The notes beneath the pieces are model-generated. The model did no database searches, was not told the origin of the DNA, and saw only the letters and a program-made list of their open reading frames with translations. Positions 1 through 64,000 of a DNA stretch of 64,000 bases are shown piece by piece (position 1 is the stretch's first letter; every line of letters starts with the position of its first letter). A program made the translations under genes and the position numbers. Origin of the DNA: Squalus acanthias (lineage: Eukaryota); contig CM059432.1 in the NCBI GenBank assembly GCA_030390025.1, positions 26,042,001 through 26,106,000 on the forward strand, in the 5' to 3' direction.

Positions 1-566
1 GGATGTCTTCCATGGATAGACTGACCTCTTTTGTGGAACTTGAATCACAGCACACTGATCAGTCTCTGCATGCCCTGATGACAGCCATGCAAACTATGGA
101 TGACAACATTGCTGCCACTGTAAACAGGATGACAGATACATAAGCTGTGGACTTACAAGGTGTCATTGATCTGCTCGAAGCTGCTCTCCCACAGAGAGGT
201 AGGAGTGATGTGCCATTGGCCCAGGAGCGGGATGATGGCGAAATGGGACATGGAAGTGGAACACCACTCAAAAGGTTTCTGCGTCATACCCGTAGCCTCC
301 CAGCCCCCTCAACCAGTAACCAACACGCTGGCTCCTCTCCTGATGGCCGAGTCTGCCCCTGCACAGGTAAAGCAGTCTTTGGCAGGACCTTCACGGGTTC
401 AAAAACTCAAAAGGTCGTCGGCCGCATACATCTCAGAAATCAAAGCGGCCTGCCTCTACCTCTGCTGGAGCCACAGGGGTTGCACCACATAGGAGCGCTA
501 GGGAAAGAAAAAGAAAAGTTATGTAGTTCACCAAGGGTAGGGGTGTTTATGAAAATGTTGTGTTAG
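1..566 (+). mobile_element. Probable 3' end of the Harbinger second (Myb/SANT) gene, convergent with the transposase at 759-1695
   Basis: Low-complexity S/P/A-rich ORF ending tail-to-tail with the transposase. The layout and composition resemble the C-terminal exons at 38000-39023 and 63500-64000. Confidence 0.5.
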
Positions 567-758
567 TAAAATTTACACCACTATTTCGTGTTCACCATTC
601 TTGCATGGCGAGTGCCAACTGGTGCTGCTTGGTGATGAATGTGAAGACATGAATTGACTGAGACCAGTTGGTGCATGTGCAGTGGATGGGTGATTGGTTA
701 CAGGACTGCTTTGTGTCAGTGGAGGGGATGTGATAGTTACTTGGTCCCGTGTAAGTGG

Positions 759-1695
759 CTAACTGAAGCTTTGGTCTATTAGGGCATCCCAAGCAGCAAA
801 GTGATCAGCTGCACTGGCGTTGGGAGCCCCATCATCACCTTCCTCCTCCTCGCCACTGGAATCCTCATCAGATGTCGTGCTGAGCAGCTTGTTCCTCCTG
901 CATATCAACATCCTGCAGAACGTAGAACACCTCGCTGGGGAGTACTGAAGGGCGTCTCCAGACCAGTCCAGGCACCTGAAGGACATCTTGAGCATGCCAA
1001 CGGCTTGCTCGGTGATACATTTGGTTGTCATATAGCTCACGTTGTAGCACTCTTGGTGTTTATTAGTAGGGCTCCTCAGAGGTTTGAAGGGGGTATCCTT
1101 GGTCACCTAGCAGCCACCCCTTAAGGCTGGTTCCAGGTATGAACATGTTGGGAATGTTGGACTGCCCCAGTATGAAAGCATCATGGAAGTTCCCAGGAAA
1201 TCTGGCGCAGACCTGCATGAACCTTTTCTTGTGGATGCACACCAGCTGAACATTGATGGAATGAGATCCTTTACGGTTGACGAATGCTCCTGGTTGATTG
1301 GCAGTGCTCGGATTGCCACGTGTGTGTAATTGATGGCACCCTGCACTTGTTGGAAGCCAGCTAGAGATGTGCATCGGAGTGCCTGCTCATTCTGGCTATT
1401 ATCATCACAGTGAAAGTTTACATACCTCCCAGCCCTGACAAACAATCCATCAGTCACCTGTTTAATGCATTTATGTGCAGCTGACGGAGAACCCTCGCTC
1501 TGTCTCTGGTAGCAACCTTGAAGGAACCAGTGGCAAAAAAAATTGAGGGTGGTGGTGACTTTCACAGCCACTGGTAATGCGTGGCCACCAGGTAGCAGGT
1601 CTTCTTCTAGGATGCTGTGACCACCTGACATGACAGCTTTCAGAAGCAATGCTCTTCCGAGAGGTCAAGGAAGCCGAGCCTCTGTCTATAGACAC
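759..1695 (-). mobile_element. Degenerate PIF/Harbinger DDE transposase (HARBI1-like)
   Basis: Frameshifted fragments: VYRQRLGFLDLSEEHC, HALPVAVKVTTTLNFF, QGAINYTHVAIRA, FVNRKGSHSINVQLVC, ARFPGNFHDAFIL, GWLLGDQGYPL, EQAVGMLKMSFRCLD. These are the typical Harbinger transposase motifs. Confidence 0.9.
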
Positions 1696-2500
1696 TGTTA
1701 GGTGGGTAGTGGATTGGAAGAAATAATAGTCTGTTACGGGTTCCCTAGCTCAGCAGTTTGCCTAAGTTGATGACACAGAAGGATTCCAGTCATGTCAGAA
1801 AAAGAGTTGTACAGAGAGCTGAATTACAAGGTCATAACACAAAAAAAGGCCTTCAAATGGGCATAGCTAGGCCTGATAAGGGATGCAGCAAGAAGACGTA
1901 GGATAAACAAGCTGTCTACGAGAGGGCAACAAGACATTTAGAACAGAGATAAGGAGGAAAATGACCTCATGAGGCTGGGAGGGGGCTGTCATAGGTACCC
2001 TCTCCTTTGTAATTGGACAATGGGATGGGTAAAAATGATTGACACCAGGTATCCACCAGCCCATCGAAATAAGGTGTAAAAACGGGCGACCGAGAGAGGA
2101 AAACAAGCAGTTAGGGGAGAAGGCTTCTCCGAGGTGGATGCATGCTGGCTACGGCCTAATACCTTGGTCAAGTTTAGCCTCTGAGGTGGATCGATGCTGG
2201 CTATGGCCTAACACCTCCAACAGCTCGAGGGATGACCAACGGAAGTGACCGCTGCCGCAGACTGCAGGAATCCACCCAATCCGGGACCACTGTACAGCCT
2301 CACCGTCCGTCCATCCGGTCGTTTTGTTCCGTTCCAGAGCCGTAGATCACTCCATCTGTCACGGGGTGTATGTCTACTGTATCTATTTCAATCACATGTA
2401 GTATCTGATTATGCTTAAACTGTAGCTCTTTAATAAAATGCCTTACAAACTCCTAAGACCCTTTGGGTAATCTGTGTGCGACCTGTGATCCAAATTCTTA
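1696..2500 (+). mobile_element. LTR-like segment abutting the transposase remnant
   Basis: Starts TGTTA exactly where transposase homology stops, is non-coding, and has a TATA-like TGTAAAAA (~2075) and AATAAA (~2432). No clean CA end or TSD was found. Confidence 0.3.
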
Positions 2501-3105
2501 AGAGTGCTGGGTGAGCGTGTGATAGGAGTGCTGTCAGATGCAGTTGAGAGAATTGCAGAGATGAAGAGCTGTACTCTCCCTTGTCTAGTGAGGTAATCAA
2601 ACTTTTCTTTTTACATTGACCCCAGGTCCTGGGGGCAATGCTGCTGACACTGTCCCGGTCAGCCACCTCTGTCCAGACCTGCTTAATAGTGGCCTTGGGA
2701 TGCTCCTGCAGATTCTGGCGAACAGTACCTCCCCTCCTTGCCATGTCTTCCTCCACCAGGAACTCCAAGATTGAAACACAAAAACAGGGGGCAGCCCTGC
2801 GATTCATTTGAGCTGGCATAATATTCAGTACAATTGTTCACGCAAAAATGAAAGCAAGGAATGCAACTTTGTTTTAAGAGGAGCATCCCCGCTTTAAATA
2901 AGCATTGGGAGGCTTGCCGGAAATTGCGTGACATATTGGTGGGCTGCACGATTCCTGAAACGAGCGGGAGGGCAGCCTGTTAATCATATGGAAAGGAGGC
3001 CTGGGTGTTAAATTCAATTTATCGTTTAAATTTCTGCCCTCCACCCAATCACAGACCTTTCCCTTTTCTTCTTTCCCTCGGCTCTGCACTGCTTAAAATT
3101 TCCAA
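2500..3105 (-). mobile_element. Harbinger fragment: first exon of a Myb/SANT-like DNA-binding gene
   Basis: ATG at 2807: MNRRAAPCF...LEFLVEE...KQVWTEVADR...PRTWGQCKKK, a Myb/SANT-like (trihelix) pattern also seen at 39679-39918 and 59459-59686. Confidence 0.75.
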
Positions 3106-3107
3106 CA

Positions 3108-3250
3108 TCTTCCAGTTCTAATGAAAGATTATCGTTCTGAAACATTAATTCTTGTTTCTCTCTCCACAGGTGCTGCCTGACCTACTGAGTGTTTCCAGCC
3201 TTTTCTGTTTGTATTTCAGATTTGCAGCATCTGCAGCATTTTACTTTTGT
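3108..3250 (+). mobile_element. Penelope-like element terminal fragment with decayed hammerhead motif
   Basis: ccagttCTAATGA...GAAAcatt...ctctccacaggtgctgcctgacctactgag...ttcagatttgcagcatctgcagc. Same family as 53383-53490; the hammerhead core has CTGA changed to CTAA. Confidence 0.65.
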
Positions 3251-3559
3251 TATCTATCTAGTTCATTTTGAAATTATGTTAAGGGCCTAGAAATTCAGGA
3301 GCGCCATTTCTGCCTTTGCCATCTGCTGCTCTACTTTTAAAAATCTATTCAAAACCCTTCCCTTTAACCACACCTCACCCTCACTCCCACCTAACAGCAA
3401 GATCCGAGAACCCTCAACCATCAGTTTCCAAGGCAGTGCATGGCACAGGAAAAGATAGCAGGCTGCCATTTCCTGGAAGTTGTTAGGACTAACCATCCTA
3501 GGGCTGGACTATTTCGATAATTCACAAAACATACTTAGCAGAAGAGTGAGGGCAAGTCA

Positions 3560-3762
3560 TTGTTAAAGTGGTTAGAATGTGAAACTTTCTACCATGTGGA
3601 GTAGTTGAGGCAAATAGCATAGGTGCATTTAAGGGGAAGCTAGATAAGTACGTGAGGGAGATAGGATTAGATGAAGTAGGGCGGAAGGAGGATTGTGTGG
3701 TGCATAAACATCGGCATAGACCAGTTGGGCCAAATGGCCTGTTTCTGTGCTGTAATTTCTAT
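3560..3762 (+). mobile_element. CR1 LINE 3' end
   Basis: gtggttagaatgtgaaac...tttaaggggaagctagataag...gggccaaatggcctgtttctgtgctgtaatttctatg, the CR1 3' stem-loop and tail. Confidence 0.8.
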
Positions 3763-3897
3763 GGAATATCCTTTAAATGAAACAGCTAATGGGAATTTCT
3801 CATCTAGCAGCAACTAAAATACATACAACAATCTGCTGTAAAACTATTGGGAATCTCAAGATAACGAAGTTGCATTATACATTAAGGCACTACTCAC

Positions 3898-3956
3898 CAT
3901 ACGATTCATATGACTCCTGACTGGTTCCATGGCCGTAATCGTAATAATCAGATGCG
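3898..3956 (-). CDS. KHDRBS3: Coding exon (59 nt, penultimate-type) of a KHDRBS/STAR-family RNA-binding protein gene
   Basis: Minus strand reads ttctcttttacAG|C GCA TCT GAT TAT TAC GAT TAC GGC CAT GGA ACC AGT CAG GAG TCA TAT GAA TCG TAT G|GTgagt = (S)[19 protein letters not shown]. This matches the YYDYGHG motif of the KHDRBS Tyr-rich C-terminus (human KHDRBS3 recalled as [21 protein letters not shown]). Splice sites are canonical and the phase fits the exon at 50761-50843. Family assignment is secure; paralogue (3 vs 2) is less so. Confidence 0.9.
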
Positions 3957-5579
3957 CTGTAAAAGAGAAAGTTAAGAATCAGACAAGTTTGACTAAATTA
4001 CCTACTACATTTATATGCGAACTCAAGAAACAAGAACAATACGGTAACTAGAAACTTTCAAAGCAGCAATGTTTCAAACTAATCCTCAAATGATACAGCA
4101 GTGGTAAATATATTTTGTACTTGACCAAATCATTACCCCTTTTTTCAACAGTTTAGTGTTGTTTTTGTAAAAAATGCAGTTAAACACTGTTGTGAATCAA
4201 GATCCAAAAGTAGAGCCTTCCCTAAAGAGCTTCTAATAATTCAAAAGATGTATTTGCATCACCACAAGGTGAGGTCATAGTGATTTTGCTCAGGCATCAG
4301 TTACAATGTGTACTTCATATTCCCCTGAACAGCAGAAGTCAAATTGTTAAACCGAAGAAAGCTTGCAATATCAGTGTGCTTACATTTGTAATAAAAATCT
4401 ATTTCAGTTGCATGCAAAAATCAGTTTTTTTTGGGACAAGCAAAAGCAGGTAAAATGGAGATGATTAACTTGTTTCAAAGGGAGCTGGATTGGTGGTTAT
4501 AGGAATAAGTATATATGAGCTGATCTATACTCCATGGAACATTAAGATTCTGGGAAACGTCACCTGGACAAAGCAGATAGTGTTAAATAGTGGAGATGCA
4601 ATGAGAGTAATAGAACAAATGGTGCATGTTCTGTGCTAGAAGTTGGATTTCTAGGCAAATAGCCTTTTCTCATTCCATGTTTTCCTACATATTTTTAAAA
4701 TAAAATCAATCAGAACAGTGAATCGGGTGCACTGATCACCATGCCCGATTCTATGACTGGCGCTCCCAGGAGTGCAGCCTCACAAAATGTAATCTTTGTT
4801 TTTAATTTGAGTACCAACATCTGGTGGAAAAAAATGCTACTTGAATGAATGGGGCTGGGGGAAAAGAAGTATTCATTCCACTCAAAGTGTTATATTATAA
4901 TAACATAATTGAGATCTGAATGTGCACAATTATTATGAAGGTTTAATTTATCAGAATATTTGAACAAACCATTTTAATCAATATGAGTAATTACTAACAT
5001 CTGTTGTGGTGACCTTGATTAATTTGTAACTACATTTAACAGACTTCTTTCTAAACTGTCAGAAAAGTGGTTGGCAAAGTTCCTATATTCAATAAACAGA
5101 GCCAGCAGGCTAAACCATGCTGCACATTTAAACAGTTCTGCAAAAGGACTCCTGACAGACATGTGACTCTCGGCCTTCAACAATTTGTGCTCATTTTGCC
5201 CTCAAACAGTCTGGCATCCTGTAAAGCTGTAATGTATTTTCCACTCTGAAATTACATTGTTCTGTTTCTTTATTTGAGACGTGAAGCAAATGGAATACAC
5301 AAAAGAACTAGTGCCAAATTATGATTTTTTTTTACATGGTGAAGACAGGAGGAGGAAGGGGAGAAGAGCTCAAAGCTTCCTCAAAGGACAGTAATAAAGT
5401 GTGAAGAGAAAAAACATGAAAATGATCAATTTACCAAAGCCACATGCTAACTGCAGATCAGCATCATTATGGAGATGGAGGCAGGTATTTGTCTGGCCTC
5501 TCAGCTGAGGAATGGATCAAGAACAGGAGAAAGTTTGGAATGAGAAAAGGCTGTTGATCCACTCAAACACACTCCTGCC

Positions 5580-5856
5580 TAAGGGAACTGCTGCCGGGCA
5601 GCCGATTGCACGGGACTCACCCGACGTTATGTTAGTTTTACGCCGCGTCACCAATGATGTAATCGGGCTGTGACTTTTAAATGTTAACCAGGCCCCCGCC
5701 TGCCTTTTGCAGGAGCCTCGTCAATGGTCTAATTTGGAGTAATAATTTAAATGGCTGGGAAGGCGGTGGGTTGAAGACGGGAGGTAGAACTTTTAAATTT
5801 TATCCCTTCCCACATATCATTCCAGCTGGGTTGGGGGTGGTTGAAATCGGGGCCTT
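5580..5856. mobile_element. Harbinger-type MITE fragment
   Basis: GC-rich non-coding segment ending in gaaatcggggcc, resembling the GGSC..(A/T)-rich termini of other TIR elements in the window. Confidence 0.35.
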
Positions 5857-5911
5857 GAACTCTCTCCTCGCCAGCCAAGCTCTCTGATCTCCTAAACTCC
5901 AAGTGAATCAA

Positions 5912-8900
5912 GGGAACAGTAGCATAGTGGTTATGTTACTGGACAAGCAATCCAGAGGCCTGGACTAATGATCTGAAGACACGAGTTCAAATCCCCCCAC
6001 GGATGGGGAATTTAAATTCAGTCAATTAAATAAATCTCAAATAAAAAAATCTAGTAATACTAATGGTGACCATGGAACTATCAGAAAAAACGATCTGGTT
6101 CACTAATGGGAATCTGCCATCGTACCTGGTCTGGCCTATATGTGACTCCAGACCCACAGTAATGTAGTTGACTCTTAGCTGCCCTCTGAAATGGCCCAGC
6201 AAGCCACTCAGTTGTAAAAAACCGCTACGAAAAACAGTAAGAATAAAACCGGACGGACTATCCGGCATCAACCTTGGCACCGGCTATGGACATAACAATG
6301 GCACACCCAGCCCAGTTGACCCTGCAAAGTCCTCCTCACCAACATCTGGGGACTTGTGCCAAATTTGGGAGAGCTGTCTAGTCACAGACTAGTCAAGCAC
6401 CAGCCTGACATAGTCATACTCACAGAATCATACCTTTCAGCCAATGTCCTAAACTCCTCCATCACCGTCCCTGGGTATGTCCTGTCCCACATACCTCGGG
6501 TGGCGGCACAGTGGTATACAGTCGGGAAGGAGTGGCCCTGGGAGTCCTCAACATTGACTCCGGACCCCATGAAGTCTCATGGCTTCAGGTCAAGCATGGG
6601 CAAGGAAACCTCCTGCTTAATACCACCTACCGCCCTCCCTCAGCTGATGAATGAATACTCCTCCATGTTGAACACCACTTGGAAGAAGCACTGAGAGTAG
6701 CAAGGGCACAGAATGTAGTCTGGGTGGGGGACTTCAATGTTGATCACCAAGAGTGGCTCGGTAGCACCACTACTGACCGAGCTGGCCAAGTCCTGAAGGA
6801 CATAGCTGCCAGTCTGGGCCTGCGACAGGTGGTGAGAGAAACAACACGAGGGGAAAAACCTACTTGATCTCGTCCTCACCAATCTACCTGTCACAGGTGC
6901 ATCTGTCCATGACAGCATTGGTAGCAGTGACCACCGCATAGTAATTGTGGAGACGAAGTCCCGTCTTCACACTGAGGACACCCTCCATTGTGTTGTGTGG
7001 CACTACCACCGTGTTAAATGGGATAGATTCAGAACAGATCTAGCAGCTCAAAACTGGGCATCCATGAGGCGCTGTGGGCCATCAGCAGCAGCAGAATTGT
7101 ATTCCACAAGAATCTGTAACCTCATGACCCAGCATATCCCTCACTCTACCATTACCATCAAGCCAGGGGACCAACCCTGGTTCAATAGGAGTGTACAGGA
7201 GCAGCGCCAGTGTACCTAAAAATGCGGTGCCAACCTGGGGAAGCTGCAACACAGGACTACATGCATGCTAAAAAGTGGAAACAGCATGCTATAGACAGAG
7301 CTAAGCGATCCCACAATCAACGGATCAGATCAAAGCTCTGCAGTCCTGCCACATCCAGTTGTGAATGGTGGTGGACCATTAAACAACTAATGGGAGGAGG
7401 AGGCTCCATGAATATCCCCATCCTCAATGATGGTGGAGCCCAGCACGAGTGCAAAAGACAAAGCTGAAGCATTTGAAACCATCTTCAGCCAGAAGTGCCG
7501 AGTGGATGATCCATGTCGGCCTCCTCCTGAGGTCCCCACCACCACCGAAGCCAGTCTTCAGCCAATTCGATTCACTCCACTCCGATATCAAGAAATAGCT
7601 GAGCGCACTGGATACAGCAAAGGCTGTGGGCCCTGACAACATCCCAGCTGTCGTGCTGAAGACTTGTGCTCCATAACTAGCCAAGCTGTTCCAGTACACC
7701 GACAATATGGAAAACTGTCCAGGTATTTCCTGACCACAAATAGTAGGACAAATCCAATCCGGCCAATTACCGCCCCATCAGTCTACTCTCAATCATCGGC
7801 AAAGTGATGGAAGGTGTTGTTGAGAGTGCTATCAAGCAGCACTTACTCCCCAATAACCTGCTCACTGATGCCCAGTTTGGGTTCCTCCAGGACCACTCAG
7901 CTCCAGACCTCATTACAGCCTTGGTCCAAACATGGACAAAAGAGCTGAATTCCAGAGGTGAGGTGAGATGAGAATGACTGCCCTTGACATCAAGGCAGCA
8001 TTTGACCGAGTGTGGCATCAAGGAGCTCGAGTAAAACTGAAGCCAATGGGAATCGGGGGGAAAACGCTCCACTGGCTGGAGTCATACCTAGCACAAAGGA
8101 AGATGGTTGTGGTGGTTGGAGGTCAATCATCAAAGCCCCAGGACATCGCTGCAGGAATTCCTAAGGGCACTGTCCTAGGTCCAACTGCTTTCAGCTGCTT
8201 CATCAATGACCTTCCCTCCATCATAAGGTCAGAAGTGGAGATGCACGCTGATGACTGCATGTGTTCAGTGCCATTCGCAACTCCACAGATAATATAGCAG
8301 TCCATGCCCGCATGCAGCAAGACCTGGATGACATTCAGGCTTGGGTTGATAAGTGGCAGGTAACATTCGCGCCACACAAGTGTCAGGCAATGACCATCTC
8401 CAACAAGCGAGCGTCTAACCACCGCCCCTTGACATTCAACGGCATTACCAACCCCGAATCCCCCACCATCAATATCCTGGGGGGTCACTATTGACCAAAA
8501 ACATAACTGGACCAGCCACAAAAATACTGTGGCAACAAGAGCAGGTCAGAGGCTGGGTATTCTGCGGCGAGTGTCTCACCTTCTGACTCCCCAAAGCCTT
8601 TCCACCATCTACAAGGTACAAGTCAGGAGTGTGATGGAATACTCTCCACTTGCCTGGATGAGTGCAGCTCCAACAACATTCAAGGAGCTCGACACCATCC
8701 AAGACAAAGCAGCCTGCTTGATTGGCGCCCCATCCACCCCCTTAAACATTCACTCCCTCCACCACTGGCGTACCGTGGCTGCAGTGTGTACCATCTACAA
8801 AATGCACTGCAGCAACTCGCCAAAGCTTCTTCGGCACCACCTCCCAAACCCACAACCTCTACCACCTAGAAGGACAAGGGCAGCAGGCGCATGGGAACAC

Positions 8901-9145
8901 CACCATCTCCAAGTTCCCCTCCAAGTCACACACCATCCTGACTTGGAAGTATATCGCCGTTCCTTCATCGTCGCTTGGTCAAAATCCTGGAACTCCCACC
9001 CTAACAGCACTGTGGGAGTACCTTCACTACACAGACTGCAGCAGTTCAAGGCGGCGGCTCACCATCACCTTCTCAAGGGCAACTAGGGATGGGCAATAAA
9101 TGCTGGCCTTGCCAGCGATGCCCACATCCCATGAACAAATAAAAA
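5912..9145 (+). mobile_element. Near full-length, single-ORF CR1-Zenon-like LINE (APE endonuclease + RT) with tRNA-derived 5' head
   Basis: EN motifs KVLLTNIWGL, PDIVILTES, VGDFN, LDLVLTN, SDH. RT motifs NYRPISLLS, DIKAAFDRVWH, G.PKGTVLGP, HADD, YKVQVRSVMEY, HSLHHWRTVAA. Several frameshifts and stops. The 3' end is gatgggcaataaatgctggccttgccagcgatgcccacatccc plus an A-rich tail. Possible AATCAA TSD at 5906-5911 and 9144-9149. The clade label comes from recalled motifs. Confidence 0.9.
5920..5994 (+). promoter_or_regulatory. tRNA-type internal RNA Pol III promoter (A box + B box) at the LINE 5' end
   Basis: A box TAGCATAGTGG (5920-5930) fits TRGCNNARYGG. B box GTTCAAATCC (5985-5994) fits GWTCRANNC. 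The spacer is lengthened by an imperfect duplication (ctggacaagcaatccagag / ctggactaatgatctgaag). Confidence 0.75.
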
Positions 9146-9323
9146 TCAAAGTGCATCTATTAATATTTCTATAACCCTCAAACCTCTTTATTGACACTGA
9201 TCTTAAAGTACTTCAAGTTTCACGACCCAACTTAACTATTTTTTCTTGTTGTTGGTTCCATATGACTATCTGTAAACTTTCTTGAGGCTTTTGAATTTTG
9301 TAATTATATCCTAAGATATACAA

Positions 9324-9957
9324 GACTAGAAATTCAGCCGTAACATGGCGGGCAGAACGCACCCGCTGAGAATGAGCTGGAAGTGAGTTGTCCGCCATAT
9401 TGGTAAAGGGCAAAATAAAAACCCAGCATGCAGTGTCCTGAAACAGGTGTTTTAACCTTTGCATATGCCGGCTACATTCAGGAAATCCAGGTCTACATGC
9501 GCCTAACAGGCAGTCCTAAGAGACCGCTGTGGGCCGCGACCAAGGTAAGATTCTAAAATATATTTATGGAATGTGGAGTCGGGTGGAGTTCAAAGAATGT
9601 TGACCGCTCCCCTCCGATCAGTGCTGCTACCTCCCCACCCCCGCCGATCGTCACTGCTACCTCCCCACCTCACCCAGATTGTCACTGCTACCTCCCCCCA
9701 CCCCCCCCCACAATCGCCCAACCACCCTTACCCCTCCCCTTTCTTGATCCCATCCCTTCTCACTTACTTGAGGGCCAGCAGTAGACCGACCTTCAATCGC
9801 GCTTCGTCTGCAAGCTGCACGTTGCTCTCAGCAGCTGGATGTAAATGTGGCCCGCGGTGCAATAGCGGGGGCTCCTTGGGCCCACCTGTCAGGTGAAAAG
9901 GACTGCTCCCTGCACCCCACGCTTGCTCAGAAAGCGGCACACCTAATTTCTGGGCCA
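9324..9957. mobile_element. Non-autonomous TIR element (Harbinger-type MITE)
   Basis: Termini gactagaaatt and aatttctgggcc are imperfect inverted repeats, with a C-rich low-complexity interior. Confidence 0.5.
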
Positions 9958-12039
9958 TTGTCTCTGTCCAAGCTAAATAACCTGCTTAATCCGACTTTAA
10001 TTATACCTTTCATTATTCTAAAGACCTGGACCAAGATTCCTGTTGTCCTTTTCTGCAGCAAAATTAAGTTGCCTCAGTCTTTCTTTATAACCCAATCCCT
10101 TAAGACTTGGAATCATTCTTGTTACCTTTCATTAAACTCTTTCCAATATATCTATCTTTTTTCATGTCAAAAACTGGACATCATTCTCCAGAAATGGCCT
10201 TCCCTGTGACCTATAAAATGTCATTATAACTTCTTCGGGCTTGTAACGCAATGCTATCCAGATGCATCCCAGAATCCAATTTGCTTTACTGGCAATTGCT
10301 TCACATTGGCTAGATACTTTAAGGTATGATTAATTATAACATCTAAACCTAATTTTTTCAGCGACGCAGGAGTCTGGTGCTTTTTGTTTCAGATTGCCAG
10401 CATCTGCAGCGTTTTGCTTTTTTCCCTTTATTTTTTCTTGGTGTCACTACTAGTCAAATTCAACAGCTCAGAGTTGGGAGTGATAATCCATGTAAGAAAC
10501 CATAACAGGTCCAAATTTTTCCTTATTGGACAAAACATGCATATCCTTGCTGCCGTGATCGGTGACCTACCCTTAGCAAGCCCCGATCTCGAGCCTCCTA
10601 TTGGGGTCCGACAACCCCTCCCCACCCCCCAATCTCTCCCTCTCTTCCTCCCGATTGCTGGGCTCTGATCCACGCCTCCCCCCACCCCCACAAAGCCCCG
10701 ATCTCTCTTAATTGCCAGGGACCGCCCCAACTGTGGCCTCCTGCCCGGCAGACGGCCAAGCCTGTCAATCTGGCTGGCTACTGGTCAGGAAACAGAAGAA
10801 GAAAATGATAATGAAGTCCTGCCGTTAATATCAGCAGGACCTCCATGTCTTTCAGAGATTCCCCTCCACTACCATGCTCTTTCCCTGCCTCCCCGTAAAT
10901 ATCGGTGACTATATTTCAGTGCTGAAATGAATTGCTGTACATTTCTATATTTTGATTTTAAGTGCATGAGGATTACTTCTTCAGTTGTGGATCTATTTTG
11001 TGCCAGCAACAGTTATCAACAAAGGTGCCGATTCCTGATGCACTCCACATATTTGAATGTGAAGACGTATATAAAATGGATTAGCTATGACATCAATAAA
11101 AGTTCTTGGGTTAGTAGCCTGCAATTCCTTACCCCTTGAAATTCTACGCCAGTATAGATGTACAATTAAGGTGTTCAGGTTTTGATGAAATTCCCAATTG
11201 CATTATGGACTGGTAACACTCCTAAGCATCTCGCACAGAAGAAAATCAAGAACTTGCAGTGTTAAATAATGGATATCCTGTATTATATATTGTGAAGTTG
11301 GGGATATTCAGGATGACCTAAAATAGACTGGAGGCAGAGTCTTTCAATCAACCTGCTATCTGAATTCCCTGATACACTATAAGCAGACTTCATCAGTAAA
11401 ATTTGGTCACTCTTTCTGCAGCTGTTTGAGATGTTAACATGTTTTGCTTGCCCTTGGCAGCTGTCAAAACCACTGGCAAGCTCAAACAGCAACGTAGAAT
11501 TCTTCACTGTCACTGACATGAGGTGACTGGTTGACAGCCTGTCATGCATTCAAGCATCTGGTGAGGTTATCAATTGAGCCCAGACTGTCCTCAGTAGAGC
11601 TTAACTCCATGGTATGCAGCCAATCAGAATGTTGGACTTTCAAAATACAGATTGAATTGTAACATTTTAAATTGATGGTGCTAATTCTGAAAGAAAAAGA
11701 TTTGGAGCCTAATCATTTTGTTTACACTAGCTACTATAGGCACCAGAATATTGTGATTCAAGAATATTTTAGCACACATCATATAATTTGCACACAAACA
11801 ATACAATAACTTAGTGAAAGGAAAATACAAAAAGGCTGCTCATTCACATTTTGTCACCTGAATCATTCAACTAACATGTTTGCTTTCAGGGTAGCTTGCC
11901 TTTCTCTTGTCCCTAATAGGCATCAAAACTGATTCTCGTACCAACAAGAGTCATCATCGTGTGCGACTAAGTACTACCACCAACACTTCATTCCAATTAT
12001 TTGCAATATTAGACACTAATATAAATATTATCTCATTTA

Positions 12040-14450
12040 CATGTTGCCCCTTGGCGACATCATCTGAAAACACAGCGTTAGTTTCCAATTCTACGCTGAC
12101 GACACCCAGCTCTACCTCACTACTTCTTCTCTCGACCCCTCCACGGTGTCTAAATTGTCAGACTGCTTGTCCGACATAGAGTTCTGGATGAGCAAACATT
12201 TTCTCTAATTAAATATTGGGAAAACCGAAGCCATTGTTTTCGGTCCCCGCCACAAACTCCGTTCCCTAGCCACTGACTCCATCTCTCTCCCTAACATCTG
12301 TCTGAGACTGAACCACACTGTTCGCAACCTTGGTGTCATATCTGACAGTGAAATGAGCTTCCGACCACATATCCGCAGCACCTCCGTAACATTGCCCGTC
12401 CCCTGGCTTGATGGTAATGGTAGAGGGAAGGATATGCTGGACCATGACTTTACAGATTGTGGTGGAACACAATTCTGCTGCTGTTGATGTCCCACAGCGC
12501 CTAATGGATGCCCAGTTTTGAGCTGCTAGATCTGTTCTGAATCACCCGTCTCCGCCCCTGCCTATGCTCATCTGCTGCTGAAACCCTCATCCATGCCTTT
12601 GTTACCTCTAGATTTGACTATTCCAACGCACTCCTGGCTGGCCTCCCACATTCCACCCTACGTAAACTTGAGGCCATCCAAAGCTCAGCTGCCCGTGTCC
12701 TAACTCGCACCAAATCCCGTTCGCCCATCATCTTTTTCTTCTTAGGCAGTCCCTCGGAACCGAAGATGACTTGCCTCCACATTAAAAATGAGTTCTCAGG
12801 TGACTAATGAGTCCAATGCGGGACCTACAGTCTCTGTCACAGGTGGGGCAGACGGTGGTTGAAGGTGCGGGTGGGTGGGGTGCTTGGGTTGACGTGCGTT
12901 CCTTCCGCTGTTTGCGCTTGGCTTCCGCTTGCTCCCGGCGAAGAGACACGAGGTATTCGGCGCCTTCCCGGATGCCTCTCCTCCACTTTGTACGGTCTTG
13001 GGCCAGGGATGCCCAGGTGTCGGTGGGGATGTTGCACTTTTTCAAGGAGGCTTTGAGGGTGTCCTTGAAGCCTTTCCTCTGCCCACCTGGGGCTCTCTTG
13101 CCGTGTCGGAGCTCCGAGTAGAGCGCTTGTTTTGGGAGTCTCGTATTAGGCATGTGGACGATTTGACCCATCCATCGGAGCTGATCGAGTGTGGTCAAAA
13201 CTTCAATGCTGGGGATGTTGGCCTGAGCGAGAACACTGACGTTGGTGCGCCTATCCTGCCAATGGATTTGCAGGATCTTGTGGAGGCAGCGTTGGTGGTA
13301 CCTCTCCAGTGCTTTGAGGTGCCTGCTGTACATGGTCCATGTCTCTGAGGCATACAGCAGGGCGGGTATTACTACTGCTCTGTAGACCATGAGCTTGGTG
13401 CTGGGTTTGAGGTCCTGGTCTTCAAACACTCTCTTCCTCAGGCGACCGAAGGCTGCACTGGCACACTGAAGGCGGTGGTGGACTTTGTCATCGACGTCTG
13501 CCCTTGTTGACAGTAGGCTCCCGAGGTATGGAAAGTGGTCCACGTTGTCCAAGGCCTTGTCATGGATTTTGAGAATCGGGGGGCAGTACTGTGTGGCGGG
13601 GGCAGGTTGGTAGAGGACCTTTGTCTTACGGATGTTTAGTGTAAGGCCCATGTTCTCGTACACTTCTGTGAAGGTGTTAACGATGGTTTGGAGTTCGACC
13701 TCCGAGTGTGCGCAGACGCAAGCGTCGTCTGCATACTGTAATTCGACGACAGAGGAAGGGCCGTCCTTGGATCTGGACTGGAGGTGACGGAGGTTGAACA
13801 GTTTCCAGTTTGTTCTGTAAATTAGCTCCACTCCAGCAGGGAGCTTACTGAGGGTGAGATGGAGCATTGCCGCAAGGAAGATCGAGAAGAGCGTTGGTGT
13901 GATGACACAACCTTGCTTGACCCCGGTCCGTACATGAATTGGGTCTGTGGTGGAACCATTGGTCAGGATCAGACCAAGTCCCGTTCACCCATCACCCCTG
14001 TGCTCGCTGACCTACATTGGCTCCCGGTTAAGCAACGCCTCGATTTCAAAATTCTCATCCTTGTTTTCAAATCCCTCCATGGCCTCGCCCCTTCCTATCT
14101 CTGTAATCTCCTTCAACCCCACAATCCCCCCCGAGATATCTGCGCTCCTCTAATTCTGCCCTCTTGAGGATCCCTGATTATAATCGCTCAACCTTTGGTG
14201 GCCGTGCCTTCTGTTCCCTAGGCCCTAAGCTCTGGAATTTCCTGCGTAAACCTGTCCGCCTCGCTACCTCTCTTTCTTCCTTTAAGACGCTCCTTAAAAC
14301 CTACCTCTTTGACCAAGCTTTTGGTCACCTGCCCTAATTTATCCTTATGTGGATCGGTGTCAAATATTCTTTTGTCTTAAAATACTATTGTGTAGTGCCT
14401 TGGGACGTTTTACTACGTTAAAGGCGTTATATAAATACAAGTTGTTGTTA
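12040..14450 (+). mobile_element. L2 LINE 3' portion, interrupted by a Zenon-like fragment (~12395-12540) and an RTE (12731-13972)
   Basis: PLGDII...YADDTQLYL, LNIGKTE, SRFDYSNALLAGLP, PITPVLADLHWLPVKQRLDFKILILVFKSLHGLAPSYL. The L2 3' end is gccttgggacgttttactacgttaaaggcgttatataaatacaagttgttg. Confidence 0.9.
12731..13972 (-). mobile_element. 5'-truncated RTE (BovB-like clade) LINE with open RT C-terminal frame
   Basis: GVKQGCVITPTLFSIFL, ELQYADD, GLTLNIRKTKVL, FPYLGS, QLRWMGQIVHM..RLPK and C-terminal CPTCDRDCRSRIGLISHLRTH. The tail is (AAG)-rich. It is flanked by a 22-bp duplication (12709-12730 / 13973-13994). Confidence 0.92.
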
Positions 14451-15448
14451 TTCATGCAAACTTCATTCTTCCCACATCAGGCATAAAAAAGTTACTAAGA
14501 AAAAAAATTAAACCTTCATACTTGATAAGACTATTTTATAACCTAGAAAATAACAATGGTACACTAGATCAGAGACTACTAATTATTGTACCATGAGAAA
14601 AATACATAATGGCAACTTGCAACATTCAAAGTCTCCCAATTTGAATGGGTTTGCCAGTCTTTGAGCTACATCACCAAATCTGATGTTTAGTTCCAGTAAA
14701 TGTCTATGGTAGGTATCAATTTGTTATGTTGTAAATTATCTGTGCATAATAGCATTTATAACAAAAATTAACTGACATCTTTATGGACATGGGTGGGATG
14801 GGAACAAAAATCTTTTATTAAAAATTGAAAGACAACACCTCAAAACAAAAGGAAAACTATTGAAGTTTTACATGAAAGCAGCATTTATTAGTGTAGATAG
14901 ATTTTACAAGTGAGAACTTTAAACTGACAATAGCCATCATTCAGTACAGTATCTAATAATTTATTGGAGGTATATCATCAAGTGTGGAGGCCCGCTGCAG
15001 CTGAGCCCATTCCAATTTCTGTCAATCTTGTCAGTAATGTTTTCCAATATTTCATTTATATGTCTGTACTGCCTAAAAAAAACAAAAGGGCAAAAGAAAA
15101 CCTCCCATCTCACCACTAACTGCCAAGCGATCTATAATTGGACTTTTTAATAATACCAGTGGGAGATGAAAATAAAGCTTTTCTGAATTCTTATTCTGAC
15201 ACTGAAAAACATTGACAGTAATTGAATCTTTTACAATTTTTTTCATAGAGCAAAGTAATCAGACATTGTTGGATAGATATTTGATGTAACGTACTAATTT
15301 TAGAATTGAAACTAAAGGCTTAGACTAGATGAAGTTTCAGTAACATACCTAAAACATGTAAATAAATCACATTTTGGTCTACAGCATAAAATCTATAAAT
15401 ATATATGGCATCAACACCCCTTTCCACCACATGAAGAATAGAGCTCAA

Positions 15449-16135
15449 GGGGGAAAAAATTGGGTGGCGCCCATTTTAGGGTGCTAACGTCGCCGGGGCG
15501 CTAATTTTAGCCCCCCGAAAAAGTAAATGCCCCTCCACCGTAAATTCAGTAGTAGCGCCCCAGCAGGAGGTGGGGCGCTACTGGAAAGCGCTCCACCTCC
15601 TGCTTGGGTCACTACTAGTGAACTTCACGGCGCTACGTGGAGCAGCGCCGCGTTATTGCAGGCCTCCTCCCCTGATTAAAGGGGAGGGGCCTAGTGCTGC
15701 GTGCACCGGGGCCCTGCTGGACTACCGGGGAGCGGGGTGTCGTGAAAACAGTCCGGCACTTAAGAGGAGTGCCAGGCTGAGCAATCGCGGCCCACATGAA
15801 AAAGTGAAAGGGGGCAGGTGCTGGCAAATAAAAATGGCCACTCGACACCTGCCCTTTAAGTAGCGCCGCCGCCGCTGCAAAAACGCACCCTGATCCTGTC
15901 GGACATATCGTCCGGCGATAGGTCAGGGGGCGCAAGGGAAGTTTGTGGCTGGGGCGCTGCGCATGGCGATGACGTCATCGCCGGCGGCACAGGGCACTAC
16001 CGCCGCCACTAACCTCCTGCTGAATTTCACGGGAGGCGTTAGCGGCACCGTGCCCGGGCACTAGGGGATTTGCTCCCCTTTAGCACCCCCCCAAGGGCAC
16101 TAACGAGAGGTGCAAAGCAACCCAATTTCCACCCC
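15449..16135. mobile_element. GC-rich MITE with ~16-bp TIRs (Harbinger-type)
   Basis: Left end ggggaaaaaattgggt; right end acccaatttccacccc. CpG-rich interior. An inverted relative lies at 52843-53280. Confidence 0.75.
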
Positions 16136-16879
16136 CCCACCAAGTCTTTAGTCGTAAAAGCAGTTTTACACTGTGTCCTTTCCAGTGATCAGTAAAACTT
16201 GTCTGCTTTAGGGCAGTGGTCAACTTCAAAGCACTATTCTTAAGAACCAAATGTTTGTGTTACAGCCTTATAATGTCCTCTAGCATAACCAAACTGTTCA
16301 GATTAAACTTACAAACTGCTCAAACTTAATTTATCTTTTATAATAGCCCTTCAGATATGGATGGATTTGGAATTCATTCTCTGGTGTTCAGTGGGACTGC
16401 ACCATCATATTTAACATACCTAACCTGTTTTCCAGGCGAAAGATCTCAGTACGTGAAATAGCCCTATAGCCAGCGGATTCTTGCTCAGTAGTGCTTCAAC
16501 CAGTGAATCCAGCTCATATTCCTAAATTCCCTGGGGTAGAGCTATCTGTGCTGGTGCTTAGTATGGATTGAGCGCAGAATACAAGTGCTATGAGGTGCTG
16601 GCTTCAGGGCTAACACTTGACTTCTTTGGGGACATCTATAGAAATAGTAGATGGTGACTGAAAAACACCACAAGAAAGTGAGTTTACATGGCTAAGATTA
16701 TAGTTATCGTGTTTATTTTTGCAATTTGCATGAATAAGGGGAAAAGAACAATAAAAGGATGCTATTAGCCCTGAGTTTTGTTGAGCTCGCAAGCCTCTCC
16801 AAGGCCCACATCCTCTATGTTCTCAGGTACTAAGTCCAATATGGCCTGCTCACGGTGTGTCTAATCTCCATCCAGCAAA

Positions 16880-17800
16880 TGGAGAAGTAGTGCAAGATGT
16901 CAGAAGTTGAAAGATGGGCAAGAATCAAATGGCCATCCTGTATCAAACAGGCTATTTGCGAGATGAACTTGCTTTGTGGAGCCACCTTTCCAAATGATCA
17001 AGAGACCGTAGGGACAGTGAGGTGTGCCCTACTACAGTTTTAGCATGAGTGTGAAGCTTGGAAAGAGCTCAGCATGCAGCCTCAGCCAGGATGTAGCTGT
17101 GTGAGTAAACAGTAGGCTGGATACTTTACCCATCCATTTTACATAGTACAATGCTGGCTAGCCTTCTTTATAGACTTCCATAGGACTTTAATTTGTTTCT
17201 TCATCTGCTTCTGGTGGCTGACAAGAATGAATTCACAGGACTTTAAAAAAGAATTCTTGTAATGGGGATGCCAAAGAGGGCAATTCTCATTTGCTGTACT
17301 TCTTCCATGAGGAATTCCAAACAGACACCTGAAAATACAGCTGAATTGCTCCTTGCACGAACCATTTCTTTGGTTCTGATGTACAAAAATTAATGTGGTC
17401 CTTTGAATATCAGTTGCAACATTGGAGAGCTACAGCTGCGCACTTTTACAGCAAACTTGCAATGCCAGATCCAATCTATGTCAGGATCTTATATATGGAT
17501 GCGACAGATCTTGGTAAAGGGGTCCTGCGAGTTCAGGCTCTCTCCATTTGGCTAAGCATTCTGTTTGCTGCTTCCAGTTCCTCCTGTTTTACTGCCAGTC
17601 CCAGGATTCACCCTGCTGCCTCGACTGCATCACAGCAAATTAAAAAAAACCAATATTCTGAAAACAACCAGAAAGTTTGGGTTGCATGTCAATGCTGAGC
17701 GCCTCTGGGTATTCACAATCTTCTCACCATTCAGTGTCATCAGAGCAACTTACTTATATTGGCCTCCAGAATAACTGAAGTATAGGATGCCAGCTGTTCA
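16880..17800 (+). mobile_element. Possible very old RTE-type RT relic
   Basis: Faint motifs in the expected order across frames: KLKDG, LAFFIDF, MGMPK, RKFGLHVN. Heavily decayed. Confidence 0.25.
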
Positions 17801-18154
17801 AGTCATGCAAATGGTTCAAAAACCGAGTTACATTTAAATAAAAGCTGCAGTAAACCTTTTCTTAGGACCTGTTTCAGACTGTAACTGAAATATTTGCCAC
17901 TACATCATTCCTAAGTGTCTGCTTGCTGTGAAATGGAATTAAAAGGTGCTCATTACACTTAAAGTGCCATCAGTCCTCATAATCCTCTTATGCAGTTATA
18001 TCCTAGAGAAAACACTTTAAATAAATTTAAAAATCTTGACCATTACAGTACCTTAAAAAGTAGAAGGGAACATTTAATAGAACACAAAACTTTCTGACAG
18101 TGCAATTTTTGACTTAAAAAATCAATTTAGGCCCCTGTTATTTCTAATTTACAT

Positions 18155-18490
18155 TTAGATGCCGAGAGGTTGTTTCCCCTGGCTGGAGAGTCTAGAACTC
18201 GGGGACACAGTCTCAGGACAAGGGGCTGACTGAGATGAGGAGGAATTTCTTCACTCAGAGGGTTGTGAATTTTTGGAATTCTCTATCCCATTGGGCTGTG
18301 GATGCTGAGTTGTTGACTATATTCAAGGTTGAGATAGACATATTTTTGGACTCTAGGGGAATCAAGAGATATGGGGATCGGGCAGGAAAGTGGGGTTAAG
18401 GTCGAAGATCAGCCATGATCTTACTGAATGGCAGAGCAGACCTGAAGTGCCATATGGCCTACTCCTGCTCCTAATTCTTATGTTCTTATT
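18155..18490 (+). mobile_element. CR1 LINE 3' end
   Basis: LFPLAGESRTRGHSL...RRNFFTQRVVNFWNSL, then gatcagccatgatc...ggcctactcctgctcct...cttatgttctt. Confidence 0.9.
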
Positions 18491-18632
18491 AATAACGGAG
18501 ACCAAAATCAAATGTTAGCTTGTCAAATTTACTTATTAGACAATGCAATTGGAAATGCAAATTCAAATTATATTTAACACTGAAAGATGTAAAGAATTAG
18601 ACACTTGTTAAAAAAATGTACATAAATATGAT

Positions 18633-19044
18633 GGCCCAGAATTTGCTGGAAAAAAATAATGGCGTCTGAATGATGCACGCCGTTATTAATACGCAAATTG
18701 GCCAGCAACTTGCAATGAGGAAGAGATACCCCATGAATTGCAAATCGTTACAATTTGCTGGATGATTTGCGCTGCTCTATAATCAACCTCTCTTGCCCAG
18801 AAACTGAACACTTGTAAGTGTGGTTTCTCATTCTTTCGGGTTGTGAATTGTTGCTGGAGATCTTAAAAATGTAAATTAAAAAACAATCTTACTTTTCCTT
18901 TGTCTCTTTTTTTCTCTCTCTCTTAAAATCTCTATTTCTCTTTCTGTACTTAATTTGACATTAACTTCACTCACTCTAATTCACCCTCCTTCTGAGTCTA
19001 ACAGGGCACGCTGTGAGATGCCCCGCTCCAGCAAAATCTGGGCT
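18633..19044. mobile_element. MITE with 18-bp TIRs and 3-bp TSD (Harbinger-type)
   Basis: Termini ggcccagaatttgctgga and tccagcaaaatctgggct, flanked by GAT at 18630-18632 and 19045-19047. Confidence 0.8.
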
Positions 19045-19079
19045 GATATGAATGAAACTGAATAAACAGAAGGAGACTA

Positions 19080-19480
19080 AAAAAGGGACTGGGGAATGAC
19101 AGCAGACCCATCAAATCCAATGTCTCAATGTAATGAGGTAATTAGAAAAACAAGCAGAATCTTGGGGTGTACAGCTAGAATAGTACAAGTCTCCAGAAGT
19201 TATGCAAATACTTTACAATGCACCCATCAGAGATCATTTGCAGTACTGAGCGCTATTCTACACATCTTACCACAAAAAAAGACATGCATTGGAGAGGGTA
19301 CAAATGGAATGAAATATATGGGAAAATTACAGAAACTCAAACTCTACCGTCTTGAAAATTGTGATTAAAGGGGAGAAACCTCCTTGAGGTATATAAAATA
19401 TCAAATTGGATAGGTAAGTTGAATCCAGAATATTACTTTACAGAAATCTAATAAAGTAAGACCAGAGAAATTAAATTTAA
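19080..19480 (+). mobile_element. Old, degraded CR1 RT fragment
   Basis: QCNEVIRKTSRILGC..., Y..KLQKLKLY.LE: decayed CR1 C-terminal motifs. Confidence 0.55.
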
Positions 19481-19522
19481 ATTGTTGTAAATGTAAATAA
19501 TCACAGACCTTTGAAACTTGTT

Positions 19523-20690
19523 GGGGCAGATTTTGCAGTGGGTATGACAGCGTACTCAGAGAGTACGCCATCATACCGCCTTTGAAATTGACAGGAAGCT
19601 CGGGATTCCGCATGCGCTAAATCCCGAACTTGCGACCTGTCAAGGTACGCCTTGACAGATGATCCGCACCGACGGAGAAATACTAATTGCTGGCGCAGAG
19701 TTGGGCTAATTGCCCATCAACTGCCCAGCAATTACGTCCGAAAATTTTACAGTTAGTGAAAGCAGGCGCAGGAACCCGTTTCACTGTGAACATTGAGCTC
19801 AAGCAGCGGATAGAATTGTAAGCAATACAACTTTTACCATAAAAAGTGCAAAATCTGCAAATTGTTCAGTAAGTTTAAATAAAATTGAAATGATACTGTT
19901 ACCAGAAAACCACCCACAGAAAAAACTACTTCTACTGAACACATACCACTTTTATTAGTATTCTGCACCAATAAGCCTGATCATAATCCAGCGTCTCACG
20001 TACTATTTGTAAATGATACGGAGCCATGGCAGACCAAGCGCTTTAACGTACACATGAAATGTTTAATTCAGTTTATTGCACATATACCATATAGAACTAT
20101 ATATAAATATCTATGTGCAAGAAAGCAGATATTGTGACAAGTACATTATACATAGCTGCACGTGAATTTCATACGGAGTAGGTGGGAAAACACAACTATT
20201 TTTTAGTTTCGTTGGTAAATGTTACAGTACATAATAAACACCAGTCCCCTTTTCTGCACCCACTCTCACCGAAGCATGTTTTGTTTCCGAAAACCTAGCG
20301 GGAGTTTTTTGGCTATGACCTTATACAGATACTGCATTTCAAAAGTCAACATGTTGGTATTTGGTTACATAATTTTAACAAAATGCTGATATATGAAATA
20401 AGTCCAAGTACCAGTTTAATTAAAAGTTTTTAAAATGTCATTTCAATGCAAGAGACTGAAAGAAGTTTCTGTGGGCGTGACTTAGTTTTGACAGATTTTG
20501 TGGGCATGTCGTCCCTTACGCATAGGCTGTACGTTGCGCTCCTGGCCTTCGTGATGTAATACGCTGCTCAAAACTTTGCAGCACTGAACAGCAAGTCTAC
20601 ATGTGGGGCCTCGCACAAGTTAAGTTCGTATTCTTTTCGGAGGCCGGCGGCGTACTCTGTAGCTATGCCACCGAATGCAATTTTTGGGCC
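19523..20690. mobile_element. Probable TIR-bounded non-autonomous DNA transposon
   Basis: Termini ggggcagattttgca and tgcaatttttgggcc, with related subterminal gcgtactc palindromes at both ends. No TSD recognised. Confidence 0.45.
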
Positions 20691-21034
20691 ATAGTTTCAG
20701 CAGCCATTTGTCAATGATCGGGAATGATTTGAAGCAGAATGCCTGGCCATTTTAATCTTTTTGCAAAGTTTGTTTAGTAGGCCCAGAATAAGATGTGTGT
20801 TTTGACAGCTAAGGTATTAAAATCCCATTTCTTTTCTGGCCGGCTTCTATTCCTCTCAAGTGTAACAAATTGCTCATTTGGACAGTGAGACAATCTCCAA
20901 GTGATGAGTTCCCATGAGAAACATGCATTTCTATAGTACTCATTTAGGATTTAAAAAAGGAACTATACAAAGGTGAAAATTGAAAGCACAATGGGAAGGG
21001 TTTTTAGGAAGCTTTTGAAAACAGGTAAGGAGGT

Positions 21035-21152
21035 AAGCACCTCCCAAGCCCACAACCTTCACCACCTAGAACGACAAGGGCAGCAGGTGCACACAAACAT
21101 CTTCACCTCCAAGTTCCCCTCCAAGTCACACACCATCCCAACTTGGGATATA
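21035..21152 (+). mobile_element. Short CR1-Zenon-like fragment
   Basis: cacctccc...ccacctagaacgacaagggcagcagg...aagttcccctccaagtcacacaccatcc matches 8838-8950. Confidence 0.8.
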
Positions 21153-22115
21153 TAATCAGGGCTGGATTTTCCTGGATCCTACCAGCATGGTGAGGGGGGA
21201 TCCGGAAGACGGCGGGAAACTCTGAAGTTCGGGTTTCCCGGCACGCTGTGGAGTTTTAACTCCACAGCGTGTGTGCGACATCAGGGGTGGGCTCTCCACC
21301 CGGAAGTCAGCCTGATTGACAGGCTGGCTTCCAGTCGTGTGGGGAACGCGGAGAAGGAGGCCGCAGCAACAGGCAAGTGCTGGGCCCAATCCCCCTGTCC
21401 CCAGGGTTGGGGTCAAAAAGCTTTTGATTTCTATGGCTCTCACATTTGAGCTCATCACTTGTAATGTCATTATATTTTATGTCAGAGATCAAAACCACAG
21501 TGATTTCAGATAGACAGAGAACAGGCCACACATTCTAAATTACCTGTGATTTCTGTGGGTGGGGCATTCTTCACCAAACTTTGACCACAGACTTTTGATA
21601 GTCAGTAGCCATGGTGCCAAATAACCGGCCACCTCACCCTCTTTTTTTCCCCACCCTATCTTTCCTCAAAATGTTATAACTGGAAATATTGAGTTACGAG
21701 TCCTCTCCAAACCTAAGCTATAGCTACTATATCATATCCCTCCATAGTTAACTAATGCTTCTTACAGTCCAATTTTGTTTTGAATGCTTTGTGCATTCAC
21801 ATACATATCACTCAATCCTGATTTAAAATTTTTGAAATGTTGAGCCTTATTCTTTTTTCTGCTCTTTTCATTTAATTTTCTCATATCCCTTGCCCCTTCT
21901 ACAATAATTTTTCTATTTCTTACTACCTCATAACCTCTTTCTTGCCCTTTCTACACTAATAATATTTTCTCTCAACTTATTTCAGATAAAAACCATTCAC
22001 CACTTTGACCACAGGCAGTACCTTAATTGCAGCTTATCTTGGGATAGTTAAAAATCACTTAATATTGCTCTGTTACTTTTGCACATCTCTCTGCTTTGCT
22101 TCTAGATTTTCACCT

Positions 22116-22544
22116 ACATAGAAACATAGAATCTAGGAGCAGGAGTAGGCCATTCGGCCCGTCGAGCCTGCTCCGCCATTCAATACGATCATGGCTGATC
22201 ATCCAAATCCAGTACCCTGTCCCTGCTTTAATCCCCACAGTACACATATCCCACCCTACCCCCGTAACCCCACGTATTTAATTCCCCCTAACATATCCCA
22301 TCCTATCCCCATAACCCCACATATTTAATCTCCCCTAACACTAAGGGTCAATTTATCATAGCCAAATCAACCTAACCCACACATTTTTGGACTGTGGGAG
22401 GAAACCGGAGCACCCGGAGGAAACCCACGCAGACACGGGGAGAATGTGCAAACTCCACACAGACAGTCACCCGAGGTCAGATTCGAACCCGGGTCTCTGG
22501 CGCTGTGAGGCACCAGTGCTAACCACTATGCCACCGTGTTGCCC
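22116..22544 (-). mobile_element. tRNA-derived SINE, HE1/V-SINE type with CR1-derived tail
   Basis: Head gggcaacacggTGGCATAGTGG...GGTTCGAATC; central tgtgtggagtttgcacattctccccgtgtctgcgtgggtttcctccgggtgctccggtttcctccc; tail shared with CR1 (gatcagccatgatc...ggccgaatggcctactcctgctcc...(tttctatg)n). Confidence 0.9.
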
Positions 22545-23241
22545 ACCTCTACCTCATCTACATGCAAGAAACATTATTAATCCTGCTTTCCCTCTCAAAC
22601 CAAGATTTTCCTCACCTTTTGTCATATTAGTTTAAATACTCTCCCACTGTTCTATCTACTCTCTTCCCAAGGACACTGGTGCTATATCCCTTAGGTATAG
22701 CCTTCCCTTGACCCCCCCCAAAAATTTCCAATACAACAACATGAAACTTGCTCTGCAGTATTAACCCTGCAAGCACATGTCAACCTTCCTCTCATTAACC
22801 TGTCCAGTGCATGGCATAGGAAGCAATCAGAGACCACCATCCTTGAAGTCTTGTTTTTCAATCTACTGCCTAACCTAAAAGGTATTTCTATCTATGTAAT
22901 TGGTTCCAACAAGGACTACAACTTTTGGCTGCTCTCCCCCGCCTCTTTTCAGAAGTTACCCACCCTTCCATTAAATCCTTCACACTGGCACCAGGGAAGC
23001 AACATACCAGTTAGGATTCCTGGTTACAGCTACAGAAAAGGCAGTCTATTCCCAACTATAGAATCCCACTATTACCTTTCCTATTCTTGTAGTCTACCTG
23101 CTTCTCATGCCCCGAGTTAATATCGCTGCTTCATAATGCTCCTCAAGATCACCTTTCCTGAATCGTTATCACTCTCCACCTCATATTTTTCCAACGTTAT
23201 ATATATATTGGACAGTTTCAATAACTTAGGGCGTCCCTGTA

Positions 23242-23672
23242 ACATAGAAACATAGAAACATAGAATCTAGGAGCAGGAGTAGGCCATTCGGCCCGTCGAG
23301 CCTGCTCCACCATTCAATACGATCATGGCTGATCATCCAAATCCAGTACCCCGTCCCTGCTTTAATCCCCACAGTACACATATCCCACCCTACCCCCGTA
23401 ACCCCACATATTTAATTCCCTCTAACATATCCCATCCTATCCCCATAACCCCACATATTTAATCCCCCCCTAACACTAAGGGTCAATTTATCATAGCCAA
23501 ATCAACCTAACCCGCACATTTTTGGACTGTGGGAGGAAACCGGAGCACCCGGAGGAAACCCACGCAGACACGGGGAGAATGTGCAAACTCCACACAGACA
23601 GTCACCCGAGGTCAGATTCGAACCCGGGTCTCTGGCGCTGTGAGGCACCAGTGCTAACCACTATGCCACCGT
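23242..23672 (-). mobile_element. Second, nearly identical copy of the HE1/V-SINE-type SINE
   Basis: Only a handful of substitutions versus 22116-22544, including the same internal ~47-bp duplication. Confidence 0.9.
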
Positions 23673-25189
23673 ACCTCTGAGTCCAGTCCCATTCTGCTGC
23701 TCCTGTGAATGTCAACCCACTTGTTTCTTTCTACACTATTCCTTTGTCCTGGTCTGTCTAACGCTGCATTTTAGTGACCATATTCTGGAGAATATGATCC
23801 ATAAACCCCTCATCCTCTCTGAGGCTGTGCAGTGTACCCAATAGCTTCTTGAACACAGAGATCCTCTAGATGTTCCAGACACTCAATCACTAAGTGCAGC
23901 TTTGCCAACTCGATACAATAGCGATCTATGATGTCCCACATATTGCACACCACACACATTACAAGAGTTCCCTATGCTGTTATCCCTCTCTGTCTAACTG
24001 AAAAATGTAGATAATGTTAGCCTGAATTTCCACTGCACCAAAATGTCACAATAATGAAACTTTGTTTACCTACTTCATGCAAGTATTAATTATAGAAAAA
24101 ATTCTTGTCCCACTGGACCTGCAGGTGAACTCCCACTGAAGCTCAACTCAACATTCTCCTGGCCTTTCGCACTCCATTCAGTCAAGACAGAGTAAGTGGA
24201 TATCAAATAAAATATAGCTCTGAATAAATATTTGATTCAATAAGTCCAACAGAGCATTACTATTTGTGGCAGTGCTGCTCTTTATGAGAAGCAGTTCCCT
24301 ACTACCAGATTTTCACAACATTTTCTTTTAAAATAAAGCCTAATCATTAATTGTTATGATATTGTATCAGAATATATTTTAAAAAGCAGTGCATGCTTTA
24401 ATGCTAATCCTTATAAAGTACCCTTATATTCACTTATCGAAAAAACATTTTCATTAAACATTTATATGGATGCAACCGAAAATACTGCAACTGTCATTTA
24501 AGACCCAAGTTATAAGAGGACACCTGTGGCATGGGACCATATTAGTCTGGCTGGGGAAGTATTTCCATTATAATTAACCTCCAATGACAGACCACTTACT
24601 GAAAGCAAGCAGCATCCAGGCTCTTTATGACTATGTCTATTTGTTTGATTTGTAATTCACAGCCACACCTAAGTAATAGAAATACTGATATCAAAGAAGA
24701 CATTAAACAACTTCGATGTTTCAGAATGTAAATTTGTGCAAGTCTGGAGCTGGATAATAATTCTTTTTCTTCTTAGAAATTTATATCTGAATAAATTCCA
24801 TGAATTGGAAATCCTGCGACATTGTTAATTCTGTGTCAAACTACAAATACGCCTTGAACAACATGTGAAAGTTATTGAAGTGCTAACTAAAGGCAGATCA
24901 TGCCAGTTGATGAAAAACTAGATATAAATGAAATCCAAATATAAATGAAATCCAAATTCAACAAATTGCCCTTGACAAAGATAAATAATGAAAAAGTGCA
25001 AAAATGCAGACTAAAATATATGAAAGTTTGCTGTGAAATCTAATTTAATGTCAGTATATCTGTTAATTAAAAACGTGTCTATAATGCATTGTACTTACAT
25101 TTAATTCAACATATTCTGATATTAATAGAATGTGTTCAAACATTGAACAATATACATTGTATTAATTTTTGATAGTCATTTCTAGGTTT

Positions 25190-25617
25190 TTTTAAATTGT
25201 TGTTCCAGGGAGGTGAGCGTCGCTGGCAAGGCCAGCATTTATTGCCCATCCCTAATTGCCCTTGAGAAGGTGGTGGTGAGCCACCTTCTTGAACCGCTGC
25301 AGTCCATGTGTTAATACTTCTTTGTGACAATTTGGTACAACTGAGTGGCTTGCTAGGCCATTCAGAGGGCAGTTAAGAGTCAACCACATTGCTGTGGGTC
25401 TGGAGTCACATATAGGCCAGACCAGGTAAGGACAGTAGATTTCCTTCCCTAAAGGACATTAGTGAACCTGATGGGTTTTTACGACAATCCGGTAGTTTTA
25501 TGGTCACCATTACTGATACTAGCTTTTTATTCCAGATTTATTTAATTAACTGAATTTAAATTCCCCAGCTGCCGTGGTGGGATTTGAACTCACGTCTCTG
25601 GATCATTAGTCCAGGCC
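25190..25617 (-). mobile_element. SINE made of the 5' head and 3' end of the CR1-Zenon-like LINE (internal-deletion derivative)
   Basis: 25617 down to ~25335 matches LINE ~5957-6215 (B box GAGTTCAAATCC ... gccactcagttgta). ~25310 down to 25200 matches LINE ~9028-9135 (gactgcagc.gttcaag...aagggcaa.tagggatgggcaataaatgctggcc). Confidence 0.88.
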
Positions 25618-26294
25618 ATGCTTCATGCAATGTCCTGGCAATGGGGGAACCACCTGTTTTAACAGACCACTTTTTCCAATGGCAGAGCAGGTGGTCTTCA
25701 ATAACAAGTTCCACTATATAAATCCTAGCACTAGTATGCTAATATTTTTTCTTTACAAAGTATGCATTCTTGTATAAATTAACTTACTTTCACATGTATC
25801 ATCCAATTCTCTAAAGAAAAAGGTGAAAAAGTAGATGCTTTACTGTTATGACAGTTCTGTCTTTGATGTAAAGACAGATCTTAACTGGTCCTTTACCATG
25901 GGAGACTAAAATTGTGTTTTCTGTTAACATATTTAAACATAATGCATTAAACATGTTTAATTCCTAAAATTTCTGTAGTGCCATCTTTAATAAAACTTAC
26001 AGCAAGTGAAAGTTATCTGCCATTTTCAGACTTGTCAGCTATGATGTGTTAACATTAATTTAGTTCAAACAAAATGCCAAAATCCATCAACTGAAAACAA
26101 ACCCTCTACACATCACTTAGCAATGTTGAAATGACAAAGTTATGGTTTGTTATAGAAGACTAAAGATTATTTTAGTGAAAGTATCACATTAAGACAACAC
26201 ATAACATACATAAAATACTGGAAAAACACAGCAGGCTGATGTGTCTTTAAGAGACGGTTAGGTTAATGTTTTGGATACATCTTCTGAGCCAAAT

Positions 26295-27985
26295 AATGTC
26301 AGCTTGGTTGAGCTGGTAGTTAAAATGTATGTGTTATAGCCCCAATAGAGATTTGAGCACATAATCTAAGCTGACATTTCACTGCAGTACTAAGGGAATA
26401 CTGCATTGTCAAAGGTGTCACCTTTCAGATAAAAGTTTAACCTGAGGCTCATCTGCCAGATCAGGTGGACGTAAAATATTTCATTGCATTATTCAAAGAT
26501 GAGCAAGAAGCTCTCCCCCTCTTTTCTGACCAACATTTGTCCCTCATCCACCAAAAACAGGTTATCTGATCATTCATAGGAACAGGAATAGGCCATTCAG
26601 CTCCTCAAGCCTGTTCCGCCATCTAATTAGATCATGGCTGATCTGTACCTCAACTCTATCTACCCACCTTGGATCCGTAACCCTTAATACCCTTGCCTAA
26701 CAAAAATCTATCAATTTCAGTTTTGAAATTTTCAACTGACCCAGCCTCTCAGCTTTTTGGGGAAAGAGTTTCAGATTTCCACTACCCTTTGTGTGAAGAA
26801 GTGCTTCTAAACATCACCCCTGAATGGCCTAGCTCTAATTTTAAGATTATTCCCCCTTATTCTGGATGCCCCCACCAGAGAAAATAGTTTCTCTCCATCT
26901 ACCCTATCAATTCCTTTAATCATCGTAAACCTTAATTAGATCATCCCTTAATCTTTTATACTCAAGGGAATACAAGACTAGTTTATGCAATCTTTCCTCA
27001 TAATTTAACCCTTTCAGCCCCTGTATCATTCTGGTGAATCTGCTCTGTACCTCATCCGAGGCCAATATATCCTTATTGAGATGTGGTGTCCAGAACTGAA
27101 TGCAGTACGCTAAATGGTGTCTAACCAGAGCGTTATATAACTGTAACATAACTTACACCCCTTTATATTCCAGCCCCCTTGAGATAAAGGCCAACTTTCC
27201 ATTAGCCTTTTTAATTTTTTTTGTATCTGCCAACTAGCTTTTAGTGATTTCTGTTCTTGGACCCCTAAATCTCTCTGCTCATCCACAGTTCCTAGTTTCT
27301 CACGGTTTAGAAAATATGCTCGTCTACCTTTCTTAGGTCCAAAATGGATGACCTCACATTCCCCACATTGAACTCCATCTGCCACAGTTTTGCCTACTCA
27401 CTTAACCTATCATTGTCTCTTTGCAACTTTCGGCTCCCATTTACACTACTGTGCCACCTATCTTCGTGTCGGCAGAAACTTGGATATACGGCTTTCTATT
27501 ACTTCATCTAAGTTGTTTATAAATATAGTGAAAAGCTGATGCCCCAGTACAGATTCCTGGGGCACCCCCACTAGTGACATACTACCTATTATCCCTACTC
27601 GCTGTCTCCTACCTCCTAACCAATTCCCTACCCACGTCAATAGGTTGCCTCCAATTCCATGTGCTTTCATTTTTGTTAACACTCTCTTATGCAGTACTTT
27701 ATTGAATGCCTTCTGGAAGTTCACATAAATAATATCCATAGACACTCCCTTATTTACCACTTTACCAGCTCAAAGGAATTCAACTAGGTTCGTTAGACAT
27801 TAATTAGCCTTTACAAATCCATGCTGGCTCTCTCTGATCAGTTCGATTAATTTGCTATGCACACTGGATGTTGCATTTATTTATATAACAGTGATTACAT
27901 TTCAAAAGGAACCTATTGGCTGTAAAGAATTTTTGGACATCCTGAGTATGTGGGAAGGCATTATATAAATGCAAGTTTTGTTCTG
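26295..27985 (+). mobile_element. Deu-domain SINE (SacSINE1/AmnSINE1-like) split by a CR1 insertion
   Basis: gcagtactaagggaatactgcattgtc...caggtggacgtaaaa...gaccaacatttgtccctc to ~26575. It resumes at ~27850 with acagtgattacatttcaaaag...ggctgtaaag...tatataaatgcaagt. Confidence 0.7.
26576..27835 (-). mobile_element. CR1 LINE 3' part, degraded
   Basis: NFQKAFNKV, GVPQESVLG.QLF, LQLYNALVRHHLAYCIQFW, and a CR1 3' tail at ~26576. Confidence 0.88.
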
Positions 27986-28489
27986 TCAAATTTTGTTTTA
28001 TGACACTCCTGTGAAGCGCCTTGGGACGTTTTTCTAGCTTTTCATCAGAACTGGCAGAGTCAGGCTGGGAAAACACTTCAAAAAGGAACGACAATGATTT
28101 CTTATTACCACATGCATGTAATCCTTTCTGTGCCAATGTAATTACAATACTTTATATTTTCAGAAACAGTAAAAACTCACTAAGGTTTTCAAATGTGATC
28201 TTTGACATGGTCATTTCTTAGATGTCAGAGATACATCCATGCTGCTCAATTTCAAGCATACCCAGTGTGCCTCAACAACACTGACAGCAGAAACTTGCCA
28301 ATTTTTGCCCTCCCTAGTTCAGAAATGCCGAAGCTAATTTTAGTAGTTCTAACACTGCCTAAGGTGAGATAAGTTGACTCCAAAGAAAACTTGGAACAAG
28401 AAATACTCATTCAATCCATCAAGCCTGCACCTTTCACAGCCCATAAATACCTCTTTCAATCAGGAATTTACCTCCTATCCAAGATCTCT

Positions 28490-28605
28490 ATACTTTCTTC
28501 CTAACCCCAGATGACTCAGATTAGACCAGCAATTGAACTCAGGACCTTCCCAATCTATACAGCTCAGTCCACACCTGTCAGCATACTTTTTACCTGAGCC
28601 ATCTT
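28490..28605 (-). mobile_element. Old tRNA-derived SINE head
   Basis: Minus strand gatggctcag...gagttcaattgctggtct; same family as 51050-51450. Confidence 0.5.
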
Positions 28606-28724
28606 TTTTGTTTCAACCTTTCAGTTCTTAAAAAAAGTGTCAGTAATTTTTATAGCTTGATAAAAACTTGCTGAATAAGTCTGGCCCTATTTGCATAGAA
28701 AAGGTTAAAAAGTGGTTCTGCAGT

Positions 28725-29222
28725 ATCTACTCAACGACTGAACATCCACAGCCCTCTGGGGTAGAGAATTCCAAAGATTCACAACCTTTTGAGTGAAGAA
28801 ATTTCTCCTCATCTCAGTCCTAAATGGCCGACCCCTTATTCTGAGACTGTGGCCCCTAGTTCTAGATTCCCCAGCCAGGGGAAACATCCTCCCAGCATCT
28901 ACCCTGTCAAGCCCTGTAAGAATTTTATATGTTTCAATGAGATCACCTCTAATTCTTCTAAATTCTAGGGACTATAGGCCTAGTCTCCTCAATCTCTCTT
29001 CATGGGTCAATCCACCCATCCCAGAAATCAGTTTGGCGAACCTTCATTGCACTTCCTCTAAGGCAAATATATCCTTCCTTAGGTAAGATGACCAAAATTG
29101 TACATAGTACTCCAGGTGTGGTCTCACCATGGCCCTATATAATTGCAGTAAGACTTCTTTACTCTTATACTCCAATCCTTTTGTAATAAAGGGTAACATA
29201 CCATTTGCTTTCCTAATTGTTT
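28725..29222 (-). mobile_element. CR1 LINE fragment
   Basis: MFPLAGESRTRGHSLRIRGRPFRTEMRRNFFTQKVVNLWNSLPQRAV. Confidence 0.9.
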
Positions 29223-29417
29223 TTCACAACCTGCATCTCTCAAATGAAAAGAGTTCACCTTCATCCACAGGTCTCAAGAGGCTGCATAACCGGAGCAACA
29301 ATCCAGCATACACAAACTACTGAATAAAGACAACGGAAGCAACAGCTTTACCCAATTATACACTTCATGGTACTTACCGCTTATTTAGCTTTTTAAAGAG
29401 ACAAATAAGAAACTGAA

Positions 29418-32400
29418 CTAGAGGAATGGTGCAAGGGGGAGGGATTCAAATTCCTGGGGCATTGGAACCGGTTCTGGGGGAGGTGGGACCAGTACAAACC
29501 AGACGGTCTACACCTGGGCAGGGCCGGGACCGATCTCCTAGGGGGAGTGTTTGCTAGTAGTCTGGGCGAGGGTTTAAACTAAAATTGCAGGGGGTTGGGA
29601 ACCTGAGCAGGGAGATAGAGGAAAGGGAAACAAGGATAAAAGCAAAAGATAGGAAGGAGAAAAACAAAAGTGGCAGTCAGAGAAAACAACGGTTTAAATC
29701 AAACATGGCCACAGTAAATACTAATTCTAATAGGTCTAAGAGCGTTAAAAAAACAAGCCTGAAGGCTTTGTGTCTTAATGCAAGGAACATTCGGAACAAG
29801 GTGGATGAATTAGCTGCGCAAATAGAGGTAAACGAATATGATTTGATTGGGATTACCGAAACATGGCTCCAGGGTCGCCAAGGCTGGGAACTCAACATCC
29901 AGGGGTACTCAATATTCAGGAAAGATAGGCAAAAAGGAAAGGGAGGTGGGGCAGCATTGCTGGTTAAAGAGGGGATTAACACAATTGAAAGGAAGAATAT
30001 TAGCTCTGATGATGTGAAATCTGTATGGGTTGAACTGAGAAATAACAAGGGGCAGAAAACGTTAGTGGGAGTGATATATAGACCTCCAAACATTAATGCG
30101 GAGGTTGGGGATAGCATTAAAAGGGAAATTAGAGAAGCGTGCAATAAGGGCACAGCAGTCATCATGGGTGACTTTAATCTACATATAGATTGGGCTAACC
30201 AAATTAGTAACAATACTATGGAGGAGGAATTCCTGGAGTGTTGATGGGATGGTTTCCTGAACCAATATGCCGAGGAACCAACCAGAGATCAGGCCATCTT
30301 AGACTGGGTATTATGCAATGAGAAAGGATTAATTAGCAATCTTGTTGTGCGAGGCCCCTTGGGTCGGAGCGATCATAATATGATCGAATTCTTCATTAGG
30401 ATGAAGAGTGAAGTAGTTGACTCAGAGACTAGGGTCCTGAATTTAAATAAAGGAAACTACGATGGTATGAGGTGCGAGTTGGGTAGGATTGATTGGGGAA
30501 TGTCACTCAAAGGGTTGACGGTGGATAGGCAATGGCAAACATTCAAAGACCGCATGGACGAACTACAGAATTTGTTCATCCCAGTTTGGCATAAGAATAA
30601 AACAAAAAGGGTCACTCAACCGTGGCTAACAAGGGAAATTAGGGATAGCATAAGATCTAAGGAGAGGGCATATAAATTGGCCATAAAAAGCAGTAACCCT
30701 GAGGATTGGGAGCAGTTTAAGATTCAACAAAGGAGGACAAAGGGATTAATTAAGAAGGGGGAAATAGAATACAAGAGTAAGCTTGCAGGGAACATAAAAA
30801 CTGACTGTAAAAGCTTTTATAGATATGTGAAGCGAAAAAGATTAGTGAAATCAAGCATAGGTCCCTTGCAGTCAGAATCAGGGGAACTTATAATGGGGAA
30901 CAAAGAAATGTCAGACCAATTAAATACATACTTTGGTTCTGTCTTCACAAAGGAGGACACAAATAACCTCCCAGAGATGTTGGGGAACATAGGGTCTGAT
31001 GAAAGGGAGGAACTGAAAGAATCAGTATTTGTAGGGAAATGGTGTTAGGGAAATTGAAGGGATTGAAGGCCGATAAATCCCCAGGGCCTGATAATCTACA
31101 TCCTAGGGTACTTAAGGAAGTGGCCCTAGAAATAGTAGATGCATTGCTGATCATCTTCCAACATTCGATGGAATTTGGAACAGTACCCATGGATTGGAGG
31201 GTAGCTAATGTTACCACACTATTCAAAAAGGGTGGTAGAGAGAAAACGGGGAATTACAGACCGGTAAGCCTGACATCGGTAGTGGGGAAAATGCAAGAGT
31301 CCATTATAAAAGATGTAATAGCTGAGCACTTGGAAAACAGTGACAGGATCGGACAAAGTCAACATGGATTTATAAAAGGTAAATCATGCTTGACTAATCT
31401 ACTGGAATTTTTTGAGGATGTAACTGGTAAAATAGATAATGGAGAACCAGTGGATGTGGTGTATTTGGACTTCCAAAAGGCTTTTGATAAGGTCCCGCTT
31501 AAGAGATTAGCGTGTAAAGTTAAGGCACATGGGATTGAGGGCAAGGTATTGACTTGGATAGAGAACTGGTTGGCAGACAGAAAGCAAAGAGTTGGAATAA
31601 ACGGGTCTTTTTCCGAGTGGCAGGCAGTGACTAGTGGGGTACCGCAGGGATGGGTCCTTGGACCCCAGCTATTCACAATATATATTAATGATCTAGACAA
31701 GGGAACTAGATGTAATATCTCCAAGTTTGCAGACGACACAAAACTGGGTGGGCGTGTACGCTGCGAGGAGGATGCCGAGAAACTCCAGGATGATTTGGAC
31801 AGGTTGTGTGATTGGGCAGAAGCATGGCAGATGCAATATAACGTGGATAAATGCGAGGTTATCCACTTTGGTGTCAAAAACAGAAAGGCAGATTATCTGA
31901 ATGGCAGTAGATTGGGAGAAGGGGAAGTGCAACGAGACCTGGGTGTCCTTGTGCACCAGTCGCTGAAGGTAAGCATGCAGGTGCAGCAGGCGGTTAAGAA
32001 GGCAAATGGTATGTTGGCCTTCATATCGAGAGGGTTTGAGTACAGGAACAAGGATGTCTTGCTGCAGTTGTACAGGGCCTTGGTGAGACCACACCTTGAG
32101 TACTGTGTGCAGTTTTGGTCGCCTTATCTGAGGAAGGATGTTCTTGCCATGGAAGGATATCAGCGAAGATTCACAAGGCTGATACCTGGGATGGCAGGAA
32201 TGACGTATGGAGAGAGATTGGGTCGATTGGGCTTATACTCGCTGGAGTTTAGAAGAATGAGAGGGGATCTCATTGAAACTTATAAAATTCTGACAGGACA
32301 GGACAAACTAGATGCAGGAAGGATGTTCCCGATGGTCGGGGAGTCCAGAACCAGGGGTCACAGTCTAAGGATAAGGGGTAAGCCATTTAGGACAGAAATG

Positions 32401-32655
32401 AGGAGGAATTTCTTCACCCAGAGAGTGGTGAACCTGTAGAATTCTCTGCCACAGAAGGCAGTAGAGGCCAATTCATTAAATAGATTCAAGAATAGTTGGA
32501 TATATTTCTTAAGGCTAAAGGGATCAAGGGATATGGAGAGAAAGCAGGGACAGGGTACTGAATTTGGATGATCAGCCATGATCGCATTGAATGGCGGAGC
32601 AGGCTAGAGGGGCCGAATGGCCTACTCCTGTTCCTACCTTCTATGATTCTATGAA
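29418..32655 (+). mobile_element. CR1 LINE: end of ORF1 plus essentially complete ORF2 (EN + RT) with few disablements
   Basis: ORF1 end DGLHL; EN motifs LNARNI, ITETWL, YRPP, MGDFN, SDHN; RT motifs NYRPVSLTS, DFQKAFDKV, GVPQG.VLGP, KFADD. Frameshifts at ~30241 and ~31020 and a stop at 32437. Tail ttctatgattctatg. Confidence 0.96.
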
Positions 32656-34674
32656 CTGAAAATGCTTTAAACCTTTCTAATAATGTGTTTTAGTCCCACA
32701 ACTTGATGAAACTGCCAGTCCAGGATAATACATGCTCAACTATACAAACTGCATGAAATCTTCATTTATCACCGAGAATTAGAATGCACTTTAATTCCTA
32801 AATTAGGAGCAAAACTTAATTCATAATGCAGCTTGTCAATTTCAATGGAAAGCAAAATTGGGTAGGGTGTAAAACAGGTGGCTGACCCGCTGCCATTCAT
32901 TACCCACCCAGCGGAACAGTTTGAATGGACCTCAATGTCTAATAGGTATGTAACATGGTTTAAGATGTGTATAAAATATAAAATCTGTACAAAAATATTT
33001 GCTTATTAAGTATTCACAGTTAAACCTGCTCCAAAATGCTAATACAGACTTACTGGAGCAGAAATCTACAGGGGATAATACTCTCAGTTTAACAGACTAA
33101 CAAATGAATTATTTGAATTACATGGTAATATTGCTGGCCAAGCATCCATTGCAAATAAAACCCCAGATACCTTACGAGGTCCTGTCATCCTATTTAAAAT
33201 ATAGAACAAACCCTCTTTCCTTAGCATGCTTATTTTTTTTTGCAGCATCTGTTAATACCATGAATGGCTGATTATAAGTACCTCTGTATTCAGCCCAGTG
33301 CTATTAAGCAGATGGCGCTGCTAAATCCAAATTATGTACAACATCTCCCAAGTGCACCGTGTTTCCATACAATACACACATTCCCCAATTCCTCTGTGAC
33401 AGATGACTCACCTTTGCTCTGCAGAACATTTAGAAAAGTTTGCACGCTAGGCACTACTAACTGATATTTCAGCAACATTCTGCCTTCCCCTGCACATAAA
33501 CGCATGGAAACAAGAAACTAGTCTACTAATATTTTGCTAATGTATTGAAGTAACATTGTTGAAAATGTGCAGATGGCTTAATTTTTTTTGATGCATTGTG
33601 TATTCATAAATTTTGAAATCCTACATTCTAAATAATTGGTTTAATTGTCAGTAGAATTCTGCCTCCAGTATAATGGATCCTTTTCGCCTAGCTCAGGTCT
33701 AGACATGTAAATCACAAAATTACAACAAACAGATGTCTCTGCTGTTTTTACAAACTTTGCAATTAACTCACATAGCACTGTAGAAAACATGCTAAACAAA
33801 ATGATAGGATATCACACTTTGTACTCAACAGGGTTTACCCAAGATAGCGTTTCAAACTAGACTTTGATAAGTGAGCTAGGCTCATATTAATGCCCATCAA
33901 CTCAAATATCACATTATTTCAAAAAAGATTTCAGACCCCAATATAATACTTTGGCCTTAAAATGTAAAATGATTTAGCATCTCATGATGTATAGTGCAGA
34001 ATAGCTCAAATGGTACAATTCCAGTAGAAATGCAAAGAGCTTACCTGGTAACTTTTATTTTTATTTAATAGGGTATCTGACACACACGGAAACTCAAACT
34101 CACGTTTTAAGAGTCTCTGAACCAAACTACCCAACTTTCAGTGCCAATTTCTGGAAGAGGGCGGCAATTTGAGGCAAGTTTGTTAAGCACTCTGTTAGTA
34201 ACAATTATTAATATAAAGGGTGATACCCTAAAATTTAATTCTTGGGTCTCATTATCTTTTCAGCATCTGTTTCGCAATTTGCAATCAAGTGGAGGTGAAG
34301 GCTGATATGTTATTGGACCACTGCTCCTGGAGAAAGAAAGTGGTAAAGGTAATGGCCCACGAGTGATGACTTCATCTTACCTCATAGATACAGAATCTAG
34401 CACCAACATTGTTTTTTGAACAACTGCTTTTGTTTGTTGGTAGGCATGGCCCATACATGTACCATTTCCCCCCTGCATCTAAAAGTAGCTACTTCTCCAC
34501 TTCAAAACATTTGGGCAAAGTTATGACTCTTCCCTGCATTAAACAGGATGATATCATTCCCAAAGACTTTTTGGTTTCTGAGCAACCATGTTCTGCTTAT
34601 AGCTACAAAAATTCAGTGCAGATCACAGAAGATTAGAAAAACTGCTCCATGTTTGGAGGCTACTAAATGATTCC

Positions 34675-34826
34675 TAGGGGGTAATTTTAACCTAACCCGA
34701 GGGAAACTGACCAGATCGGATCAGCCACCATGAAGTCAATGGAAAGTGAAATTAGACAGGGTGTTAAACAGACTGTTGACCCGATCCCATCAATTTCCTG
34801 CTAGGCGGGGACTTAATCCCAGCCCA
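34675..34826. mobile_element. Short MITE
   Basis: Termini gggggtaattttaa and ttaatcccagccc. The internal tcaatggaaag.gaaatt...ggtgt.aaacag motif is shared with ~32840-32930. Confidence 0.45.
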
Positions 34827-35024
34827 TTGTCATAGGTCTACCCCTCCAGGTTTCATTAGTGAGCCAGAGTGGCTAGTCAATCAGCAGTGCCCTAGAGTAC
34901 TACTCAGCTGCCTGCGTCAGGTATTGGATAACTGATTTTGCTAACAGGGGTTACCTTAGTTACTACACTGTCACCTCCGGAGTCCCCTAATGATTTAGCC
35001 TTGGCCCCCATCCTCTTCCTCAGC

Positions 35025-35220
35025 TATATTTATATAGCAGCTTTAATGTACAAAATATTCCAATGAAATGGACAAAAATATAGTGAAAAGGGACAAAGGA
35101 ACACACACCTGGCTATGATGAGATAGGAAAGGCGACTGAAAGCTTGGTGAAAAAGATGAGTTTTGAGTAAGTTTTTAAAGGTGGAGAGGAAAGTGGAGAA
35201 GCTAATAGGGTCTGGGGGGC
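35025..35220 (-). mobile_element. L2 3' end
   Basis: Minus strand FKNLLKTHLFHQAF...aaagctgctatataaat, as in the L2 at 14280-14450. Confidence 0.7.
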
Positions 35221-35244
35221 AGGGCCGAGTTATCTGAAGCCTCT

Positions 35245-35760
35245 GCCACAGGTTGGAATACCACCATGGTAATTTATGAATTTGCATTCAGTTTACAATA
35301 CAATAAGTCTGAAATAAAAAAGCTGGTATCAGTAAAAGCGACTATGAAGCTGTCAGATTGTCATAAAAACCCAACTGATTCACTAATGTCCTTTCGTGAA
35401 GGAAACCTGCCATCCTGGCCGATACATAACTCCAGTCCCACACCAACATGGTTGACTTTTAACTGCCCTCTGAAGTGGCTTGTAAAGCCACTCAGTTGTA
35501 TCAAACTTCTACAAAGATTAAGAATAAAACCAGATGGACCCCTCGGCTGCGAGCTAAGCATCGAATTCGGACACGACAAAGACGCACCCAGCCCAGACAA
35601 GCCTGAAAAATCTTCCTCACTAACATCTGGGGACTGGTGTGAAAGTTGTAAGAGCTCTCCCAAGACTAGTCAAGCAACAGCGTGACACAGTCATACTCCA
35701 GAATCATACCCATCAGTCAATATCCCAGACTCTTCCATCATCATCATCCCTGGGTAGGAC
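35245..35760 (+). mobile_element. 5' fragment of a second CR1-Zenon-like LINE (decayed B box, 5' UTR and start of endonuclease)
   Basis: ggttggaataccaccatgg...gccactcagttgta...aagaataaaaccagatggacc...ctcactaacatctggggactggtg...agactagtcaagcaacagc...agtcatactc.agaatcatacc, collinear with ~5984-6480. Confidence 0.85.
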
Positions 35761-36144
35761 AGATCAATCATAGGTAAGGGCACAGTGGTTAACAGACAGA
35801 TATACATAAAATGTGTGAATGCATTCCCACCAACCTCCTGACTCTTCGGGCTTGATTTTAATAGACCTGAGGAGGCGGGTCTGTAGCGAAAATCGGAAAA
35901 AATGGCTTCAGACACCCAACCTGCCTCCATCCCGCTCTCACCCGATTTTCGTGAGTGTTCAGCCGCTCCCAAACTGACGCGACTGGAATCGGTGGGACAG
36001 ATAGTTAAGGCAGTTAACAGCCTGTTAATTGCCTTGCTAATCCTATTTTAATATTGATTTCCCATTTTCCTGCTTCTGGCTCCTGTTTCCTGACTTGTCA
36101 GAAACAGGCCAGGTTCAAGGATCGAAATGCTGGATGACATGATT

Positions 36145-37280
36145 TGTAAAGGGGAAAGTATTGACGTGGATAGAGAACTGGCTGTCAGATAGAAAACAGA
36201 GAGTTGGAATAAACGGCTCATTTTCTGAATAGCAGGCAGTAACAAGTGGGGTACCACAGGGATCTGTCCTGGGTCCCCAGCTGTTCACAATTTACATTAA
36301 TGACCTGGATCAGGGAGTCGGATGCAGCATTTCCAAATTTGCAGACGACACTAAACTAGGAGGGGGGGTGGGCTCAGAGGAGGAGACCAGGAAGCTCCAG
36401 AGCGATTTGGACAGACTGGGTGATTGGGCGGATAAACGGCAGATGCATTATAATGTGGACAAGTGCGAAGTTATCCACCTTGGGTGCAGGAACGGGAGGG
36501 CAAATTATTATTTAAATGGCAATAAATTGGGAGAGGGGGAAGTACAGAGAGACCTGGGTGTTCTTGTACACCAGTCACTGAAGGCGAGCATGCAGGTGCA
36601 ACAGGCGGTCAAGAAGGCAAACGGTATGCTGGCCTTCATAGCAAAAGGGTTGGAATACAGGAACAGGGATACCTTGCTGCAGCTGTACAGGGCACTGGTG
36701 GGACCACACCTCGAGTACTGTGTACAGTTTTGGTCGCCTCATCTGAGGAAAGATGTTCTTGCCATGGAGGGGGTGCAGCGGCGATTCACCAGGCTGATAC
36801 CAGGAATGGCGGGATTGACCTATGAGGAGAGACTATGTAGTTTAGGGATGTACACACTGGAGTTTAGAAGATTGAGAGGGGACCTCATAGAAGTGTATAA
36901 AATTCTGACAGGTCTAGACAGACTAGATGCAGAAGGAATGTTTCCCTTGGCGGGTGAGAACAGAACTAGAGGACATAATTTAAGGATAAGGGCTAAACCA
37001 TTTAGGACAGAAATGAGGGGGAATTTCTTCACTCAGAGGGTGGTGAACCTGTGGAACTCATTGCCACAGAGGGCAGTGTACGCCAGCTCATTAAATATAT
37101 TTAAGAGGGAATTAGATATATTTCTACAGGCAAAAGGGGTTAAGGGTTACGGAGAGAAGGCGGGGACGGGATACTGAATTGGAGGATCAGCCATGATCTC
37201 ATTAAATGGCGGAGCAGGCTCGAAGGGCCGGATGGCCTACTCCTGCTCCTATCTTCTATGTATCTATGTATCTATGTATG
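36145..37280 (+). mobile_element. 5'-truncated CR1 nested in the Harbinger element
   Basis: [15 protein letters not shown], open frame to 37177, then a CR1 tail with (tatctatg)n. Confidence 0.95.
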
Positions 37281-37999
37281 CATTAGTGGAGCACTTTAAA
37301 AGCGCCCCTGAAACATGGCTGACATTCAAATGCAATAACTTTGCTGCTGCAGGTATGGGATAAGATTTTGCACATCTACTGACATTGTGACTGTTCAAGC
37401 TGACACCCATCTGCAGTGTGACATGAATGGAATAATTTCAGGCCACTTCGACTGTGCGCTTGCAAGCTTGTTGCCTCAAATGAAATCTATAGGGGATGGG
37501 AAACATTTATGTCCTCTCATCCTGGTCCTCATAATCAGAGGAGTAGCAGCCGCGTGGCTCAGCGCAGATCTTCCTGGGAAGAGGAGTAGGAGGAGGACGA
37601 GGGGCGCCTTGCATGCCCTGTTGTGACCAATGCAGCATCCCTCCAGTTCACTGCTGCCTGTCAAGCAGAGTATGCACACTGCCATGCCACATTAGCATAA
37701 GTTTACTCTTCAACCATATGGCTCTGTAATTGCAGGCTACCATATGGCTCTGTAATTGCAGGCGACACTTGTCCAATGTCATACATCATCTCTGCTATAC
37801 CCTGTTATTTCCTATCACTTTTACCATCAGCATTATGAAAGCAAGTCGCCCTGAGCCCTCAATGCGCTTTTGCCATTTCCCATAATACATAGGCCACACA
37901 ATCAACTGTTTGCCATAATTTTTCTTTTACACATCACAAAAGGATAATAAACCAGCAACAGTCAGAAAAAAAAGATAAATCACCCAAGTGACTCCCCTT

Positions 38000-39918
38000 G
38001 TGACTATAGGTGCTTAATCTTTCTCGTATGCGTGCTTCTACGTGGTGCTTTCCCTGTGGCTTTAGCAGATGTCGAGGCACCTTGCTGACTAGGATGCTGC
38101 GCCTGCTTAGACGCCTTTGATGGGCGTCTTTTGGGTTTGGGAGCCTGGGAGAGCTCTTCAACTGTCTTCTCTTCCTGCGGCTGTAACGGCCATCTCAGTT
38201 GTCTCCGCAAAGTGGCATGGTCGTGTGAATGCTTGAGAGGAGCCCATACTTCCTTCTGTCCTGCCAACAACATCCGTCTCATGGGTCAGCCGCACCTCAG
38301 TGCTGGCAAGTGGCTGGAGAGTACCTAGCTGCACTTCAGGGGGACCATGAGGACCCGTATCTGCACTGGCAGTCCTCATCAAAAGGATGTCCATGAAGCT
38401 CTGGTCTCTCTGCTCAATAGCTGCCCAACGCTCCTCCAGAGATGACATTCTATTTTGAACAGTCACCATGTTTTCCTGACTCTGGCGACTTATTTCCTCC
38501 ATGGCCGTAGCCATCCTTTCCACTGAGGTATCCAGCCTTTCCACGGAGGTTGCCATCCTATCCATGGTGGTACGTTCATGCGCCATTGCCTCCACCACGG
38601 CAGTGCTGATGTTACAGATGGACTCCTTCATTCTCTCCACACTCGCACTAACTCTGGAGGCAAACCCTTCCAGAGACACCTGCACTTGTTCCTGTATTTC
38701 CCGAGACGCTCTTTTTCTGGATGGCCCCAGAGGCACAGCGTCTGCATGCAGCTCAGCAGAGCTAGGTGAGTCCTGCGACCTCCACAGAGGACTCTCCACT
38801 GCTGTCGCTGTCTCCACCATCTGCTGATGCTCACTTGTGCGCTGTGATAGACCAGGTGGCAACACTACTCTAACTCGCAAGGGCCCCACCGAGGTGAGCA
38901 TTGCTGCACTGGTGCTGGGTGCGCTGTGTCCTGGTGACGTTGCTCCCTCAGAGGCTTCAGGTTCCTCTGAGGAGTTGTCTGGCTCTTCGTCCTGGATCGT
39001 GGGGTGGGGGGCACTCGATGGTCCTTTGGGACAGTAAAGGCATGATTTAGACATCTGATATTGACACTTTTGAGCAGATGATACAACGCAATTCTCTATA
39101 AACATCATATGCCATTGCATTCTGAGAGGGATGAAACTCTATTATGTCACCAGCTTCCTCTAGTGTGCCCGTCTCGCCATCGCTCACTTTTCAGTCCTCG
39201 CCACTGCCAACAATCTCGTTTGCAGCCTCCTCAGCCCTGGTCAATGTGGCTAGGGTAGGTGTTCCTCCTCCAGTCATTGCTCTCTCCCTCTTATTGTGGG
39301 CTATCTTTTCCTGCAAGGAGGGATACAAGCGGTGTTTCAGCCACAGTGATGAGCAGTGTTTCAACCACAGTGATGGAGTGAGGGTCAATAATCCCTACCA
39401 TAGAAGCTTTGAGGGAGATGAAGATGGGGTAAGGTGCCAAGAGGAAGCTAGCTCCCTGTGTGTTGTTAGTTATTGTCACTGCATGACAGTGAGAGCGAGT
39501 CTAAGGGGTGCATAGGCAGGATGCTGAAGTGATTCAGTGCAGAGACAGAGATGGATAGGTAAGAGTACAAGGGAAGTAAGGGTAAGGTGGGATGTGAAGG
39601 AAGAGGCTTACAACGCAGAGTTCTGGTGATGAGAAGAGAAGGGAAGCAGACTGAGGGCAAGTGTGATGGGATACTCACTTTTGATGTTCGCACAAGATCA
39701 TTAAACCTTTTTCGTCACTGGATCCATGAGCGTGCATATTTGGACCTTGCGCTGACCTCCTCAGCAATGCACAGCCAGGCTGCCTTGGTCTGCGGGGGAG
39801 GCTACCTCCGGCCATCGGGAGGGAAGAGAATCTCCCTGCACCCTCTGACAGCATCCACAAGAACATGGAGGAAGTCATCATTAAAACGAGGAGCTGCCTT
39901 GCCTCTGGAAGAAGTCAT
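38000..39918 (-). pseudogene. Harbinger Myb/SANT-like DNA-binding protein gene (exons 39918-39679, 39310-39151, 39023-~38000), disabled
   Basis: Exon 1 MTSSRGKAAPRFNDDFLHVLVDAV...KAAWLCIAEEV...RSWIQ*RKRFNDLVRTSK|gtgagt. Exon 2 cag|EKIAHNKRERAMTGGG...EA G|gt. Exon 3 aag|GPSS... with a coiled-coil-like region. Splice phases are compatible; in-frame stops are present. Confidence 0.85.
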
Positions 39919-40847
39919 TGCATCAAAATCAATTTGAATGAGTTCAGGAATCCACAAGAGAAAGGCTTAAGCTGAATGGCAGTTTTAAAAGCAGCAGCGA
40001 TGATGATGTCATCAGAGGCGGCCAGCCGACCCGATCGCACTCATTGGACCGGCCAGCGCACCTCATTGAAATCAACAAGCTCATTGAATCAAAATCGGAC
40101 ATCAGCAGCTGATCCCACCGGAAGCGGCTCCGGAACCAACCCACCACGCAACCCGACTCGGCAATTAAAATTGAGCCCTTCAACTCACTCAACGTACTTA
40201 CCTCCAAAGCTGCTTCGGATCCCAACTGAGCCAGTGAACTGAGCTGGTGTATAGAGTGCCTGCCTCAGCCTCCAATGTCAATTGAATTTAAGGGCGAGTA
40301 GAGGTTGTCACTCAAGGTAAATTGCAAGCTCCCAGAAATGGAAACGTGGCGCAACTGGGTCTCTGCCATTTTGAGCAAATGACCAAACCTACCTTGTACT
40401 ATCCAATATTAAATACACTCATTCATCAACCCACAAATCCAATTCTGGGCTCATCACACCTTTGTACAAACACTCCATCAGCAGTAGATATAATTATAGA
40501 ATTAACTCAGAGGGAAAAGAAAGGAGATTTTCCCCTTGTTGGCTTCCCAGCAACCTTCACATTACTATCTTATCTACTGCATAGTAAAGTCAAAGAGGTC
40601 TTATGTGCAGTAAGGCCTGTGTTTGAAATTAAAACTTCATACAGTAAAACTTTCCTTGTGAGGGAGCACGGGGCAGTAAGTGGATACAAGCGGTGGAATA
40701 GATTTACTATGTGTGTGCTGGTGTAGCACACGTGCTAATTTTTAGTCCCATAGTCATATAGAAGAACGTGCACTATAAATCTCAGCCCAGCAAAAATCAC
40801 AGGGCAGGCATTTTGTTAACAGGATGGTATTAGCAACATGAGCAGTG

Positions 40848-43800
40848 AAGGGTCAAGGACGTCTCGGAGCGGCTACAGACATTTTGGAGGGGGAGGGCGA
40901 ACAGCCAGCTGTCGTGGTGCACATAGGCACCAACGATATAGGTAAAAAAGGGGATGAGGTCCTAAAAGCAGAATATAGGGAGTTAGGAGGTAAATTAAAA
41001 AATAGGACCTCAAAAGGTAGTAATCTCAGGATTGCTACCAGTGCCACGTGCTAGTCAGAGTAGAAATAGGAGGATATTTCAAATGAATACGTGGCTAGAG
41101 GAATGGTGCAAGGGGGAGGGATTCAAATTCCTGGGACATTGGAACCGGTTCTGGGGGAGGTGGGACCAGTACAAACCGGACGGTCTGCACCTGGGCAGGG
41201 CCGGGACCGCTGTCCTAGGGGGAGTGTTTGCTAGTGCTGTTGGGGAGGATTTAAACTAATGTGGCAGGGGGTTGGGAACCTGAGCAGGGAGACAGAGGAA
41301 AGCATGTCAGGAAGGGACAGAAGGTATGGAGTAAAAGGTAAAGTGTTAAATAAGGAAAAAGCAGGAAGTAAGTGTCGCAAAACACATTTGAAAGTTCTTT
41401 ATCTGAATGCACGTAGCATTCGTAACAAAATTGACGAGTTAACGGCACAAATAACTATGTATGGGTATGATCTTGTGGCCATTACAGAAACATGGCTGCA
41501 GGGTGACAATGTCTGGGAATTAAATATGCCAGGGTATTTAACAATCAGGAAGGACAGGCAGGAAGGAAGGGGAGGGGGGGTGGCTATGTTAATAAAGGAA
41601 GGAATCACTGTAATACAGAGAAATTATATTGGGTCAAAAGATCAGAAAAAATGAAACAGTTTGGGCAGAGATTAGGAATAATAAGGGGAAAAAAACACTG
41701 GTGGGCGTAGTACATAGGCTTCCTAATAGTTGCAACTCTGTTGGAAGAAGTATTAATCAGGAAATAGTTGGGGCATGTAATAAGGGAACAGCTATAATTA
41801 TGGGGGATTTTAACTATCATATTAACTGGACAAATCAAATTGGGCAGGGCAGCCTTGAGGAAGAGTTTATTGAGTGTCTTAGGGATGGATTTCTTGAGCA
41901 GTATGTAACTGATCCTACAAGGGGGCAAGCAACCTTGGACCTGGTACTGTGTAATGAGTCTGGATTAATTAATAATGTCCTAGTTAAGGATCCCCTTGGA
42001 ATGAGTGACCATAACATGGTTGAATTCCATATCCAATTAGAGGGTGAGAAGGTTGGTTCTCAAACAAGCATACTGAGCTTGAATAAAGGAGACTATGATG
42101 GCATGAGAGCTGAATTGATTAAAGTGGACTGGGAAAATAGATTAAAGTGTAAGACGGTACATGAGCAGTGGTGTTCATTCAAGGAGTTATTTTACAACTT
42201 TCAAAATAAATATATTCCACTGAGGAAAAAAGGGTGTAAAAGAAATGACAGCCATCCATGGCTAAGTAAAGAAATTAAAGAAAGTATCCAACTAAAAACA
42301 AGGACATATAAGGTAGCCAAAGTTAGTGGGTGGATAGAAGATTGGGAAGTCTTCAAAAGACAACAAAAAGTAACTAAAGGATTGATTAAGAAAGGGAAAA
42401 TAGACTATGAAAATAAATTAGCAAAAAATATAAAAACAGATAGCAAGAGTTTCTATAGTTATATAAAAAGAAAAAGGGTGGTTAAGGCAAACGTAGGTCC
42501 CTTAGGGGATGAGACCGGGAAATTAATGGTGGGAAACATGGAGATGGCAAAAATGCTGAACAAATATTTTGTTTCAGTCTTTACGGTAGAGGACACTAAG
42601 AATATCCCAACACTGGACAAACAGAGGGCTCTCGTGGGGGAGGAGCTGAATACGATTAAAATTACTAAGGAATTGGTACTCAGTAAAATAATGGGACTCA
42701 AGGTGGATAAATCCCCTGGACCTGATGGCTTACATCCTAGGGTCTTGAGGGAAGTGGCAGTAGGAATTGTGGATGCTTTGGTAATAATTTTCCAAAACTC
42801 CCTGAACTCAGCAAAGGTCCCGGCAGATTGGAAAACTGCTAATGTAACACCCTTATTTAAAAAGGGTTGTAGGCAGAAGGCTGGAAATTATAGACCAGTT
42901 AGCCTAACATCTGTGGTGGGTAAAATTTGGAGTCTATTATTAAGGAGACAGTAACGGAACATTTAGATAAACATAATTTAATAGGACAAAGTCAGCATGG
43001 CTTTATGAAGGGGTTATGAAGGGGAAGTCATGTCTGACAAATTTGCTCGAGTTCTTTGAGGACATAACGTACAGGGTGGATAAAGGGGAACCAGTGGATG
43101 TAGTGTATTTAGACTTCCAGAAGGCATTCGACAAGGTACCACATAAAAGATTATTACTCAAGATAAAAAATCACTGGATTGGGGGTAATATTCTGGCATG
43201 GGTGGAGGATTGGTTATCTAACAGGAAGCAGAGAGTTGGGATAAATGGTTCATTCTCGGACTGGCAACCAGTAGCCAGTGGTGTTCTGCAGGGGTCGGTG
43301 CTGGGTCCCCAACTCTTTACAATCTATATTAACGATTTGGAGGAGGGGACCGAGTGTAACATATCAAAGTTTGCAGATGATACAAAGATGGGAGGGAAAG
43401 TAGAGAGTGAGGAGGACATAAAAAACCTACAAGGGGATATAGACAGGCTGGGTGAGTGGGCAGAGATTTGGCAGATGCAATACAATATTGGAAAATGTGA
43501 GGTTATGCACTTTGGCAGGAAAAATCAGAGAGCAAGTTATTATCTTAATGGCGAGAAACTGGAAAGTACTGCAGTACAAAGGGATCTGGGGGTCTTGGTG
43601 CAAGAAAATCAAAAAGTTAGTATGCAGGTGCAGCAGGTGATCAAGAAAGCCAATGGAATGTTGGCTTTTATTGCTAGGGGGATAGAATATAAAAACAGGG
43701 AGGTATTGCTGCAGTTGTATAGGGTATTGGTGAGACCGCACCTGGAGTACTGCATACAGTTTTGGTGTCCATACTTAAGAAAAGACATACTTGCTCTCGA

Positions 43801-44410
43801 GGCAGTACAAAGAAGGTTCACTCGGTTAATTCCGGGGATGAGGGGGTGGACATACGAGGAGAGGTTGAGTAGATTGGGACTCTACTCATTGGAGTTCAGA
43901 AGAATGAGAGGCGATCTTATTGAAACATATAAGATTGTGAAGGGGCTTGATCGGGTGGACACGGTGAGGATGTTCCCAATGATGGGTGAAACTAGAACTA
44001 GGGGACATAATCTTAGAATAAGGGGCTCCTCTTTCAAAACTGAGACGAGGAGAAACATTTTCACTCAGAGGGTAGTGGGTCTGTGGAATTTGCTACCCCA
44101 GGAAGCTGTGGAAGCTACTTCATTAAATAAATTTAAAACAGAAATAGACCGTTTCCTAGAAGTAAAGGGAATCAGGGGTTACGGGGAGCGGGCTGGAAAT
44201 TGGACATGAGTTTGAGTTCGGATCGGTCAAGGCCCTGTGGGTGGCGGAGCGGGCCCAGGGGCCGAGTGGCCTGGTCCTGCTCCTACTTCTTGTGTTCTTT
44301 AGAGTTGAGGTTGGATCAGATCAGCCATGATCTCATTGAATGGCGGAGCAGGCTCGAGGGGCCGATTGGTCGACTCCTGCTCCTATTTCTTATGTTCTGA
44401 TGTTCTTATG
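40848..44410 (+). mobile_element. CR1 LINE with part of ORF1 (SGNH/GDSL esterase-like), full ORF2 and doubled 3' UTR
   Basis: ORF1 VVVHIGTNDIG...DGLHL. ORF2 EN and RT motifs run through to the stop at 44209. Frameshifts include an 11-nt tandem duplication ttatgaagggg (43003-43024). Two consecutive tails, 44210-44300 and 44301-44410. Confidence 0.96.
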
Positions 44411-44419
44411 AATGACTGA

Positions 44420-44547
44420 CCACAACTTCAGGATTTCCGAGTTTGTCTGCGCATGTGATAAATCCTGAAGTTACCTGTCAGTTTCAGAGGGGTAATGACG
44501 GTAAACACTGACAATTTGCCCCCACTACCACCGCAAAATCCGGGCCA
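44420..44547. mobile_element. Terminal fragment of a Harbinger-type MITE
   Basis: Ends accgcaaaatccgggcc, identical to the terminus at 53575-53591. Confidence 0.7.
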
Positions 44548-47500
44548 ACGTATCCAAGTTTGCTGACGATACATAGCTAGGTGGGAATATAAGCTGTGAG
44601 GAGCACACAAAGACACTGCCAAGGGATATAGAAAGGTTAAGTGAGTGGGCAAGAAAGTGGAAGATGGAGATGTGAAATAATAATAGCAGGTTCCTCTAAT
44701 GAGGCCATATAGGTAGAACTTAAAAACAAAAAGGGGGCAAGCACTTTGCTGGGAGTGTACTATAGGCCCCCAAACAGTCAGGGGGAGATAGAGGAACAGA
44801 TATGTAGGCAAATCTCAGAGAAGTGTAGAAATAATAGGGTAATAATAGTAGGGGATTTCAACTTCCCCAATATTAACTGGGATAGTCAGAGTGTGAAAGG
44901 CTTAGAGGGTGCGGAATTCTTAAAGTGCATCCAGGAGAGCTTTTTGAGCCAGCATGTAGAAAGTCCTACAAGAGAGGGGGTGGTACTGGACCTAATTCTA
45001 GGGAATGTAGCCGGGCAAGTGGTAGAAGTGTTAGTAGGAGAGCATTTTGGTGACAGTGACCATAATTCAGTGAGATTTAAGGTAGTCATGGAAAAGGACA
45101 AAGATTGACCGGAAATAAAGGTTCTAAATTGGGGGAAGGCCGATTTTAATATGATAAGGCAGGATCTGGCCAAAGTGACTGGGATCAGCTAGTTGTAGGA
45201 AAATCCACATCAGAACAGTGGGAGTCTTTCAGAAAGGAAATAGAGAGAGTACAACGGCAACATGTTCCCGTAAAGGTCAAGGGAACCCTGGATGTCAAGG
45301 GATATACGAGAATGGATTAGGAAACAAAGGGAGGCTTTTGGCAGATAAAAAGGACTAAAAACAGTGGAAGCCCTAGAGGAGTATAGAAAGTGCAGGGGGG
45401 TACTTAAAAAAGAAAGTAGGAGAGCGAAGAGGGGGCATGAAATAACACTGGCGGGCAAAATAAAGGAAAATCACAAGGTGTTTTATAAGTATATTAAGGG
45501 CAAGAGGATAACCAGGGAAAGAGTAGGGCCCATTAGGGACCAACGTAGCAATCTGTGTGTAGAGCCAGAAGATGTAGGTGGGGGTTTAAATGAATATTTT
45601 GCATCTGTGTTCACTATGGAGAAGGACGATGTAGGCATAGAAATCAGGCAGGGGGATTGTGATATACTTGAACAAATTAGTATTGAGAGGGAGGAGGTAC
45701 TAGCGGTTTTAGCGGGCTTAAAAGTGGATAAATCCCCAGGCTCAGACGAGATGTATCCCAGGCTGCTGTGTGAGGCAAGGGAGGAGATTGCAGGGGCTCT
45801 GACACAAATTTTCAGAACCTCTTTGGCCACAGGGGAGGTGCCAGAGGACTGGAGAACAGCTAACGTAGTACCATTATTCAAGAAGGGTAGTAGGGATAAA
45901 CCAGGAATTACAGGCCAGTGAGCCTAACATCAGTGGTAGGGAAATTATTGGAAAAAATTCTGAGGGACAGAATTAGTCTCCACTTGGACAGGCAAGGATT
46001 AATCCAGGATAGTCAGCATGGCTTTGTCAAGGGGAGATCATGTCTAACCAATTTGATTGAATTTCGAGGGGGTGACTAGGTGTGTGGATGAGGGTAGTGC
46101 AGTTGATGTAGTCTACATGGACTTCAGTAAGGCTTTTGACAAAGTCCCGCTTGGGAGACTGGTCAAGAAGGTAAGAGCCCATGGGATCCAGGGCAACTTG
46201 GCACATTGGATCCAAAATTGGCTTAGTGGCAGGAGGCAGAGGGTGATGGTCGAAGGTTGTTTTTGTGACTGGAAGCCTGTGTCCAGTGGTGTACCGCAGG
46301 GATCGATGCTGGGTCCTTTGCTGTTTGTAGTGTACATTAATGATTTAGATATGAATGTAGGAGGTATGATCAGTAAGTTTGCAGATGACACGAAAATTGG
46401 TGGGGTGGTAAATAGCGAGGAGGGAAGCCTCAGCATACAGGACGATATAGACGGATTGGTCAGATGGGCAGAACAGTGGCAAATCGAATTTAACCCTGAA
46501 AAGTGTGAGGTGATGCATTTTGGGAAGACTAACAAGGCAAGGGAATACACAATGAATGGTAGGACCCAGGAAGGACAGAGGATCAGAGGGACCTTGGTGT
46601 GCATGTACATAGATCCCTGAAGGCAGCAGGACAGGTAGATAAGGTGGTTAAAAAGGCATATGGGATACTTGCCTTCATTAGCCGAGGCATAGAATATAAG
46701 AGCAGGGAGGTTATGATGGAGCTGTACAAAACGCTAGTTAGGCCACAGCTGGAATACTGTGTGCAGTTCTGGTCGCCACACTATAGGAAGGATGTGATTG
46801 CATTGGAGAGGGTGCAGAGGAGATTCACCAGGATGTTACCTGGGCTGGAGTGCTTCAGCTATGAAGAGAGACTGGACAGGCTGGGGTTGTTTTCCTGAGA
46901 GCAGAGAAGGCTGAGGGGGGACCTGATTGAGGTGTACAAAATTATGAGGGGCATAGATAGGGTAGATAGAAAGGAACTTTTCCCTTAGTAGAGGGGTCAA
47001 TAACCAGGGGGCATAGTTTCAATGTAAGGGGCAGGAGGTTTAGAGGGTATTTGAGGAAAAACATTTTCACCCAGAGGGTGGTTGGAATCTGAAACTCACT
47101 GCCTGAAAGGGTGGTAGAGGCAGGAACCCTCACAACATTCAAGAAGCATTTAGATGAGCACTTGAAACGCCATAGCATACAAGGCTACGGACCAAGTGCT
47201 GGAAAATGGGATTAGAATAGGCAAGGCTTGATGGCCGGTGCGGACACTATGGGCCGAAGGGCCTCTTTCTGTGCTGTATAACTCTATGACTAATCCACAT
47301 TGGTAGGAAGAATAGAGAAGCAATATATTTTAAATGGTGAGAGACTAGTAAATGTTGGTACTCCGAGGGATTTGGGTGTCCTTGTACACGTATCACAGAA
47401 AGTTAACATGAAGGTACAGCAAGCAATTAGGAAAGCAAATTGTATGTTAGCCTTTATTGCAAGGGGGGTTGAAGTATAAGAGCAAGGAAGTCTTGCTGCA

Positions 47501-48235
47501 ATTATATAGGGCTTTGGTGAGACCACACCTGGAGTACTGTGCAGTTTTGGTCTCCTTACCTAAGGAAGGATATAACTTGCCTTAAAGGGGGTGCAACAGT
47601 GGTTTACTAGATTGATTTCTGGGATGAGAGGGTTGTCCTATGAGGAGAGATTGAGAAGAATGTGTCTATATTCTCTGAAGTTTAGAAGAATGAGGTGATC
47701 TCATTGAAATGTAGAATAATCTTCGAGGGCTCGACAGGGTAGATGGTAAATACATTTAAGGTGGAGATAGACAGATTTTTGCAAGATAAGGGAGTGAAGG
47801 GTTATGGGGAGCGGGCAGGGAAGTGGCTTTGAGCCCAAGATCAGCCATGATCTTATTGAATGGCGGAGCAGGCTCAAGGGGCTAAGCGGCCTATTCCTGC
47901 TCCTATTTCTTATGTTCTTATGGCGAGAGGCTGTTTCCCCTGGCTGGAGAGTCTAGAACTAGGGGGTCATAGTCTCAGGTTAAGGAGTCAGTTATTTATA
48001 ACTGAGATGAGGAGAAATTTGTTCACTCAGAGGGTGGTGAATCTCTGGAATTCTCTACCCCAGAGGGCTGTGGATGCTCAGATGTTGAGTATATTCAAGA
48101 CTGAGATCGACAGATTTTTGGATAGTCAAGGGATACGGGGAAAGCTCGGGAAAGTGCAGTTGAGATAGATCAGCCATGATCTTATTGAATGGCGGAGCAG
48201 GCTCGAGGAGCCGTATGCTCCTATTTCTTATGTTC
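44548..48235 (+). mobile_element. Older CR1 3' half split into three pieces (44548-44680, 47291-47745, 47922-48235) by younger CR1 insertions
   Basis: Pieces are collinear in RT order: SKFADD..W..KW | .IH.GRKN...RPHLEY...LDRVD | ERLFPLAGESRT...tail. Confidence 0.75.
44690..47290 (+). mobile_element. CR1 LINE of a different subfamily, 5'-truncated within the endonuclease
   Basis: LGVYYRPPNS, VGDFNFP, GDSDHN, DFSKAFDKVP, GVPQGSMLGP, KFADD. Tail gggccgaagggcctctttctgtgctgtataactctatgact. Confidence 0.95.
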
Positions 48236-49099
48236 TCTCCCCTACTTCCCACCTGAATGTCTCCTCTTTTCTCCCTGCCTCTCCATCACTCTTCTCCATC
48301 CTTCCCGTCTGATTCAAAAGTCATGGCCCAATTATTAGTTACGATTTATTTGGATTCAAACTAATTTGAGATACATCTCCCAGTTGGAAGTCGAAACATT
48401 TTTTACCTGTGTAGACTCAAATTACTTTTTGTTAACCATACTTCATATAATGACACCAAGACTAAAATTGGAATTGAACCATATAAATTTAGAGCACTGA
48501 AGGAGGCCATTCAGACTTTCCAACATTAGGAAAACAGGATTAGTTCACCTAATCTCAATCCTTTGAGCACTCAATTTTTGTTGCAGCCTCGCATTCAAAT
48601 TCAAAACTACGTAACGCCAGCAAAACAATACTGACAACATTAGTCTAGTGAATTCAAATTCAAGCAATAGAAATAACTCAAAGGACTTTATTTTACTATT
48701 AATGGTCTGTGAATAATGTTCCACCATGCATTTCTACTGTTAATTAGCTACTCTAATCCTCAATGGGTTCATCAAGAATATGTGAATTCAACATAAAAAA
48801 CTATTAAAGAGAAAAACACTGAAATATTCTCTAGAGTTAATTACATTTGCTGACAAAACTAACTTTATAATGGCACACTACTGAAATATGGAATAAGCAC
48901 GCCAAAAAAAAATCTTTGATATACTGCCACTTAGCATGCTCAACTTCCAAAACATGCATTTTTTATGAAGTCAATTCTTGCACAATCAATTCTATAGCTC
49001 TAAAGTAAATACTTCATGTTCCCAGTGCCCCTTACTCAGCAACTAGATTCTGTCAACATAGGACTTTTCATTGCTAATTATTTTTATACATACCTATAT

Positions 49100-49275
49100 A
49101 TATGGAATCATAGAACACAGAAGGAGGCCATTCAGTCCATCGTGCCTATACCAACTCTTTGAAAGGGCTATCCAATCAGTTCCACTCCCCCGCTCTTTCA
49201 CCATTTTTCTTTTACAGGTATCCAATTCCCTTTTTAATGTTACTATTGAATCTGCTTCCACCACCCTTTCAGGTG
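49100..49275 (-). mobile_element. CR1 3' end fragment
   Basis: Plus strand catagaacacagaaggaggccattcag is the reverse complement of a CR1 tail. Confidence 0.7.
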
Positions 49276-50515
49276 GTGGAAATACAACAGTTTCAATAAT
49301 AACACTGTTTGGCTCTTTCCTTCTTATTTATGTAATCTTAAACTGACTCACTATCTGCTGAAAAGAATCAGGGAGGAGCTAAATGGAAGCATGTACATAT
49401 ATGGGTAATAGAGGTTACTGCACCATTGACTGGATGAGCATAGATCATGCCATTCTCATGTGAATGCCTCATGACATGAAAAAGAAAAGAAAGAAACCTC
49501 TTTTCATGAGGTTGGAGGTATAGAAGGGGATACTTGATTATTAAAATTGCTGATTGCTACTGTATTGGTTGTCTCGTCGAATTGGTTTACATTTTCTATT
49601 TACTTAACAGAAATAGTCACAATTAAAAGTGACTGTACAGCAGCAATACAATGGCAATAAAAATGGTGTCACACACACTTACCACCCTCTTAACTATTTT
49701 CTATGTGAGGTAAGCACATTTTAAAGAGGATAACAACAACAACTTTCATTTATATAGCCCCTTTAATAAAAAAATAGAAAAGCAGTGTTACTGCAGGAAT
49801 TATGAAGAATCTTCCCTTTATTATTTCTGATAAGACAGTCTCACCATTTAGTCATGACAGTTTAACCAATAGCCTTTTTATTATTATTAATAAGGACAAC
49901 TATCATTATGATAGAGCTACTGCTGTTCCAGTCTGATAACTTTCTGCTTCTTGGACACATACAAGAGAACTTTTCCTTTATGTTTAACAATGACAACCTC
50001 TTTTGGAAAATAGTAAAATACTGGAGGAGTGTGCTTAATCCGATTGCTGTTACACAAATACGGCTTCTGTTGACCTACAAGCAGCTCAGGGGAACAAGAG
50101 AAGTGAATATAGATTCAAAAAGCTCTTTCTAACATCATAAATCAAATAACTTATTCTTGATGGAAAACTAGAGGGTCAAGATTCACTTCTGTGCTTAGCA
50201 GCACATGCTTTTCCCTCTATTAAAGAACATCGTGGGCTGCCGAGTGCATAAGTACAATTTCTACTCCAGGTGTATTTCAGCACCATAGGAAATACAACAC
50301 GTTAAAATCAATCTCTAAATTTCTCAATTAAAGTACTACAAATTGCTTCAGTTTTTTCTCTCTTATTCATTCCCTTCCCCAAGCTGACCATTTTAAAATC
50401 AAGGTGAAGTAAGTTATCATCGATGATATCTCCTAGAATTTGATTAAACATGCAGTCTAGTTCATAAAGCCTGACTGAATTATGACCCAGTCCTCCACAG
50501 ATCAAAATCAATGTA

Positions 50516-50727
50516 AAGAAAGACTTGCATTTATATAGCGTCTTTCACGACCACCGGACGTCTCAAAGCGCTTTACAGAAGTACTTTTTGAAGTGGAGTC
50601 ACTGTTATAATGTGGGAAACGCGGCAGCCAAATTGCACATAGCAAGGTCCCACAAACAGCAATGTAATAATGACCAGATAATCTGTTTTTGTTATGTTGA
50701 TTGAGGGATAAATATTGGCCAGGACAC
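50516..50727 (-). mobile_element. 3' half of a Deu-domain SINE (SacSINE1-like)
   Basis: Minus strand gtgtcctggccaatatttatccctcaa...cagattatctggtcatta...aaagcgctttgagacgtcc...cgctatataaatgcaagtctttcttt. Confidence 0.85.
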
Positions 50728-50760
50728 GTATGCGGTTATGAATGATCAGTGCATTGTTAC

Positions 50761-50843
50761 CTTTGGCCTTGATTGTTGTAGTTGTTATCATACGAGTCAT
50801 AACCTTGATCTTCATAGGTTGCTCCATAGCCATCACCATATGC
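50761..50843 (-). CDS. KHDRBS3: Coding exon (83 nt) of the same KHDRBS gene, Tyr-rich region
   Basis: Minus strand reads ctttgaaactttAG|GCA TAT GGT GAT GGC TAT GGA GCA ACC TAT GAA GAT CAA GGT TAT GAC TCG TAT GAT AAC AAC TAC AAC AAT CAA GGC CAA AG|GTaac = [27 protein letters not shown](S). Human KHDRBS3 is recalled as [28 protein letters not shown]. The terminal AG plus the first C of the next exon gives AGC (Ser), in frame. Confidence 0.9.
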
Positions 50844-51049
50844 CTAAAGTTTCAAAGAGGAGCAGTGACTATACAGTATACACATGTTATTCTCAAACAC
50901 ATTTTCAAAAATAGAACTGGTTTTACTTTAAACATTTGAATATCTCATTGGAATTCATCACAATCTAACTAGAACTGTAAATTAGACTTTTGGAACTGGT
51001 CTGGTACAACAATGACAGTTAAACAGTAAAGGAAAATGTTGTCCAACTT

Positions 51050-51450
51050 TCTTCCTTTCTCTTCTTAAGGTGTTAAGTCACCCTGAGAAATGGTTCCATG
51101 AACAATCAGCAGCCCTCCAATACCTTGTCCAAGTAACCATTCTTCATGTCGGTGTAGACAGCAAGGTCTGTAGCTTGTTCAACTGTGGTTAGCATCAGAA
51201 CCAAGCACAATCGTATTCTTCCTTGATGTCCACGCACACACTCCAGCAATGATCAAATGGGAGCATTGAGTCATCTCTCCCCACCCCACCCCCTACCACT
51301 CCTGGGACACGGATGCCAAATGCAGTGTCCCAAGTGTTGCCATGGCTGACATTAGCCAACTCAATATAGACAGGGAATCAAAATTGGCACATTCTGGTGT
51401 GCCTGGCTTAGTGATACATTGAGTGCTACATTTACCCATTAGCTCATTCG
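51050..51450 (-). mobile_element. Old tRNA-derived SINE, near full length
   Basis: Decayed head gagctaatgggtaaatg...ttgattccctgtct...gagttggct; related fragments at ~28490-28605 and possibly ~11440-11595. Confidence 0.5.
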
Positions 51451-52442
51451 CACAGTCAGATAGCAAAAGCTATATTAAAACAGACCTGAACATTCAGTTT
51501 AAACCTTATCCATTGTTTTGAGATAAGGGTAGACCTGAGCTAATGAAAGAATATTCTGTATCTGCACAATAGTGTTTGCACCATTTATAATACAAGTTTA
51601 TTTGAACAGTTCCACTGCAACAGTTCAAATCCAAGCCTGAAGCAAAACCCATTGGCTTGTACAGTGGTCGACTTGAAGGTCACACATTAGGTGGCTGTAA
51701 CAGCCAAAGAGCAATCCTCAGGCATTTTAGACGGATACGAGTGGAGTGTTTCTATTTATATGAACACAGCAGGTTGACATATATATACTGTGGCAACATA
51801 ATGGGGGCTGGGAGGCACAGGCAATTACCAAAGGCTCTGCGTGGGTTTCTGAAATTTAAAGCCACGGCTGGAACTAATAGTTAACATTTCAGTATAAAGA
51901 GCATCTCCTCTGAAATCTTAAATCGAAGTTATGCAGCTCCTGTATGCAATCATAATAATGTTTGCAGTAACAATGCCTTGCTCTCAGAACACAGATGACC
52001 AAAACCACTTTCTGTCCTTATAAAGATGTTCAGTTAAAAGCTCATTGGAATAATGACAAACAAAATCTAAAATGGAGGATGCATGTCAGTAAAAGAGAAA
52101 AACAGATATGTAGGTCAAAAGTCATTTTTTTTGGATAAAAGAGGTTACAAACCATAAGTTTTGAAAAACAGCGAAAATTAAAGTTAAAAGAAAATAAAGA
52201 ATAGAATAAAAAAGAAACAACAGGGCTCGCTGTTTTTCCACTTTTTAAAGACAAAACTAGTAGATATCCCATGCAGTTGCTCAGAGGGATTATGTATTTA
52301 TGTAGAATAGTATTGGTGTTCAGGAGTTATTGAGACAGATGGCACTTGGTATATTTTCCATACATCACACTGTTACCCTGTGCATATATCTTTCAACTTC
52401 AGAAAGGAATATGGAAATATGTAAAAAGCATCATAAGTCATT

Positions 52443-53591
52443 GGCCTGGAATTTGTGGTTGTAATGACGGTGAAACGGTCAGCGCTTGCCGTCATTACTA
52501 TGTAAAACGGACAGCAACTTCTGGCGTCTGCACATGCGCAGTTAAACGCGGAAATCTGGATGTTGCTGTCAGTGATGCCCTGCTCATCCACAGGGTGCAC
52601 TGCTGCAGTCTTCACAAATGCAATCAACACAGATCAGTGATTTGACATGAACTTCCAACTTTTTACACACTATTTTCCACTGTAAAAACCATTGAAAATG
52701 CGAAGCCTTGTTGAAGGAGGTGTAACTGGGTTTTTAACAGGTAACCAAGTCATAATTACTGCTGAATAACCTCTCTGATCCTGGAAAACTAATTTTATAG
52801 GTGTGGAGTGTCATTCCCTCCATTTCAAGATAAAAAATCCATGGGGGAAAAATTGGGTTGCTTTGTGCCTCCCGTTAGGAGGGGTCGCAAAGCACCTAGT
52901 GCCTGGGCGTGCCGCCGCTAACGCCTGCTGCGAAATTCAGCGGGAGGTTAGCGGCGGCGGTAACCGTTAGCGCCCCGCGGCGCTGCGCCGCGCCTCCGGC
53001 GATGATGTCATTGCCGTGCGCAGCACCCCAGCCGCAAACTTCGTTTGCGTCCCCTGACCTACTGCCAGACGCTATGTCCGACAGGGTCAGGATGCCGTGT
53101 TTGCAACCGCGGCAGCGCAAATTAAAGGGCAGATGCCGGGTGGCCATTTTTTTGTGCCGCCTGCCAGCACCTGCCCCCTTTCACCTCCTCCTGTGGGGTG
53201 CCGGCCGCGATCGGTCAGCCGGGCAATCCTCTTGAGTGCCGGGCTCTTTTGCTGGCACCCCGCTCCCCGGTGGTCTAGCAAATCGCACTGGCAGAATGAA
53301 AGACAGCTGCCATGTGGGAGGAGAGAAAAAGACACAGACAAAAAGTGTGGATAAAAAATATATATTCTATATATCCTGCTTTTTTCCAGTTCTGACGAAA
53401 GGTCATCGACCTGAAACGTTAACTCTGTTTCTCTCTTCACAGATGCTGCCTGACCTGCTGAGTATCTCCAGCATTTTCTGTTTTTATTAGGGGAAACCAA
53501 TGCTCTAGAGCCCGCTAAATCTTTGTGGGCAGCTTTCTTCGAGGTCAGTGGCAATCACTGCTACTTCGCCACTGACCGCAAAATCCGGGCC
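52443..53591. mobile_element. Harbinger-type MITE with nested MITE fragment (52843-53280) and Penelope tail (53383-53490)
   Basis: TIRs ggcctggaatttgtggt and accgcaaaatccgggcc. The nested piece is the reverse complement of the right part of 15449-16135. Confidence 0.75.
53387..53424 (+). ncRNA. Minimal type I hammerhead ribozyme motif in a Penelope-like element end
   Basis: agtt-CTGACGA-A-[aggtc atc gacct]-GAAA-cgt-t-aact: conserved core boxes, 5-bp stem II, palindromic ACGT helix III and 4-bp helix I (agtt/aact). It is followed by the Penelope-associated gatgctgcctgacctgctgag motif. Confidence 0.7.
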
Positions 53592-53914
53592 AATTTTTAG
53601 ATAAGTTAAATTAGAACCAGACACTTTTAATAAATGTTTCATTGAATTCTGTTGAGATGCACTTCTATCTCTTGCTATTTAATTAGCATTATTACTGTAA
53701 TACTAGTATTATTTTCAGAATCATAATGTACTGTTTAGTCCAGGCACAGGAGTTTCCCTGAACCTGACAGCTATCCAAGGGTTAAGGTTACTGGCAAGTA
53801 TAGCTGAAAAGGAATTGCAATGCAAATCACTGGTTCCATTAAATTTTCTTTTGGGAGTAGAGAGCAAGCAAGAGGAAGAACATACCTATCACCGATGAGA
53901 CACATCTCTGGAAA

Positions 53915-54260
53915 ATACCTCAGGATGGTGTGCGGCTTGGAGGGGAATCTGGAGGTGATGGTGTTCCCATGCATCTGCTCCTAGGTTATGGATGTCGCAG
54001 GTTTGGGAGGTGCTGTCAAGGAAGCCATGGCAGGTTGCTGCAGTGCATTCTGTAAAGCGTACACACTGCAGTCACAGTGCACCGGTGGTGGATTGAGTGG
54101 ATGTTTAAGGGAGTAGATGGGCTGCCGATCAAGCGGACTGCTTTGTCCTAGATGGTGTTGAGCTTCTTGAATGTTGTTGCAACTGCACCTCTCCAAGCAA
54201 GTGGGGAGTACTCCATCCTCCATCACACTCCTGACTTGTGCCTTATAGGTGGTTGGAGAG
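53915..54260 (-). mobile_element. CR1-Zenon-like LINE fragment
   Basis: TTYKAQVRSVME..., homologous to ~8600-8940. Confidence 0.85.
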
Positions 54261-55409
54261 GTTTGTGTAATTTTATCTACTTTCATCTAGGTCCTTCTAG
54301 TTATTGATGTAGCATTCACTGTCTGTGTACTTCCATGCTTGCCTACTCCTCTGCACATTTGGGGCTCTCCTTCACATCAAAAAATGCCATTGCAACACTC
54401 CATTATACGGTTCGTAAATCTTGCACTGCTTGACAGTCAAAGTGCGATTTTCTCTGTTGGAGCTAAGCCATTCTCTAATACTATGATTATGCACACCACA
54501 GCTGAATTAACAAATTTTCCAATATTTATGCTGGTTAGATACCTTAATTGCTGGAGACATGTTAAAGCTTCATTATAGTGAATCATCATTTAACTAAAAT
54601 CTTTTAATGGAGGGAGAAAGAGACGGGAAATAACTCTTAAATGGGAGTTTGAATAAACTGTTCACTGTAATTGTGTCAAGTTCCCAGAACAACTCTTTAT
54701 CCCTTAAGCTCCTAAACCAGTAACAAGCCAGTCCTGTGTGATGATCCTCCAGTTGATCATCACCCTGGTCTTAATCAGAATTGTTCCAGAACCAAAGATG
54801 AGACCCCCATGGAACAAGCCTGGCAAGTGTAGTACTGGATTTAATGGGTGGGAGCTGTGAACTTCCATTTCAGCTGATGGCTCTTGCAAGAAAGCACAGA
54901 AGAGTGCAGAGCCAAAAAAGTGGCTGGTTTTTAACTTCTGCATTAGAGAAACTGAATTTAAAAAAAAACTAGCAATGCTTGAACAAACTGACTGGAATTG
55001 GTGAAATTAGCATTAATGAAATTAGTGAAGTTGATATGAATGAAATCTATATTGCTGTGATGGACAGCTAGAAGGGCTGATTGAATCTTTGTCAGCCTAT
55101 TTAAGCTAGCTACTGATCTGTCTGAAAAAGAAAATGCAGCTTTTAGGGTCTGTAGTAATTAAACAGAATTTGATGACTGAGCTATAAAGTTTTAAAGAAG
55201 GTTGGAAGACACATCTCTCATTTAGCTAATAGAAATGTTGTTTGTGTAAGATTTAAATAGTACACGTGTGCCATGATTTAGTGCTAATTAAATTGTATTC
55301 ATAGAAATCTCATTTAAAAAATTTGCATTCCAATGATTTTAGTAGTCCGTTAACCTTGCCAAAAGGCAGGAATTTTGCCCATTTTTAAAATGTATATATT
55401 TTTAATACT

Positions 55410-56925
55410 CATTTTTTGGATATGGGCATTGCTATCAAGGCCAGCATTTATGGCTCATCCTAAGTTACCCTTGAGAAGGTGGTGGTAAGCCGCCTTCTTG
55501 AAACGCTGCACTTCAGCGGTGCAGTGAAGGTGCTGCCACAGCGCTGTTAGGTAGGGAGTTCCAGGATTTTGAACCAGTGATGATAAAGGAATAGCGATAT
55601 ATGTCCAAGTCAGGATGATGCATCCTGCAGATAGTACACACTGCAGAGCCACGGTGAGCCAGTGGTGGAGGGAGTGGATGTCTAAGGTGGTGAACGGGCT
55701 GCCGATCAACACACGACTTTGTCCTGTATGGTGTCGAGCTTCTTGAGTGTTGCTGCAGCTGCACCTATCTAGGCAAGTGGAGAGTATTCCATCACACTCC
55801 TGACTTGTGCCTTGAAGGTGGTGGAGAGGCTTTGAGAAGTCAGGAGGTGAGCCACTCGCCACAGAATACCCACCTTCTGACCTGCCCTAGTAGCTATGGC
55901 ATTTATGTAGCTGGTCTAATTAAGTTTCTGCTCAATGGTGACCCCCCAGGATCTCGATGGTGGGGAAATTCAGCATTGGTAATGCCACTGAATGTCAAGG
56001 GGAGGTGGTTAGACTCTCTTGTTAGAGATGGTCATTGCCTGACATTTGCGTGGTGTGAATGTTATTTGCCACTTATCAGCCCAAGCCTGGAGGTTGTCTA
56101 GGTCTTTCTGCATGCGGGAATGGACTGCTTCATTATTGGAGGAATTGTGAATGGAACTGAACACTCTGCAATGATCTGCGAACACTTCTGATCTTACGAT
56201 GGATGGAAGGTCATTGATAAAGCAGTTGAAGATAGTTGGGCCTAGGATGCTGCCCTGAGGAACTCCTGCAGCAATATCCTGGGGCTGAGATAATAGGCCT
56301 CCAATAACCACAGCAACTTTCCTTTGTGCTAGGTAGGTCTCCAGCCACTGGAAAGTTTTCCCCTGATCCCCATTGACTTCAATTTTACTAGTGCTCCTTG
56401 CTGTCACACTCGGCCAAATGCTGCCTTGATGTCATGGGCAGTCACTTTCACCTCACCTCTGGAATTCAGCTCTTTTGTCTATGTTTGAACCAAGGCTGTA
56501 ATGAGGTCTGGAGCAGAGTGGTCCTGCATCGGTGAGCAGCTTATTAGTAAGTGCTGTTTGATAGCACTGTCAACGTTTCCTTCCATCACTTTGATTTTGA
56601 TTGAGAGTAGGGTGATATAATGATAATTGGCCAGGTTGGATTTATCCTGGTTTGTGTGTACAGGACATACCTGGGCAATTTTCCACATTGCCGGGTAAAT
56701 GCCAGTGATATAACTGTACTGGAACACCTTTGCTAAAGGCACGATTAGTTCTGAAGCATAGGTCTTCAGCACTACAGCTGGGATATTGTCAGGACCCCTG
56801 GCCTTTGCTGTGTGCAGTGCGCGCGGCCGTTTCTTGATATCACGTGGAGTGAATCGAATTAACTGAAGACTGGCATCTGTAATGGTGGGGACCTCAAAAG
56901 GAGGCAGAGAATGATCATCCACTCA
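55410..56925 (-). mobile_element. 5'-truncated CR1-Zenon-like LINE with internal deletions
   Basis: GPDNIPAVVLKT, GVPQGSILGPTIF, WADKWQITF, HSLHH; 3' end as at 9085-9130. Confidence 0.92.
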
Positions 56926-57139
56926 GCCTTTTCATTTGCACTTTCAGGCCTTTTTGAAAGACTAAATCACATCTTTTCTAGGTAGTTCCAATCTCTCCTT
57001 AACCTAATATTTGTGGCAATTGTAATTTTGAAAATAAAACCAGACAAGTCCGAATACCACCCTATCCAGTACAGGTGATGTACTGAACCAGAATTAACTG
57101 GAACGATTTAAGGCAGTCTGTTCCAACGTTATGTAATGG

Positions 57140-59130
57140 GACGTAATGGGACTAAGCGGCGACAAATCCACTGGACAGGACGACCAATATCCTAGGGTTT
57201 TAAAAGAGGTAGCTGCAGAGATAGTGGATGCACTGGTATTACTCTTCCAGAATTCCCTAGATTCTAGAACAGTCCCCAAGGATTGGAAGGTAGCAAACAT
57301 AACCCCGCTGTTTAAGGAGGAAGAGAAAAAACGGGGAACTATAGGCCAGTTAGCCTGACATTAGTAGTAGGCAAAACGCTAGAATCTATTATTAGAGACG
57401 TGGTAACAGGGCACTTAGAAAATAATAATAGGATTGGGCAGAGTCAACACGGATTTATGAAACGGAAATCGTGTTTGACAAATTTATTAGAGTTTTTTGA
57501 GGATGTAACTAGTAGGATGGATAAGGGGGAACCAGTGGATGTAGTATATTTGGATTTTCAAAAAGCATTCGATAAGGTGTCACACAAGAGGTTATTACAC
57601 AAAATTAGAGCTCATGGTATTGGGGGTAATATATTAGCATGGATTGAGGATTGGGTAATGGGACAGAAAACAGAGAGTAGGAATAAATCGGACTTTTTCA
57701 GGTTGGCAGGCTGTAACTAGCGGGGTACTGCAAGGATCAGTGCTTGGGCCTCAGCTATTTACAAGCTATATTAATGACTTAGATGAAGGGACTGAGTGTA
57801 ATGTATCCAAGTTTGCTGATGATACAAAGTTAGGTGGGAAAGTAATCTGTGAGGAGGACACAAAGAGGCTGCAGAGAGATATAGACAGGTTGACTGACTG
57901 GGCAAAAACATGGCAAATGGAATACAATGTGGGGAAGTGTGAAGTTATCCACTTTGGTAGGAAAAACAAAAAAGCAGAATATTTTTTGAATGGTGAGACT
58001 GGGAAATGTTTGCACTCAGAGGGACCTGGGTGTCCTTGTACATGAATCACTGAAAGTTAACATGCAGGTACAGCAAGCAATTAGGAAAACAAATGGTATG
58101 TTAGCTTTTGTTACAAAAGGATTAGAGTATGAGTTAGGAAGTCTTTCTGCAATTATACAGGGTATTGATGAGGCCACACCTGGAGTACTGTGTACAGTTC
58201 TGGTCTCCTTACCTAAGGAAAGACATATTTGCCTTAGAGGGAGTGCAGCGAAGGTTCACTAGACAGTTTCCTGGGATGAGGGGATTGCCCTATCAGAAGA
58301 GATTGAGTAGACTAGGCCTATATTCCTTAGAGATTAGAAGAATGAGAGGTGATCTAATTGATATATATAAAATTATTAAGGGGTCTGACAGGGTTAATGC
58401 TGGGAAAATGTTTCCCCTGGCTGGGGAATCTAGAACACAGGGTCACAGTCACAGAATAAGAGGTAGGCTATTTAGGACTGAGATGAGGAGAAATTTCTTC
58501 ACTCAAAGGGTTCCAATCTTTCAAAATTCCCTAGATTCTGGAATGCTCCCAGCGGATTGGAAGGTCGCGAATGTAACACTGCTATTCAAGAAAGGAGGGA
58601 GAGAAAAAACAGGGAACTACAGGCCAAATAGCCTGACATCAGTCGTTGGGAAAATGCTGGAATCCATTGTTAAGGAAGTGGAATCAGGGAACTTAGAAAA
58701 TCATAACGATTCGGCAGAGTCAACATGGTTTTATGAAAGGGAAATCGTGTTTGACAAATTTATTAGAGTTTTTTGAGGATGTAACTAGCAGGGTAGATAA
58801 AGGGGAACCAGTGGATGTAGTATATTTGGATTTCCAAAAGGCATTCGGTAAGGTGCCACATAAAAGGTTACACAAGATTAGGGCTCATGGGGTTGGGGGT
58901 AATATAGTAGCATGGATAGAGGATTGGTAAATGGACAGAAAACAGAGAGTAGGGATAAACGGATCTTTTTCAGGTTGGCAGGCTGTAACTAGTGGAGTGC
59001 CGCAAGGATCGGTGTTGGGGCCTCAGCTATTTACAATCTATATTAATGACCTAGATGAAGGGACCGAATGTAATGTATCCAAGTTTGCTGCTGATACAAA
59101 GCTAGGTGGGACAGTAAGCTGTGAGGAGAA
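57140..59130 (+). mobile_element. Two adjacent CR1 RT fragments (57140-58511 and 58512-59130)
   Basis: Both contain KSCLTNLLEFFEDVT...DFQKAF...KFA.D. The second restarts at PIFQNSLD directly after NFFTQRV of the first. Confidence 0.9.
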
Positions 59131-59458
59131 CATATGTCATTAAAAAGCTTTTATAAAACAGCTTTTAACTGCGAGATGGAAGGAAATTGGATAGATGACA
59201 ACTAAACTGGTTTACATCTGCAAGTAATCTACATAAAATACCACCATAGGGCACAACCTCAGTGCATCACCCCTGTAGTCTCTGTAGCAGAACAAGCAAT
59301 CACTCAGTTTATTCACTGACATTCATTTTAAAGCAATTTCAGTGGACCTTCCAAAATTATGACTAACAAAGGAGGTGAAATAGCTTTCACTGAAAAAAAT
59401 TGAGGAAAATTTGTTTTTTTACTTGAAGAAACAATATACTTGTAATACCTGTCTCATA

Positions 59459-61044
59459 ATGGATTCAGGATACTCAAGGGCTGCGCCTCGATTTAATGAT
59501 GCATCGTTTGATGCACTGCTGGGGATAGTGAGGATTCAGAGAGATACTCATCTCCAGCAACGGGAGGAAGAAACCTGCTGCTGCAACAAAGGAAGAGTGG
59601 CCAAGGAGGTCGGCAGCAGGAGCACTGTGCCACGCTCCTGGCTTTGGTGTACGAAGCGCTTTAATGACCTAACCAGGTCAGGAAAGGTAAGTACAGTTGC
59701 ACATTCACCTACATCCTGTTCTGCGCATCACCACCCCCCCCACTCTGCCTTATAAAGCCTACTCCTTCACGTCACTCCTCACACCCACTTACCTTGCAAG
59801 TGCACCCATCATTCTCTTTTCATGCACTTTCTCACATCTCCATCCACCACTGCAACTTACCCTCATCGTTATGCAATTTGATGCCTCTCCCTGATAGTCA
59901 CCCTCACCAAATACACTACATCCATCGGGTGAACACATACCATTACAGTCACTCATTACTTTCTCCCATTGTAGAAAAGAGCCCAGAACACTAGAGAGTG
60001 GGAGAGAACCAGAGGCGGTCCTTCACAGATTTTCCAGTTAATAACTGCAGAGGAGTAACACACTGGAGATCAGTGGCGCTTTGGAATCTCTGACCGTCGG
60101 AGATGGGGAGATTGAGACCTCCCAGAATTAAATGTCAGCGACCCACATGTCATAAAACAGTCAGTTTTTAGCAGCGAGTGAAATATGATCATCTTCAGAA
60201 TGATAAGTTGCAACATTCTGATCTTGCCAGTACTAATTCAGGTCTTTTTTCTCTGCCACGGCCTTCACGCATACAGCAGCAGTCAGTGGACCTCGTGGAC
60301 AAGGAATCCTCAGAGGAGCGGATTCCTTCCTAGTGTGCCTGGTCACAGGATTCATGCTTACCATGCACCAGCGCAGACACTCAAACTTTGGTGGGTCCAG
60401 TTAAGACAGATAGTTGGGTTTTCACCTGGCGACTCACAGTTCACAAGTGAGCTAGAGCATACAGTGGTGGCAGGTACAGCTGTTGAGAATCTGCGTCGAA
60501 GGACGCAACCCTTTCCAAGCTCTGCTCAGCTGGACATAGATGCTGTACCCTGGGGGCCATTGAGGAAAAGCATAACCATTGAGGGGCAGCAGAACATTTG
60601 CGACATACTGGCAGGCTTTCTGTGCAAACTGTCCACAAATGCAGAATGGAAGAATCCACCTTAAGCATGGGTGGATTGATGTCGCAGGGCATTGCAAGAG
60701 TGTCTTCTTCCGTGGATGAAGTGGTCAACTCCGTGGAATATAAATCGCGGCAATCAAATGAGTCCATGCAGGCCTTGACCACAGCCGTGCAGACTCTCGA
60801 AGTACTGCTCTTCCAAGAGGTCAAGGAAGAGGAGCCTCTGCCTCTACACCCTGTTACACGGGTAGTGCCTCCTGCGAGCCTGACCCCTCTGCTGTTGCTC
60901 CCCTCTTTCCAGGTCTCTGAACAGCAGGCTGTTGCTGCTGCTGATGGTGATCTTGCTCCTCGTCTGACGTCCAATCAAGGTGAGGACTGCTACATCCAGG
61001 AGGTAAGTGCCTTTACACCAACCTCCTGGATCCAGGGTCCCTGA
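59459..61044 (+). mobile_element. Degraded Harbinger Myb/SANT gene
   Basis: MDSGYSRAAPRFNDASFDALL...VAKEV...RSWLWCTKRFNDLTRSGK|gtaagt. Second exon KRAQNTREWERTRGGP from ~59975. The third exon is similar to 38158-39023 (SSAQLD.DAVP.GP). Confidence 0.8.
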
Positions 61045-61059
61045 CTAATTCACTCCCCG

Positions 61060-61665
61060 CTATCGGAGATCACCCCACGAGGCCCCCTTCCCCACTGATG
61101 ATCCACAGGCCAGTGCCATTCCTCTCTCCTCCCCTACCGAAGCTTCCCCCCCACCCCCGGATGCTCCAGCCCCAAACATTGCTTCTCTCCCTCTGCCCGC
61201 CGCCACAACCGCCCCGCACCCGCCCCCCCCCCCCCCCGCAACGATGCTCTGGTCCGGATCGTCTCTCTCACTCACCCGATTCTCCGGCTCCAATGCTTCC
61301 CTACCACCTGCCGATCCCCCGGCCCAGATGCTTCCCTCCCTCACCCACCCGCCGCCGCCGCCCCCTCCCCCCCCCCGATGCTCTGACTTCAATGCGTCCA
61401 TCCCTCAGCACCCCCCCCCGCCGACCCAGATTCTTCTCTCCCTCACCCCCCCCCCCGATGCTCTGACCTCAATGCATCCCTCCCTCAATTGTCCCTCCCA
61501 CCTCCTGATCCTCTGGCCCCTATCTTCTCTCCCACCCCTTGATGCTCAGGAGTCCGGCCCTGATCCATTCCTCCCGACACCCCCCCGCCCGCCCCACCCT
61601 CCCCCCCTCCAATGTTCAGCAGTCCAGCCCTGATCATTCTTTCTTTACCCCTTGTCCCGATGCTC
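61060..61665. repeat. C-rich low-complexity tandem region (ccc..gatgctc / cccgatc units)
   Basis: Repeated C-runs punctuated by gatgct/gatc; G-rich on the minus strand. Confidence 0.8.
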
Positions 61666-61849
61666 AGGAGCAATGTTCCCTCTAATTTTTTTTGTACTGA
61701 GCGGGCCATTTGAGTGCGACCTTTTCGTCCGTGAGCAAATTTTACAACGACGACAACTTTTACAATAACGACAGCAACAGCAACCATTTAAAAGCATATA
61801 TACAGTAATGCTGTATTGCCCCCCCCCCCCTGCCCCCACCGTCTGAAAT

Positions 61850-62152
61850 CATGAGACAATCAGACAAGGTTTGATACAGGTTTAACATAACTTCTCTGCT
61901 TTTGAATTCTATTCCTCTAGAAATGAACCCCAGTGCTTTATTTGCAATTTTATGGCTTTTTTAACCTGCGTTGCTACTTTTAATGCTTTGTGAATCTATA
62001 CCCCTAGATCCCTTTGCACCTCTACCCATTTAGATTCTTATTTTCCAAGGAGTAGGTTGCCTCCTTATTCCTCCTACCAAAATGTACCACCTCACACTTA
62101 TCTATATTGAAATTCATTTGTCATTTACATGCCCATTCTGCAAGTTTGTTTA
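61850..62152 (-). mobile_element. Old CR1 RT fragment
   Basis: Minus strand W..KW.M.FNIDKCEVVHFGRRN...VQRDLGV...ANKALGFISRGIEFKSREVMLNLYQTL. Confidence 0.8.
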
Positions 62153-62605
62153 TGGTAGAATTAATCATGTACAAATTCTATTAAAAAAATACTTGTTAGA
62201 AATGACTGTGATCTTAAAGAACTGCATAATAATGCATTAACACTTCAGAAACATCTCTCAGTTACAAGGGTTATGCATCGACAAACAATCCAAAAGCCCA
62301 AGGGGAGCTGAAAGAAGCATATCTATTTGTGCAATTAGTATTAATTTTAAACTTTACAATGTATTAGCCCATCCCTCATGTCACTATAGCAATGGCTGCA
62401 CAAGCAGCAGGAGCAGAGGCTTTCCTATGGCGCTGACGTGCTGTACGTCCACATAAGTAATTAGAATATTAATCACAATGCAACCAGACAACCAACAAAT
62501 ATAAAATGCTGTAGTTCTTTAGTTAACAGTGTTAAAAAGAATTGAACAATTGAACAAGAACGGGTATCCATGTTTTCAACTTCAGTCACTTCCTTTAATA
62601 AACGT

Positions 62606-64000
62606 GGGGGAAAAAAATTCATCCCCATAGCGCCTCCTGTTAGGGATGGGGCGCTAGAGCAGTATCACCAGGGCGAGGCGAATCCAGCACCACACGCCAA
62701 ATCCGGCCCCACCGTAGTGCCGCCGGTAAGAGGTATCACCACGATCGTCAATGCCAGTGAGTCTGCAATGCTCACTGACTGCCCGATTTGCTAAATTGAT
62801 TGTCGCCACCTACCTCAGCGCCTGGAGTAAACACCAATAGGGAGAGCTGGCATGCAGCACTAGGAAGCCTGCTCCAGGGACGTTATTTAAATGGATCATC
62901 AGTAATCACTCGCAGCTGTCAGGTTCGTGCAGTTTCAGCGGTTTCTTGTCAATTTCACCCACTGCAACAGGTTAATTCAGTATTTTGAAGGTTCTTTTTG
63001 ATCAGGAGTCTTCTGGCAACTAAAAAGTAGTTAAATTTATTCTTCAAAGATTCAAACGGCTACACTTGGTGGTGGCTGTACTGGCATGCCACCTCGCCCT
63101 CCAGGATCTACAGCGGAGGGAGTGTAGGCAGCCAGAAATACAGGAACATGTGCCGCAGAGAGATGAGGAGGGACATCGGGGCTCTCAGCAGGAGGCCTTA
63201 CCCTCTGAGGGTATTCCGAGAGCACTTCTACTTTCAATTAAGCGAGGAGCAGTGTATTAGATGGCTCCGCCTCACCAAGAAGGTGGTCACAGAACTCTGC
63301 CACCTCCTCCAAACAGACCTCCAGCCTCACACTAGGATGACTTAAAGCCCAGATCCCCTTTGCTCACCACATCCCCATCATTCCATCCCTCTTGCAGGCC
63401 GTATCACGCCGCAAAACTGAAATGACAGACACCACAAAAGAATGGTAAGTGAATTAATAAATTTATCAAAAATCAGTGAACACATATTTACAACAAAAAT
63501 ATTAACTATTCACCCATGTGCAATCCCTTAGTGCCTCTCGTTACTGTGCCTTTGTCTACTCTAGTGATCCTACAAAATGTTGGCCCAGTGGCTGCAGCAC
63601 GGCTGGTGGAAGGCTGTTGAGTGTCCGTGCGAGAGACTTCAGATGGCCTTGCAGGACGTCCTCGACCAGTTCTGGACCTGGAAGGCCTGGCTGTAGGCTG
63701 CACCACCTCAGCATGGGCAGCAGCAGTCTGGGCTGGCTGGATGATAGGCAGTGACAAAGGCAATGGAGGAGTGGCAGTGGTGGGAGCAGGAACGCTGTCA
63801 TCCTGAGAGAGGACAGCAGGTTCCTGCTCCACTGACCCACTGCCACTCGCCCAGGGCAGCACCTCAGCATTCCTAGCAATCTGTTGGAGCACAGATTGCT
63901 GGCCTGCTGTGACACCGTAAAAGTCCCGGTCAACAGTGGTAGACCCAGCCACAATGACAGCAGTCAGCGCTTGCGTGGAATCACACTGAGACTGCGTGAG
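62606..64000. mobile_element. Harbinger element running off the window: left TIR, truncated transposase N-terminus (+) and convergent Myb/SANT gene 3' end (-)
   Basis: Terminus gggggaaaaaaattc. ALSRRPYPLRVFREHFYFQLSEEQCIRWLRLTKKVVTELCHLLQTDL (~63150-63340) stops before the DDE core. A P/T/A-rich minus-strand ORF lies at 63506-64000. Confidence 0.8.

Follow-up and report, generated by a model that had tools for sequence, protein, structure and literature searches.

A LINE with a tRNA-type head at its 5' end is present in the window, the 64-kb stretch of Squalus acanthias DNA analyzed here, and this architecture is real. The alignments described below support the view that the element is a unitary, autonomous-type LINE in which the tRNA-derived head is the family-wide 5' terminus. 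The best reading of its sequence, although slightly less than an even bet, is that RNA polymerase III (Pol III) transcribes the LINE from this head. The fuller proposal is of an autonomous coding retrotransposon, free of T4 runs over 3.3 kb, that would be transcribed by Pol III, with an uncapped RNA serving as both messenger and template and with the SINE and LINE forming one transcription unit; this we hold tentatively, somewhat short of an even chance.

Layout of the Element

The copy at 5912-9145 is on the plus strand and consists of a head, a leader, an endonuclease-reverse transcriptase (RT) frame and a tail. As noted in the initial annotation of this DNA, an ORF1 is absent, and none lies upstream of the head in the copies examined. 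The parts of this copy and its relatives in the window are:

5912..6006, plus strand: tRNA-derived head, with A box TAGCATAGTGG at 5920-5930 and B box GTTCAAATCC at 5985-5994, 54 nt between them; family-wide 5' terminus
6007..6235, plus strand: leader, also in the SINE form (consensus, window, SINE and old copies aligned)
6236..9085, plus strand: decayed endonuclease and RT frame, LINE-specific and absent from the SINE (ORF pieces, Pfam, tblastn, consensus)
9029..9145, plus strand: 3' tail, also in the SINE, ending in ...GAACAAATAAAAA; matches the SINE at 25200-25311
12398..12543, minus strand: LINE fragment of 146 nt from the endonuclease region, 92% to 7026-7171
25200..25617, minus strand: 5'-truncated SINE copy, element 5957-6216 joined to 9029-9138 (blastn, sequence, alignment)
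35230..35760, plus strand: old copy of a diverged lineage, with a degenerate head, the leader and the start of the endonuclease frame; B box GTTGGAATAC
55418..56927, minus strand: 5'-truncated LINE copy, from RT to tail (blastn, 79-82%)

The reading frame of the copy at 5912-9145 is split in the ORF listing into at least six pieces of 81-217 codons each, and because the frame is broken up, this copy is dead. It also has deletions relative to the rest of the family in the alignment. Relatives align to 6499-9071 in tblastn searches.

The majority consensus of 23 copies has one endonuclease-RT frame of 1014 codons, and so the single ORF initially claimed for the element stands for the family consensus only and not for the window copy. 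The consensus consists of the head, a leader of ~180 nt, the frame with an AP-type endonuclease and RT, and a tail of ~60 nt, for a total of ~3.3 kb. Its first in-frame ATG is at nt 274, near the end of the segment corresponding to 6007..6235. The leader, counted from the element's first nucleotide, is therefore ~273 nt rather than the ~400 nt first estimated; it is the endonuclease domain that begins near nt 400. Six out-of-frame ATGs precede the consensus start codon, and two AATAAA words and one ATTAAA are found at a distance of 117-137 nt from the 5' terminus; the leader of the window copy likewise contains AATAAA/ATTAAA words and ATGs that are out of frame. The consensus frame has its stop codon inside the 3' tail region, AATAAA words occur at nt 3258 and 3301, and the A tails of the copies vary from about 5 to 12 nt.

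Pfam searches with open pieces of sister copies matched Exo_endo_phos_2 (2.2e-12 and 8.7e-13; Exo_endo_phos was matched too) and RVT_1 (3e-36 and 8.8e-32). The relatives found by homology search are 34-42% identical and have generic names at most, and a 75%-identical segment of the LINE is located inside a protein model of the shark Heptranchias perlo. The single ORF and the 3.3-kb size presumably fit RTE or a single-ORF L2, and the TGAA-like 3' end is, we assume, reminiscent of L2.

The Head as the 5' End of a Large Family

Other copies were aligned at 29 loci that had been chosen with the query 5912-6500, which spans the head-LINE junction, and so this selection favors junction-bearing copies. 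The alignments start exactly at the equivalent of 5912 in 15 of the 29, within 4 nt of it in 24, and at most 7 nt upstream in any of them. The expectation that 5' ends would map to the head is borne out by these figures, most full-length copies being neither headless nor extended in the 5' direction. The junction is present in 29/29 loci chosen by the 5' region and in 7/20 loci chosen by RT, and of 20 copies that were fetched, 15 align collinearly all the way from 5912 to 9126-9145.

The RT-sampled copies (n = 20) have 5' ends at element nt 1, 1, 49, 49, 134, 141, 203 and 657-1635, and sequence 5' of nt 1 was found in none of the 20. Thirteen of them are 5'-truncated and lack the SINE 5' half upstream; L055, which has upstream fragments, is a possible exception. 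On the 3' side, 19 of the 20 alignments extend to consensus nt 3250-3297, and that of L052 stops at nt 3063. A common 3' end with variable 5' truncation, as expected of a LINE, is seen in the family. The same first nucleotide at many loci, nothing homologous upstream, and shorter copies that are ordinary 5' truncations indicate that the whole unit, including the head, is what was copied from RNA.

The family is very large in this 3.7-Gb genome, with thousands of copies reaching the ORF start. An 18-mer at the ORF start has 7193 exact matches and a B-box 18-mer has 6571; among the first matches listed on C1, 14 of the 84 B-box matches are followed 258-488 nt downstream on the same strand by the ORF-start word. 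Identity between the copies and the consensus is 92-97%. Of the open frames in the 100 scored RT matches, the longest has 840 codons, with stop codons in the match itself, and the family looks extinct. The family 3' edge at 9145 occurs in contigs of four organisms (4/4 runs) and the 5' edge at 5912 in one run; contigs of the four runs provide cover across the whole element. None of the runs listed for 5700-9400 is recorded as RNA, and the contigs of these four, which are RNA by conjecture at most, carry no information on transcript starts, strand or polymerase. Target-site duplications are absent from 12 of 16 full-length copies, and the longest is 6 bp (AATCAA, flanking the window copy). Duplications of at least 6 bp occur at 2 of the 16 copies vs 4% of mismatched flank pairs, a comparison that does not discriminate.

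Promoter Boxes and tRNA Likeness

The consensus A and B boxes that had been reported at the start of the element are indeed there. The pattern of an A box, 25-60 nt and a B box occurs once in the window, both strands included, and in 0 of 300 shuffled windows; the head and its position exceed chance overwhelmingly. In the family consensus the A box is at nt 9 and the B box at nt 74, again 54 nt apart. The A box is 8 nt from the family 5' end, which matches the type-2 Pol III layout (start ~8-12 nt before the A box). The same pattern is present 5' of the frame in 0 of 27 related LINEs from metagenome contigs vs 11 of 23 decayed copies of the present family. By its tRNA-derived head with A and B boxes, the LINE would be classed with SINE2 elements; by another SINE2 property, that of being short and non-coding, the 3.3-kb coding LINE would not, and only the deletion form at 25200-25617 fits.

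The Rfam tRNA model matches the head of sister copy L036 with 25.7 bits (E 0.0013), which is below the gathering score of 29. The match covers the D, anticodon and T arms (model positions 7-64) and leaves the acceptor stem unmatched. An Rfam scan of 5700-9400 gave no tRNA match up to E 1 and only one chance lncRNA match, and ARAGORN with default settings reported no tRNA in the window or in L036. With a relaxed threshold, ARAGORN folds a poor tRNA-Thr-like cloverleaf in the consensus as well as in 11 of the 23 copies, starting at nt 5 and not at nt 1; this result is not relied on because unrelated upstream regions in the relatives trigger calls at this setting too. A bacterial promoter/terminator scan gave counts equal to those of shuffles and is irrelevant to this element.

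T Runs in the Sense Strand

The sense strand of the copy at 5912-9145 has no TTTT, as the initial annotation stated; the frequent A runs that it mentioned are also there (A4 19, with C4 14 and G4 8). The T content is 20.7%, and mononucleotide shuffles have a mean of 4.7 TTTT (P(0) = 0.0075), in agreement with the 20-22% and the four to six runs estimated earlier. The nearest flanking T runs are at 5798 upstream and, as had been noticed, at 9239 downstream (TTTTTT). The 23-copy consensus has no T4 either, with 7 TTT, 32 AAA, 40 CCC and 28 GGG.

Nulls that preserve more of the composition make the absence less striking: dinucleotide shuffles have a mean of 1.55 T4 (P(0) = 0.19), codon permutation 1.83 (P(0) = 0.14) and synonymous shuffling 1.9 (P(0) = 0.11). 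With dinucleotide or codon composition fixed, the excess over chance is marginal. The proposal that T4 is depleted beyond composition is therefore largely undercut, since these nulls account for most of the effect; however, the composition itself is the extreme of 30 frames. The family frame is the lowest of 30 related frames in T fraction (0.193; related frames 0.214-0.357), TT observed/expected (0.71; 0.86-1.35) and T4 observed/expected (0; 0.62-2.47). It is also the most T-poor and TT-depleted when set against the LINEs of the same window. The five CR1-like copies there, correctly described beforehand as rich in TTTT, have 2-14 sense T4 each, near the base-composition expectation, and TT observed/expected of 1.08-1.17. 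In the family frame, third codon positions generally favor C over T (C in 0.64 of the codons that end in one or the other), and Phe, with 18 codons, is rare.

Thirty-nine copies (107 kb) contain 15 sense T4, or 0.14 per kb, at 14 sites, 13 of which are private to one copy. The single sense T4 that had been seen in the older copy at 55418-56927 is the AAAA at 56896 on the plus strand.

The SINE Form and an Older Lineage

Judging from the alignment, the SINE at 25200..25617 is an internal-deletion form of the LINE family, with the head, leader and tail; it corresponds to the LINE minus element nt ~330-3190. Its tail, held in common with the partner LINE as in other SINE2 elements, is 88% identical to 9029-9138, and SINE joints of 6212-6216 to 9044-9091 recur in contigs of four runs.

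The old copy at 35230..35760 is 71% identical to the window copy and 78% to the consensus, and it has derived changes in common with L151. The B box of this older lineage, GTTGRAATACC, is found at 35252 in the window, in L151, L156 and L157, and at one locus that was duplicated later; the variant has 10 exact genome matches vs 0 for a reversed control. It has G and A where a tRNA carries two invariant residues. This lineage implies that a headed LINE was able to amplify, at least to a modest extent, with a B box that was not canonical. Genome searches with the old copy and with L151 returned mostly the main family. L151 has two sense T4 and the old copy one, at different sites.

Which Polymerase Transcribes the LINE?

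In the Pol III reading, the A and B boxes would be bound by TFIIIC, and Pol III would begin transcription at element nt 1, just as it would on the SINE. The polymerase would then read through 3.3 kb and end at a T run in the flank, which is possible because the sense strand of the source elements is without T4. The uncapped transcript would act as the messenger, translated from an AUG at nt 274 that follows six out-of-frame AUGs, and the same transcript would be the template, which the encoded protein would recognize by the 3' tail. Most likely, deletion or template switching in the common leader would have brought the head to the LINE or given rise to the SINE from the LINE. SINE heads of this type drive Pol III. 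However, we know of no natural Pol III transcript of such length, Pol III RNAs are poor messengers, and the older lineage with its non-canonical B box counts against Pol III as well. Transcription of the LINE by Pol III and selection against terminators, both proposed in the initial annotation, are inferences, and the P(0) of 0.11-0.19 with composition preserved weakens the latter.

A rival that is only somewhat less likely is transcription by RNA polymerase II (Pol II), with an internal promoter situated in the head or the leader and a start at or near nt 1; the architecture would be unchanged. The head would then be a relic of a LINE-to-SINE RNA template switch in the common leader, serving Pol III only in the SINE, and the absence of TTTT would follow, as a by-product, from a coding sequence rich in C and poor in T. 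The composition-preserving nulls, the third-position preference for C and the rarity of Phe fit such a by-product, and the non-canonical B box of the older lineage, the 3' AATAAA words and the variable A tails are also in keeping with Pol II. In Kojima (PMC5786205), autonomous and bipartite LINEs are treated as Pol II units, as are all autonomous LINEs studied so far, and SINEs are said to be unable to encode protein. However, Pol II must be postulated to start at the exact first nucleotide of a tRNA-type head, which a type-2 Pol III promoter gives. That the family stands at the extreme of the 30 related frames for its T content, its TT depletion and its lack of T4 also speaks against a simple by-product, and the AATAAA/ATTAAA words at 117-137 nt and the six out-of-frame ATGs are awkward for a capped, scanned messenger.

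The precise 5' ends would also be expected if the LINE had no promoter of its own and used host or read-through RNA, with the tRNA-like head as an RNase P-type processing signal by which the 5' end is fixed. The self-cleaving ribozymes with which the LINEs of some clades begin would be the analog; 5' processing elements are known from R2, RTE and other clades (PMC5786205), and work is cited there in which uncapped, ribozyme-processed RNA is the messenger in some clades. For the present head we consider processing improbable. The acceptor stem is unmatched in the Rfam alignment, ARAGORN finds nothing by default and only a poor cloverleaf from nt 5 when relaxed, and a full tRNA-like fold would invite 3' cleavage that removes the head. 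Least probable, and hardly credible, is that two elements are involved, either a SINE that lies by chance before a 5'-truncated LINE or a LINE that inserts site-specifically into SINEs. The SINE and the LINE do have both ends in common, which favors such an origin. But the junction recurs at every 5'-picked locus (with a query that favors it) and at 7 of the 20 RT-picked ones, and the consensus frame is open from within the common leader. The 13 truncated RT-picked copies without a SINE 5' half upstream, L055 possibly excepted, mean that the LINE did not simply insert into SINEs, and site-specific insertion was rejected for this reason.

Relation to Known Elements

Word searches of the openly available literature turned up neither a LINE with a tRNA-derived head nor one that Pol III transcribes. 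In the pairs Bov-tA with Bov-B and CoeSINE4 with RTE, the partner LINE supplies the body of a tRNA-derived SINE from its 5' part and the tail from its 3' part; LINE 5' contributions to SINEs are reported only from the RTE and Vingi clades in that study (Kojima 2018, PMC5786205). The present SINE, with its tRNA-type head, LINE 5' leader and LINE 3' tail, has this exact bipartite layout. Unlike in those pairs as described there, the present autonomous LINE itself carries the head. The HE1/HER1 study reportedly concerns an elasmobranch tRNA-headed SINE with a 3' tail in common with a LINE, and only the 3' part of HER1 is said to be described. The present family, also an elasmobranch tRNA-headed SINE and a LINE with a common 3' tail, is likened to it by description and not by sequence. 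The HE1 SINE and HER1 LINE pair of sharks and rays is tabulated in PMC3747384.

Internally deleted LINE derivatives include RIME of Ingi, NARTc of L1Tc and Persaeus of CR1 Zenon (PMC5786205 and PMC6740152). Like them, the present non-autonomous form keeps both ends of the autonomous element; unlike the present family, those pairs are without a small-RNA head. U6/L1-type chimeras, in which a Pol III-type RNA sequence is likewise fused 5' of LINE sequence, are known as one-off dead insertions, whereas the present chimera is itself what replicates, in thousands of copies. According to a preprint (bioRxiv 10.1101/2025.02.02.635956), template switching gives rise to U6/L1 and other small-RNA/LINE chimeras. 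Template switching of this kind is a likely route by which the LINE gained its head. The idea of a LINE transcribed by Pol III has a precedent, since Kurose et al. in 1995 reportedly proposed that the human L1 promoter depends on Pol III. However, L1 has no tRNA-type head and is now regarded as a Pol II unit.

Conclusions

In the textbook contrast, a LINE is a long coding element transcribed by Pol II, and the short, non-coding SINEs have a small-RNA head from which Pol III transcribes them. The family described here is a very successful LINE with a SINE-type head as its own 5' end, and it also occurs in runs of several organisms. Should its RNA be made by Pol III, this would be the first natural Pol III messenger of such size, the polymerase boundary between LINEs and SINEs would be one that can be crossed, and a SINE would be born by a simple deletion within a LINE that Pol III drives. 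A SINE body would then have a concrete source in the leader and first codons of the LINE itself. The family also extends the proposal that LINE 5' parts give rise to SINE bodies to a case in which the first codons are held in common. With Pol II as the polymerase, the family still shows that a SINE head can be acquired by a LINE and retained through a long amplification.

Anatomy of the Element and Its Coding Capacity

The layout proposed for the LINE copy at 5912-9145 in the initial annotation was recovered, that is, an A box, a B box, a leader and a frame for an endonuclease and a reverse transcriptase (RT). Its landmarks are as follows.

5920 (+): A box, TAGCATAGTGG
5985 (+): B box, GTTCAAATCC
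9145 (+): 3' end of the element, ...GAACAAATAAAAA

Within the window, an A box paired with a B box is found at this one place; 300 shuffled windows yielded no such pair. The head is best described from its sequence as a typical SINE-type promoter module of tRNA origin, not as a foldable tRNA. In a search of 171 nt, the Rfam tRNA model gave the head of a better-kept copy (L036) 25.7 bits (E 0.0013), below the gathering score of 29. The D, anticodon and T arms align, the variable region contains a 22-nt insert and the acceptor stem is unmatched. ARAGORN at default settings found no tRNA in the window or in L036, and its calls at relaxed settings were unspecific.

The single ORF ascribed to the window copy is in fact split into pieces of 81-217 codons, and the leader has deletions relative to the family. 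In sister copies, the pieces that are still open match Exo_endo_phos_2/Exo_endo_phos and RVT_1. A majority consensus was built from 23 copies, each 92-97% identical to it. It is 3308 nt long, and one frame opens at nt 205, runs for 1014 codons and closes with a TAG at 3247. The frame has its first ATG at nt 274, with six out-of-frame ATGs further upstream, and AATAAA occurs at nt 121, 132, 3258 and 3301. Since one long frame re-emerges in a consensus made from broken copies, the source elements were coding. None of 100 scored RT matches is an intact copy, and the longest open frame among them (840 codons) lies in a match that itself has stop codons. The family looks old in this genome and is probably extinct there.

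Protein relatives at 34-42% identity have 900-1000 residues, lie on 3-4-kb contigs and carry uninformative names. A segment of a protein model from the shark Heptranchias perlo (P0020, "aldo-keto reductase family 1 member B1-like") is 75% identical to the LINE protein; the gene model has probably incorporated a LINE copy.

The 5' End of the Family

Searched with 5912-6500, the 3.7-Gb genome from which the window comes yielded 11,699 first-look candidates, and all 40 scored matches covered the query almost completely. When the window was aligned from 5400 onward with 29 other loci, homology began exactly at 5912 in 15 and within 4 nt of it in 24, and the upstream excess was at most 7 nt in all. 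All 29 reach the frame, an outcome that this query favours. Fifteen of the 20 fully fetched copies are collinear from 5912 to 9126-9145 (3192-3297 nt), and the remaining five are truncated or carry insertions or deletions. Two full-length copies, L033 and L048, begin with AGACACAG/AGACACAT instead of GGGAACGG in the first 8 nt; these bases may be untemplated, come from the flank or mark a variant 5' end.

To avoid selection for the 5' end, copies were also sampled through the RT, and the best 20 of the 100 scored matches were fetched. They begin at element nt 1, 1, 49, 49, 134, 141, 203, 657, 701, 867, 877/1132, 921, 1019, 1085, 1255, 1351, 1552, 1616, 1630 and 1635, which is ordinary LINE 5' truncation. 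None of the 20 has sequence beyond nt 1 or an ORF1, in keeping with the missing ORF1 noted initially, and together with the 29 aligned loci they place the tRNA-type head at the 5' end of the family, as had been proposed. The truncated copies among these 20 have no SINE half upstream, and therefore we rejected a LINE that merely landed inside SINEs.

The ORF-start 18-mer has 7193 exact matches in the genome and the B-box 18-mer 6571. By reading, 14 of the first 84 B-box matches listed (contig C1) are followed on their own strand by the ORF-start word, 258-488 nt further on.

Runs of T

The absence of TTTT (T4) from the sense strand of 5912-9145 held in a script count (0 T4, 19 A4, 14 C4, 8 G4), as did the T run just past the element (TTTTTT at 9239). 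At 20.7% T, mononucleotide shuffles average 4.7 T4, and the probability of zero runs, P(0), is 0.0075. The consensus likewise has no T4, and 7 TTT versus 32 AAA, 40 CCC and 28 GGG. Across 39 copies (107 kb) there are 15 sense T4 (0.14 per kb) at 14 sites, 13 private to one copy and one common to two. The shared one is at consensus nt 1619 in L039 and L042 (ATCTTC to ATTTTC), which arose by parallel C-to-T changes or marks a small sublineage.

A depletion beyond composition had been claimed. The zero in the consensus stands, but by the criterion set initially composition largely explains it: base composition predicts ~3.9 T4, whereas dinucleotide-preserving shuffles give 1.55 (P(0)=0.19), codon permutation 1.83 (P(0)=0.14) and synonymous shuffling 1.9 (P(0)=0.11). 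This composition is itself unusual: TT observed/expected in the consensus is 0.72 versus 0.98 for AA. In 29 related LINEs from metagenome contigs, the frames have 21-36% T, TT observed/expected of 0.86-1.35 and T4 observed/expected of 0.62-2.47; the family frame is lowest on all three (19.3%, 0.71 and 0). The CR1 LINEs of the window proved as rich in TTTT as described, five copies having 2-14 sense T4 each, near the base-composition expectation, and TT observed/expected of 1.08-1.17.

CR1-like LINE copies used as T4 control (+):
29711-32650
36146-37270
41391-44400
44761-47080
57149-59119

The T-run depletion is thus suggestive of avoidance of terminators and is not proof of it. Elsewhere in the window, a tandem duplication (22116-22537 and 23250-23672; ~420 nt, 98-100% identical, spacing 1134 nt) contains a CR1-tail-like repeat that is also present at 26577, 32541, 37176 and 44319.

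An Older Lineage and the Choice of Polymerase

Diverged relatives keep the head, leader and frame, and their B box reads GTTGRAATACC, which is non-canonical at two positions that we take to be invariant in tRNA.

Window 35230-35760; L151:318-1724; L156; L157: older-lineage members, variant B box

The window member and L151 are 80% alike and each is 77-78% identical to the consensus, which implies that they share derived changes. The variant B-box 18-mer has 10 exact genome matches, including the window's own copy, versus 0 for the reversed control; the nine others are six at one segmentally duplicated locus, L156, L157 and a chance match. The six (L158-L163; contigs C16, C2339 and C3711 of this genome) are near-identical with a common upstream flank, hence segmental duplicates of a single locus; in each, the head and leader end near nt 325, followed by a CR1-like RT fragment encoding ...LDYQKAFDKVPHK.... 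The older lineage may have had another promoter, been mobilised in trans or used a box that tolerates both changes, and we prefer none of these.

Did Pol III make the RNA of the LINE family? The boxes and T runs make this a tentative reading with a nearly even chance of being right. Against it stand the older lineage, which has the same layout with a non-canonical B box, and the length of the RNA, since no natural Pol III transcript is known to us that is as long as this ~3.3-kb LINE. The main rival, a real contender although we rather doubt it, is initiation by Pol II at that very position, with the head a relic of template switching with the family's SINE and the missing TTTT compositional. 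It is improbable that read-through RNA was processed at the head in an RNase P-type manner, because the head is not a foldable tRNA and its acceptor stem is unmatched by the Rfam model. Chance adjacency or site-specific insertion of LINE and SINE is contradicted and hardly deserves consideration.

The SINE Form and Other Organisms

The window also contains a SINE copy.

25200-25617 (-): SINE copy, matching element 5957-6216 and 9029-9138

The SINE is the LINE minus nt ~330-3190 and retains the start codon and first codons. The whole element is covered in contigs from four organisms, their RNA status being a guess; the edge at 9145 appears in contigs of all four and that at 5912 in one run, and SINE-type joints (6212-6216 to 9044-9091) occur in contigs of the four. 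Therefore, both forms are present beyond this genome.

Kojima (PMC5786205) proposed a bipartite layout for SINE bodies, and the SINE here has the same layout. However, in the sections of that paper covered here, autonomous LINEs are treated as Pol II units and a head on the autonomous element too, as here, is not considered. No tRNA-headed LINE of this kind was described in the literature searched. As the HE1/HER1 originals and the entries of Repbase and Dfam lay outside it, an earlier description is possible. Taken together, the copies show that this family was a unitary LINE, once autonomous, with an RNA that began at the tRNA-type head, and that the SINE is its deletion form.
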